Shown here piece after piece: positions 1 through 64,000 of a stretch of 64,000 nt of DNA; positions within the stretch are counted from its first letter, which is position 1; each line of letters starts with the position of its first letter. The stretch is from Takakia lepidozioides (lineage: Eukaryota; Plantae; Bryophyta). The DNA lies in assembly GCA_030704615.1 (NCBI GenBank), contig CM060733.1, positions 42,346,001 to 42,410,000 on the forward strand, written 5' to 3'. The notes beneath the pieces were generated by a model, which did no database searches, was not told the origin of the DNA, and saw nothing but the letters and a program-made list of their open reading frames with translations. Position numbers and translations under genes: made by a program.

Positions 1-3000
1 TCCATGTATCAAAAATAAGAGCATCCTATCTTGCAAATAATTGAACAATACAAAAGATACACCAACAAAGCCTATGACCAAAGAAAATGCAAAGAGAAGG
101 GGAACATGGAAGGGAAGGCCAAGTAACAGAGTAGCTCTACCTGAAAACCCGTTTCCAGAGGTTTTCAATCTCTTCGCAGATCTCTCTCCCCCTGCAAATA
201 TGTCAGATTTTGTCAAATTTCAAAAGATCTGCATTCATCCAAACTCTTACCATGGAATTACTGATGAAACTGCTGTTGTATGGCAGCATCCTGTAACCCT
301 AAACCAAATCTCTCTCCCACTGCATATATGTCAGACTCCACCCATCACAGAGTATGTCCTGGCCTTGAAAGAGGCCCTCCCACACTTTACACAGTCACTT
401 CAAGATCTCTCCTCTTGCCCATGGTGACACAAGGAGGGAGGTAGAAGGTGCTGTAGATTCTTGGGAGAGCTTCGCCACTTCTGCTGCTAATAGAGTCATG
501 GAAGGAAACTAATTATCTGTGGTAGAGCAGTAAATTGGTGGACCCATGAGGTCAAGCTCAAGATTGCTGAGAGGCAGGCGCTCTATAAGGACTGCTGTAA
601 TATCAAAGATGAAAAAATGCTCTGGTCTAGATACTACCAACTGCGTAAAGAGGTCAATCAGCTTGTAAGGGATCAGAAGAGGCTTTACTGGGAGAAGTTG
701 TACAGTGACATAAACTTAACCCACCATGGTCGTAATGACAAAAGATTATGGTTGGCCTTACAGCCAATCATCATAACACCAACAATTGCACAACCAATAC
801 ATGTACCCTACCTGGATCTTGGCAAGAACCACAACAGTGATAGACAATGTATATAGACTGGGAAAACGTAACACACCGAAGAGAAGAACGCAGAACACTT
901 TAAACCTGCCCTCATCTGCCGCAATCTGACCCACCTTAAGAAAATAATAGTCCTTTAGGTCTGGAAACCTTCAAGTGCAAACCCTGTTACCTGCTGGGGG
1001 TGCTACAAAAGAATAAACCACAAGTATCAACCAACAAAACGACTTGGAATAAAAATAGAAGAGGGTGTAAGGACAGCAATCACTGTACTATTGATAACAT
1101 ACCAGCAGCTTCAGAGGGTTCAAAGCAAAAAACATAACGAAAAAAAAACAAACCATAAACGCTACCAAGAAGCTGCTTGTAATGCTAAAAATATGCAAAT
1201 ATCTCAAGATACTAGATTCAGTTTGAAATACCCTGTCCTAACAAACAACCGTGTCTTTCAAAGGACCCCCCTCATATTTTACTTGTTAACATGGATCTAT
1301 CGAATGAATAAACTGCATGTATCAACCGTACACAGGATCACACACGGGATTGGGAGAAGCTGTTGAAACCCTGAGTGCACAACGCAGCCAAGAAACCAAA
1401 AAAATTGCAAACACTTGACTCCAAGCTACGCATTGAACGAATCATTGAACAAATCAGCAACTGCAGCAGGTTCAACAATCAACTGCCCAATTGTCTTGCG
1501 AGAATTCAAATGTGCCTGCCCATCATCAGAATTGCAGACATAAAAACAAACGGGCTCAGACTGCCCTAGGCAACCCATCGACATTCACCAGACTCTCTCC
1601 ATGACGCACTATCTGACACCCTAGCTAATGGGTGAACTCTGTCACAGAAGGTTCTGCAGCCAAGGTGGTTTTGGTTAACTCACATAAGTCACCAACAACC
1701 ACATTCTGTCATCGACCAATTAACAGCTCAAAACATGCGCACAAATTCGGCTAGAGCTTTCTATCTTCTGAAGATGGTACTCAAGAAATCGTAAAGGTTT
1801 GAACAACACTACTGATTCGCAGGTCACATGCATCAAAGTACTGAAGAGAGAACAGAAACTCATTCTTCACACATTGGTAGCAAACCCTACAAACTTACAC
1901 TCACCAGACTCCCTCCTTGACGCACTATCTGACACCCTGAACCATCAACCATGGTTTCCATAACCAACAATCCCACAAAGAAAGTAGCCTGCGAAGACAG
2001 ACACAACACCGTTCAACCAAGAAGCAAGAGACGTAACAAAAATCAGATGAAGATTTGAAACCCTAACCCTGTACATACTCTTGGGATGCCATTGAGCCCG
2101 TCCAAAACTGTTGCGGTTATGGTTATGGATGCAAAAAATCCAAGAGAGCTCCAGAGACACAAAGGAAGACTCCCTCTCCCTCACAATAAAAATAGAAGTG
2201 GATGCGAGGACGGCAATCACTCACAAGTGAACTACCAAAATGACGGTTTAGAGTTAGGGTTTCAGGCCACACAACACTTTAAACCTGCCATCATCTGCCG
2301 CAATCTGACCGACCACTGCGCTTCAAGAGATTCAGAAGGGCTTGCCCTCTGACCTTGCCCGAAAAGTGCCCACAAAGGTTCACGGCCAGACATTTCCAAG
2401 AAGCAGTGCAATGCAGCAAGCTCAACAAAATGGCAACTCAAAACCATAGAACATGATCCGGCAACTTTTTCTTCAGCCATTCTCTGAGGGTAGGAGGCGC
2501 TGCCCGCAGCAATCTATCAACCAACAAAATGACTAGGAATATAAATTGGACGCTGCCATACGCTGGCTCTTATCAGACTGCTCGACAGCTCTATGAGCAG
2601 CCTGATTAGCATCGTTCTAGAAAATACATTCTAGAGAATTACCCTGGGTGATGCCTACCTGCAGGATATTGCAGGGAAAGGAAACAAAGAGAACTCATTC
2701 ATTCATCAGGAGTAACTACAGATAACCAGATAAGGAAAAACTTAAGTAATCTGCTGTAGACCCATATAAATAACAAACAACCGTGTCTTTCAAAGGACCC
2801 TCCTCATATATTACTTGTTAACATGGATCTATCGAATGAATAAACTGCGTGTATCAACCGTACACAGGATCACACACGGGATTGGGAGAAGCTGTTGAAA
2901 CCCTGAGTGCACAACGCAGCCAAGAAACCAAAAAAATTGCAAACACTTGACTCCAAGCTATGCATTGAACAAATCAGCAACTGCAGCGGTTTCAACAATC

Positions 3001-3913
3001 AACTGCCCAATTGTCTTGCAAGAATTCAAATGTGCCTGCCCATCACCAGAATTGCAGACATAAAAACAAACGGGCTCAGTCTGCCCTAGGCAACCCATCG
3101 ACATTCACCAGACTCTCTCCATGACACACTATCTGACACCCTAGCTAATGGGTGAACACTGTCACAGAAGGTTCTGCACCTGACGAAGGAATGCGTTAGA
3201 AGACAAGCTGCTCATTGGCATTTGAGATCATAATCAACCAAGGATTCTGAAGTCATACCTAATTTTGTCATTTCCTCTTCAAAAGGAGCAAATGATCCGG
3301 TGACGACAAACTCTAAACCCTAACCCTGACCAGGTTAGGACATCTTTTCTTCTCACAAGATCTGAGACTAAAACCCTGTTTGCAGTGATGTTGTGTGCTG
3401 AGTTTTATGAGCTGGTTAAAAAATTAAAGAAGGACATTATGCGATTGAAATGACTCTATATCTACCTCACACCAATATGCTACTTGTTGATCAATCTCTG
3501 ATTGTTCCAAAAGAATTGGAGGCCCAAATTAAGACCATGTGATTCACTCTGCTTGAAATATCCAGTCTAATCCTGCTCTAGTGGCACATTTCAGAGCGAG
3601 TTTCCTCCTACAATCCCATCAATGTTCTCCTTTTTCTTGGAGGCCTCCTCTTTCTTAGTTATCTCTGCCCATCTCTTGTCGCTTCCTTCTCACAAGGGGG
3701 TTGCTAATAGAAGTGATAGTGATCGTTTGTGGACTTTTGAATTTTAAGAATTGCTGATACTTGTAGCGTGAAATAAACAACCCCTAGCTATCAAAAGTAT
3801 CAAGAAAAGATCCCAGCATCAGCAGCGGTATTCGAAGAAAATTGAACGAAATAACAGTCTTCATGCTAAGAAAACCCTAAAACGTCATAACCTCTGAATT
3901 AGACCAAACGTAC
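1..3913 (+). repeat. Left arm of large inverted repeat (partner 17182-21097); runs off the window edge
   Basis: ORFs 41..427, 617..856, 1091..1366 and 1375..1569 (+) are identical to 20671..21057, 20242..20481, 19732..20007 and 19529..19723 (-). Coordinate sums are ~21098. Homology ends at 3913/17182. Confidence 0.97.
350..762 (+). mobile_element. LINE ORF2 fragment embedded in the shared intron module (copies at 20336-20748 rc, 30500-30905, 38220-38606, partial 37716-37806)
   Basis: EYVLALKEALPHFTQSLQDL...LWSRYYQLRKEVNQLVRDQKRLYWEKLYSDIN matches ORF2 of the LINE at ~52315-52730 (EYVQALQEALPHFVQSLQEL...LWARYYQLRKDINQLVRSQKKLYWDKLYSEIN). Confidence 0.9.
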
Positions 3914-4155
3914 AAGGATCAATTAACACTCCAGCTTAAAACCATGTCCAACCCGTTCATCAGCTTTCTTTGATGACCGTGCAATCCCATACATCACTAA
4001 TGAAAGCCTCGAGGGAGCAAGTCCGAAAATCCATTCAAACCCTAACCACACTATACACCTACTAACACTTTACTGCAAGAAATAACACACCTGCTGTATG
4101 TGCAGCTGGCTTTGCGGACCCACCAGCAAGCACTCTGGATGAGACGAAAACATAC

Positions 4156-4423
4156 CTGTGGTAGCTTCAGATTCGGGAGGGCCATCGAGCAGCACGGGCT
4201 CTTTTTCGGTTCCCGCCACGCCCAAGTCTTGCTTGATTTGTGACCACGAATGCTTTGATTCACCTGTCGAGTCGAAAGGCCAGATTACACCATTCAAAGT
4301 AATCTTTCGCGGGTTTAAACCAAAGTGGCTGCCAAGAACGTTGAAGTCAACTTTGCCAGCATTCAAAGTCATGGCTGGACAGGGTGCGCCTCCGGACTTT
4401 AGCTTGAACCAAACACGCTCCAT
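4156..4423 (-). CDS. Gene A first exon: ubiquitin-like (beta-grasp-type) CR header, ending ESEATTG at a phase-1 donor; rest of the gene runs off the window's left edge
   Basis: ATG at 4423, MERVWFKLKSGG...FGLNPRKITLNG...EPVLLDGPPESEATTG; exon is 268 nt (3n+1) followed by CAG|GTATG. Fold call is by eye. Confidence 0.6.
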
Positions 4424-5989
4424 AGCTGATAAAAAGTTCATCCAACCATCCAGATCATTGACAATGCGAAGCGGAGTATCCAGTACAGTAATGAGAGAAA
4501 ATTCACCTCAAATCCAGAAGCTCTGCTTTCCACAGGCTCTTCTTAAACGCAGATGGAAAGGGAGAAGGTGTGGATATTACACTTTATAATATAATTGACC
4601 ATTTTCAAACATCGAGTCTAAGAGGAACAGTATGAAAATCGACCGGTAATGAACGTCTCCCAGTTTACCTTCATCCCACGTAGAACGGAGTTTTAGACAC
4701 AGCAGCTTCAAACTGCGACAGCTTTGACAACACCAGGAGCTAATTGCCTGTCGAGAAAATTTAAATCCTCAATTCATCCTCCCTCGACCATCCTCAATCC
4801 CCTTGAATACGAAGAGCAGCGACTACGAAAAGAGTGTACACATGAAAATCATCTTGCCCGCTCTCTCCTCCAACGAACTCCAACCAAATCGTCATGACCT
4901 ATCACTACAATCAGTGCACAACTCTCAAATCAACTCAAACAGTGCGAGAAGTAGGCGAAGATGCTCACCTTCCAGAGTTCTTCGCCGCCTGAGCGGCACA
5001 CTTGGATCAAACGCCCTCCCGCACGACGCAAACCTCTACAACTGTTTTATAACCCGAATCTTGGTCGATACTCACAGCCAGGGGCTCCAAAATACAGCGA
5101 ACCCACGGAAATCCACGGAGCTTCGTCTCAGTTGCCAAGATTCTCCGCCGAAAGCACGAGGACGCTGAGAAAGTGAACAAAAAGCAACGCCGGTTGAATT
5201 CTATATCGACTTCCTCGCGCAGCTGGAACAATAACAGTCGCTTCGTTTAGGTGTGAAGAAGAAGCAGAACCCTAGACCCTCCGGTCGTCCGCTCCATCCC
5301 ACCGCCTCGAAATCTCAGCTTACTTCTGCCCGACCGACGGATGCACGCCTAACAACGCCACCTGTCGGTCATCCGATCATCATCACATGTACAACGATTA
5401 ACGGATGGATGAATCCAAAAACCAAATGTCCGCACCCACGTCGTCTTTCCACATTCATCCGCTATGATCAGTTCCTTCAGCTTTTTGTACCTTCTCGTGT
5501 ACGGAATACCAAAAGGGCCATGCTTGTACAAGACCCCGACACCTAGAAAGATTCCAATACAGGGGGGTTTTATTCCAAAAGATTCTGTGGCACGGGCAAG
5601 AGGGCATGGGCTATTGAAAAGTAAAAGGCAAGGGGTAACTAACCCCATGCTACATGCCTGGGGGTACCAGGTATATTATAGGAGCGTATAACGTAATATA
5701 CACGTCGTATATTACTACATATGCATAGTATGTTTTTGATATTTTGGTAAAACTGCCCGGACATGAAGCATGTTTAGGGATTTGCAGCACGTCTCTCTCT
5801 CTCACGTCATCTCTCTCTCAAGGCGGGAGTTTTGCTCTGGCGATCTGTTGGCAAAGGAGCTCGAGAAAGCAAAGAGTTATGGCCTTAACCAACCAACATT
5901 GGATAAGCCTCTAACATGGATGCCTCGGCGTGAGCCTGGTCGCGTGAGCGCAACTGCGCTCACGCCACGTCACCTTGTGCCAATGCCAC

Positions 5990-6600
5990 ATCACGAATGA
6001 AGTCGTCTCGGGGGGAGAGGCGGTCACCTGGCTGACATAAATCATCCCCCAGATGGAAAAACGACACCTAATTTCCATCCGAGGCCGTTCAGATGAAGTC
6101 GTATCGGGGGGAGAGGCCGACACTTGGCCGACCGAGATCATCCTCCGGACGAAAAAAACGGCGTCGAATTTCCATCCGAGGCCGGCCGGATGAAGTCGTC
6201 TCGGGGGGATAGGTCGTCAGATATCATCTGCAGGATGGAAAAACAGCGCAGAATACCCATCCGTATCGACCCTTCATGAACAATTTTCGGTCGTTGCATC
6301 AAGTTCTTTGTGTTTTTTGGTCTAATCAGACAGTAAACTTAGAGTTTTTGGCTGCATGCCACTTTTAGGCACGTTATTCCCACCATTGTCGTCCGCTAGA
6401 GACAAATTCGGTGCCGGTTTTCCATCCGGTTGCCCTCCCGCTTACTTCCTAGATGGAAATTCGTCGCCAGTTTTCCATCTAGCCGCACTCCCGCTTACCT
6501 GCTGGATGGAAATTCGGCGACGGTTTTCCATCCTGCTACGCTCCGGTTTACTTGCAGGATGGAAATTGGGCGCCGGTTTTCCATCCGGGGATGTTCACTG
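5990..6600. repeat. Short tandem/palindromic repeats (~96-bp units ATGAAGTCGTCTCGGGGGGAGAGG; GGATGGAAA...TTTCCATCC hairpins), probably a TE terminal or LTR region
   Basis: Unit starts at ~5997, 6093 and 6190; repeated GATGGAAATT...TTTTCCATC at 6400-6590. Confidence 0.6.
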
Positions 6601-6619
6601 TCGGCCAGGTGTCGGTCAG

Positions 6620-7497
6620 ATGTTGTTGAGTTGCATCTATCATGTAGTGCACAACCAGAATTCCACATATAAATAACAAACAACCGTGTCTTTCAAATGA
6701 CCCTCCTCATATTTTACTTGTTAACATGGATCTATCGAATGAATAAACTGCCTGTATCAACCGTACACAGGATCACACACGGGATTGGGATAAGCTGTTG
6801 AAACCCTGAGTGCACAACGCAGCCAAGAAACCAAAAAAATTGCAATTGTCTTGCAAGAATTCAAATGTGTCTGCCCACAATCAGAATTGCAGACATAAAA
6901 ACAACCGGGCTCAGACTGCCCTAGGCAACCCATCGACATTCACCAGACTCTCTCCATGACGCACTATCTGACACCCTAGCTAATGGGTGAACTCTGTCAC
7001 ATAACGTTCTGCAGCCAAGGCGGTTTTGGTTAACTCTCATAAGTCACCAACAACCACATTCTGTCATCGACCAATTAACGGCTCAAAACATGCGCACAAA
7101 TTTGGCTAGAGCTTTCTATCCTCTGAAGATGGTACTCAAGAAATCGTAAAGGTTTGAACAACACTACTGATTCGCAGGTCACATGCATCAAAGTACTGAA
7201 GAGAGAACAGAAACTCATTCTTCGCACATTGGTAGAAAACCCTACAAACTTACACTCACCAGACTCCCTCCTTGACGCACCATCTGACACCCTAAACCAT
7301 CAACCATGGTTTCCATAACCAACAATCCCACAAAGAAAGTAGGATGCGAAGACAAACACAACACCGTTCAACCAAGAAGCAAGAGACGTAACAAAAATCA
7401 AATGAAGATTTGAAACCCTAACCCTGTACATACTCTTGGGATGCCTTTGAGCCCGTCCAAAACTGTTACGGTTATGGTTATGGATGCAAAAAATCAT
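6620..7497. repeat. Orphan copy of the shared CR-gene intron module, truncated by gypsy gag sequence
   Basis: Colinear with 31212-31995, 36541-36810 and blocks of 1240-2140. Confidence 0.9.
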
Positions 7498-9051
7498 TGT
7501 GAGTGTCATCACGGAGTTACCCAAGGGTTTTGAGGGGAGTACGGCTACAGGCAGTGAGAGTGAGAGTGGGTTCACAAGACGAGGTATTTGGTTCAGACCA
7601 CCTTCACCTCCACCCTCAACTACTGTAGAGTCTGACACAGACCCGGAGGCTTCATCAACAAGTGTGCAGTTTTCTTCGCCATTGTTGTGGGACGACATGG
7701 AGGAGATGTATGGAGCTGCCAAGGTACTCTGGAGCTATGGGCACAATCGAGTTGGATGACTTTATCCAGGAGTTCGACAGTTGGTGTGATTTGCAGCAGA
7801 TGCGCAATCCACAGCTGTTCACCCCATTCATGGCGTGGAAGGGATTGTTCCAGCATTTGGAAGGCCCGCCTATGGACGATTACCACGAGTTCAGGCGAGG
7901 ACATAAAGCAAAAATTGAAGAGTGGAGGATGTATTGGTCACCTGACTACGTCTCCATTACTCGAGGCACAACACAACCAGTAGCGGCATCAGCACCAATA
8001 CCTCCCACGGCTAGCACTAGTAGTGGAACAAGTAGTGTTGTTATTTCTGCAGAAGGTCCCACTACTTATCCTCCCACGACTACAACACATGTGCCTATAT
8101 TCAGCCCGGTGGTGGAGTTCTTCCAGGAGTTGCGGAGGAACTACCAAGGTGTACGGACAGAGAAGCTGCGAAGTTTGCAAGACTTCCAGCGCAAACCCAG
8201 TGAGAGCCTGCGAGAGACGTACACTCGTATGAGGCGCTTGATAAGTGTGACCCAAGGGGTTACTGAAGCTCAGGCAATCCAGTTCTGGTATGGAATTCTG
8301 GACAAGGAGCTCAGGAGAAGGGTGCGAGATGCAACCCTGTTACAAGCAGCCCAACCCACATTAGCAGATGTGTTTCTGCTGGCTGAGCGGATTGAGCTCA
8401 ACATGGTGGAGGGGTGAGTTGTTACCATTGGATTTGGCAAGGACATGCCTGCACGAGGCGCAGCTGCCAGCCCACAGGCACAAGGGACTGCCCAACAGCG
8501 TGGTCAGGGGGGCAAGGTTTCCCAACCCAAGTTCCATGGAGCTTACAGGGGACCTCAGGTGCAGAGGCCCGTGGCATCTTTTGCAGGCCAACAACAACCA
8601 GGGGTGATATGTTGGACATGTGGAGGACCCCATGTCAAGAGAGATTGCCCAGAGAGTGGCAAAAGGCCGGCACAAGCACAACCTGCACAGTTGCAGTGTG
8701 GGCATTGTGGCAAGTATGGACATGGAGATGCCTAATGTTATGACTTGCATCCTGAGTTGCGCCCAAGCCAGTTCCAAGGGAACAATGGTGGTCGGAGGCA
8801 AGGTGGACCAGCCCAGAGAGGACGAGGTGGCCAGGCACGAGGTGCAGGCCAAGGGCAAGCTCAACATGGCCAAGGACACGGAGGTCAAGGTGTTGACCAA
8901 GGCATGGCCAACCTGCTTCAGCAGCTAGAGCAGAGGCTTGCTGCCATGGCTACAGCTCAGGTGGTACCGGCTCCCAGGCGGGATGGTCCACCTCCTGCTC
9001 TTGAGGGAGGAGATATGGGAGGCATGGGATTCATGTGCGGAGCAGCAGTAC
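7498..9051 (+). mobile_element. LTR retrotransposon (probably Ty3/gypsy) gag remnant with two zinc knuckles, interrupted at 9052 by a CACTA end
   Basis: Retrotrans_gag-like LQDFQRKPSESLRETYTRMRRL; CWTCGGPHVKRDC and CGHCGKYGHGDA*C knuckles; frameshifts and stops. Confidence 0.8.
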
Positions 9052-9269
9052 CACTAGTGGGGGGCTGCTATTTCATGAGCGACATGAGCATGAGCGGGAA
9101 AAAAAAAAACATGAGCGGGCCGAATTGTGTCCACGGAAATAGGGTTAGGAGGCACGGAAATAGGGTCATGTGGACTCGTCATAGCAATGAAATGCAACAT
9201 TTTATTGCAAATTTGGTGGCAAGCCAAGTCTATACAAATGTGTCATAACTGTTATAGCAGGAATGGGAA

Positions 9270-11627
9270 CTACTCTCCTACACCTTCCGAGGAACTTGGC
9301 CCTCCTTCTTCCTCATCCCCCTCATCCCCCCCATCCCCCCCATCCTCCAAGCTCTGTGATGCATCGGTTGCACTATGCCTCTCAAAAATTCCGTCATCTC
9401 CTTGGGAGACTGTCCACCTCACCTCCTGGGAATCTTCTGCCTCTTCTCCCCCACTTTCCTCAGCAGCATCCAAGACAAATCTACGAGCCCGACGGGCTCC
9501 AATAGCTGCTGCCTCCTCCTCATCTTCATTTTCTTGAGGCTTGCCTCGTCTAAAATCTATTGTACACGACTAGGTTTGGAACACCTCCTAATGGACACCG
9601 AAGCAAGCCAGGCAGCATAAGTAGGAAGGATATAGTCCCTTTCTGGACTAGGCATGAAATCCCCCCTTGCAAAAAAAAGCACGTTCCTCCTGCCCATGAA
9701 CTCCGGTGTAGACGTCCTTCTTGCAGTACTTGACATCCTACAGTAAGAACAAATCCACTTCAAGAATGTCAATACCAGCAGAAGCAGAAAGGGTTTTCAA
9801 TGAAATAAGAGAGCGAAGGGAGGTGCCTCACGAAATCTGGAGGCAACTTACAATGCGACCACTCACTCGTAAACCGGGGGCTCCTCGGCCTCGATCCCAA
9901 CTTGTTCCTCCCCCTGTTCCTTCTTGGATTTTTCCTCATCCTCCGAGGATGTATCTTCCACTTTTGGCAGACGTTCAGCCGCTGCAAGTTCCGAGTTGTG
10001 GAGGGCAGTATCTGGCTTGAAGGCGAACACATGTCTGTCGGACAACGTCCCTGCCCACATTGAAGCACCTGAGGAACAAAGCGGGCAGTTAATAGCTTGC
10101 GGCATGCAATTGCAATCGGGCTAGGGGACAAACTGAGCACGTGAAGGCTTACCCATGCCGCAGAATCCGCCCTTGGACATCCGAGCACGTCTCCATGAGG
10201 GTTTGGATGAAAGCAGGGCTCCGGGTCCGGTTGTACCGCCACGGTTTGCCTGTCTTTGTGTCCTTCGACATACTGGAGTGGGGCACATAGTTGTAGAGGA
10301 CATCATAGATAACAGGGTCCACAGCGGCATCAACAAGACGACCGTCGTTGCAGAATTTGAACGTAGACCCTCTCTTCACAAAGCAATATGCCTCAAACAC
10401 CAATGTCTGCACATCCAACAAAAGAGGGATCAACTCCGGGATCTAGTTTAGATACACCACAATATGAGGTGAATGCAATAGATTGATAACTTACACTTTG
10501 GCCCTCTGTTCGCAACCCCTGTGTATTGATGCAGAACCATTTTCTGAGGAGGACCGGGGTGACACTTTTCGGTGTCCATCTTGCCACCGCATTCTCTGTG
10601 GTCTTCCCTCTTGTGGCAAGGACAACCACACATCCACCGTCATCCAGCAACATCCCCGCCAACCCAAACCCGGCTTTCCAGTAGTCCTCAGTAAACCTGT
10701 TCCAGGTGGGCACACCATCCAGGCCCTCCAGCAGCTCCTCATCTGGAATGTCGAGGAGAAACATATCGCAAGCTCTCTCCACCTCAACCACCCCCCCCCC
10801 CCCGAGTGCTCTTGCAATCTGTGCTCACAGCCGTGAAGAATTCCATCATGGCTTCAAAACCAGGGGTGTCTTTAGGCTCTGGACCGGCAGCCCTCTTCTT
10901 GGCTTTCCCCTTCTGCTCCGCCAAAGACTTGCTGTGTGCCACCTTCTTCGCCTTGGCAGCGAGAGCGTCAAGGAAGCTCTCATTGACGCATTGGATGATG
11001 GTTGGAGGTTCTATCTTTGGCCTGTGTGTAAACGTCACCGCCGAATATCGCCGTGTAGGCTCGCCCTCAAATGCCAACTTCTTGGCAGAGCCAGTCCCAC
11101 TCCAAACTGACTTGGGAACCCGGACGACCGGTGACTTGGTAGCAGCAGCAGCAGTCGCAGGACCTTCAACAAAGTCGTCGTCCAAGTCACTCCTTGGGTC
11201 CCCTCCTGCGCCTCCTCCGATGCCCCGATGGTTTTCTGTTTTTTGGGTGTTACTGTACTCACCTGTTTCCTTGTCCTTTTCCTTTGGCCTTTATTCTTCT
11301 CATTCAATTTCTCCTGAATTCCTGCCTGAGCAAGCTCTGCCGCTTTCCTGGAGTTCGCAAGCGCTTTTGCCTCTTTTGGACCCAACGGAGGCAGCGGAGC
11401 CCGGTTTCGTCGGGCCTCAGCATCCAGCTTCAATTGAAACTCGGATAGGTCGAGCAAGCTAGGGGGAAGGTCACATACCAAGGGCAATCACGCAAATGTT
11501 CCAGATGCCACTCCTTCACAATATTGTCAGTGTACATGGAGTCAGCCCCAGGGTTCCTCCATGCCAGGAAGAATGGTGGCTCGAAAGACAGATGACCTTT
11601 CTCCAAAAGGGAGAACTTGCAGTACCT
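9270..11627 (-). pseudogene. 3' exons of the ParB-MTase gene: beta-class amino (N6-adenine/N4-cytosine) DNA methyltransferase domain plus acidic tail
   Basis: Motif IV-like MFLLDIPD (DPPY-like, 10741-10752)...PTWN; KPWRYNRTRSPAFIQTLMETCSD; motif I split by an intron, IL..CGMG|ASMWAGTLSDRHVFAFKPD (GTAAGC donor ~10152, TCAG acceptor ~10069); frameshifts. Confidence 0.75.
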
Positions 11628-11649
11628 GCATTCATGAAAAACACAATGA

Positions 11650-12392
11650 GGTCCCTGAACTGGAAATTCGGCACCATTTTCCCAGGTTGGGGCGGAACTG
11701 ACTGGGCCTAGAAATGGAAAAATGGCGCCGAATTTCGGTTTTCGATGCCAGCCACCCTAGGGACTTAGCCATTTTGGGAGCTCTGACATGGAAATTTGGC
11801 GCCATTTTCCCAGGTCCGGCCCGAAAATGGCTAAGTCCCAGAACTTCCTGGGCCTAGAACTGGAAAAATGGCGCCGAATTTCGGTTTTCTGTGCCTGCCA
11901 TCCTAGGGACTTAGCCATCTTGGGAGCCATGAACTGGAAATTCGGCGCCATTTTTCCAGGTTTGGCCCGAAAATGGCTAAGTCCCAAAACTGCCATGGCC
12001 TAGAACAGGAAAAATGGCGCCGAATTTCGGTTTTCGGTGCCAGCCACCCTAGGGACTTAGCCATTTTCGGAGCCCTGAACTGGAAATTCGGCGCCATTTT
12101 TCCAGGTTTGGCCCGAAAATGGCGTCCCAAAACTGCCAGGGCCTAGAACTGGAAAAATGGCGCCGAATTTCAGTTTTTGGTGCCAGCCACCCTAGGGACT
12201 TAGCCATTTTTGGAGCCCTGAACTGGAAATTCGGCGCCATTTTCCCAGGTCCGGCCCGAAAATGGCTAAGTCCCAAAACTGCCAGGGCCTAGAACTGGAA
12301 AAATGGCGCCGAATTTCGGTTTTTGGTGCCAGCCACCCTAGGGACTTAGCCATTTTCGGAGCCCTGAACTGGAAATTCGGCACCATTTTTCC
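11650..12392. repeat. Tandem array of ~5 x ~145-bp units, each with internal inverted repeats
   Basis: Unit starts at ~11653, 11783, 11928, 12073, 12217 and 12362; GAAATTCGGCGCCATTTT/AAAATGGCGCCGAATTTC and AAAATGGCTAAGTCCC/GGGACTTAGCCATTTT pairs. Confidence 0.95.
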
Positions 12393-12399
12393 AAAGACC

Positions 12400-14200
12400 A
12401 GTTTTCATGCGCCACATGAGGCCTCTAACATCCTGAAATGCAAGGACTTGAAATGAAGGCATCGCCTATGTACCTGTACAGAAGGCGCATTGCTGCTTTG
12501 TCCACGTTTGGCTGGTCGGTGAACTCGTGGCTTCGGCGGGCATGGGGTATCTCCCGAAAGAATAGGTCGGTTTTGTAGAGCAGAAAGTACCTCGTCACAT
12601 AGTCGCGTAGACTCTCTGCTGCAGGAGAAATCTCCATCTTGAACTGAAGTGCTTGTGTGTCCAGCTGCTCTTGCGCATTCGTTGTCACCTGTGGAGATTC
12701 TCCATCAGATCGGTTTCCTGAAAAAATACAATGAATCCACCCCCTACAAGAGTAGAAGCGCCAAACGAAGCGTGGGGAAGTACCTGAAACCACCATGTCA
12801 TGCGGTTCATCCACATGTCGAATGTGGGGTCAGACAGTTTGTCCGGTTTGGGGAAGCTCCACATGTCCCTTGTACTTTGGGAACCATTCCAGATTTGGAG
12901 CCACCGGGTCTGTCCAACCACCCAGCATATTCGTAAGCGCCAAACACCACAAAAACGAGTTGTTGCCACCACAATTTGGTTAAGAATGTATCACCTTTTC
13001 TAGTGCATCCACACAGGATGTGGCTAGACGATGGAGCTTCTCCAATGTCATCGTGGGCTTCAGAGCATGGGAGTAGTGCTTCCCCACCTCCACCAGAAAG
13101 TCGGCACCAAGGGCGGGATCAGCTATGGCCACGTACTTTACCATCCGCGACTTGTACTTTATGCGGGCCCTGGCCTCCGCAGCTTTGAGATACGATTCGA
13201 GTGCCGGGAGGGTTAGATTCTTCTCCTCTGACTCCATGTAGAACCTCCGCGCATATGCCAAATCCTGCTGAATTTTTGTCTGTCAAGAATGCGCACATAA
13301 GATTAGAGATCCTGCTCAACACTTTTTCTTCTATTGGGGGAGGAGACACAGATTAGCTCAACAAATCTGTCAGGAGCTTTACCCGAAATATGTAGTCCAC
13401 CATGGCGTCCACGCTCAGCCTATACCAGGTTCTGTCTGCCTTTGCCTCCAACTTGCGTAGGAGGTCGGCACTGAGCGAATTGGCAAACTCTTGCACCCCC
13501 TGCTTCCCGACATCCTTCACTCGGAAGAGCATATGGGACAAGTTGGTGGCAATGAATGTCGCGGCCCTTTGCCTTGAGGGCAGGGGGTCGAGACACATGA
13601 GGGGCTGCCCCTGTGGTGGGGGTAGCGGCAGCGATAGGTATGGGGGGGCTGAAGCACCCTTGAGTGCCCAAAGCACTCAAGGAAGCAGAGGCGCTCACTA
13701 GGTGGAGCCCCGCACACCGGGTTGCAGTGGGGGTGACTCCACAATGGGTGGTGGTAGCTTAGCAGGACTTAGTGGGGGTGACATAGGACTCACCATGAGG
13801 TGGAGACCTCGAGGTGGGAGTCGTGGGGAGTCTTGGGACTCATCACGGTCCAATGGGGCCGCGGTGAGTGGGCCAAGACTCACATCGACTCATCACCGGG
13901 AGTCGAGGGTTTTCGTGGTGGTTCGCCATAAAATGGCATGGCTAGTTGTGGAACCCCCGCGGACAGCTACAGAAGTATATATAGAGGAGTAGTAACCCCG
14001 AGAACGGTGCAAGCCCGTTGGTGACGAAAAACTAGTGAGTAAGCGAGCGAGCCGGAAAGCGACCAAAGAGTGGGGAGCTGTTCTGGACTGCCAACTACCA
14101 AAGGGAATTCCCGCTGGTTCCAAATCGGTGGAGGGTTCTTTGGGAGAACAAAGGCGGACCGTTATGCCCCGGTGAGCAGCTGAAGCTCTAAGTTGGCCCG
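12400..14200 (-). mobile_element. Degenerate gag/ORF1-like insertion within the ParB-MTase gene; part duplicated at 43905-44208
   Basis: Chain of broken minus-strand ORFs (13353..13676, 12980..13261, 12685..12972, 12425..12814); 13566-13868 is similar to 43908-44208. Confidence 0.4.
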
Positions 14201-14265
14201 ACGGCCAGGTTGGGAGTTAGGCGCGCGCATCAAAACGAGTAACTATGACTTGAGGGGGAGCTTAC

Positions 14266-15833
14266 CGAAGTGAGATGCGCGACAATGAAGGCATTCTCAG
14301 TCACCCTGCAATGCCACATTTCCATCAAACAATACTGAAATGGGAATTTTCAACGAATATGAGGATTCGCAATGAAATGACTTATAATCGGATGGGTCCA
14401 AAAGCAAGAGGCGTTGTAACTTACGAGTTGATGTCTGCCATTGCAGCTTTGAGAAGACTGCGATCTTTGGGCCCCACAACCTTCAGCACAACACACTCCA
14501 CGGCGAAATGCCAATCGAGGTTGTTGGGGTGGGCTTTCGCTATGTGCTCCATCCATGCCAGGAGGCGATGATTGCCGTCCCACACGTAAAACATCTTACC
14601 GGACAAGTGCTGGAAAAGAGGATCAGTAGCAATCGATCTCTCGAACTCCTCATTTCGCCTTTGCCAATGGGGACCCCATTTGTCCACCTCATCAGAAGTG
14701 TGGGCACGGGAAGCTCCGTGGTCGTTCTCAATGGAAACGTAAAACGCGGTAGACCCCATTCGATATCCATCCCGAAAAGAGAATTTCAGCGTGTCGATAT
14801 CGCCTGGGAGGGCAGGTCTCACCACCTGCAATGACACCAAGTGGCAAAGGGGAATTCGAAGCTTGGCCGGGTACACCATGCCCCCCAGCACCCTGCCAAT
14901 GTTGTTGTGGGTTGCCTCCAACATCTTGGCAGCGGCCAACTTCATATCCGCCTCCGACATGTCGTCTGCTGCAAAGGGGTTCTTCAGCAACCCACCAGGA
15001 CCGCCAAATCCAGCCTGTACGCTGCGGGTTTGGGGCCTGGGGATGTCCGAGAGGATGTCATCCTGGTCAAAAAGCTCCCTGTCGTCCTCGTCAACATGGT
15101 CAGCCACCGGCGAAACCACCTCGAGCACTCTCCCCATCTTTACTGCCCTCTCCCCGACTTCACCTCGAACTTGCACAATCCGTGCTCTTTCTGGTGTTCT
15201 TTCCTCTCCTCCACTCTCCACCGTATGGGTAATTGCAGGGGCTGCTCTTGCCCGCGATGGTCTAACCGGTGTGTTACTGCCTCTTTGTGGTGTCTTGGAG
15301 GGATCCACTGTCTCTGTGCGTCCCTCGCTTACATGGGCATCTGTCATTTCGGCACCCCTGGCCTCTTCAGTGGCCTTTTCTCTTTCCTCCTGGCTAGCCT
15401 TCTGTCTCGCCTATTCTTTTTCCCTCTCTTTTGCCCTCTCACGGGCTTTCTGTTTCTTAATAGGGCTAGCAGCAGGGGAGACGACCACCTTTGATTGAGG
15501 CGAACTGACACCCTCGCGCGCACTGCTCACTCCCCCCTCCGCAACCCGTGACGGCTCTCTCGCCGGGGATTGCATGTGCTTGGCTTTCTTCTTCTTCTTT
15601 GCGTGGGCGGGCCCTACTACATGTGCATCAACAACCTCCATTGCCGGATTTGCTGTCCTCACGTCCTCACACCCTTCACCTGCCATGCCACCTGCACCAA
15701 CCTCCCCAATGCCTATTCTGTCGTACTCTCGCTGCAGGTCCTCCCGTCCACCAACAAAAGGTTTAAGTTTACCCTCTCGCCCCAAGTTGGGCGATTCAAA
15801 CATGCGATGAGTTGCAGCTGTCGATGATACCAC
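14266..15833 (-). pseudogene. 5' exons of the ParB-MTase gene: low-complexity N-terminus + ParB/Sulfiredoxin-like domain
   Basis: One frame 15833->14425 with a single in-frame TAG at 15411; MFYVWDGNHRLLAW motif; phase-2 intron 14424-14306 then a 40-nt exon giving DINSVTENAFIVAHLTS and a GTAAG donor. Confidence 0.75.
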
Positions 15834-15894
15834 CAGCGTGCCGGGCTCGTCGTCACACTGTCATTCCCAAAAATCGTGAGAACCAACATCGGAA

Positions 15895-16170
15895 TAAAAA
15901 CCACCATCTTCCAGTATCATTTGCTCATAGATCTCCAAAGCCTCCCTACCATACCCATGCTGAGCATATCCCGTGATCATGGCGTTCCAAGAGACCACAT
16001 CTTGTTGAGTTACATTGTCAAACACTTTGCGCGCTTCTACATTTAGCATACGGGCTGTCTCGAGAATGATATCTGACCCAATTCTAGCTTTGATGATGTT
16101 AGCATGTACCTTTGTGCCCTTTTCAAGAGCTTGGAGGCTCTCACACGCACGAAGAACGCAGAAAAATACC
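15895..16170 (-). pseudogene. PLS-type PPR gene fragment
   Basis: ACESLQALEKGTKVHANII...ARKVFDNVTQQDVVSWNAMITGYAQHGYGREALEIYEQM. Confidence 0.85.
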
Positions 16171-16946
16171 CTCTTGTTTGGGCTGAGCCCTTGGTGCGTT
16201 GAATCGCCTCCTTGGTTCACAATGCGCAGCGCTCCTTCAGGCCATTCAAGAAAGCTTCGGGTCAAGAAAGGTTCTGGGTTTTTGGGCAGGCCGGGCAGGT
16301 CCGACGAAAATTGACGACGACGAATCGTGGCGACGATGACGAGGTGCACCCTATTCCTGCTCTCGCTAAACTAGCTTCCGACCTTCGGTCGTCGCTACAG
16401 TTAAGAGTAAAATAAAATAATTTTGCCTTAGGTGCGTAGGGATTGGGCCTAGTACCCTACTATGGTGATATCGTGGTGGTCGTCATCAACAGGACGAGGT
16501 TAGAGGAGTTTGCCGCGCGGGTTTGGCTTCGTTTTCTGTCTGCGGGCGGGCGTTTGCATTTCTGCTTGCCTGCGTCTGTGGGCCTCTCTGCTGTGCGCGG
16601 GCTCGTCTTTGAGCGTTCTTGTTTCGGATTCAGCCTGCGTGTGCAAGCGTTTTGGCTTTGGTGTGCGTGCGGGTTCTCGGCGGGGTTGTTCGAGGTAATA
16701 AAGCTTCCGCCGCGGTTGATCATCAGCTGCGTGGATACTATTCTTTTTTGTGCGTCTGTTGTTTCTCTTGATCATGTGCCTGGACGGACGAAGTGGTTGG
16801 TGTGTCGAAATTAAACCATCACTCATTCGGTGATCTAGGGTTTGGTGGGCGGTGTACAGGTTGAACATGGATAGCGCTTTTTAAGTCGCTGGATTAGCCC
16901 GTCCTTTCTTCTGGAGCTTCTTTCTTCGCTTGCAACTCTTTGCCTG

Positions 16947-17181
16947 ATGGAGGACATGGAGGTGGTTGACGCCTACGGAGACCTCCGCCAACTCTTGCAG
17001 GCGAAATGTCTAGGTTCGAAGTTCAGTGATACCGACATCAAGAGATTGGTGGATGCGGGATTTGAATCAGAAACTGATCTTAAAGCAGGCGATAGGGAAT
17101 CCTTGATGAGCACTCTTCCTGGACGACCTGGTAAAGTGGCCGTTCTCCTCAAGACATTCGCCCAATCTGAAGCCACCACAG
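16947..17181 (+). CDS. Gene B first exon: SAM-like helical CR header, ending QSEATTG at a phase-1 donor
   Basis: 235 nt (3n+1), CAG|GTGCGT; LRQLLQAKC...FSDTDIKRLVDAGF...DRESL...GRPGKVAVLLKTF is homologous to the header at 32390-32632. Confidence 0.7.
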
Positions 17182-20100
17182 GTGCGTTTGGTCTAATTCG
17201 GAGGTTATGACGTTTTAGGGTTTTCTTAGCATGAAGACTGTTTTTTCGTTCAATTTTTTTCTTCGAATACCGCTGCTGATGCTGGGATCTTTTCTTGATA
17301 CTTTTGATAGCTAGGGTTTGTTTATTTCACGCTACAAGTATCAGTAATTCTTAAAATTCAAAAGTCCACAAATGATCACTATCACTTCTATTAGCAACCC
17401 CCTTGTGAGAAGGAAGCGACAAGAGAAGGGCAGAGATAACTAAGAAAGAGGAGGTCTCCAAGAAAAAGGAGAACATTCATGGGATTGTAGGAGGAAACTC
17501 GCTCTGACATGTGCCAGTAGAGCAGGATTAGACTGGATATTTCAAGCAGAGTGAATCACATGGTCTTAATTTGGGCCTCCAATTCTTTTGGAGCAATCAG
17601 AGATTGATCAACAAGTAGCATATTGGTGTGAGGTAGATATAGAGTCATTTCAATCGCATAATGTCCTTCTTTAATTTTTTAACCAGCTCATAAAACTCAG
17701 CACACAACATCACTGCAAACAGGGTTTTAGTCTCAGATCTTGTGAGAAGAAAAGATGTCCTAACCTGGTCAGGGTTAGGGTTTAGAGTTTGTCGTCACCG
17801 GATCATTTGCTCCTTTTGAAGAGGAAATGATAATATTAGGTATGACTTCAGAATCCTTGGTTGATTATGATCTCAAATGCCAATGAGCAGCTTGTCTTCT
17901 AACGCATTCCTTCGTCAGGTGCAGAACCTTCTGTGACAGTGTTCACCCATTAGCTAGGGTGTCAGATAGTGTGTCATGGAGAGAGTCTGGTGAATGTCGA
18001 TGGGTTGCCTAGGGCAGACTGAGCCCGTTTGTTTTTATGTCTGCAATTCTGGTGATGGGCAGGCACATTTGAATTCTTGCAAGACAATTGGGCAGTTGAT
18101 TGTTGAAACCGCTGCAGTTGCTGATTTGTTCAATGCATAGCTTGGAGTCAAGTGTTTGCAATTTTTTTGGTTTCTTGGCTGCGTTGTGCACTCAGGGTTT
18201 CAACAGCTTCTCCCAATCCCGTGTGTGATCCTGTGTACGGTTGATACACGCAGTTTATTCATTCAATAGATCCATGTTAACAAGTAATATATGAGGAGGG
18301 TCCTTTGAAAGACACGGTTGTTTGTTATTTATATGGGTCTACAGCATATTACTTAAGTTTTTCCTTATCTGGTTATCTGTAGTTACTCCTGATGAATGAA
18401 TGAGTTCTCTTTGTTTCCTTTCCCTGCAATATCCTGCAGGTAGGCATCACCCAGGGTAATTCTCTAGAATGTATTTTCTAGAACGATGCTAATCAGGCTG
18501 CTCATAGAGCTGTCGAGCAGTCTGATAAGAGCCAGCGTATGGCAGCGTCCAATTTATATTCCTAGTCATTTTGTTGGTTGATAGATTGCTGCGGGCAGCG
18601 CCTCCTACCCTCAGAGAATGGCTGAAGAAAAAGTTGCCGGATCATGTTCTATGGTTTTGAGTTGCCATTTTGTTGAGCTTGCTGCATTGCACTGCTTCTT
18701 GGAAATGTCTGGCCGTGAACCTTTGTGGGCACTTTTCGGGCAAGGTCAGAGGGCAAGCCCTTCTGAATCTCTTGAAGCGCAGTGGTCGGTCAGATTGCGG
18801 CAGATGATGGCAGGTTTAAAGTGTTGTGTGGCCTGAAACCCTAACTCTAAAACGTCATTTTGGTAGTTCACTTGTGAGTGATTGCCGTCCTCGCATCCAC
18901 TTCTATTTTTATTGTGAGGGAGAGGGAGTCTTCCTTTGTGTCTCTGGAGCTCTCTTGGATTTTTTGCATCCATAACCATAACCGCAACAGTTTTGGACAG
19001 GCTCAATGGCATCCCAAGAGTATGTACAGGGTTAGGGTTTCAAATCTTCATCTGATTTTTGTTGCGTCTCTTGCTTCTTGGTTGAACGGTGTTGTGTCTG
19101 TCTTCGCAGGCTACTTTCTTTGTGGGATTGTTGGTTATGGAAACCATGGTTGATGGTTCAGGGTGTCAGATAGTGCGTCAAGGAGGGAGTCTGGTGAGTG
19201 TAAGTTTGTAGGGTTTGCTACCAATGTGTGAAGAATGAGTTTCTGTTCTCTCTTCAGTACTTTGATGCATGTGACCTGCGAATCAGTAGTGTTGTTCAAA
19301 CCTTTACGATTTCTTGAGTACCATCTTCAGAAGATAGAAAGCTCTAGCCGAATTTGTGCGCATGTTTTGAGCTGTTAATTGGTCGATGACAGAATGTGGT
19401 TGTTGGTGACTTATGTGAGTTAACCAAAACCACCTTGGCTGCAGAACCTTCTGTGACAGAGTTCACCCATTAGCTAGGGTGTCAGATAGTGCGTCATGGA
19501 GAGAGTCTGGTGAATGTCGATGGGTTGCCTAGGGCAGTCTGAGCCCGTTTGTTTTTATGTCTGCAATTCTGATGATGGGCAGGCACATTTGAATTCTCGC
19601 AAGACAATTGGGCAGTTGATTGTTGAACCTGCTGCAGTTGCTGATTTGTTCAATGATTCGTTCAATGCGTAGCTTGGAGTCAAGTGTTTGCAATTTTTTT
19701 GGTTTCTTGGCTGCGTTGTGCACTCAGGGTTTCAACAGCTTCTCCCAATCCCGTGTGTGATCCTGTGTACGGTTGATACATGCAGTTTATTCATTCGATA
19801 GATCCATGTTAACAAGTAAAATATGAGGGGGGTCCTTTGAAAGACACGGTTGTTTGTTAGGACAGGGTATTTCAAACTGAATCTAGTATCTTGAGATATT
19901 TGCATATTTTTAGCATTACAAGCAGCTTCTTGGTAGCGTTTATGGTTTGTTTTTTTTTCGTTATGTTTTTTGCTTTGAACCCTCTGAAGCTGCTGGTATG
20001 TTATCAATAGTACAGTGATTGCTGTCCTTACACCCTCTTCTATTTTTATTCCAAGTCGTTTTGTTGGTTGATACTTGTGGTTTATTCTTTTGTAGCACCC

Positions 20101-21097
20101 CCAGCAGGTAACAGGGTTTGCACTTGAAGGTTTCCAGACCTAAAGGACTATTATTTTCTTAAGGTGGGTCAGATTGCGGCAGATGAGGGCAGGTTTAAAG
20201 TGTTCTGCGTTCTTCTCTTCGGTGTGTTACGTTTTCCCAGTCTATATACATTGTCTATCACTGTTGTGGTTCTTGCCAAGATCCAGGTAGGGTACATGTA
20301 TTGGTTGTGCAATTGTTGGTGTTATGATGATTGGCTGTAAGGCCAACCATAATCTTTTGTCATTACGACCATGGTGGGTTAAGTTTATGTCACTGTACAA
20401 CTTCTCCCAGTAAAGCCTCTTCTGATCCCTTACAAGCTGATTGACCTCTTTACGCAGTTGGTAGTATCTAGACCAGAGCATTTTTTCATCTTTGATATTA
20501 CAGCAGTCCTTATAGAGCGCCTGCCTCTCAGCAATCTTGAGCTTGACCTCATGGGTCCACCAATTTACTGCTCTACCACAGATAATTAGTTTCCTTCCAT
20601 GACTCTATTAGCAGCAGAAGTGGCGAAGCTCTCCCAAGAATCTACAGCACCTTCTACCTCCCTCCTTGTGTCACCATGGGCAAGAGGAGAGATCTTGAAG
20701 TGACTGTGTAAAGTGTGGGAGGGCCTCTTTCAAGGCCAGGACATACTCTGTGATGGGTGGAGTCTGACATATATGCAGTGGGAGAGAGATTTGGTTTAGG
20801 GTTACAGGATGCTGCCATACAACAGCAGTTTCATCAGTAATTCCATGGTAAGAGTTTGGATGAATGCAGATCTTTTGAAATTTGACAAAATCTGACATAT
20901 TTGCAGGGGGAGAGAGATCTGCGAAGAGATTGAAAACCTCTGGAAACGGGTTTTCAGGTAGAGCTACTCTGTTACTTGGCCTTCCCTTCCATGTTCCCCT
21001 TCTCTTTGCATTTTCTTTGGTCATAGGCTTTGTTGGTGTATCTTTTGTATTGTTCAATTATTTGCAAGATAGGATGCTCTTATTTTTGATACATGGA
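17182..21097 (-). repeat. Right arm of the large inverted repeat = intron/micro-exon region of gene B
   Basis: Reverse complement of 1-3913; begins exactly at the GT donor of header B. Confidence 0.97.
20907..20957 (+). CDS. 51-nt phase 1-1 linker exon of gene B (GGERSAKRLKTSGNGFS, NLS-like); mirror copy for gene A at 141-191
   Basis: TTTGCAG|...TTTTCAG|GTAGAG, length 3n. Confidence 0.6.
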
Positions 21098-21105
21098 TCT
21101 GTCAG

Positions 21106-23182
21106 GAGTGACGGAAAGTGTGTGGGTTTTGCTTACAGAATCAGTGAAGGTGGTTATGCAAGAATGGAAATTGAAATTTTCTGGGTTTTTGGACACGTTC
21201 AAAAGATGGGGTGCAATTTGTCTATACAGAACGGTGTGCCACTTGACCACCGTGGTTATCCAAGCATTTTACTGGATAAATTAACTGCTCGTTGGACTGA
21301 AGATGTTGGTGATTTGTGGGAACGAGCGAATGATGGCTCGACTGGTGTTGTGCCAGTTGTTGGAGTGAGTGGGAGTGGGAAAACTCGGTTTCTTTACGAG
21401 CTGCTTGCAGAGAAGTGGGGTTTTTTTTGGACAGCTAAAACCAAAGGAAACGGTGGGTCAGATGATGTCGCCTCTGTGAGTTCTCACGAGATAGAGGTCG
21501 ATAAGACAATGAATCACAGGAATGTGATGAAACGTATGAGGTGTGCCATTCTTTCAAGGTTGTTAATCTTGGAATTTTGTCACCAAGAAATTCCTGATTT
21601 GAGTCCTCTGCAATGGCTCATGCTCCAGGTGCAATTCCGTGCTTTCCTTGGTGCAGATCGTAACGATCTATATGATGTGCTTACTCGGAAACTTTTTAAC
21701 GTGGTTACTTCCCTGGAAGATTCAGAGGGGCTAAATGCTAGGATAGAAAAACTGTGGACGGATTTAGAGGGGAAGGTTGGCACTTTCACTGTAGTTCTGG
21801 ATGAAGCACAGGTGTTGGGAAGGAAAATGTAAATGACTATGAATCCCCCGAGACGAAAGAGCTAAGGTCCATTTTTTCTCCGTTGATCAAAGCCCTAGTG
21901 GGGCCATCTACGCGTTGCCAAAGCAGAAAGTATTTGTTGCTGGTACAGGTGTCAGCTTTTTGAAGCTGGAAGCGGACATAGGTTCGCTGATTGCAAAAGA
22001 AGGGGGTGGTGGCCCGGTTCAATTTTCTTCTGCTCCATTTTCTTCATGGACAGATGTGCGTCAGGTTCTGAAATTCTGCAGCGAGTACCTGAAGCTAGAG
22101 GATGATCATATGGAGGACAATGCCCAGTATCTGCTGGAAAAGTTCAGAGGCCGTCGAAGGTGTTTGGTAAGTTGTGTCGAGCGCCTTCTGAGGAAGGCTG
22201 GAGGAAGATGGGATATAACCGTAGTAGACAACTATTTCAAGGAGATCACAAGCGACACCAATGACAGCACTTCCATTTATTATGCTGTGAGCGCTCTGTG
22301 TGGAGCAAAAGGCACATTTGTCCTGAAAGAAGAATCATTCAATGGTGCTTCCTTGGTGCAAAGAATAGGAACCTCCTTTGCCTATGCAGGGAGGGGAGAA
22401 CATAACCGTTTCAACGGACGGAGATATGACTTTGCTCGAGTGTGGCCTTGGACAGCTACACCATTCAACAGGTTCCCAATTCACTTTCTCTATAGTCGAA
22501 CGACAGTCCATCATAGCATCATGAACTATTTGACGATCAACCATTCATTTGAGAAATCACTGAAAGACTACATGGTTGATTGCAAGGATGATCCCAGTGC
22601 AATGGGTAGGGCATGGGAGAAACTTTTCACAGTTCATGTGGCCAAGCTGTTTGACGGCACAAAATTGTTGCCGATATGTGCTGTTTCAAGGATGCAACCC
22701 TGCCTCCAAAATTCGCAAGGGACAAGCCAACGATTACCGGTGAAGGTGAAGGAGTGTGGAGGGAGTCATATAGGATCCACACCGTAAGTAAATTTCTTGA
22801 TGCTGAAGAGAAATCTCGTCCGCCATGCCTCATTTTTGACGACAGATCTGGAGCTGATGTTCTTTTTGTTGTGAGACTTGGGAATTTGAAGATTCCGGTC
22901 TTCTGTCAACTGAAGCTGCGATCTGAGGTGCAGTGTGGCTAGAGCGTGGCAACTACAGATCCGGAACAGATGTACAAGAATAGTTCCGAGTCCAAAACAG
23001 GGTGCTTGCCGCATGCAAAGATGGTTGCATCCAGCTTGGTAGTTGCCTATCCTGCAAAGAAGCCAGCTAAACTCCAATCTGAATGCCAAGATAATCGTTT
23101 ATTGGCTATATTGGACAGGTAGAAGCGGAGGATTTGTTTGACCGCGTGGTTATGTGATTTCTTACGTTCTATCAAGGAGTGA
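21106..23182 (+). pseudogene. Gene B effector exon: Crinkler-type P-loop NTPase + PD-(D/E)xK restriction-endonuclease-fold nuclease, frameshifted
   Basis: PSILLDKL; Walker A VVGVSGSGKTR; Walker B FTVVLDEAQ; GRAWE; SGADVLFVV...VFCQLK. Frames switch at ~21215, 21830, 21915, 22410 and 22680. Phase-1 acceptor GTCAG|GA at 21105. Confidence 0.8.
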
Positions 23183-23823
23183 CGGGACAAATTTTGTGAT
23201 GGCTCATGGAGTATTGAGAAGGTTCATTGGGATACTGGCTCTATTTTTTTGTGTTTGGTGACATTTCTATATATTCTCTTGTTGCTGTCACACCTTTCCA
23301 CGCTACAGAAGTATACTACTAAGTTAGACTGCTTCTGTATTCAACCACGGACCAACTTCAAGAACCTGTGAAAAAGGGACACAAATTAATGACAAGTATG
23401 TTTTCATGAACCAATCAATTTCATCAGTTTTTGTGTTACACTGATACGATGGTGTGACAAGTTTGCAGGATATTCCAGAATAATTTTGTTTTCCAGGGGA
23501 GTCGGCAGGTCAATTGGTTCAACACCAAGGCGCGGTTGTGTGTTGTAGTGCACTGGGCACAGGTGCCATTGAGAATTGAGATTAGGTGTTATTCTTGAAG
23601 TTGGGTTTTGGCTACACTTGGCGGTGAGTCAAGTGAACCAAATAGCGTTAAGATAGACTTCTCTAGGAGTTGTAGACCAGAGTTTTTCATATCGTTGGAA
23701 GATGTGCAGGCACTCTGAGTATCAGATTCCTTGTGTGTGTTGACGACGGCTTCTCTGCAGTGATTTCCGTGATCACTTTTGATTTTTGTGATTTACCATT
23801 CGGAAATTAAAAAACCAACAACA

Positions 23824-23890
23824 GGTCGGTAGCTCAGTTGGCTAAGAGCACTAAGTGCGACGAGGCGATTCTGGTCGTCGAATCTTGCTA
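23824..23890 (+). mobile_element. tRNA-derived SINE head or tRNA pseudogene fragment
   Basis: GGTCGGTAGCTCAGTTGGCTAAGAGCA (A-box/D-arm); degenerate B-box GGTCGTCGAATC; no full cloverleaf. Confidence 0.4.
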
Positions 23891-24187
23891 CTGACGGGTG
23901 TGGCATACTCTTCTCCCGGGTTCCTGGTCCAGTTCCTATGCCTCGCGGCGCGGTTACTGTGAAAGAGGTTATTTTCTCCTCTCACTGTTAAGGGGCCCCT
24001 TGATTTTGAAGCTGTCGCTCCCCAGGTGGTTCCCCTTTTTTTAAGAAAAAACAATAAATAAAATAAAATAAAAGATAAATACAAATACGTGAAGAATACA
24101 AATATATGAAGAGGTACAATACATGAAGAAATCAAAAGTGCTTTTTATTTCGGAACAAGGGAGTAAAAGATGAAAACCATTATTTAN

Positions 24188-24686
24188 NNNNNNNNNNNNN
24201 NNNNNNNNNNNNNNNNNNNNNNNNNNNNNNNNNNNNNNNNNNNNNNNNNNNNNNNNNNNNNNNNNNNNNNNNNNNNNNNNNNNNNNNNNNNNNNNNNNNN
24301 NNNNNNNNNNNNNNNNNNNNNNNNNNNNNNNNNNNNNNNNNNNNNNNNNNNNNNNNNNNNNNNNNNNNNNNNNNNNNNNNNNNNNNNNNNNNNNNNNNNN
24401 NNNNNNNNNNNNNNNNNNNNNNNNNNNNNNNNNNNNNNNNNNNNNNNNNNNNNNNNNNNNNNNNNNNNNNNNNNNNNNNNNNNNNNNNNNNNNNNNNNNN
24501 NNNNNNNNNNNNNNNNNNNNNNNNNNNNNNNNNNNNNNNNNNNNNNNNNNNNNNNNNNNNNNNNNNNNNNNNNNNNNNNNNNNNNNNNNNNNNNNNNNNN
24601 NNNNNNNNNNNNNNNNNNNNNNNNNNNNNNNNNNNNNNNNNNNNNNNNNNNNNNNNNNNNNNNNNNNNNNNNNNNNNNNNNNNNNN
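24188..24686. other. Assembly gap (N run)
   Basis: Run of n characters. Confidence 1.
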
Positions 24687-24913
24687 ATCTGCTATATGGG
24701 TTGATAACTCCAACCAGGCTAAGTCTCTAGAATCCATTCAAGTGGGGGTGCTTAAGGAGTGTACGTCAGCATGCTCCAAAACAGCCAATGTGGCTGTTTG
24801 GGGTGAGTTTGGCATTCCATCCTTAAGCTCCCGACGAGATGAATTCAAGGTCAGATGGTGACGTCAGCTGCAACATATGCCCAACACCAGATATCCTAAA
24901 TTAATCGACTCTA
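24687..24913 (+). mobile_element. LINE fragment nearly identical to 54060-54286
   Basis: ATCTGCTATATGGGTTGATAACTCC...TTAATCGACTCTA shared, including the same premature TGA. Confidence 0.95.
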
Positions 24914-25499
24914 ATCAGATTTACATGCCATGCAATCATCCATAGGAAACACAAAGAATCTGAATTGCTCATCCCATCAGGCCTGCAGGTTACTTTGGTA
25001 TTATTTATCCTAAAGCAACTTGAATACAATGCCTGAATCATTCTCTTCGCATCTACCAATGTCTTACCGTTTTGGAAAATAGGTAAACATTCAAGGGCAT
25101 ATAACCAAGGACCAGATTTGGCCACAAAGATCCATCCATTCAGTTTGGCATGGTATCAAGTGTCCTAGAGTAACCGGCTTCTAAAAGAGGCTAAGTTTCC
25201 AATGCTTGTACATTCAAGAACACTGTCTGGTCATGAAAACAGGTCTGCCCTACATTGTAGCATGTTACCAGATAAATTCTTTAAAGCCATCAGCTTGTCA
25301 TATCATTGCTCCATTGTCACATCAGTATGCCATAGGGAACAAGAGATAGTCGCCCTAATGATTGTCATAAAGTAACAATCGGGAAATCTTATATCAAGCT
25401 GCTGATAGACAGGTGCAACAAGCCTAGGTAGAGGCCTTCGTACCATCAGGAGAGGAGGAGAATGCGGTGATTGCACCAGGACCACCTCAATTGTCGCCA

Positions 25500-26460
25500 T
25501 TGGACACCACACCTCTTGTGTGGCAGTGTTCGGATGAAGGCATATGCCTTCTGGACTTGTTTGGCGGGATCAGCACTGGATTGGCTGTAGTACTACAGGC
25601 AGGTGTACGAGTTCGACATTACCTGTATGTGGAGAGGGATGAGACTGCACGACGCGTCTCACTGCGCCATGTTGCTCAGTTGGTGCAGCAATACCCTGGT
25701 TTGTTGCCAGTGTCTGCAGTTCGTGGATACCAACAGGCATTGCCAACAGACATCTCTTTGCTGGGGGCGCATGATTTGTCACTTGGTAGTGGCAGGTTGG
25801 CCCTGCTAAGGGCATTCATCAGCCGGGCATGACAATGGGTTACAAGACTCAAGGTCACGCTTGTTTTGGGAGATGTTGAGGGTCCTACGCTATTTACAGC
25901 TTCAGCAGACAGACTCTCCGGCATATATCTTGGAGAATGTGCCATTGATGGGTGATTCTCGAGCCAAAGTGATGGCCAATGTGCATCAAGTGCGGTATTG
26001 GCTTGGGTTAGCAGTGTTGCTACATGCAGCTACAGTGGGGTCACGGGCTCATCGCCCACGACTATGGTGGACCAACTTGATGCCACCTACATTCCTCAAG
26101 CGTGCATTTGATGGGATGCAGCAGCCACCAAACTTGACGGTGGATAGCATTTTGGACATAGGGAGGCAGTCTCGCGTATGAGACATGATGACCGATCACC
26201 TTTGACAGTGGTCAATAAGGTGGGTCACCCACGAGCGCCATTGCCTACACTGCTCAGCTTTCCAGGATCTCATGCTTTCCGTGATGGTGGACCTGGCCTC
26301 TTGTGGGATAGCCAGTTGCAGCAATTAGTGGAGCCCAATGCTGACAAGCGCGAGCGGGCGATGGGTTTTACCACTGGTACCACGGCGGTGCTATCTCTTT
26401 TTGAGGCATGACGTCGTCAGGTGTTGGGGCAAGCAATGGATCTCAATTGGCTTGACCTGG
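25500..26460 (+). pseudogene. C5-cytosine DNA methyltransferase (DNMT3-like) domain within the retrotransposon pol region
   Basis: Motifs I LLDLFGG, II YVERD, IV VAGWPC*GHS, VI YILENV, VIII AHRPRLWWTN, IX RERAMGF and X VLGQAMD, in order; stops and frameshifts. Confidence 0.88.
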
Positions 26461-26879
26461 ATTATCAGCTTGGCTATGGCTGAGCAGCGCAACGTACAGA
26501 GTACGCTTCCCTTGATGGTCTCTCTGTCTACCGAGACGGTATAGGCAGCGAGTGGGGGCGAACAGATAAGAACCACGAGGTGCAGACCACATCCATGGCA
26601 CACGTGGGAGGTGCTCGAGGTTCAGAGGGAGTTGGCAGCCAAGGCGGCGGTGATGAATGAGATTGGGGATTTTTCTCGGGTTGAGGAGGTCCTCAAGGTT
26701 GAGATGATGGGGCAGGATGAGACATTGTTGCTGATAGAGCAGACAGGGGTCACTGCTTAAGAGATTGCAGCATAACAACCACGGGACGCGTCTTCTACCT
26801 CTAAGCCTGCTGGACTCAAGGTTGCAGTCACGGAGGACAACTGGGAGCCTGATGTTGGCCTATAGTCACCGGAGGATAA

Positions 26880-27836
26880 AGACAACGTATACAACGGTTC
26901 TTGAGGGCTTATAGGAACTACTTTGTCTTCAATTTGAAGGACTTGGGAGCACTGAAGGGTCAAGAGATTTGCATTGAATTGGCCACTGACACGCGAATCT
27001 TTCGGAGATCCTATAGATACTGTGACATTGAGAGGTCCTTGATTCAGATGAGGACTCAGGACCACTGGGAGGCTGGTTTGGTGGAGCTATCTGGGGGAGA
27101 GTATGCTTCAGCCACAGTGATGTCAGCTAAGAATGATATCTATGGCAATTGGACGGAGAGACTTACGTGTGGTGATTACCGGCCTGTAAATCGTCAGACC
27201 AAGTCCGATAGGTATGCCATGCCAACTCCAGAGGAGTCCAGAGGAGATCTTTGATGCCATTGGGCATGCCAAGGTCTTTAGCACTTTGGATTTACGATCT
27301 GGATATCACCAGTTGCCGATCAAAGAGGCGGATAAGCAGAAGACGACATTCTGGGGGATCAATGAGCACAGGAAGGATTGCCTATACCAGTGGCGGTTCT
27401 TACCATTTGGGCTTAAGAACGCTCCTGCAGAGTTTCAGAGAGTCATGGACAAGATTCTAGCAGGGGTGGAGTTTGCTCGGTGCTACATAGATGACATCAT
27501 CATCTTTAGTGCTACGGTGGAGGAGCATGAGAGACATCTTCAGGTGGTATTTGAGCGCTTGAGGGTGCACGCATTGAAGTTACATCCGAGGAAGTGCAAG
27601 TTTTTTCACAACCAGATTGAGTATCTGGGTCACATGATATATCCTAGAGGATTGGGGGTACAGCAGACTAAGGTAGAGGCCATTGCACAGATTCCACGCC
27701 CTACGAATGTGAGCCAATTTCGAGCTGTCATGGGGTTGGCAAACTATTATAGATGGTTTGTCAAGAGATTTATTGTCATTGCAAAAGCTCTAACCAAGTT
27801 GACCAAGGTGGACCGGGAGTGGCAGTGGGAAGATAA
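26880..27836 (+). mobile_element. Ty3/gypsy reverse transcriptase (degenerate)
   Basis: CGDYRPVN, FSTLDLRSGYHQ, LPFGLKNAP, YIDDIIIFS, KCKF...EYLGH, GLANYYR. Confidence 0.93.
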
Positions 27837-28660
27837 CGCACAAGATCAAGATTCTTGTCCGCCAGCTTGATGACAAGGTCCGGATCCGACCTCAATATTT
27901 TGAGAACAAGTCTCAAGTGTCTCGGCAGACAAGGTCGTGCATTGCGGGCGATTTGATCCAAACGGCTAGACAAAATATCATTACCTTCTCGAATGATGGC
28001 CTTGAGCGGTCGAGATTCCACTGACGGATTGAATGATGGATTCAGAACGCGCCAGAGAGGACCCTCATCGTTGTCTTTGTCGGAGAAGAACGTTCGCAAC
28101 CTCAAGCTTCGAGCAAAATTGTTGAATTCGGTGATGATTGAGGATCGGGAAGGGGGAAGAGGACGAGGAATGTAATTGAGACCAAGGCCCAGGAGTTGTC
28201 GCTCTGCAAAGGAGAGAACCCTCTTGCTATAGTTGTGGATAGCAGTGTTGGTGACCCTGCATTCCACTTGGGAGGGAGTCTTCCTAGCAAAGAGCAACAA
28301 AGCGTAAGCCTTCGGGTCTACGAGCGGGTACCAGAAGAGACTCCTCGTGCGCCCGCGGGTCTGTGAGGAGGTACGTATGGCCGCTTCGTCTTCGTCGTCG
28401 CACCCTTCCTTGTGGCCGGTTTTCCGTTGACCCTCGCTGAAGGTTTCCGGCCTCCCGTACCAAAACCGGTTGTGCGGTTCGGGCCGGACCTCTCGTTGAA
28501 AAAGCGAGCGACAACTCCCGGACCTTGGTCTCAATTACATTCCTCGTCATCTTCGCCCTTCCCGATCTTAATCATCACCGAATTCAACAATTTTGCTCGA
28601 AGCTTGAGGTTGTGAATGTTCTTCTCCGGCAAAGACAACGATGAGGTTCTTCTCTGACGC
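27837..28660 (-). mobile_element. Penelope-like element N-terminal ORF fragment, with a short inverted duplicate at 28565-28650
   Basis: IHNYSKRVLSFAERQLLGLGLNYIP...FNNFARSLRLRTFF...DLVIKLADKN; (+) copy IITEFNNFARSLRL. Confidence 0.75.
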
Positions 28661-29504
28661 ATTCTGAGGACCATAAGAGAACCCCCGGAGCCCATGGATG
28701 AGGACCGCGCGGAGTTTGACGAGAACGAAGATGCGAATAAAGACACTGTAGAAACCCGCCAGCTGTGTGAAGGATTTAGCCCTGACTATCTGCGGCTTTA
28801 TTATGGTAAGTCTTGGATGGCCTGACAGTGTGAATTGCAGGACCTGCTTTATGTCTTCTCCCATATTGGTTTGTCTGATCATAATCTCATCGGTAGACTC
28901 CACATGAATTTAGCGCGTGTACACGTACAATGCGTCTGATCTGCCCGGTCTGCCATTTTGAGCTGCTAGGTCTCTTTGCCACCTCATTCAGACACTATTG
29001 TTGATGTTGATGCGAATCGTCTGTTTTCGTACCTTCGCATTCCATGCCCGTAGATTGAGCTCACGTGTTTGATGTGCTACCAGGAAGGTTGTTTCCTTAT
29101 GTAGAGATGCACAAGTGGTTGTCATATGGACAAGGTAAATCCAAACAATGTGGTCTTTGTCAATGACTTGGGAGTTCGTCATCTCTCTTTGTTTGTTTAC
29201 CACCTTAGAGTAGCTGCGTTTGGACTCCTTGTTCAATATTCTGTCTCGTATCCTGCTTTCTTTTGTATAAGCTCTTTGAGCTTTCCCTGGACTTAGCAAA
29301 GTTTATTTATTTATTTATTTTGAACATATACGGAGACCTGTAGGAATTAGAAGTGGAGCGGATGACTTTAGTATGGGAACTGTAGTTGTTACAAGTCGCA
29401 CTTTCACTTCTTTGCTGCTATAACTATGAGCTGCAACTTTTAGCAGCCGCTAACACTTGAAGCAATGATTTGAGATGGCTTGTCCTCAAGAGAGAAGGGG
29501 CTGC

Positions 29505-29705
29505 AATTTTGCATGTGCGGGGTCTCCATATGGAAAGCATGCAGGGTGCGACCCCTCTTTTTTCGGGAGGAGGGAGTTCTTGTTCACCTTGGAGGATGAC
29601 GTCTATATGCGTTACTTGTCCTTCCACAATGCTGTTGGGATGGAGGTGGCCATAAGGGACAAGTGCGCTCACAAGATTGACATAGGGGCTATTTACATTG
29701 TTGAT
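29505..29705 (+). pseudogene. DNA primase small (catalytic) subunit gene fragment
   Basis: HAGCDPSFFGRREFLFTLEDDVYMRYLSF...KIDIGAIY is the eukaryotic PriS N-terminal signature; isolated exon ending at GTAAG. Confidence 0.8.
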
Positions 29706-29855
29706 GTAAGATTCTTACGTCAAGTCTGTAGTATATGGGGAGCCATCAGTGAGCAGTAGCTACTTCAGTTGTGGGAAACCATGAACATAGCAGACGAACA
29801 GCCAGTGACAAATGAAGTCATTTTTTTGGTGTAAACTTGGGTTTTTAAGTCTACG

Positions 29856-30292
29856 TTACGGACATGGAGCAGTGAGGATATTTGCGGAAGCTGTGGTACT
29901 TTGGGCAATGCAATCCAACTCATAACTTAAGGACAATGTATCTTTTGCTGCCACCATTTGATCCACCATCCTTAAAACGTTTGTTGTCATGTCAGCTAGC
30001 TGATGTGACATTGTTACCTCCCCTGCAGTCAAATCAAAAGGCTGCCTGCATACTTCTGTAATATAACTTCTCAAGGCTTGCAAATTTGGCGTTTCTCCTG
30101 TTTCTCCTTATCCAACTGTTTCGATTACCGCTTGTGGTGGAAGCTCCACTAGAGTCGCCAAAACTGTCTCCAGGTCTTTCATATCAGGTAGACGCTCCAG
30201 TGGCCACAACCAAGATGACACAAGAACCTCATTTGCTGCAGGCATTTCTTCTTAATCCATGACCTTCCGTTTATTTGAGATCTGACCTGAGC
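29856..30292 (-). pseudogene. Gene C effector exon (CR-like, truncated, in-frame stops)
   Basis: Phase-1 acceptor CTGCAG|GC gives GSGQISNKRKVMD*EEMP...WLWPLERLPDMKDLETVL...LQALRSYITEVCRQPFD in one frame with 2 stops. Confidence 0.5.
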
Positions 30293-30489
30293 CTGCAGTC
30301 CAACACCAAAATACCAAGATACGAGCCCCATTACTGAAACACTACCAAAAGAGCCTCCCATGTTATCCACTACAGCAACCCTGAACCTTAAACAACTGCC
30401 ATTACACCAAGGAGCTTGAAAGTGTCACTCTGCCTTTCCCAATTCACAGTACCACCACATACAAGCTTAGGAAGGTATGGAAGATGAAA

Positions 30490-32389
30490 GGCCCTCACAG
30501 AGTATGTCCTGGCCTTGAAAGAGGCCCTCCCACACTTTACACAATCAATCTCTCCTCTTGCCCATGGTGATACAAGGAGGGAGGTAGAAGGTGTTGTAGA
30601 TTCTTGGGAGAGCTTTGCCACTTCTGCTGCTGATAGAGTCATGGAAGGAAACTAATTATCTGTGGTAGAGTAGTAAATTGGTGGACCCATGAGATCAAGC
30701 TCAAGATTGCTGAGAGTCAGGCGCTCTATAAGGACTGTTGTAATATCAAAGATGAAAAAATGCTCTGGTCTAGATACTACCAACTGCGTAAAGAGGTCAA
30801 TCAGCTTGTAAGGGATTAGAAGAGGCTTTACTGGGAGAAGTTGTATAGTGACATAAACTTAACCCACCATGGTCGTAATGACAAAAGATTCTGGTTGGCC
30901 TTACAGCCAATCATCATAACACCAACAATTGCACAACCAATACATGTACCCCACCTGGATCTTGGCAAGAACCACAACAGTGATAGACAATATATATAGA
31001 CTGGGAAAACATAACACACCGAAGAGAAAAGAAGACAAGAACACAGAACACTTAGACCTTGTGTTCATTGACTGCCTAAACTACTCGAACTCAAGACATA
31101 AAAAGAAAGAAAAACAACAAAAGTAGGAAGAAAAGCAAAACCCTGCTACCTGCTGTAGGTGCTACAAAAGTTTTGAGAAGTATCCCCACAACAGACGTAC
31201 GTGACCAACCCATGTTGTTGAGTTGCATCTATCATGTAGTGCACAACCAGAATTCCACATATAATTAACAAACTCAAAAGACCCTCCTCATATTTTACTT
31301 GTCACCCTGAGTGCACAACGCAGCCAATAAACCATAAAAATTGCAATTATCTTGCAAGAATTCAAATGTGCTTGCCCACAATCAGAATTGCAGACATAAA
31401 AACAAACGGGCTCAGACTGCCCTAGGCAACCCATCGACATTCACCAGACTCTATCCATGACGCACTATCTGACACCCTAGCTAATGGGTGAACATTGTCA
31501 CAGAAGGTTCTGCAGCCAAGGCGGTTTTGGTTAACTCACATTAGTCACCAACAACCACATTCTGTCATCGACCAATTAACGGCTCAAAACATGCGCATAA
31601 TTTCGGCTAGACCTTCTATCCTCTGAAGATGGTACTCAAGAAATCATAAAGGTTTGAACAACACTACTGATTCGCAGGTCACATGCATCAAAATACTGAA
31701 GAGAGAACAGAAACTCATTCTTCACACAGTGGTAGCAAACCCTACAAACTTACACTCACCAGACTCATTCCTTGACGCACTATCTGACACCCTACACCAT
31801 CAACCATGGTTTCCATAACCAACAATCCCACACAGAAAATAGGCTGCGAAGATAGACACAACACCGTTCAACCAAGAAGCAAGAGACGTAACAAAAAATC
31901 AGATGAAGATTTGAAGCCCAAACCCTGTACATACTCTTGGGATGCCATTGAGCCCGTCCAAAACTGTTACGGTTATGGTTATGGATGCAAAAAATCCAAG
32001 AGAGCTCCAGAGACACAAAGGAAGGCTCTCCCTCACAATGGCTTGCCCTCTGACCTCGCACGAAAAGTGCCCACAAAGGTTCACGGCCAGACATTTCCAA
32101 GAAGCAGTGCAATGCATATAATCCTTGTGAAAACCCTTACTCCAAAACGAGTGTGTCGGCAACCAGAATTCCACATACAAATAATGTGCTGCTCATTGGC
32201 ATTTGAGATCATAATCAACCAAGGATTCTGAAGTCATCACTAATACTAACATTTCCTCTTCAAAATGAGCAAATGATCTGGTGACGACAAACTCTAAGTA
32301 CTTGAACCTCACTATCAACAAACTCAGGCCGCAGAGCCCTGAGAAACTCAGACCACCACAAGGAAGTTTAGGGTTTAGGGTTTATATAC
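30490..32389. repeat. Shared intron module of gene C
   Basis: Same blocks, same order and orientation as 350-2410 (LINE fragment, APTA micro-exon, DSASxRES blocks). Confidence 0.92.
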
Positions 32390-32632
32390 CTACTGAACGC
32401 TGGGGCCCACTAAATGCTGTGATGAGCGATAGCACCACACCACGTCGGCCAAGAAGAACATCGAGCAAAGAACCTCTGTCAGCAGCTACAAGTGCAAGTA
32501 CACTTGAAGATGTAAGTCCATTGTTCACAAGTATATCCAAATCTTGGTCGCTAATTAACTCCTCCGCTGGTAGTTTTGTCTCCAAAAGCTTTCGAACACG
32601 CTCACGCTTAGCCAAACCACCAGATGGTGCAA
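32390..32632 (-). CDS. Gene C SAM-like header exon (243 nt, phase 1-1)
   Basis: GTGCAG|TT...CAGTAG|GTATAT; VRKLLETKL...ISDQDLDILVNNGL...DRGSLLDVLLGRRGVVLSLITAF aligns with header B. Confidence 0.65.
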
Positions 32633-33489
32633 CTGCACATAACACGAAGCAGAAGGCCTCCTATACGCAAGGGCTGTAGGGGTGATCGTGATAAACATAT
32701 TCTCATATTCTTGATCTGGTTTGCTTTGCAGGATGGGAAAGTCGGGTTTGAGGAGCTGGAAAAGCATGCACTGGAAGCAGGAGAGCCACCCATAGTTTTT
32801 GGCAAACGGATACAGTTCTCTTGTTCATGTCTGCAGGAGTTGGCGGAGATGATATTCTACTCTAAATATGACGACTCCAAGTAGGCGCTTGGTAGTCAGA
32901 AAGTAGCCAGTGACATCCTAGTTGTGTACAGTTGACTGAAATAGGGAAAGGGGAATCTGTTACGAACATACAATACTGTAGTCAATGCTAGCATCCTGGT
33001 TAGTCTGATCCTAATAATAGTCAATTTTTCCACAGAAACTGCTCAACCTAAAGTGACTCTACCCAAAGTAGCTCTGAGAAACTTTGGTTTCACGCTCTCT
33101 CTTGCCATCTTTACTGCTGGTGATGCGACAAGAAAACCCAAAATCTCTTAGGTATATTGGGTGTCACCCATTGCAGCCAACCCAGCTATAAAGGGGGGTC
33201 ATGGGTAAATTGGCCACCTAATGTTGTGGTTACCTAGGGCCTTTTGAACCAATAGAACCGAAGGTCATCGGCTGGGAAGGATTGGGCACCCATGGCTGTT
33301 AGAATGCTTTGACACACATGCTCTTTTTTTCCTTGGTAAGGGACAAGAATGATTTCAGCCCATTTTGAAAGGTGTTGTGGTGACCAAACAGCCACTCCAA
33401 TTCACCAACAACAATGTAGTGTGGTTCAATTGCATTGTATGTGGCAAGGAGAGAGAACCCTGAATTGACCTGATGTTGTAATGTCAGGC

Positions 33490-34850
33490 GGCATTACATG
33501 GAATGGCGCAAGGATCAAGGATTTACAGAGAAGGAAATTGAGGAGTTGCCTATAGCAGAGTTCGCAGAGACTCTTGTCAAATTTTTCTGCATGGTGAAAA
33601 AACGCGGCGGTGACCTCTTCCCCTCAGACAGGTCATTGCAATCTCATGCTTCTTTCTCTCTTTCTTCTGAGCTTTGCGCAGACGTCATAAAGCACCATTT
33701 CATTTCATTTCATTTCTCTTCCGAACACTGTACCGACTAGCAGATGAGAGGGATGGTCACATGCGTGCTTCTAACAGGTCATTTCTGCTCATGGCTGTTG
33801 CTCTCTTGCAGCAAATGTAGTTTACAAATTCGATAGAAGGAGATAGACACATAAGTGGGTTTGGATCTCTGTTGGGGTGTAGAATGGGTGGATTGCTTGG
33901 TTGGGACTTCGTGACGAGAACAGAGGAACGCTGTGCGGCAGGGAACAGATTAGACACTGTTATGACTGGTTGGCCGTTTTGCTTCCGGTCTTACACTCAA
34001 AACGAAACCAATTCTCTGGTTGGCTGGTTGGATGTTTTGAGGGTTTGCACGAATCCTCAACTTCCATTACAAAACGTTGGCACTACAAGGTCAGCATGAT
34101 GGTCCAATTGTGGAACCCAACAAAGACATGCTGTTTGAAAAGGCCCGAATTGCGTGCATGGAGGCAATGAAGTATTCCATCCTCAATGGGGGCAATGTGA
34201 AGAAGTCAAAGCTGGTTTTGCATCCCCGAGAGTCGGAGGAAGTTTTCTTACAGCATCCAGATAACCAGATTTTGGACCCAGATGGGTTGGTACGGCGGCT
34301 GGTGTATTATGATAGGGAGTAAAGGAAGAAGTTGGGAAGAGGAGAGGCACTTCCCGGAGAATGTGGATGAAAGCCGAAAAGGGGCGGCGGCGAGCAGTGA
34401 TGCTACTGGATGTGAGAAAAATGGAGACGGTTGCCTGGAGAATCATAGCAATGATTTGCAACAGTCCTCTGCAAACCATGACCCCCATACAGATGGTGAC
34501 AGTTTGATCAGCCCTGAAAGTGTGAGCAAGGAAAACACTAAGAGTTTGGGGGTCACACATTGGTGTTGGAGCTACCTGGTTTGGGATGGTTGAACTTGCT
34601 GGTTGCAGCATGGGATTCTGTATTGTAAGTCCTAGTACTCCATAAATACTTTGATAAATGTAGCCAAGCCCTTGGGAGTATCCAACTTTTGAAAAGTGGC
34701 GGTGAAGCTGTATATATTTTTAAAACTTTTGATCCAGACAAAATTGGTGTAGAGGACTCTCCCTGTATAAGAAAGGCTTTCTTTTAGCCTCCCGCATTTT
34801 ACCAAATAACTTCAGGTGTAGCCAATAGATTGTACTCATAAGACGTTGTT
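33490..34850 (+). mobile_element. Crypton-like (DUF3504 tyrosine recombinase) remnant
   Basis: IEELPIAEFAETLVKFFCMVKKRGGDLFPSD; FEKARIACMEAMKYSILNGG...EEVFL...PDGLVRRLVYY; catalytic residues not seen. Confidence 0.55.
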
Positions 34851-34892
34851 TGCCGTAGCCTGGTGTAGCCAACAGAGTCAGCCTCTACAGTT

Positions 34893-36280
34893 TCATGTAA
34901 TTTGTACAGGAGATAACCAAGCATCTTTCAATGCCTCCTCTGCAGTCCACTGCTTAGACTTAAGACTGCTAATAAACCTCTGAGCAGTACCGCAATGTGG
35001 GGATTGCAGAAGTACTCCCAGCTGATACAAATCTGACTGGGGAGTGTAGTGGCCATCCTCCAACATGTCCTCGCTCCAATCAGCAAAAGGCAGAAATCCT
35101 TCTGGCAACTTGAATGGAGATTCAGCTACCGTTTCAAGGTCTATGAGCATGAACCCCTCCGCTGAAACCTGCACAATATTGGGCAACCGGATATCCCTAT
35201 GGACGAGGTTTACCGCATGCAGGACAGACAAAGCCTTTAACACGTCCCGAGCCAACAGCTTCATCTCGTTCTCCGACCTCAACAACGGGGAGTAGCCCAG
35301 GGGACTGATCTCAATATTATAAGTACCTCTACGATCCATTTCAGGCTCTGAAATTACCTCCGGAAGAGAAGGGACCCCTCGTGCAACATTGTAGGCCTGC
35401 CGAATCAGTTCAAAAGTGGTCTTTTTCTCAATACAATACCTTGGGAAGTTCCTTATTGCCTTCCGAACACTGCTCGGCTGAAAGTATATCGTCCTATCCC
35501 CACATTCTTCTTCAGAAAACATTGCCCACCGGCCTGGCACTTCCGGGATTGACTCCACCATCTTCTTCATGATCTCATAGGCATTGCCAAGGCTGAGTAA
35601 CAAGAAGAGGCGGTCAGAAAGGTTCGAGACATTAAGACATGGCTTGATTCGAAATGCCCTCTTTCCATCCTTGTCGATATAAACCCATTGGAAGGCTGTG
35701 CCTGCTGCGATATAGCCGAGAATGAATTGAACCTCCCCATAAAACATCGGACTAAGTGGCATCATCTTTCTCAAAATATCCTCTTCAGCAGCAGGTAAGC
35801 CGGCCAGCTTGTCCTCACCAACCAGAAAAGTGCATCCACCGGCAATTCCAATCATGTCAGGCCTCAGCAGTTTTCCATTAGTTTTGGTGCTAGAAGTACC
35901 TGTCTTCCTTTCACTAGTATTGAACAAAAGCTGGGCATTCAAAGCAGGCACACAGAACCGGTCATACAAAGAGAATACCATCTTAAAACAAAGTCCCAAA
36001 AATATGGATACGTCCTGCCCTGATACTGGAGGGGCAACATTGGCAAGCAACAATGCTGATAGCGTCACAGGGAGCTCTGAATCATTTGCCTCCACGATGA
36101 AGTCCAATGCCTGAGAGGGCAACTTCTGTCGGAGTGTCAAGTAGGTAATTTTGGACACAGGAAGCTTTCCGTGATCCGTAGGAAACAATGCTGCTGTTAG
36201 CTCACAAGAGTTTTGTGGGAGCTTGATAGGCTGAGGCCGCAGCATAGAATGGATCCACACTCCAGAACTTTCAATCAATT
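34893..36280 (-). CDS. Gene D effector exon: Crinkler-type REase-fold + protein kinase, uninterrupted (461 sense codons)
   Basis: Phase-1 acceptor CCACCAG|AA; RPDMIG...FLVGEDK (PD-ExK); LVHRDIRLPNIV...LIDLE; SDLYQLG; WTAEEALKDAWL. Confidence 0.85.
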
Positions 36281-39058
36281 CTGGTGGACACAAATAACAA
36301 TTCAGTTAAGCATAGCAAGGCAGACCAGAACAGAGAAACAAGAAGCAAGGAAATGCACAATGGTGGTAATTATCATACTAATGAAGTAATTAATTAACAT
36401 ATAAGACACATATAAGATTCGTGATGGTTCATCTGAAATAACAACCAAAGGAGCCTCCTCATCATCAAACTTTATAACATAAATAAAGACAAGCTCAGAC
36501 TGCCCTAGGCAACACGATCTCACACTCTAACCATCATCCCATGTTGTTGAGTTGCATCTATCATGTAGTGCACATCCAGAATTCCACATATAAATAACAA
36601 ACAACCATGTCTTTCAAAGGACCCTCCTCATATTTTACTTGTTAACATGGATCTATCAAATGAATAAACTGCGTGTATCAACCGTACACAGGATCACACA
36701 CGGGATTGGGAGAAGCTGTTGAAACCCTGAGTGCACAACGCAGCCAAGAAACCATAAAAATTGCAATTGTCTTGCAAGAATTCAAATGTGCCTGCCCACA
36801 ATCAGAATTGCATACCTTCATGAGTATGTGGGCTCGTAGAACAACAAGTCATAATCAAGCAAAGATTCTGAAGTCAAGGTGCCAAGAATCTACATAACCT
36901 GGGCCCACGGTAAGGTGTGGCTGACATGCAGTAATGAACTATAGTGCTGCGGTGCACACTTGCAACGGCAATAGAATTATTGATTTGCATTGTCATCGGG
37001 TGTCTAGAGGGCAAGTATGAAAATAAAGTAACCCCACCTTCAAAGGGAGATCGTTAACCGCACGTCACTACCCTAACACTAGTCATAGCTAAGAAACAAA
37101 CTAATCATGAAGAATTGTCCCTTTTCAAATTTATGGAGTGAAGGCAAGTGGAGCTTCTGCCTGCCTTCACAAAGTTTGCAAAGCTTTCAATAACCTTGAA
37201 ACGATCTGGTGACAACAAACCCTAAGTACTTAAACCTCACTATCAGCAAACTCAGGCCGCAGAGCCCTAAGAAACTCAGACCCTACAGGAAAACCTAAAT
37301 TATCCCGATGACAAAACCCCGATGACAGGGAGAAGGGTTTACCACTGCCTTTACTTGTGTCTGTTGTTGAAGGAGCATCAACCTGCTTAAAGGTATCTAA
37401 GCTACGCATTGAACGAATCATTGAACAAATCAGCAACTGCAGCGGGTTCAACAATCAACTGCCCAATTGTCTTGCAAGAATTCAAATGTGCCTGCCCATC
37501 ATCAGAATTGCAGACATAAAAACAAACGGGCTCAGACTGCCCTAGGCAACCCATCGACATTCACCAGACTCTCTCCATGACACACTATCTGACACCCTGG
37601 TTTCCATAACCAACAATCCCACATAAAGTAGGCTGCGAAGACAGACACAACACCGTTCAACCAAGAAGCAAGAGACGTAACAAAAATCAGATGAAGATTT
37701 GAAACCCTAACCCGAGTCATGGAAGGAAACTAATTATCTGTGGTAGAGGAGTAAATTGGTGGACCCATGAGATCAAGCTCAAGATTGCTGAGAGGCAGGC
37801 GCTCTATTATCATTTCCTCTTCAAAAGGAGCAAATGATCTGGTGACGACAAACTCTCGGTACTTGAACCTCACGATCAGTAAACTCAGGCCGCAGAGCCC
37901 CAAGAAACTCGGACCACCACAAGGATCAGGTGCTTGTAAAAACAAAACAAGATTTCAACATAGTGGAACATGCACTGAAATGACAAAATAAAATGTGCAA
38001 GGTGCTGGATTGGACATCAACATGCGACAGTTGCATCACGTGATGCACTAGCTGACACCCTGATGGGTGAACGCAGCGAAGAAACTTACACGACACCTAG
38101 TTGCCAAGAGCGCGCAACCCTGAGTGCACATCCAGAATTCCACATCTAAATAACAAACAACTGTGTCTGCCAAGGACCCACCCAGGAACAAGAATTGTTA
38201 ACACTTTCTAGTCCACTTTTTACCCTCCACACTTTACAGTCACTTCAAGATCTCTCCTCTTGCCCATGGTGATACAAGGGAGGGAGGTAGAAGGTGCTGT
38301 AGATTCTTGGGAGAGCTTTGCCACTTCTGCTGCTGATAGAGTCATGGAAGGAAACTAATTATCTGTGGTAGAGCAGTAAATTGGTGGACCCATGAGATCA
38401 AGCTCAAGATTGCTGAGAGGCAGGCGCTCTAAAAGGACTGCTGTAGTATCAAAGATGAAAAAACGCTCTGGTCTAGATACTACCAACTGCGTAAAGAGGT
38501 CAATCAGCTTGTAAGGGATCAGAAGAGGCTTTACTGGGAGAAGTTGTACAGTGACATAAACTTAACCCACCATGGTCATATTGACAAAAGATTCTGGTTG
38601 GACTTACAACCAATCATCATAACACCAACAATTGCACAACCAATACATGTACCCTACCTGGATCTTGGCAAGAACCACAACAGTGATAGACAATGTACTG
38701 GGAAAACATAACACACCAAAGAGAAAGAAGACAAGAATGCAGAACACTTTAAACCTGCCCTCATCTGCCGCAATCTGATCGACCTTAAGAAAATAAGTGT
38801 CCTTTAAGTCTGGAAAACTTGGACATTCAATGAGCTAGCAAAACACATTTCAGCACAAAACCCTAACAGCTCCGGAGAATCTCACCTACACGGTCCTAAA
38901 GCATACCTGCATGAGTATGTGGGCTTGTAGAACAACAGGTCATAATCAAGCAAAGATTCTGAATTCAAGGTGCCAAGAATCTACATAACCTGGGCCCACG
39001 GTACGGTGTGGCTAACATGCAGTAATGAACTTTAGTGCTGCGGTGCACACTTGCGCAA

Positions 39059-39157
39059 GAGACCGATAGCGAACAAGTACAGCGAGGGTAAGATGAAAAG
39101 GACTTTGAAAAGAGAGTTAAAGAGAGCTTGAAATGGCTGGGAGGGAAGCGAATGGAA
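39059..39157 (+). pseudogene. ~100-bp fragment of 25S/28S (LSU) rRNA 5' domain
   Basis: GAGACCGATAGCGAACAAGTAC..GAGGG.AAGATGAAAAGGACTTTGAAAAGAGAGTTAAA is the conserved eukaryotic LSU sequence. Confidence 0.9.
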
Positions 39158-39399
39158 GCTGCGGGTGCGCCAATCCAATCTTGAATCTGAGCAGATTCCA
39201 TCCTACGGAATAAATAAATTATTTGCAAACCTTAAGCACCTGACCTTGTGTTCATTGACTGCTTAATCTACTCGAACTCAAGACAGGAAAGCAAAGAAAA
39301 GCAACAAAAGCAGGAAGAAAAGAAAACCCCTGCTACCTGCTGTAGGTGCTACAAAAGAAGTATCCCCACAACAGACGTATGTGACCAACCAAGAATATT

Positions 39400-39578
39400 C
39401 GAGGTGTGCTGAGGTGCTCAACCCTTACAGTAGCCATAGTCGATGACATTTTGTACAACTTCATGCAGTCCAGTCAGACTCTCAAGAGACCAAATGGCAC
39501 TCCCTATAGAACAAAACTAATCTGCAAACCCTCAGCACTTAGGAATGGTTTGACACAGTATTCTGAAAGATCGTTGAT
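39400..39578 (+). pseudogene. Fragment of a paralogous amino-methyltransferase exon
   Basis: VDDILYNFMQSSQTLKRPNGTPYRTKLICKPSALRNGLTQYSE resembles IYDVLYNYVPHSSMSKDTKTGKPWRYNRTRSPAFIQTLMETCSD at ~10180-10310. Confidence 0.55.
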
Positions 39579-39946
39579 TCACAAACTCAGAGCTAACAAA
39601 AACGAGTCCAGCCAAAGGCTCAATGACGAAACAGATAAACTGCAAAACCTTAAGCACTTGATCTTCTCTTCATTGACTGCTTGCACTAAAAGAGCCTCCC
39701 CATCATCAGACTTGCAGACATAAAAACAGACGGGCTTATACTGCCCTAGGCAACCCATCAACGTTCACCAGACTCTCTCATAACTTCTCATTAGTAAAGT
39801 ATTAGCTCATATTCCACACATGGGGCAAACCAAAGCATCAGACACAACAAAAGGAAACCAAATGAATAACTATCCCAGCAACAATGGACATCATTAAGGT
39901 AAATTTTCAGCCCACGTAAAAAGATACTAAATTCAGCTTGCAATAC

Positions 39947-40207
39947 CTGGCAATACTTGGGTTGGCTTCCGCTTTTTGGACAGAATTGCTTTCTTGAATC
40001 CTCTTCTGTCCCCCCTGGCAGAGTCTGGAAACTCTTCATCCATAATCTCATCGAGCTCCTGCTCTGACATCTCTAGCAATGTAGCTACAGTATACATGCT
40101 GGAGGCAAGTTTTGTACCAAAAGCTCCAACAGTCTCTTCTTCCAAAAAATTCTGAAGCAACGCCTCAATACTACCATAAGGTGTATCCGCCATATCTGGA
40201 GCTGTAT
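39947..40207 (-). CDS. Gene D SAM-like header exon with basic NLS-like tail (ATG 40193 or phase-1 acceptor 40207), phase-1 donor
   Basis: YTVATLLEMSEQELDEI...RGDRRGFKKAILSKKRKPTQVLPG; CCAG|GTATTG. Confidence 0.7.
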
Positions 40208-42113
40208 CTTGCAGGCTGACCACCCTTGATAGTATTTTATTAAGATACACGATGGGAGAACCTGAATAGACAGCCAGCAATATTAACAACTTTTTCCCCA
40301 TGTCATCTGCCACACAAAAAGTACTCTACCATAACTACCCCAGGGCCAGAGGGACCATGAGCTCCCAAGGCACAGTTGGTACTAGCCCTAGCTGAACGAA
40401 GGCAGTATCAAGATCCAAAAACTCATCGAAAACAACTAGGAGACCTTCCTCCTTTCAAGAACCAAATAAATTAGTTTCAAACACATCAACAAGGTCGAAG
40501 CACTTACTTGTAAGTAGAGGTTTAGCCTTACTGCAACTCCTGACGCTCAATTCATCCGCCAATCCGCTCCTGTCTCAATCGAAACGCTCTGCACTAGTGT
40601 TCCTGCACCAGGTGCTGCACATTAATATTCTCTCATTCACATCAGATTAACAGAGTTGCAATGTCCTCTCAATGTCTCCATCGTTCCAAAACTTCGCCAC
40701 TCTTATATGGGTGCGCATGCAAGGTTGGAGCTATCTTGATATGGAGCGAAAAATCCTTCACAGCCAATGCAGATCATACTGCTCGTTCATTGCAAATGAA
40801 ATTAGCTAGCTAATGAGAAGCAACGGTCTGTGAAAAGATAAATTAACCTACTCTAGCTTCATTGTTCTCTGAATAAGGTAGTCAAGACTATGCGGATTAT
40901 CTATCTCATAGAAAACGGAAGAGAGGAAGATTTTTCTCTGGTACCGGAGTCCGCAAAACTCCTTCAAATGTCGAAAGTCTCTGCTACAGTCTCGATTGAG
41001 CGGGCTCACGAAATACGTTGAGGTGAAGTAATTCGTTGTGCAGATCAATACTATCAATCGGAGTAATGGACTGACAAACCTGGCTCAGGTCCAGAAAGAA
41101 GCTAATATCAAGCCACAGCAAGAGCGGTCTATCAGTACAGGCTAGCCGAGATTTTGACAACATTTCATCTCCTCCAAACAGGCTCAGAATTGTGTAAGCA
41201 ATTAGAGTGCAAGCAACAGAGGTACACAAGCTCAAAGATTACGAGACACAGTAGAGCGAGAGAGAGAAAGCGAGACAGATAGAGCGAGAAAACAATGAAA
41301 AATGAAGAGCACTGGGGAGATTGTGATGCGCCCCCCAAAACCTAAATTAAAACAGCATGTCATGATCGTCCGATCTTACCCTAATCCAATCAGAATTTTA
41401 CATCGAAACTTCATCCAAATATCATTCATCTGTTGACGTTTCCGTTCACGAGTTTCCGTCCAAAAGTTTCAGTCTATCCCTCGCTTTTTCGTTCAGTTTG
41501 ACATTTGACTCATAACGGATGCCATTCAACATTGTGCATGTATATGGTTTACACTAGACATGGAGTTGAATGCGCGCGTGCGAGACCGTGGGCGAAACTT
41601 GAAGATGTTGTGTTAAGAATCGTAAAATAGCAGCAACTCACAGCAGCGTAGAAGCCTGCTGGCGGTGCACTGAGAAACATGTCAAACATACAAAATTTGA
41701 AAGCAAACGAGCATTACGCAGGCAGGTGGGATAACATCCTTGAGACGGGAACGATGGCCCCTGCAAGAAAGTGAGTGGCGAGTAGTCGTAGAGGGCAGAA
41801 ACCTAGAAATCGTCTTTAAAATGACTGAATGGTAGCTTGACAGTTGCGCAAGAAAGAGGTGAATCCTGTGAGGAGGGGAAGGAGAGGTAAAGCAACGAGA
41901 GAGCAGCTTGGAGATGCGCAAAGCTACCAGCCGTGCTATGGCGGCGATTGTAGTTAAGATCGTAACTATAGAGGAGTTGCCAATGTAGGTGGTAATAATA
42001 GTGTAAAAAATGAGGAGCGGAACCCTATGGAATTAGCCATGGTAAAGGATTTTAGGAGAATCTGGCGGCGGGAGGGCGGATCTCCGCCCCCCTTTGGGAT
42101 CAGGTGCAATGTC

Positions 42114-43590
42114 GACCAATTTTGAAATAAATCAATTTTAATGAATTTTAATTCAATAATTAGACTTGAAATGTTTGTTATCGTTGGTTTCGGCCACACA
42201 ATGATTTTGTTTCTGGGGCAATTTTGTTCTTTGCATTGAGCCCTGACACCTGTGCGTCTGTGCCAGAATTCGAACCAAACAAAAATGAAAAAAAAAACAA
42301 AAAAAAACAAAATGTTCGCTTTGCTCACTATTCTAGAACTTTCTATGAAGAGTGATGGAAGTTGAAGACAAATTCATTTTGGAGGGCAAACGGGTGGCGA
42401 AATTGCGGTTCCTCATCCAAATGACTTTTGATCGCTCCAAAATTTTGCATGCACGTTGCATATGATCTCCCTGCACCAGTGCTTTGAGAATAAGGGCATC
42501 GCGAGCGGGCGAAATGCGGCCCAACATGCCCCGCAGTCCCTGGGGATGGAAAATAATGCATTCGAAGGGGAAACGGATGATTGCCCGTGCGAATGATTTT
42601 GTTTGCTTTCAAACTTTGCCAGTGTATTTGGTGTCCCGTCTCGCATGTCTCAAAGGACCACGACAACAATCCAAATTCGTTCGATGGCCCAACGGACGGT
42701 TGCCCGTCCACATCTCCCTCGGCATCTTCAGTATACCGTATCACAAGTCCCTAAGGAATATCAATTTGTTCGATGGGCCAACGGCGCGTTCAAAGCTCAT
42801 CCAGATTTGTTCATTGTGAAAAAAAAAACCTTTCATGGGTGAACGGCCGGTGCACCCATTCAACGGATGTGGTTCACGCACAACTTTGGCCCGCATGTGC
42901 TTCAATACGTGTCCAACACATGCCCTCATATACAAGAGGAAAACAAACTATTAGGCCCCCCAAAGATGTAGTCCCCCTTCGACCAATTTTGAGACCAATT
43001 TTGAAATAAATCGATTCTAATGAATTTTAATTCAATAATTGGTCTTGGAATGTCTGTGATCGCCAGTTTCGGCCATGCAATGATATTGTTTATAGGTCAA
43101 TTTTGTTCTCTGCATTCAACCTTCACATCTGTGTGTCCGTGCCAAAATTCGGACAAAAAATAAATAAATAATAAAAAAAATCGCTTCGCTCACTATTCTA
43201 GAACTCTCTATGAAGAGTGATGGAAGTTGAAGACAAATACACTTAGGAAGGCAAACGGGTGGCGAAAATCATTGTTCTGCATCGAAATGACTTTTGATCG
43301 TCTCAAAATTTTGCATGCACATTGCATATGGTCTCCCTGCGTCAGTGCTTTGAGAATCAGACCGAAAAGAAATCGCAAACGGACGAAACACGGCCCAACA
43401 AACCCCGCAGTCCCAGGGAATGGAAAACAATGCATTTGATGGAGAAATGGATGGTTGCATGTGCGAATGAATTTTGTTTGCTCTCAAACTTTGGCAGTGT
43501 GTTTGGTGCCCCGTCTCGCACATCCCGGACGACCACGCCATCAATCCAAATTTGTTCCTTGGCCCAACGGACGGTTGCCCGTCCACATGA
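42114..43590. repeat. Diverged direct repeat pair of ~600 bp (42114-42712 and 42993-43590), period ~880 bp
   Basis: GACCAATTTTGAAATAAATC...GGTTGCCCGTCCACAT present in both. Confidence 0.9.
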
Positions 43591-44209
43591 CTTTTGTTTG
43601 CTCTCAATCAAGCAATGTTGTTGCAATAAGGCGATGCGATCATCGGGGAGGATCGTTCTTTGGCCTTGAAGTGGGCCAATAAGAGCAGCTTGAGAGGCTC
43701 TACCCTTGGCCGGGACTTGAAGAAAGTTGGCCAAACTAGCTAGTCGAGAGTAGAGTCAAGTGGGGGTTTGGTTCTTTGCCATAGGACGCCATGGTACGGA
43801 AACAAACTAATTGATGTGGGATGCCACAACTTGGATGTTAGTTTCTACAAAATGGACAAGTCGATGAGGACATTGACTCCATGTTGGTATGGGTGTGTGT
43901 CTCGGCACTTTGCCTTGAGGGCAGGGGGTCGGGACACAAGAGGGGTTGCCCCTGTGGTAGGGGCAGTGACAACAATTAGAACGGGGGCTGAAGCACCCTG
44001 GAGTGCCCAAGGCACTCGAGGAGGCGGAGGCGTTCACTAGGTGGAGCCCCGCACACCGGGTTGCGGTGGGGGTGGGTCCAGGAGGGGTGGTGGTAGCTCA
44101 ATGGGCCTTAGTGGGGGTGGCATAGGACTCACCATGGGGCGGAGACCTTATAGTGGGAGTCGTGGGGAGTCTTGGGACTCATCACGGTCCAATGGGACCG
44201 TGGTGGGTG

Positions 44210-44396
44210 CACTACTACAAATTAACGTTTTTATGACTACATGTGATATAAACTTTGGTAACCATGACTATACATGTGACTACTATGTGATCAAATCCAT
44301 GGTTGGGCATATTTTAATATTTTTAATCTAATGGAGTCATATGTTTAGGGTTTATTAGGGTTTACAAAAGAGTGGAAACAAATACATGTAGCAGTG
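44210..44396. mobile_element. Short CACTA-type terminus / non-autonomous remnant
   Basis: CACTACTACAAA at 44210, subterminal ATGACTA(TA)CATGTGA repeats, possible right end GTAGCAGTG; no matching TSD. Confidence 0.45.
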
Positions 44397-44889
44397 CAAC
44401 AGAGTTCGAACCGCGAATGCACCGGGTGCATTTAATAGCAAAGTGCAAACAAGTTTTTAGGGGGGGCCAATTATGGACACCTTAGAAAACTTGTAGAAAT
44501 ATCTAGCCTGTGAATCAAAACTAAAAGAATCGATCCTGAGACACAGAATACTAGAATAGAACAGAGTGGGAGTGATGTTGCAACGTTCTAAAGTGCAAAT
44601 GCAAAGATATGCAAGAGGCAAGTGTGTGTGATGAAACTAATTCACTGTAAGGACAGGAGAATAGTAACCTATCTCTACGTAAGAGAATAGACACACTAAA
44701 GAACAGTCTTAGAAGGAGATCTAACATGCAACACTCGAAAATGAGTTTAAAACATGCACTACAATAGACACAAAGCAAATGAATGCAATGAACTATGCAG
44801 AAGATCAAATCTAAAACTCAAGAACAACAACAACGCCAATGAGACAAAGAGACAAGAACACAAGAAGCGAATCTCTATAATCCCCAAAC

Positions 44890-45190
44890 TAGTTTCGCTC
44901 AGCACGTGAGCTCATCAATGGGAAAGAGAAGGAAAAGAGATACAATGTGCACCCCTCACCCAGCTTATATACTGCGGAAAGTGAACTTGTCTCGGGGGGG
45001 GGAAAGAAAATATCTAATGGACGGAAAACATCCAAATTGTCTCGGCTGGAGAGATCGTCCAACACATGAAAACTTAGATGAAAAGCATCCAAAGTTTTCT
45101 CGGCGGGAGAGAAATATCCAACGCATGGAATTCTAGATGAAAAACATCCTAATGTTCTCTCCAAAATGGATAATCATCCAAACTAGAAGC
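44890..45190. repeat. LTR-like dispersed repeat, related copy at 63290-63545
   Basis: GAGCTCATCA.TGGGAAAGA...CCC..GCTTATATACT...GTGAACT shared. Confidence 0.55.
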
Positions 45191-45299
45191 TAACTGTGGT
45201 TGCATCACCATCTGTTTCTAATTCTGCTTGAGGAAGATAACCATTTGATAGATTCTATATCTTTGTTGAAAGATCTGTCGGATAGGCAACTTCCATCAT

Positions 45300-45725
45300 A
45301 AGAGAGCTTATGGAACTACATGTCAAGAGAACTTGGAAGCTACCCAATCTCACAACAAAGCTCCATTCTATCGAGAGACAATATTCTTGGTGCTCCGAAG
45401 GCCCAATTACCTTTTGGCATCTTTATCTCCTTCCCTCCTGAGGGCATTGGGGCGGTTCAGGGTGGTTCCCACAACCTACGGATAGAGAGTGGCAGATGGG
45501 AAAACCTGCAACTGGAGGACCGCCTATATCCAACTTGCACAGGGTGCAGCCGGGAAATTGAAACTGATGAACACTTCTTCTTCTATTGCCCTCTATACTA
45601 TGAGATCCGTGGGAGATTCCACTGTTTATTCCTTGGAACCCAATCTCTCACTGAAGGAGGATCAGAAATGCTTGGCAGCTTCCCTGCACGACGCCTTCAC
45701 CCTTAGACAATCACTCGAGCAATAG
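45300..45725 (+). mobile_element. LINE 3' end fragment (C-terminal zinc knuckle)
   Basis: HNLRIESGRWENL...TC..C..EIETDEHFFFYCPLYYEIR. Confidence 0.8.
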
Positions 45726-47230
45726 TTCTTATTCTTGGCTTTGGTTTTGTTTCCTCTCTCATGTTTTCTTCCACTTTGTCCCAAGTATCATTTCATTTCT
45801 TCTCTTTTTCCTTTGCCACTAGGACCTGGGAGTTTCCCATGTGTTTCCCCATGGTCGTTACTTTTTCCACTACTGTTCCTTCCTTGCCTTATTTATAAAA
45901 TTTCCAGGGCCACTGTCCCCTGTTCTATATTATTATTATTATTTTAAAAGTCTGTCAGTGCGTGTTGAGTCCCAATATTCTACTGCTTGAAGTACATCAA
46001 AGCCAGTTAATAAACGTGACTCGTACTCTTCGCAAAGTAATAGAAGCTTGATGTCGATAGATAGAAGGCCAAAAGACACAAGGCAATGTTCCTTAGCTTA
46101 AGTGTACTTAGGCTACTGTACATCTGTAAACCTCTCTTCCTGCTGACCGTGGTTTGTAGTCATCCCATCTGGCAAGCAAAGCTATATACACCATGATGGC
46201 CAATTTTTGGCTCCTGCTCCAGTGGTTCTATAAGGGCAGGCCTTGGCCTTGTTCTTCACCTTTCACTTATTAGCTTTCCTTTGTACTCTTTGCGAGCTCC
46301 ATCTTAGTTTGTCGCCATTCTTGGAGCTTAATTTGGCTTGGTAGTTGCAAAGTTATAGGGAGCTTTTGATCTAAGGCTCTAGTTTATGTTAATCTCTCAA
46401 GGAGTCCTAGAAATAGTTATTTTAAGCTTGAGTTCAAGCTAGAGCACATGGGATGTCATTGCTGGTTTGCTGAGTGAGTTTTGTATTTGCGGCTTTGGGG
46501 CTTGGGCCATAGCAATTTAAGATATCAAAAGGGTATTTTGCCCAAACTTGAGTCTTGAGAGAAGAGTCAAAGATAGAATGGGGTCTTTGGTTGCTAGGAA
46601 TTGAGCAAGACCGCATGAGTGGCTACAAGATTATACCCCAAGACTTACTTTGGCCATACCTTGTCAAGATCAAAGAGGTACACAATTACCTTCATTTGGA
46701 ATATTTCATTTGCAAAATTGTCATTAGGTGTGAGTAACATTATGGGGCCTCCATCTGAACCATGGATTAAAGTTGACCAACCCCCCCACCCCAACTGATT
46801 CTATGTGCTAACATGGGCTTGTGCGGGTTAGATTTTTGTGGCCATTGGACCCCATTGAGCTAGGTTCATACAAAGTCTCATGGGCACATTCTTATTATAC
46901 GGTCTGCTGTCCCATAAGTGGCAAAGTCAGGAGTATAGACATCCACATTTCATTTTCTACACCTTCCTGTCTGCTAATAGTGAATGCCTGTAACCTGATT
47001 CCCATGCGTTACAAAGGAGCAATCACAATTTTGGGCTGAGTTTCAATGTACCGTGGCTCGACCCCAAAATTGCCTCATGTAGGGTTGATTTGCCATGGAG
47101 GAGACACCCTCCAAGTCAAAGCCAACATTCCCAGGGTATCCTAAATGAACCAACCAGCAGCTTAATTCTAATTAATGAAAAGAGACACTCACACTCACAA
47201 TACACTCACACCTCACGAGGAAATATCCCC

Positions 47231-50207
47231 TCACCAGTACTCCCCACCAGAACAAACCCCATCTTTGAAGTGGTGAAAGCGATTTGCACCCCTTACAAGA
47301 ATAGCTCGCCCAACTATCCTTGAGATGAACTTGGTGGCCGTGTGGCAGCCACCACACATCCTAAGGTTCTTGATGATACGGAGAGGCATCCCCGGGGAGG
47401 TGCTGAGGAGCCCAAAAGCAATGGCCAGCCTTTCACTGTGGTAACAAAGGGAAATTTCCTTATTGTCATCCTCCACATCATGCAATGCAAAGTGGGTGTC
47501 AGGAACGTACCCTGCCTCCTTCATCTGTCCGGACAACCTTCTTAGCTCAACAAGGATTTCCTCAATTTGTGGATGCAATCTGTCATCTACAACAAAGGAG
47601 TGCAGTCTGTTGTCGACCACAATGCAGGAGCAACCTGGCTTCTCACACCTCTGGCCTTCATCATATATCTCACCTTTACAGTATCGGCCCACCTGCCAGC
47701 TGCGGCATGGAATGTTTGACAGTAACACATAAGCTGCGGCCTCCTGTCCATCCCACTTGAGTACAGATTTTGCTGCACGTTCTGCGACCTCCATGTTGCA
47801 ATGGATTCTGCAGGCACCAAGCAAGGCCACACCACAGCATCCGGTTTGATTGGCATTTTGTTAATAAACTCCTCGGCCTCATCCAATCGCCCCGCACGGC
47901 CAAGAAGGTCCACCATGCATCCAAAGTGCTCCACTATAGGAATGAGGCCATGATCTCGACTCAGGGAATCAAAGTAATGTCTGCCCTCATCCAGTAGGCC
48001 AACATGGCTGCATGCAGAGAGAAAGGGAAATCCTGCAATCATCACATTCCATGATACCACATTTCGTTCAGCCATATTGTCAAACACTCCCTTTGCATTC
48101 TTGATGCTCCCGCACTTGGCATACATGTCCACTAGGGCAGTGTCCAGATTGACATCCGGTACAATTTCAGCTTTTGTGATGTGACAGTGCACCTCTTTGC
48201 CCTTTCCAAGGCTGCCAGGATGGCACAGGCATTGCAAAGGCAGACAAATGTGACCTCATCAGGCCTCAGCCCTTCCTGCATCATTTGTTCATAGGCCTCC
48301 AAAGCTTCCGTCCCACACCCATGCTGCACATATCCTGCAATCATTGCATTCCATGACACAACATTCAGCCATATTGATGAACACCTCCTTTGCATCCTTG
48401 ATGCTCCCGCATGTGGCGTACATGTCCACAAGGGTAGTGTCCAAGATGATATTTGGCACAATTCCAGCTTGCATGATGTCAGCATGGTTCTCTTTGCCCT
48501 TTTCCAAGTCTGCAAGACTGGCACAGGCATTGCAGATGCCAACAAATGTGACCTGGTCGTAGGTCTGCAAAGCCTCCATCCCACACCCATGCTGGGCATA
48601 TCCTGCGATCATTGCACTCCATGACACGAGTTCTGTTCAGCCATATTGTCAAACACCACCTTTGCATCCTTGATGCTCCCACATTTGGCATACATGTCCA
48701 GGGGGTAGTTTCCAAGATGATATTTGGTACAATTCCTGATTTCAAGATGTCCACATGGACCTCTTTGCCCCTGTTGAGGGCTGCCAAGCTGGCACATGCA
48801 TTGCAAACGCAAACAAATGTGCCCTGGTTGGGCTTCACCCTTTTTTGCATCATTTTCTCATAGATCTCCAAAGCCTCCCTCCCACACCCATGCTGGGCAT
48901 ATCCTGCAATTATCGCATTCCATGACACCACATTTCGTTCAGCCATATTGTCAAACACCCCCTTTGCATACTTCATGCTCCCGCACTTGGCATACATGTC
49001 TACGAGGGCAGTGTCCAAGATGACGTTTGGCACAATTCCAGCTTTCATGATGTCAGCATGGATGTCTTTACCCTTTTCCAGGGCTGTTGGGCTGGCACGC
49101 ACTTTGCAAACACACACAAATGTGACCTGGTTCGGCGTCACCCCTTCCTGCATCATTAGCTCATAGGTCTCCAAAGCCTCGATCCAGCATCCCCCGTGGG
49201 CATATCCTGCAATGAGTGCATTCCATGACGCCACATTTCGTTCAGGCATTTTGTCAAACACTCCCTTTGCATCCACAATGCTCCTACATTTGCCATACAT
49301 GTCCACAAGAGCAGCCCAGAATCACATCTGGCAAGATTCCAGCTTTCATGATGGCGACATGATCCCTCTTTGCCCTTTTCCAGAGCTGCCATGCTGGCAC
49401 ACGCATTGCAAACGCAGACAAACACAACTTAATCAGGCTTTGCCCCCACCCGCAACATTTGCTCATAGGTTTTCAAAGCATCCATCCCACACCCATGCTG
49501 GGCATACCCTGCGATCATTGCACCCCATGATACAACATCTCTTTCAGGCATATGGTCAAACACTCCCTTTGCATCCTTGATGCTCCCACATTTGGCATAC
49601 ATGTCCACGAGGGCAATGTCCAGAATTTGGTACAATTCCAGCTTTCATGATGTCACCATGGACCTCCTTGCCCTTGTCCAGGGCTGACAGGCTGACACGC
49701 GCCTTGAGAACGCAAACAAACGTGACCTGGTCAGGTGTTATCCTTTCCTGTATCATTTCGTCATAGATCTGAAAGGCATTTCTACCACATCGCTGCTTGG
49801 TATATCCTGCGATCATTATAGTCCATGAAAACATATTTCGCTCGGGCATTTTGTCAAACAGTCTGTGTGCATCCAGGATGCTCCCACACTTGACATACAT
49901 GTTGAGAAGGGTGTTGTGTAGAAACACATTTGGCTTAAATCCACTTTGGATAATGTGGGCGTGCACCTGCTTTCCCACTCCTAGGCCTTTCATCTTCATG
50001 CACTTATGCAGAAGATAGACATAAGTATCAGAGTCTGCCGAGACGCCTTCTTGGTTCAAAATGTGCAGAGCCTCTGTCATTTGTCCTGCCTTACATAATG
50101 TCCTCACCTGCCCACAAGTGCCTGAAAAGATCTTGTGGGTTTCCTCTCCTGGTCGTCTATCAGAGGCAGTGGTCATGGTCAAGGTGCTTGATTCTATCAA
50201 CTGCAAT
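47231..50207 (-). pseudogene. PLS-class PPR-E-DYW RNA editing factor pseudogene (main body)
   Basis: Repeated VVSWNAMIAGYAQHG / LVDMYAKCGS motifs; E domain; PGCS; [10 protein letters not shown]; CGGCH; [14 protein letters not shown]; many frameshifts. Confidence 0.95.
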
Positions 50208-53200
50208 CTCTCCCTGTCCTCTAGGAAGCCTATTGCCATTGGGTGGACTTGATACGTGACTAAATGCCGGCCTTGTGACCTCGTGTCCTTGTTTGTTTCG
50301 ACCTGAAGCGCTTTGCTCCAGGTAAGGTAGTGCATTGGATTTAGTTGGAAAGCTTGGGGCCTTTCCCTCTTTAGAATATGCCTACACGGGCCATTCCCTG
50401 CAACTCCCTGGAGCGTGATCTCTGAATGATAACAAGCGGATCCCTACCGCTTGGGGGCAGCCCCTCCGCCCAAATTGGGCAGTCGTATGCTCTGTATAGC
50501 ATACTTGGCACTTGGGCTCGGGTTGGTTCCTGTGCTTAAACTTATAGCCTGCGAGATCAATCAAAATTTAGCTCCTATCGACTTCAACACTCCCCAGGGT
50601 GATTCCTGGGAATTGGTTACTTATGCCAAATCTAGGGCTTCATGTGTAGTTTTTGGGGTGAATCCCAGGATGGACGATGTGTCCTTTAAAACTACATGCT
50701 CTAGCTTAGGCTTGGATTTCATGGCTAATGGTTCCATCTCGAGACTTGATAACAGGGGTACGTTGAAGGTTGCAATGACCAAAAGTGCTTCTAATAGAGT
50801 CCCACATCAATTCAATCTCAAAGAAGTTCGTCCCTTGACTGGCTGGAGAGCGGTCTTAGACATTGGTGATTCAATGGGGCGCTCTAGGAAGACAACCAAG
50901 GGCAAGGACTTCAACTTGAGAGTTTCTAATCGGTTTGATGCTCTGAATGAGGTTGAATCCAAACAGCCAGAAGGACAAGATGCCCTAAGTGTACAGAACC
51001 TGAACGTCCTGAATCTGAAGGATTTGGTACTCTGAATGGTTTAAAATCCTCAAGGTTTACACAAGACGAACAAATTCTATACACGGGGTAATTGTCCCCA
51101 AGCCGTCAGATGGACAATCTGTCCCTAAGTGTGCAGAGCCTGAACGTCGTGTAACTGAAGGATTTGGAACTCTAAATGGTTTACCAATCCTCAAGTCTAC
51201 ACAAGACGAGCAAAATCTACACATGGGGTAATTGTCCCCAAGCAGTCTGACGGACAATATACCCCTAAGTGTGCGGAACCTGTGCGTCGTGTAACTGAAG
51301 GATTTGGTACCCTGAATGGTTTACCAGTTCTCAAAGTTTACACAAGACGAGCAAAATCTACACATGGGGTAACTGTCCCCCCTTTGCAGAACGGTTGGCC
51401 GTCCAGGAACAATCACAAGCTACCTAGACGACAAACAATTCACATGCAAAGGGCTGGCTTGCGGCTGGCCACTTTCAACTTCTCAGGGCTTACTAACCAA
51501 AGGAAACAACTCGAAGTGGGACAAGTCCTTCGGACTAATGATATTCATATCTGTGCTGGGCAAGAAACATGGGAAACGTCGGATAAACTGGTTGGAGATG
51601 TCAATGGTTATAAATGGGCAGGTAGGATGTGTACTCTCAAGGCAGCCTCTGCCAAACGCGGTCAAAAGGGGTTGGATTCTTTGTCCGTGATTTCTTGTTT
51701 GATAATTGTGAAATTATCAACAAGGGTTTGAGGTACGAGCATAGTATCTGGCTAAAACTGAAATCTGAAGGGCGGCATGAGTACGAAGGACCTCTTTGTG
51801 GGTTGTGTTTACATGCCCACAGAGGGGACCCTTAGTGCTGACGCAGACAAAGCCTTCGAAGATGTAAAGCTGGACTGTGCTTCGTTCCTTGCCAAAGGTC
51901 AGGTAGTGCTATTGGGTGACTTCAATGCCCGGGTGGGCAAAGGGCTCCATCAGGACAATATCATTGGGCCTTTTGGTGAGGACGAGCTGAATTCTAATGG
52001 CAGACGGTTAATTAACTGTCTGGAAGAGCTTCAGCTTTTGACCTTGAATAATAGGACAAGAGGTGACCAAGTGCAGTGGACTCATGAGAAATCCCAAACT
52101 GGGGAACGTTCCATTGTGGACTATATCATAATGGACAAAAATTTGTTTCCCCAGTGTGCCAATGTGTTGATCGACAGAACTGATACTGGTACCTCTGACC
52201 ACTTCCTGGTTTGGACTGAGATCAAAAGGTGTTTTCCCAACACCAATAGATCTGTGAAACGTTCGATTCGGAAGTGGCGCATAGAAAAATTCCATAATGA
52301 GGAGGTCAAGGCTGAGTACGTCCAGGCCTTGCAAGAGGCTCTCCCTCATTTTGTCCAATCGCTCCAAGAACTTCAGTCTCGCTCTGACAACGCAAGAAAT
52401 GAAGTCGAAAGAGCAGTGGACTCTTGGGAGAGTTTCGTCTCCTCCGTGGCTGACAAGATCATTGGGAGGAAACTAATTGTCTGCGGTAGAGCTGTTAATT
52501 GGTGGACCAATGAGATCAAACTCAAGATAGCTGAGAGACGAGCCCTCTATAAAGAGTGCTGCAATTTGAAAACCAACAGAGAATTGTGGGCGAGGTACTA
52601 TCAGCTCCGGAAAGATATCAATCAGCTTGTTAGGTCTCAGAAGAAATTATACTGGGATAAGTTATACAGTGAAATAAACTCAAACCACCATGGTGGTAAT
52701 GACATGAAATTCTGGTTGGCCCTTCAACGTTTGTACAAGCCTAAAAACGGTCAGTGAGTACAAGCGCTGAAGACTACTAAAGGTGCAGTGGTGACTTCAT
52801 CGGTTGACATTGTCAAAACATTTGAAAATCACTACAGTATCCTTGGCAGAACTTCTAGGTCTAACAGTGAGGGGTCTTCTGCTGAATGGAGGGACACAGT
52901 TGGATTCAAAACAGCCCTGATGAACTGGAGTATATTTCAATGGCTTATAACACTCCCATTAGTTCTTCTGAGATTGTGGAAGCAATTGAACATTTAAATG
53001 GATATAAAGCTGGTGGACCTGATGGTATTGTCAACGAGCTTATCAAGCACGGTGGCGATCCCATGATAGAGGCCCTAGTTCTCCTCTTTAACCTTATCTG
53101 GAAGACTGAAATGATCCCCTTTCGCTGGCGACAGGGGGTCATTGTCAATCTATACAAGAAGGGTGACAGAGAAGAACTGGGGAACTACCGTGGCATCACG

Positions 53201-55026
53201 CTCCTCAATGCTGTTGGCAAGACATTCTGCAGGGTTATAAGTACTTGTCTCGAGGTTGATCTGGAGTCTAGAGGTCGTTTCCACGAAGGCCAAGCTGGCT
53301 TTCAGCGAAACAGGGGCTGTGTGGATCATATCTTCACTCTAAGCCAGATTATTCAGGGAAGGAAAAAAGAAGGGAAACCCACTTATGTTTTTTTTCCTGG
53401 ATGTCAAAAAGGCTTATGACACAGTGTGGAGAGATGGCCTATGGTTCCGCCTCTGGTCTTGTGGGATAAAGATGTGGAGAGTTGTCCACAACTTGTATGC
53501 TCACACCAAAAGCTGTGTCACTGTTAACGGACAGAAGTCCAACTTCTTTGACATAGACCAAGGTGTAGCTCAAGGATGTACTCTCTCCCCTCTGCTCTTC
53601 AATGTTTTCATCAATCAACTCCTCGAGTGAAGAATTTGGGTTGAGGGTGGGTGATACCACCATACCAGCCCTTATGTTTGCGGATGACTTCGCAGGCATA
53701 GGGGAGACTCCAACCAATCTCCAGGAGTTGATTGATTGCGCGAAGAGATACTTTGATCTTTGGGGGCTAGAGGCTAATGTGAGCAAATGTGCAGTGGTAG
53801 CATTCAACGACAGAGGAGAGGGAGGAAGTGATCTTAAGTGGCAGTGGGGTAGCCAAGAGATCCCGGTCCTCCCTTCCTACACTTACCTGGGCGTTGAGTT
53901 TTCCTCCAATTGTAATTGGGATGCACATATCCGGAAAGTTGTTCAAACTGGCAAGGGCAAAGCTCTGGGGCTCACTAAATTTTTCCACTGCAGAGGGGTC
54001 AACTCTGAGGTTAAGAAAACCATGCTTTGTCGCGTTATTAGACCTGCCTTGGAGTATGGATCTGCTATATGGGTTGATAACTCCAACCAGGCTAAGTCTC
54101 TAGAATCCATTCAAGTGGGGGTGCTTAAGGAGTGTACGTCAGCATGCTCCAAAACAGCCAATGTGGCTGTTCGGGGTGAGTTTGGCATTCCATCCTTAAG
54201 CTCCCGACGAGATGAATTCAAGGTCAGATGGTGACGTCAGCTGCAACATATGCCCAACACCAGATATCCTAAATTAATCGACTCTATATCTTGGAAACAG
54301 GACCGCCCTGTCAAACAGGCTAAGTCCTGGCAGAAGAGAGTAGAAAAGATTCTCAAGGACCTGGACCTGGATCCGCAAGTCTTGACCCTGCTGGATATAT
54401 CTGACTTAGAGGCTGTAGTGTCCGAAGCCATGTCTATTGCCGTGAGATTGTCTGATGAAAATGAAGTTAGGCAGAGAACTTCCCTGAAGTTGTTTTCAGT
54501 CAGTGACATGGGGGTGGACATCTTAGATGACCTCAAGGGTCTACCCACTCCCGGCACTAGACTGAAATTTAAACTCAGGGCAGGAATCCTACCTTTGAAC
54601 AGCAAAGAGAAGCAGAGAGGAAAGGGAGAGTGCAATTGTCCGTTGTGTGGGCAATCTGAAGACAGTATTCATTTTCTGATACACTGTCCGGGGTTCTCTC
54701 ACCAAAGAGACGCTCTCTTCAATTCTATCAAGGGAATTGTGCCTGTACCCCTGTTTACCAACTTTGAAAGTCTCAAGGCTGAGCCAAAAGCCCAGGCCCT
54801 CCTGAGGCCTAGTTTTTGGGCAAATCACACACAGCAGATTGATGCTTGTGTGAAGGGATTTCTAGAGGATATCTGGAAAACCCGGATTAATTCTTTATAT
54901 GAAGGTAAGTCTTACTACCAACGTCAGCCCCTGACAGAGGTAGGTTCTGTTCCTTTTGTTCCTGCTCAAACTGGGCGCGGGGTCAATGGCCACAAGGCTA
55001 CGGCAAACAACGTCTTATGAGTACAA
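50208..55026 (+). mobile_element. Full-length LINE (5' ORF, APE endonuclease, RT, C-terminal Zn), frameshifted; 15-bp TSD TCTATCAACTGCAAT
   Basis: ATFNFSGL, GQETW, LGDFNAR, SDHFLV; NYRGITLL, QGCTLSP, FADD, YLGV; CPLC..EDSIHFLIHC; TSD at 50193-50207 and 55027-55041. Confidence 0.95.
50960..51380. repeat. Three ~142-bp tandem units inside the LINE 5' region
   Basis: GGACAA...CCCTAAGTGT..AGA.CCTG recurring at ~50972, 51112 and 51252. Confidence 0.85.
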
Positions 55027-55244
55027 TCTATCAACTGCAATGCTGCTGCTTCCAGTTGGCCAGCAACCCAAGCAGGCTTTGTGTCAATAATAATCCACAG
55101 TACCTCATTGATAGTTTTGTGCTTGAGATCCCATTCTTTTGGATGGATCTGCACCCATACTCCATCCCTGACTCCTTCAGCTGTGATGTATAGATCCTCC
55201 CACCTGCTGCGCCTGACATTGACTACCTGAAGTTTACCTAGCAA
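55027..55244 (-). pseudogene. N-terminal part of the PPR-DYW gene separated by the LINE
   Basis: ...QLEAAALQLI joins LQLIESSTLTMTT... in frame across the TSD. Confidence 0.75.
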
Positions 55245-56299
55245 GCACCCTACTGCCGCTTATCCTGCGCCAGTTCCTATGCTGAAGTGCTGATAAGACT
55301 TAAAAGCACGAATTATACAGAATATTATATAGCGAATCTAGAATTAGGGTTAGGTTAATTAGAGTGTGAGCATGACAGTAATAGGATAAGAAACAATTTT
55401 TGATGGCTTCTATTGTAGATAGCAGGCATTGACCTTTTTGCAAAGATTGTCCCACCCTTGACAGGAGTTTGACAAATATTGCTTCTCCTCATCTCTATTT
55501 TTAGTTTTAGGATATTTGCCTGCAACCCAGTGTCACCGCAGCAACATGTCAACAATATGAGACCCACCACAGATCTACCGGGCAAGCTAAACTTACAAAA
55601 CCCATGATGGAAACTAGGAACGAAGCCTGATAGGAGGACAAAGCAATCCTAACTGTGTAGAAGAAGATGGCCTTGCCTGATTGTATTTGACCTTGTGTCA
55701 GTGCAGCAGCTGGTTTTCTTCCTTTCACCCATGAGGGATTTAACCAACCCTCAATCCAAAGGACCTCTTTGACACACTGCTTAGATCTGTAATCTGGTGA
55801 TCTTGGATTGGTCTGTGAAAACCACCAGGGTGCAGCTGAGCAGCCATGTTTTTAAATACAACCTCCTGAAAAACACTAGGAAAAACCCTTGGGCCATGCA
55901 CTTTCATTTTTAGGAAGAACATATTTATCCAAATAGTAAGATGAATTTTCACAGAAAAGACAACTCCTTCACATCATACATGAAGAAAGGAGCAACTTGC
56001 AACCGCGGATGTCCCACCATTGCAGAGGATTTCCAAATAACTCTTTTCAGCGCAGCCCATGCTCCAGGGTTGACCTTTGTGACAGAAACTCCAAGGGTAG
56101 TCTGGACATTTTGCATTCGTCTGTCAAAACCACCGGGCGCAGCTGAGCAGCCAGAGTTCTGACCACAGCTTCCTAAGACCAAGCTGCAACCAAGTACCTT
56201 GCAAACTCCTGGAAAAAACTTGGGCATCTAATTCCTTGCCCTTCTCACGAAGAACAGCCTACGCTACTGCCTACAAGAGCGGCTTTTGCAGAACCGACA

Positions 56300-57495
56300 A
56301 AGATTCTAACAATTAGGGGTACAAGACCTAGCCCACAATATTATTTCATAGCAGAGTCCATAAAACCCCCTCCTTCACAGACCCTGCAATTTCTATACGA
56401 AGAGTGCTCACCTTCTCGATGCTGTAGTCCCACCACTGAGAAGGGACTTTAAAAAACTCCTCCCAGCACTGTTCCATGCCCCAGCGTTGACCTACGTTCC
56501 AGATATACCAAAATTTCAAGAGGGCAATGTTGTCGATTGTACCCCTTGTATGACCATCCTGCTGACCAAATTACTGCCCATGCCTGGTTTCTATGGCGCA
56601 TACAACACAGCGACTACAAGGGAAAAACACAGAATGAAAAAGTGTTTTCGTGCTTTTACCTTTCATTGGCATAAGTGAAAGCTTGGGAGGCGCCACGGAC
56701 ACCATTTGAAAGGGACTCGGTCCTTGGCGTATTGCCAAAAATGCCGCTTTCAGCTCCACATCCCAGCCCCTTAATCGGCTGCATGATGTGAGGCATCTTG
56801 CAGGAACCAAAAAGCAGAGAGGGCGTTGTCCAACCGAGTACTTTAGAGGGAGGTTCCGACAAGTTGTACATTGATGTGGTAAAGTCCGACCACAACCACA
56901 CTGAAGATGGGGCATGTAGGAGAAATCGATTAGCATGTTGGGTTGCATTTGATAAATTGCGACCCTATCTTTCTGGCCTTACACTCACCGGTGGACAAAA
57001 AGCTGAATATAAGAAATGCGTGGAGGAATTCGGACGCGCTTTCAACAAGAGTTGGGGGAGGGTCCAGTTACACACTATATTGTGAGTATATAAAACATCC
57101 CTTGATATTGATTGGAATGCTTATAGTAAAATTTTGCATTTCAATTATAGCACTTACAGATGACAATGCTAATTATTCAAGTTGATAATTTGCAGCACGT
57201 ATTGGTCAAGCACACCCCGTGGTTTATTGAAAGGTATGGAAGCCTATCTGTCTGGTCATGTCAAGGAATGGAAAACTCGCATCACGCGGCAAAAGCGGCA
57301 TATCAGCGTCATACTCAACATGCTGGAACAAGTCCTTTGGTACAGACCTATGAACACAGGTTAAGGATCATTCAACATAGATTCAGAAACGAAAGCCTTC
57401 AATCGAATGAGGAGGCAATTCAACCCCGACGTACAGCATCCTTAAACTCAAGCGCAGCAGCGCACAGCGCTTTGTTTATAGAGTTACTATGTTAG
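56300..57495 (+). mobile_element. Transib/Chapaev (RAG1-core-like) DDE transposase remnant
   Basis: FNKSWG..THY; HVLVKHTPWFIERYGSLSVWSCQGMENSH (H-x3-H...G-S-L...S-x-Q-G-x-E signature); short intron ~57082-57195. Confidence 0.6.
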
Positions 57496-58799
57496 CTAGA
57501 GTTACAATATCAATGGTTCAGTATCTGGATCCTTGACTTGAGGCTGAGGAGAAAAATGGAAGTGAAAGGCTATGTGAAAGGCTATGTGTTTGAGTCTAAA
57601 ATCCCTTCAATTTTACAAGGTTAAGTAAATAAATAAATAAAAACAAAACAAAACAAAACAAAACAACACAAAATAAAACAAGCAAAACAAAACATAGGAA
57701 AGTACTGAATGTTGTTTACAACGCATGAAGTGGTGACTACGTTTAAACTTTGAACCTCATACTTGGGAGTCCGCAACTGGCTCCTCCGGTGACTCTTCAA
57801 TCGGCTTTTCTACAATCGGCTCTTCAGAGTTTGGTACCCATCTACTGCCAACCCGACTGCATCTTATACCATTGATACCAGACACTACCAGATACTATAC
57901 CATTGATATAGTAACTCCTAGTAACTCATTGCTAGACCCACGAGAGTTGATAACTCTTCCCTTGCTGTGGCTGTAGTAATTGGTGTACGTGCTGATGTTC
58001 TCACAGGTGCCCGCATCATCCGTTGTGAGCTGACAAAACTACGATGGAATCAAGCCTAGTTCCTACAAGTGAGGGATGCACATCTTCAGCATCTACCTTA
58101 CTCATCGACATCTTACATGTAAACACAAGCTACCTACAAACCTAACTATACCTGCAACATTAGTACCTCATCAACAAATTCTAGCTTTTGGTTTGTGTTA
58201 GAGCACTTCTTGGCAGCTTCAGCCTCAGCTCGAGCTTCTTCAGCAATAGCTTGCAGGCAGCTCCCTCATGTTGTCATGTGCAAGTAGCTCTCTCACTGAT
58301 GACATCACCAAGACCACCAAGAATGAGTATCTCCAGCTTCTGTGGATCTACCAAGCCAAGCCTCCAGAAGTGCATGCGTTTGGTTACATCATCATCATAC
58401 TTTGGTGGATTGTAACCAGAAGGCCTAGTGCAACTAGGCTCCAAGACAATACAAAACAAAGAAATTGCTCAACTAGTTGTCTATCATCATCTCCATTAGA
58501 CCACAACCAATGTAGAACACATTTGCCAGCCCACATCATAGGGACTGCATTTTTGGGGCCACTGGTAATGCTACCCAACATACCTGGGAGGGCCGTGGTC
58601 TCGCTCACCCCCCATCTGGACCCCTCACCCATGAAGCTCTTCAATGGGCCAAATTTGCTGCACATTCCTTTTCTTATGCTTCGACCATTCTCATCCTCAC
58701 ACAACAAAACATACCTACCACCTCCCACCCACTTCTACGCCTCCCTGCGGAGGTCAAGCTATTAGTCACAATTGACCCAAACCAGCTTAGATATACCCA

Positions 58800-60300
58800 T
58801 ACCCTCCTTTTTTTTAAATATCTTAGGCAAAAAGAACCCACCCTAATCCGCATCCTGCACGTCCAAAACCCCCACCATGTTGCCATACCCACATATTTCC
58901 ACCACAAACTAGAATACCTACTCACCGTTACTAATAAAATTAAAGCCATCATCCATCACCCACCTATCCCCCATTGTACAAATATACCTACCCTCCTCCC
59001 CCAAATTAAAACAAATAAAGCGGCCTGGATCAAGGCACTACAACGCTCCTCATAGGCCACACCAACAAACCCCCTCTCCCCCATTCCTTCGTTCTATTAG
59101 CAATCCTACCCCCTCAAATACCCCCCCTGTGAACTCTCATTACACTGATGGATCCCTTACTCAAACTAATGCAGGCTATGGTATCTATCACGCATGTACA
59201 GGGTGAGGGGTGGCCCTCAGACTCATTGGTCCTGCAACTATTCTCAGGGCCGAGCTTATGGCCATATACAACGCTCTCCTCCTACTCGATACATTTTTCC
59301 CCCCATACTTCATCTTCACTAACAGCCTTACCTCCTTATTCCTCGTCCGCAACCACATTGCTCGCCCCTCCTCTCACCACCATCATCCTGACCGCAACCT
59401 CATCTCAGCTATTGTCAACGCCGTCGTTTCTATAAAGCACCACGTACACCTACTCAAAGTACGTTCACACACTGGCATTCAAGGGAATGAGGAGGCCGAC
59501 CTCCTCGCTCAGCTCGATGCCACCAAACTCAAAGTCAAATCCACGAATGATCATATCCACGTCGCCCACTCCTACCCCTTTTGGTTTATATACCCAGTTT
59601 TGAACCCTACCGCACCACGACCCACACGCAACCTCTTGGCCATCCTCACTCATGAAAGCAAATGAACAGGCCGCAGCCTCTATAAGTCATATCAAAGTAC
59701 ATATTAAATGGACCTAATCCGAGGTATTACACCACAAACTCTCGAACCACTTCTGGCATACCAAAGCTACCACTGATGCACTAATCTGCAAGACACTTAA
59801 TTTCAGATACGCCCAATACATGGGTCACCAACGCAAACACATTTTCTGGCCACATCTCTTTTCGTCATCTTACTGCCCATTGTGTTCCACAACTCACAAT
59901 GCGCGTGATACCTGGCCGCACCTCCTGAGCCAGTGCACGCACCCGATCATCCATGGTCTTCATATCACCCGACACAACCAAGTAATTTGACATCTCCACA
60001 AACTATTCACAAAACGCGCCGAAACCCGGTAGTTCACACTCATTAACGTCGGTACCTTCCAAGGGAGGCCACTAGACCACACTATACTGCCATGGCTTCT
60101 ACCGTGCACATGCACCAGAGTACCCTGCTCATGCCCCGCCCGGCTCTGCCCGGACATACTCATTATCCAAGGACTACCCATTCAAGCCTCGCCACCTACT
60201 TCACCATTCCCGCAGCTCGTCATCCACTTTATCAAGTTTACATTCTACCATGATCGATACCCCCACGATTCAATCCTGGAAAAACGACAAAAATATGCCG
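58800..60300 (+). mobile_element. Non-LTR retrotransposon 3' part with RNase H, CCHC knuckle and restriction-like endonuclease (Dualen/RandI-like), degenerate
   Basis: YTDGS, TILRAELMAI, FTNSLTS, KVRSHTGIQGNEEAD; CPLC...DTWPHLLSQC; RHN; RLCPDILIIQG. Confidence 0.75.
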
Positions 60301-60849
60301 GTCATTTTTTCCATGTATTTTGCCCATCTTGTACCATGGATACAAGATGGGCAAAATACATGTACTAGTTTCAGTTGTCACTTTTCTTCACTGAATCTGT
60401 TTCTAATCTGCTAAGAGAGAAAGGAGGGTGCACAATATATAACAGGGTCGTGTACTTGTCATTGATAGGTGGATCGACGCAATCATCTCCAACATGTATT
60501 TTGCAAATTGGGGTTCAGATGCACTGTCCGCTAGTGCATGAACATGGCTGTCATTCCAAGTTAGCTTTGCTTGCGAAGGAGAGTCTACAATTTCAGTAAG
60601 TTCAATTCACTCGCTAGCTAGTTCAATTGGTGTATTTCACTCCACCTTTAGCACACTGAGGATTCCCAGAGAATTCAATTTGTTATATTATATGAGCAAG
60701 AGGGCAGAGGATGACTATCAAAAGAGTTTGCCAAAGAGGAATGAACTTAAACAAAGATTCATCTATACTTAACAAGCCTCCCCAACCTCTTGCTCAGCCT
60801 TCCTGTGATTCCAACCAGATGAGTGATATAATGAGGCATTTCAGCATAT

Positions 60850-60948
60850 TTAGATACGTATGTCTGTCTCTTGCTTAAGTGCATCAAGATGAAAGGTCTG
60901 GAAGCTGGAAACAAATGCACACTCACATTATCCAAAGTGGATTCACGC
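60850..60948 (+). pseudogene. Short PPR gene fragment
   Basis: DTYVCLLLKCIKMKGLEAG..MHTHIIQSGF resembles 49940-50030 (rc). Confidence 0.7.
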
Positions 60949-61102
60949 CAGAGAGAGAAGACTCCGGCCGTAGCCGGCGTAACTAAGAGCCAGTTCGCCT
61001 TACGGCTACTGCCCCTTTTCAGGGATGGGCCCTATAGTAGGAAGGATGTCATGTGGGACACCAAGTAACCAAGGGGAGAGAGAGGGAAGAGCTGCTATGA
61101 AC

Positions 61103-61577
61103 CAGTGTTGGACAGGTATATAGGTGAAGGACTGGTATTAGATACCGGACCAGTCTGGTATCGTTTGGGAGAATACTTGGTCATATACCAGACCAGGTTG
61201 GTATCAGTTTTTTCATACCAGCCACAATACCGGTACTCCCCTGCAGTCTACCTCATTTAATCTGGTATGTGTACCATATTAATTTATATACCTATACATT
61301 TGTATTTATGTATATTTACTTCTAAAGCCATCTTGAATTACAAGTTTATCAAATAGCAAATATCAAGTGAAAATAAATACAATACACATAAAGGATGATA
61401 CCAGAGTTGATACCTCATACCAGCTGGTATTGTGGTCATGATACTCATATTCATACCAGTATTTGGACAAATATACATCCACCATTATATAGACCAGACT
61501 GGTATGAAAACTTTGTGATAGGCCTAGTACCACGACCAGACTGGTATGTAAAAAAACTTTATATCAGTCCAACACTG
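61103..61577. mobile_element. hAT-type MITE
   Basis: TIRs CAGTGTTGGAC / GTCCAACACTG; 8-bp TSD CTATGAAC (61095-61102, 61578-61585); subterminal ATACCAG/CTGGTAT repeats. Confidence 0.93.
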
Positions 61578-61787
61578 CTATGAACCCCCTGAGTTCCCAG
61601 TAGGACCCATGGTGCACTAGAGGGGCTAGCTTCGAGTTGGCGTTTGTTGGTGACGATGGCTGTTAGGGAACGGAGTGTTGTAAGATGGATTGTTTTGAAA
61701 CATTGATGGATTGGGAGAGTGGATATTTTGAAATTATCATGTAAATCATTAATACTGGCATTGTGTATGCCGCATCAGGTTCCAGCA

Positions 61788-64000
61788 GTTTAGGGTTTAG
61801 GATTTAGGGTGGTTAACAAAGGCTTGCAAAGGTAACAAAAAGTAGAAAAATACTGGAAAAAGACACAGTAAAAATAAAGGGGGGCCGGTTCGGATCCAAA
61901 TACAAATGCAATGGAAACCAAGACAAATGCATACAAAGTGCGCCTATCGTGCCTAAAGGGATGCAATAAGACTATTATGTCTTATGCAAGGACTCCCGCC
62001 CTCACGAGATAAGGTTCTCTGATTGAAGAATGAGGCACTTTCGTTCCAACCGTAAGCTTTTTTATGTTTGCTTCTCCTTGTTTAGCGACAAAAATCTTGC
62101 TCACTATGGGCAAGCATGCGCTCAAGGCTAAATTAGCTTGCCCGACACGATTACCATATACCCCCAGCCGCCTTCCCCATTGTAAGCGGTGGCTAAAATG
62201 GCGTCAAACGGAAGGCTCTATACGCCCGTGTTTTGGAAAGAAAGAAGGCCTCGGAAATATCCAAGGGTTGGGATTCCCCTCGGAGCCGAGCACCCCTTCG
62301 ATCCAAGTTGCCCGGGCGGGCAATGACTAGACTCTCGACTTCTCTAAGTGTGGAGACACAAAAAGAGTTAAGGTATTTTATTCCAAACAAGTTTCGCTTG
62401 ATTGCTCAAGCTCATCAGTGCAACACCAAGAGATGAAGTCCTAAGAGCCAAGCCTATCCTTATATACTAGAAAAACACACTCACTATGTGCAAACGATAT
62501 GGGATAATTCCCAAGGCAATAATAATGCCACTAAAGCACTAATTTAGCCTCCAAGTCAAGACTGCATTAATTAGTCAATGGTCCAAATTAATTGTTGGAA
62601 CCCTTTGACTTTAACATCAACACTAGGGTTATCAAAGAGGCAAAATTAATAATGCTAGGGACATTTGCACTACAAGATCATCCTATCATTCTAGATTTAA
62701 CTAAGAATGAACTCAGCTTTCGCGGGTTCCTCCAACAAATCATCGTTCAAGGAAGAAATCGAAGCTCCGGGACTTGCTGAAGCAACTCGTGGAGTCTAGG
62801 GTTTAGGGTGACCCCCAAGTTCAAGGCTCGAGTGTACGAAGAGTAGTCGAGCTTAAGAACAAGGGGGGCCCGTTTACCCTCAACTACGCGTTGCGTCTGT
62901 TGGTCGAGTAGAGCGGATCTGAGGTCGTAGGAGATCTTGGTGAAGCAACTCCGGATGAACGCCGCTGGATAACCTCGGGCTCGAAGACATTTGTAAAACA
63001 AAAGTCGCAAATGGTTGAACCCTTGGATGGTGCTTTCTCGTATTACGTACTGTTGGAGCTCGCCGATGACGAAAGCTTTCTTTTGGTGATGTGGATGTCA
63101 TGAGGACCAAGGCAAGTATTGATACTTGTTCTGGGCTTTTTGATGATATCTGGTAGAGAGCCGTCGAGTTTGGATGAAGTCGTCTCATTTAAAGAAGGTG
63201 ATATGCAAGATGTCGGCAAACGTCGGGCTTATGGCAGTCGTGATTTTGATGCCATCGAACATGGAACCGTAGTTCCGTAACTAGGACCAAAAGCTGAGCT
63301 CATCAGTGGGAAAGAAAAAGAATGAGATACAAACCCCACCCCCCGCTTATATACTACTAGGAGTGAACTGCCTCGTGTGGACAATCTTCCAGTGGATGTC
63401 TCGTGAGGAGAAAAACCATCCAACAAACGTCACGTACGGAGAGAATAGTCCAAAAAGTCTCGGTGGGAGAAAGTCATCCAGTGGATGAAAACAAGTTCTC
63501 GACAAGAGAGAACTAGATCCAAAGAATAAAAAATCATCCAAATAGTCAATTGCATATCTCTCAAATACAACTAACTCCGTGAGTTTATGACTATGCAACA
63601 ACCAATTATACTGAAGTTACAGCATGTTGTTTAAAGGATTAGGGTTTAAGGGTTTAAGGGTTTAAGGGTTTTTAGGGTTTAGGGGTTAGGGTTTAGGGTT
63701 AGGGTTTAGGGTTCACATAAAGCGTCAAAACAAGTGTAGCCGTACCTCACAAGTTTAGGGTTTAGGGTTTAGGGTGGTTAGCAAAGGCTTGCAAAGGTAA
63801 CAAAAAGTAGAAAAATACTGGAAAAAGACACAGTAAAAATTAAGGGGGGCCGGTTCGGACCCAAATACAAATGCAATGGAAACCAAGACAAATGCATACA
63901 AAGTGCGCCTATCGTGCCTAAAGGGATGCAATAAGACTATTATGTCTTATGCAAGGACTCCCGCCCTCACGAGATAAGGTTCTCTAATTGAAGAATGAGG
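61788..64000. repeat. Direct repeat pair (61788-62035 and 63754-64000+), each starting with TTTAGGG units; interstitial telomere-like tract at 63638-63712
   Basis: Near-identical TTTAGGGTGGTTA.CAAAGGCTTGCAAAGG...GAAGAATGAGG; (TTTAGGG/TTAGGG/TTTAAGGG)n. Confidence 0.9.
62740..63230 (-). mobile_element. Penelope-like RT C-terminal fragment
   Basis: Frameshifted YQYLPWSS..PKESF..GELQQY; FYKCLRARGYPAAFIRSCF. Confidence 0.7.

Follow-up and report, generated by a model that had tools for sequence, protein, structure and literature searches.

The window analysed here, a 64,000-nucleotide stretch of Takakia lepidozioides DNA, begins within a large inverted repeat whose two arms flank a unique spacer (Table 1). 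Arm-to-arm alignment confirmed the repeat of at least 3.9 kb that had been proposed in the initial annotation of this DNA: over 3,916 aligned columns, the arms show 19 mismatches and a single 3-nt indel (99.44% identity), and they align without a gap for 3,841 nt before the indel is reached. Position 1 of the left arm pairs with position 21097, so the window truncates the repeat, whose arms must be at least 3.9 kb long. The full arm length is probably ~6 kb, and the homology of the right arm may continue rightward with its partner beyond the window. With inverted arms of such high identity around a unique spacer, the structure has the form of a palindrome. The 13.3-kb spacer was also seen as described, with candidate first exons ("headers") pointing outward at both of its ends, each an open reading frame (ORF) with a phase-1 GT donor.

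Table 1. Coordinates of the inverted repeat, its spacer, and the gene features in the Takakia lepidozioides window
Feature	Position	Strand	Description
Left arm	1-3913	-	Copy A intron 1 (from 242 nt past the donor), exon 2, part of intron 2
Exon 2, copy A	141-191	-	Identical to 20907-20957
Spacer	3914-17181		Header A, gag-like and other transposon remains, header B
Copy A-specific segment	3914-4155	-	242 nt between the header A donor and the arm start
Header A ORF	4156-4441	-	95 codons from first ATG; ends ...ESEATT, phase 1; GTATGT donor at 4155
Tandem repeats in spacer	11696-12393		
PPR fragment in spacer	15864-16370		
Header B exon	16947-17181	+	226 nt from ATG at 16956; ends ...QSEATT, phase 1; donor GT at 17182
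End of header B exon	17161-17181	+	21 nt; remnant of homology beyond the arms, 19/21 identical to the header A exon end
Right arm	17182-21097	+	Gene B intron 1 from donor GT, exon 2, part of intron 2
Putative exon 2, copy B	20907-20957	+	51 nt, phase 1 to phase 1; encodes GGERSAKRLKTSGNGFS; splice sites read from the sequence
Body B exon	21139-23185	+	CR-type P-loop NTPase and REase-like C terminus
Assembly gap (500 N)	24187-24686		1 kb past the end of gene B, 3 kb past the visible arm; a caveat on the regional assembly

Transposon fragments make up most of the left arm, among them part of a LINE at 341-971. These fragments are common to both arms, whereas their other copies in the window are only 76 to 98% identical, which implies that the duplication, or the last conversion between the arms, is younger than the transposon insertions. 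The stretch at 30492-32297 was considered as a third copy of the gene and rejected, since it shares only the transposon mosaic and has no match to exon 2, the body, or either header. A tRNA-like stretch near 23826-23900 was likewise dropped, as it received no ARAGORN call.

The main coding part of the right-hand copy, body B, resembles the CR (Crinkler/RHS-type) effectors, which consist of a header followed by a P-loop NTPase, in some cases a helix-turn-helix (HTH) region, and an REase domain, as described by Zhang et al. 2016 and reported in PMC5289972. Body B contains a Walker A motif (GVSGSGKT), a Walker B motif (VVLDEAQ), and a C-terminal IFDD...CQLK signature; its NTPase region gave weak matches to the Pfam families AAA_16 and AAA_22 and has the character of a CR-type P-loop NTPase. 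At E ≤ 1e-3, 187 relatives were found, including proteins of Ceratodon, Selaginella, and Rhizophagus. The piece at 22655-22939 aligned to the C-terminal region of four of these relatives (P0001, P0003, P0004, and P0154) with E values of 1e-11 to 1e-30, and the conserved ...D...CQLK residues mark the C terminus as a predicted REase domain of the PD-(D/E)xK-like type. Homology thus bears out the earlier reading of this exon as an NTPase-REase, although its reading frame is broken.

When body B was compared with its Ceratodon relative KAG0564131 (P0001), it aligned in four reading frames and with in-frame stops. Frameshift-aware alignment placed 10 frame changes and 1 stop in the exon, with 6 of the changes falling in well-conserved stretches, mostly outside homopolymers. 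The frame changes lie near 21207, 21821, 21928, 22404, 22501, and 22671, possibly with more after 22980; in-frame TAG codons occur at 22940 and 23120, and the DNA alignment revealed a 1-nt deletion relative to Ceratodon at about 21205. A small intron at 21812-21866 was tried as an explanation of the first frame change and rejected, because the third frame there aligns with the Ceratodon protein and two frame changes result. At least six frame changes and two in-frame stops show body B, as assembled, to be a pseudogene. Some of the frame changes could be assembly errors, given that the window also contains a PPR-DYW gene divided among several frames, but the in-frame stops and the nonhomopolymer contexts argue otherwise. 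Since the arms do not differ at all over their outer 2 kb, the corresponding body A, which lies beyond the window, is probably the same dead sequence.

Header B, the first exon of the right-hand copy, is intact although the body downstream of it is broken, a point that weighs against reading the locus as a duplicated dead gene. Its AF2 model (pLDDT 83.5) has five helices, and the best Foldseek matches were SAM, RAD51-N, and NusA (HhH)2 domains, with TM scores of 0.55 to 0.63 and E values above 0.1. The initial annotation had called this header SAM-like. That description fits the five-helix model and the presence of SAM among the best matches, but the matches are weak; the model predicts a SAM/HhH2-like five-helix domain, within which the specific match to SAM is weakly supported. 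Header B is also homologous to a first exon of Ceratodon purpureus, which is 226 nt long, ends in phase 1, and lies 6.7 kb upstream of a CR gene on the same strand. Given that Ceratodon has a SAM-like first exon and a body with matching order and strand, we infer that copy B represents the ancestral locus. The splice acceptor of body B (21138/21139) is conserved with Ceratodon as well, whereas the putative exon 2 is not conserved in the DNA alignment with the Ceratodon locus, and no inverted repeat of ≥150 nt was found within 10 kb of the Ceratodon loci. The annotation of that species joins the SAM-like header exon by splicing to another NTPase body. The apparent placement of the header on a separate phase-1 exon in moss CR-type genes would ease header exchange by intronic recombination.

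Header A is an orphan ORF. The proposal that it is Ubl-like found no support: it had no Pfam match at E ≤ 10, its AF2 model, made without an alignment, reached a pLDDT of 44.6 and was too poor for a structure search, and no relatives were recovered in two atlas searches or a word-index search, in which proteins 0.55 to 1.75 times the query length were covered, so that longer carriers would be missed. The antisense strand of header A is equally open (ORF at 4143-4586), and a relative search with that ORF also found nothing. The most likely source of header A is flanking sequence or part of some gene, in frame by chance with a 7-codon exon remnant. The header A frame, however, continues without a stop through 116 codons to a donor of matching phase, an arrangement with a chance of about 0.4 to 1%, and this unlikely length leaves room for header A as a real captured exon.

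The homology had been described as starting exactly at the GT of the header B intron. This is accurate on the right side, where homology begins at the G of the donor (17182), but on the left side the arm begins 242 nt downstream of the header A donor, and the two header exon ends share 19 of their last 21 nt (4176-4156 versus 17161-17181). These shared exon-end nucleotides place the true breakpoint inside exon 1, with the homology interrupted by an indel. The 242-nt segment specific to copy A is flanked by a direct repeat (GTATGTTT / GTACGTTT), and its first 23 nt resemble the start of the intron. A 24-nt match between this segment (positions 4055-4078) and the Ceratodon intron was considered as a conserved intron feature and rejected, because it belongs to an element of ~115 nt that is repeated in Ceratodon. 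Copy A would have arisen by an inverted duplication that broke within the last 21 to 50 nt of exon 1. A later indel of 242 nt with the 8-nt direct repeat GTAYGTTT at its borders, whether a loss from copy B or a gain by copy A, would then have split the exon remnant from the remaining homology; it is because of this indel that contiguous homology now begins at the header B donor GT.

Divergence between the arms is far from uniform. By left-arm position, there are no differences in 1-2033, 7 in 2034-3500, and 12 in 3501-3913, so that the outer 2,033 nt are 100% identical while the innermost 413 nt have diverged by 2.9%. Under uniform divergence, the chance of all the differences lying inward is ~4e-7, and the arms therefore show the uneven divergence expected of homogenisation. 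The inward-rising gradient is a sequence signature of arm-to-arm gene conversion, which would keep the arms alike; since the duplication, conversion would have been complete in the outer arm and weaker toward the inner edge. So steep a gradient would make this locus a clear case, on a small scale, of inverted arms evolving in concert in the nuclear genome of a plant.

Taking the arms, the gradient, and the broken gene as the basis, we think that the locus is probably a fixed inverted segmental duplication of a CR NTPase-REase gene locus, with a 13.3-kb spacer and arms homogenised by conversion. The initial annotation had instead favored an inversion switch, with a simple inverted duplication as the fallback, and it is the fallback that fits best. 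The geometry on which the switch idea was built is sound: a crossover between the arms would invert the spacer, and the two downstream copies would trade first exons. The accompanying statement that the same body carries two unrelated N termini stands insofar as copies of one intron and exon 2 are preceded by two unrelated first-exon ORFs, but body B is broken. Nothing was found in favor of a shufflon-like mechanism. Rather than short specific inverted sites, the arms are generic intron and transposon homology of at least 3.9 kb; no recombinase or integrase Pfam domain was detected in 20 ORFs of the spacer and flanks (≥100 aa, unspliced); and since both bodies are probably the same dead sequence, exchanging the headers would change nothing. 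Under the duplication reading, an occasional flip of the spacer by homologous recombination between the arms would be a by-product, as in any long inverted repeat, and not a programmed or functional switch.

Several other explanations can be weighed against the fixed duplication. Inversions mediated by inverted repeats, like the flip-flop of the plastid inverted repeat, are well established, and there is a small but appreciable chance that the palindrome is recombination competent, the spacer orientation being polymorphic in the species through nonallelic homologous recombination and the headers being exchanged without function. The identity gradient would imply repeated arm-to-arm recombination, of whose intermediates a crossover is an alternative outcome; a single orientation was seen, in a single assembly. 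We regard it as unlikely that the repeat is an assembly artefact in which a single genuine copy of the locus was misjoined or folded back on itself, or in which polishing with multimapped reads equalised the diverged outer parts. The complete identity of the outer 2,033 nt, the 500-N gap 3 kb past the visible arm, and the run of the arm past the window edge are all compatible with such an error, but the 19 mismatches and the 3-nt indel form a smooth gradient without a sharp step, and the inner junctions differ, each entering unique sequence with its own ORF.

Two further models assign the repeat more to function or mobility. That both copies are live and equip the same NTPase-REase body with different headers, which inversion might switch, strikes us as very unlikely. 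Both header ORFs do reach a good GT donor in phase 1 and share a ...SEATT end, and exon 2 and the exon 3 acceptor maintain the frame; CR proteins are known to join a variety of headers to the same toxin domains (PMC5289972, reporting Zhang et al. 2016), and the Ceratodon annotation puts the SAM-like header on another NTPase body. Against this stand the six or more frame changes and two in-frame stops of body B, the probable identity of the bodies, which would leave an exchange without effect, a header A that has neither relatives, a Pfam match, nor a confident fold, and the lack of a recombinase among the spacer ORFs scanned. Least credible of all, in our estimate, are two recent insertions, in opposite orientations, of one mobile element carrying the NTPase-REase ORF, with the inner arm edges as the element termini. 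The arms are nearly identical, and CR modules of NTPase and REase are considered to be transposon derived (PMC5289972). The homology nevertheless passes the supposed terminus, where the 19 of 21 shared exon-end nucleotides are displaced by 242 nt in copy A; the order of SAM-like exon and CR body is common to Ceratodon, with a conserved splice acceptor; and no further copy of the innermost 600 nt of the arm exists in the window.

A broader conjecture, which we consider improbable, is that plant CR genes encode the header in a phase-1 exon of its own, with a long intron before the body, and that intronic recombination between inverted paralogues re-pairs headers and bodies. The Takakia locus would then have been caught in the act, possibly with a polymorphic orientation and at least one live copy outside the window. 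The CRNs of oomycetes have a recombination hot spot between their N and C termini, and the arrangement in plants, if the conjecture were true, would be its exon-shuffling counterpart.

The fixed inverted duplication can be compared most directly with the palindromes of primate sex chromosomes, which are inverted segmental duplications with arm-to-arm gene conversion, and with the human Xq28 FLNA-EMD flip, an inversion mediated by inverted repeats. Like these large palindromes, the Takakia repeat has kilobase-long inverted arms with >99% identity and a unique spacer; its identity would be upheld by intrachromosomal conversion, and inversion of the spacer would be possible. It differs in that the arms are small (at least 3.9 kb, probably ~6 kb) and hold a dead gene and transposon debris, and in that conversion is read from the divergence pattern and inversion is a prediction.

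Bacterial shufflons and related switches (R64 Rci/sfx, Hin/hix, and Gin/gix) use short specific sites and an adjacent dedicated recombinase, and both orientations are present in one culture. The likeness to the Takakia locus is that one part of a gene stays fixed and alternative coding ends could be joined to it when the segment between inverted repeats is inverted. In contrast, the homology here is long and generic, no recombinase was found, the host is a plant, and the gene at the locus is broken.

Within the CR family, which according to PMC5289972 occurs in land plants and carries diverse, exchangeable headers, non-Ubl helical types among them, body B fits by its NTPase and REase regions and by its homology to Rhizophagus proteins with the Pfam Crinkler N-terminal domain. 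The Takakia copy departs from the family as a pseudogene without an intact reading frame in body B and with its header on a separate exon 3.7 kb upstream. The Ubl-type Crinkler header (PF20147) had no match in header A or header B at E ≤ 10, whereas the relative P0154 does match it. The closest relative, Ceratodon purpureus KC19_8G085700 (KAG0564131.1), shares 54 to 62% amino acid and 77 to 81% nucleotide identity with the body as well as the conserved exon 3 acceptor, and it is preceded on its strand by a SAM-like first exon of phase 1. It is annotated as a hypothetical protein, is intact at 695 aa with its start placed inside the body exon, and has no inverted duplicate within 10 kb. Set beside these systems, the Takakia locus is best described as a small palindrome with a dead conflict-type gene, and it cautions that long inverted repeats beside splice sites are not switches.

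A repeat search ranked 1-3841 against 17257-21097 as the top inverted pair in the window, and BLAST with global alignment across a 3-nt indel extended these arms to 1-3913 and 17182-21097 (99.44% identity over 3916 columns, with 19 mismatches). The inverted repeat of at least 3.9 kb described in the initial annotation was thus confirmed; since position 1 is paired with 21097, the repeat runs past the window edge, which makes 3.9 kb a lower bound. The right arm is part of gene B, spanning intron 1 and exon 2 and running into intron 2. Within the arms, intron 1 is a patchwork of transposon fragments whose other copies in the window are 76 to 98% identical, including a LINE piece akin to an endonuclease-bearing element at 51762-52754. 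A third, colinear copy of this mosaic, with deletions, was observed at 30492-32297; it matched left-arm positions 341-3316 in four blocks (93 to 96% identity), and no exon 2, header (first-exon open reading frame [ORF]), or body (NTPase-REase exon) was found adjoining it. Telobox-like AAACCCTAA motifs are also frequent within the arms.

The differences between the arms were confined to their inner part, a distribution with a probability of ~4e-7 under uniform divergence. As read from the alignment, this gradient is the expected product of gene conversion between the arms that is subject to an edge effect, which would make the duplication older than the overall 0.5% divergence would suggest.

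Features of the window and of the Ceratodon purpureus locus L001
Feature	Position	Strand	Remarks
Arm differences	left-arm 1-2033		0
Arm differences	left-arm 2034-3500		7
Arm differences	left-arm 3501-3913		12 (2.9%)
Header A ORF	4441-4156	-	116 codons open into phase-1 GTATGT donor
Tandem array, 146/289-nt unit	11696-12393		within spacer; 4.8 copies, 91% matches
Exon 1 (header B)	16947-17181	+	226 nt from ATG at 16956; ends ...QSEATT, phase 1; donor GT at 17182
Putative exon 2	20907-20957	+	51 nt; phase 1 kept; encodes basic KRLK stretch
Body-exon acceptor	21138/21139	+	kept in Ceratodon L001
tRNA-like stretch GGTAGCTCAGTTGG...	23826-23900	+	downstream of gene B
500-N assembly gap	24187-24686		~1 kb downstream of gene B end; sole gap in window
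Protein kinase ORF	34896-36305	-	470 codons open; Pfam Pkinase, E 1.7e-7
PLS-class PPR gene, E motif and DYW deaminase domain	47231-50443	-	at least 6 overlapping frames; ~302-nt tandem PLS triplets
Interstitial plant-type telomeric repeats, TTTAGGG	63629-63713		~10 copies
Ceratodon cluster spans (CM026429.1)	L001:3056-5429; L001:10001-12348; L001:13628-15505

Homology had been proposed to begin exactly at a splice donor. This held on the B side, where the donor GT of header B is the first position of the right arm, but on the A side homology begins 242 nt downstream of the donor. The two header exons agree at 19 of their last 21 nt, the first 23 nt of the extra segment in copy A resemble the intron start, and that segment has GTATGTTT and GTACGTTT as its boundaries. 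The original duplication breakpoint would accordingly lie inside exon 1, and a later 242-nt indel, which either fell between these 8-nt direct repeats or gave rise to them, may have shifted contiguous homology to the splice site. Given that loss of the intron start would be tolerated only with the donor left, a homology edge at the splice site is no longer a coincidence. A 24-nt match between the extra segment and a Ceratodon intron was considered as a conserved intron feature and rejected as part of a repeated element. This ~115-nt element, which has a telomere-like GGTTTAGGGTTT core, is near-identical in two Ceratodon introns (L001:3915-4030 and L001:14280-14400), and its 24-nt core occurs at 4055-4078, within the segment specific to copy A.

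Gene B was searched one exon at a time. Predicted with no alignment, the fold of header B was confident (five helices; pLDDT 83.5), and its closest structural matches were SAM domains, along with the (HhH)2 domains of RAD51 and NusA, which are related to them (TM 0.55 to 0.63), although all had E values of ≥0.1; the SAM-like label is weakly supported. Header B shares 38% identity over 63 residues with a Ceratodon exon (L001 3056-3281) of the same length and phase, which sits 6.7 kb upstream of a Crinkler/RHS-type (CR) gene on the same strand; in the annotation, this exon is spliced to a different NTPase exon, one that is nSTAND3-like. Since the order of header exon and then CR gene is common to gene B and Ceratodon, B appears to be the ancestral copy. 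Conservation with L001 also covers the body-exon acceptor and ~25 nt of intron before it, and the Ceratodon reading frame is open also 5' of its annotated start. Almost no transposons are common to the window and the DNA around the Ceratodon genes. Together with the window's PPR-DYW gene, retroelement remains, and TTTAGGG repeats and with the ranking of the body's relatives, this points to a non-flowering land plant that is related to, but distinct from, Ceratodon. In L001 itself, a gene whose SAM-like first exon (226 nt, phase 1) is annotated as spliced to an nSTAND3-like P-loop NTPase lies directly upstream of the CR NTPase-REase gene, which is intact, and of a kinase gene; these genes look like a small conflict-type cluster with modular first exons.

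For header A, which had been called Ubl-like, no relatives were found by Pfam, atlas, or word search, its predicted model was poor, and the opposite strand carries an ORF of equal length, likewise with no relatives found; the label is thus unsupported.

A full HMMER scan recovered 187 relatives of the body, the closest being Ceratodon KAG0564131 (P0001, 695 aa; 60%), followed by Selaginella and Rhizophagus proteins, one of which, Rhizophagus P0154, bears the Pfam Crinkler N-terminal domain. Both Walker motifs (A and B) and weak matches to AAA_16/AAA_22 lie in the piece at 21107-21829, and the C-terminal pieces align to the REase-like end of these relatives. NTPase plus REase architecture has been assigned to CR-type effectors, land plants included (Zhang et al. 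2016, as cited in review PMC5289972), and this is the predicted architecture of body B. The body proposed earlier is therefore upheld by homology but not as an open frame: alignment to P0001 needed four frame segments, with in-frame stops at 22940 and 23120, and frameshift-aware alignment placed frame changes near 21207, 21821, 21928, 22404, 22501, and 22671, plus another four in the tail, where conservation is weak. The first can be seen as a single missing nucleotide when the DNA is aligned with that of Ceratodon. Since the breaks fall mostly outside homopolymers, we read them as real decay, with the caveat that the window's PPR-DYW gene is likewise split over several frames, which points to either a pseudogene or indel errors in the assembly.

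Elsewhere, the window contains remains of LINE and Ty3-type reverse transcriptases. The transposon fragments of the arms' intron recur in the 3.5 kb upstream of the kinase ORF (36.5 to 39.8 kb). The tRNA-like stretch was not called as a tRNA by ARAGORN and may be a SINE head. Large ORFs around the tandem array had no Pfam domain at E ≤0.01.

Given the geometry, recombination of one arm with the other would invert the spacer and swap the first exons of the two copies, as had been suggested, and a rare, non-functional inversion polymorphism arising by non-allelic homologous recombination is possible. No comparable inverted repeat (150 nt or more, within 10 kb) was found at the Ceratodon loci. 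The comparison with a shufflon is not supported: the arms consist of generic homology, body B is dead, no recombinase domain was found in the spacer ORFs scanned, and bodies A and B are probably identical. Rather than a shufflon-like switch, the locus looks, from its sequence, like an ordinary inverted segmental duplication that holds a decayed CR-type gene and whose arms have been homogenised through gene conversion.
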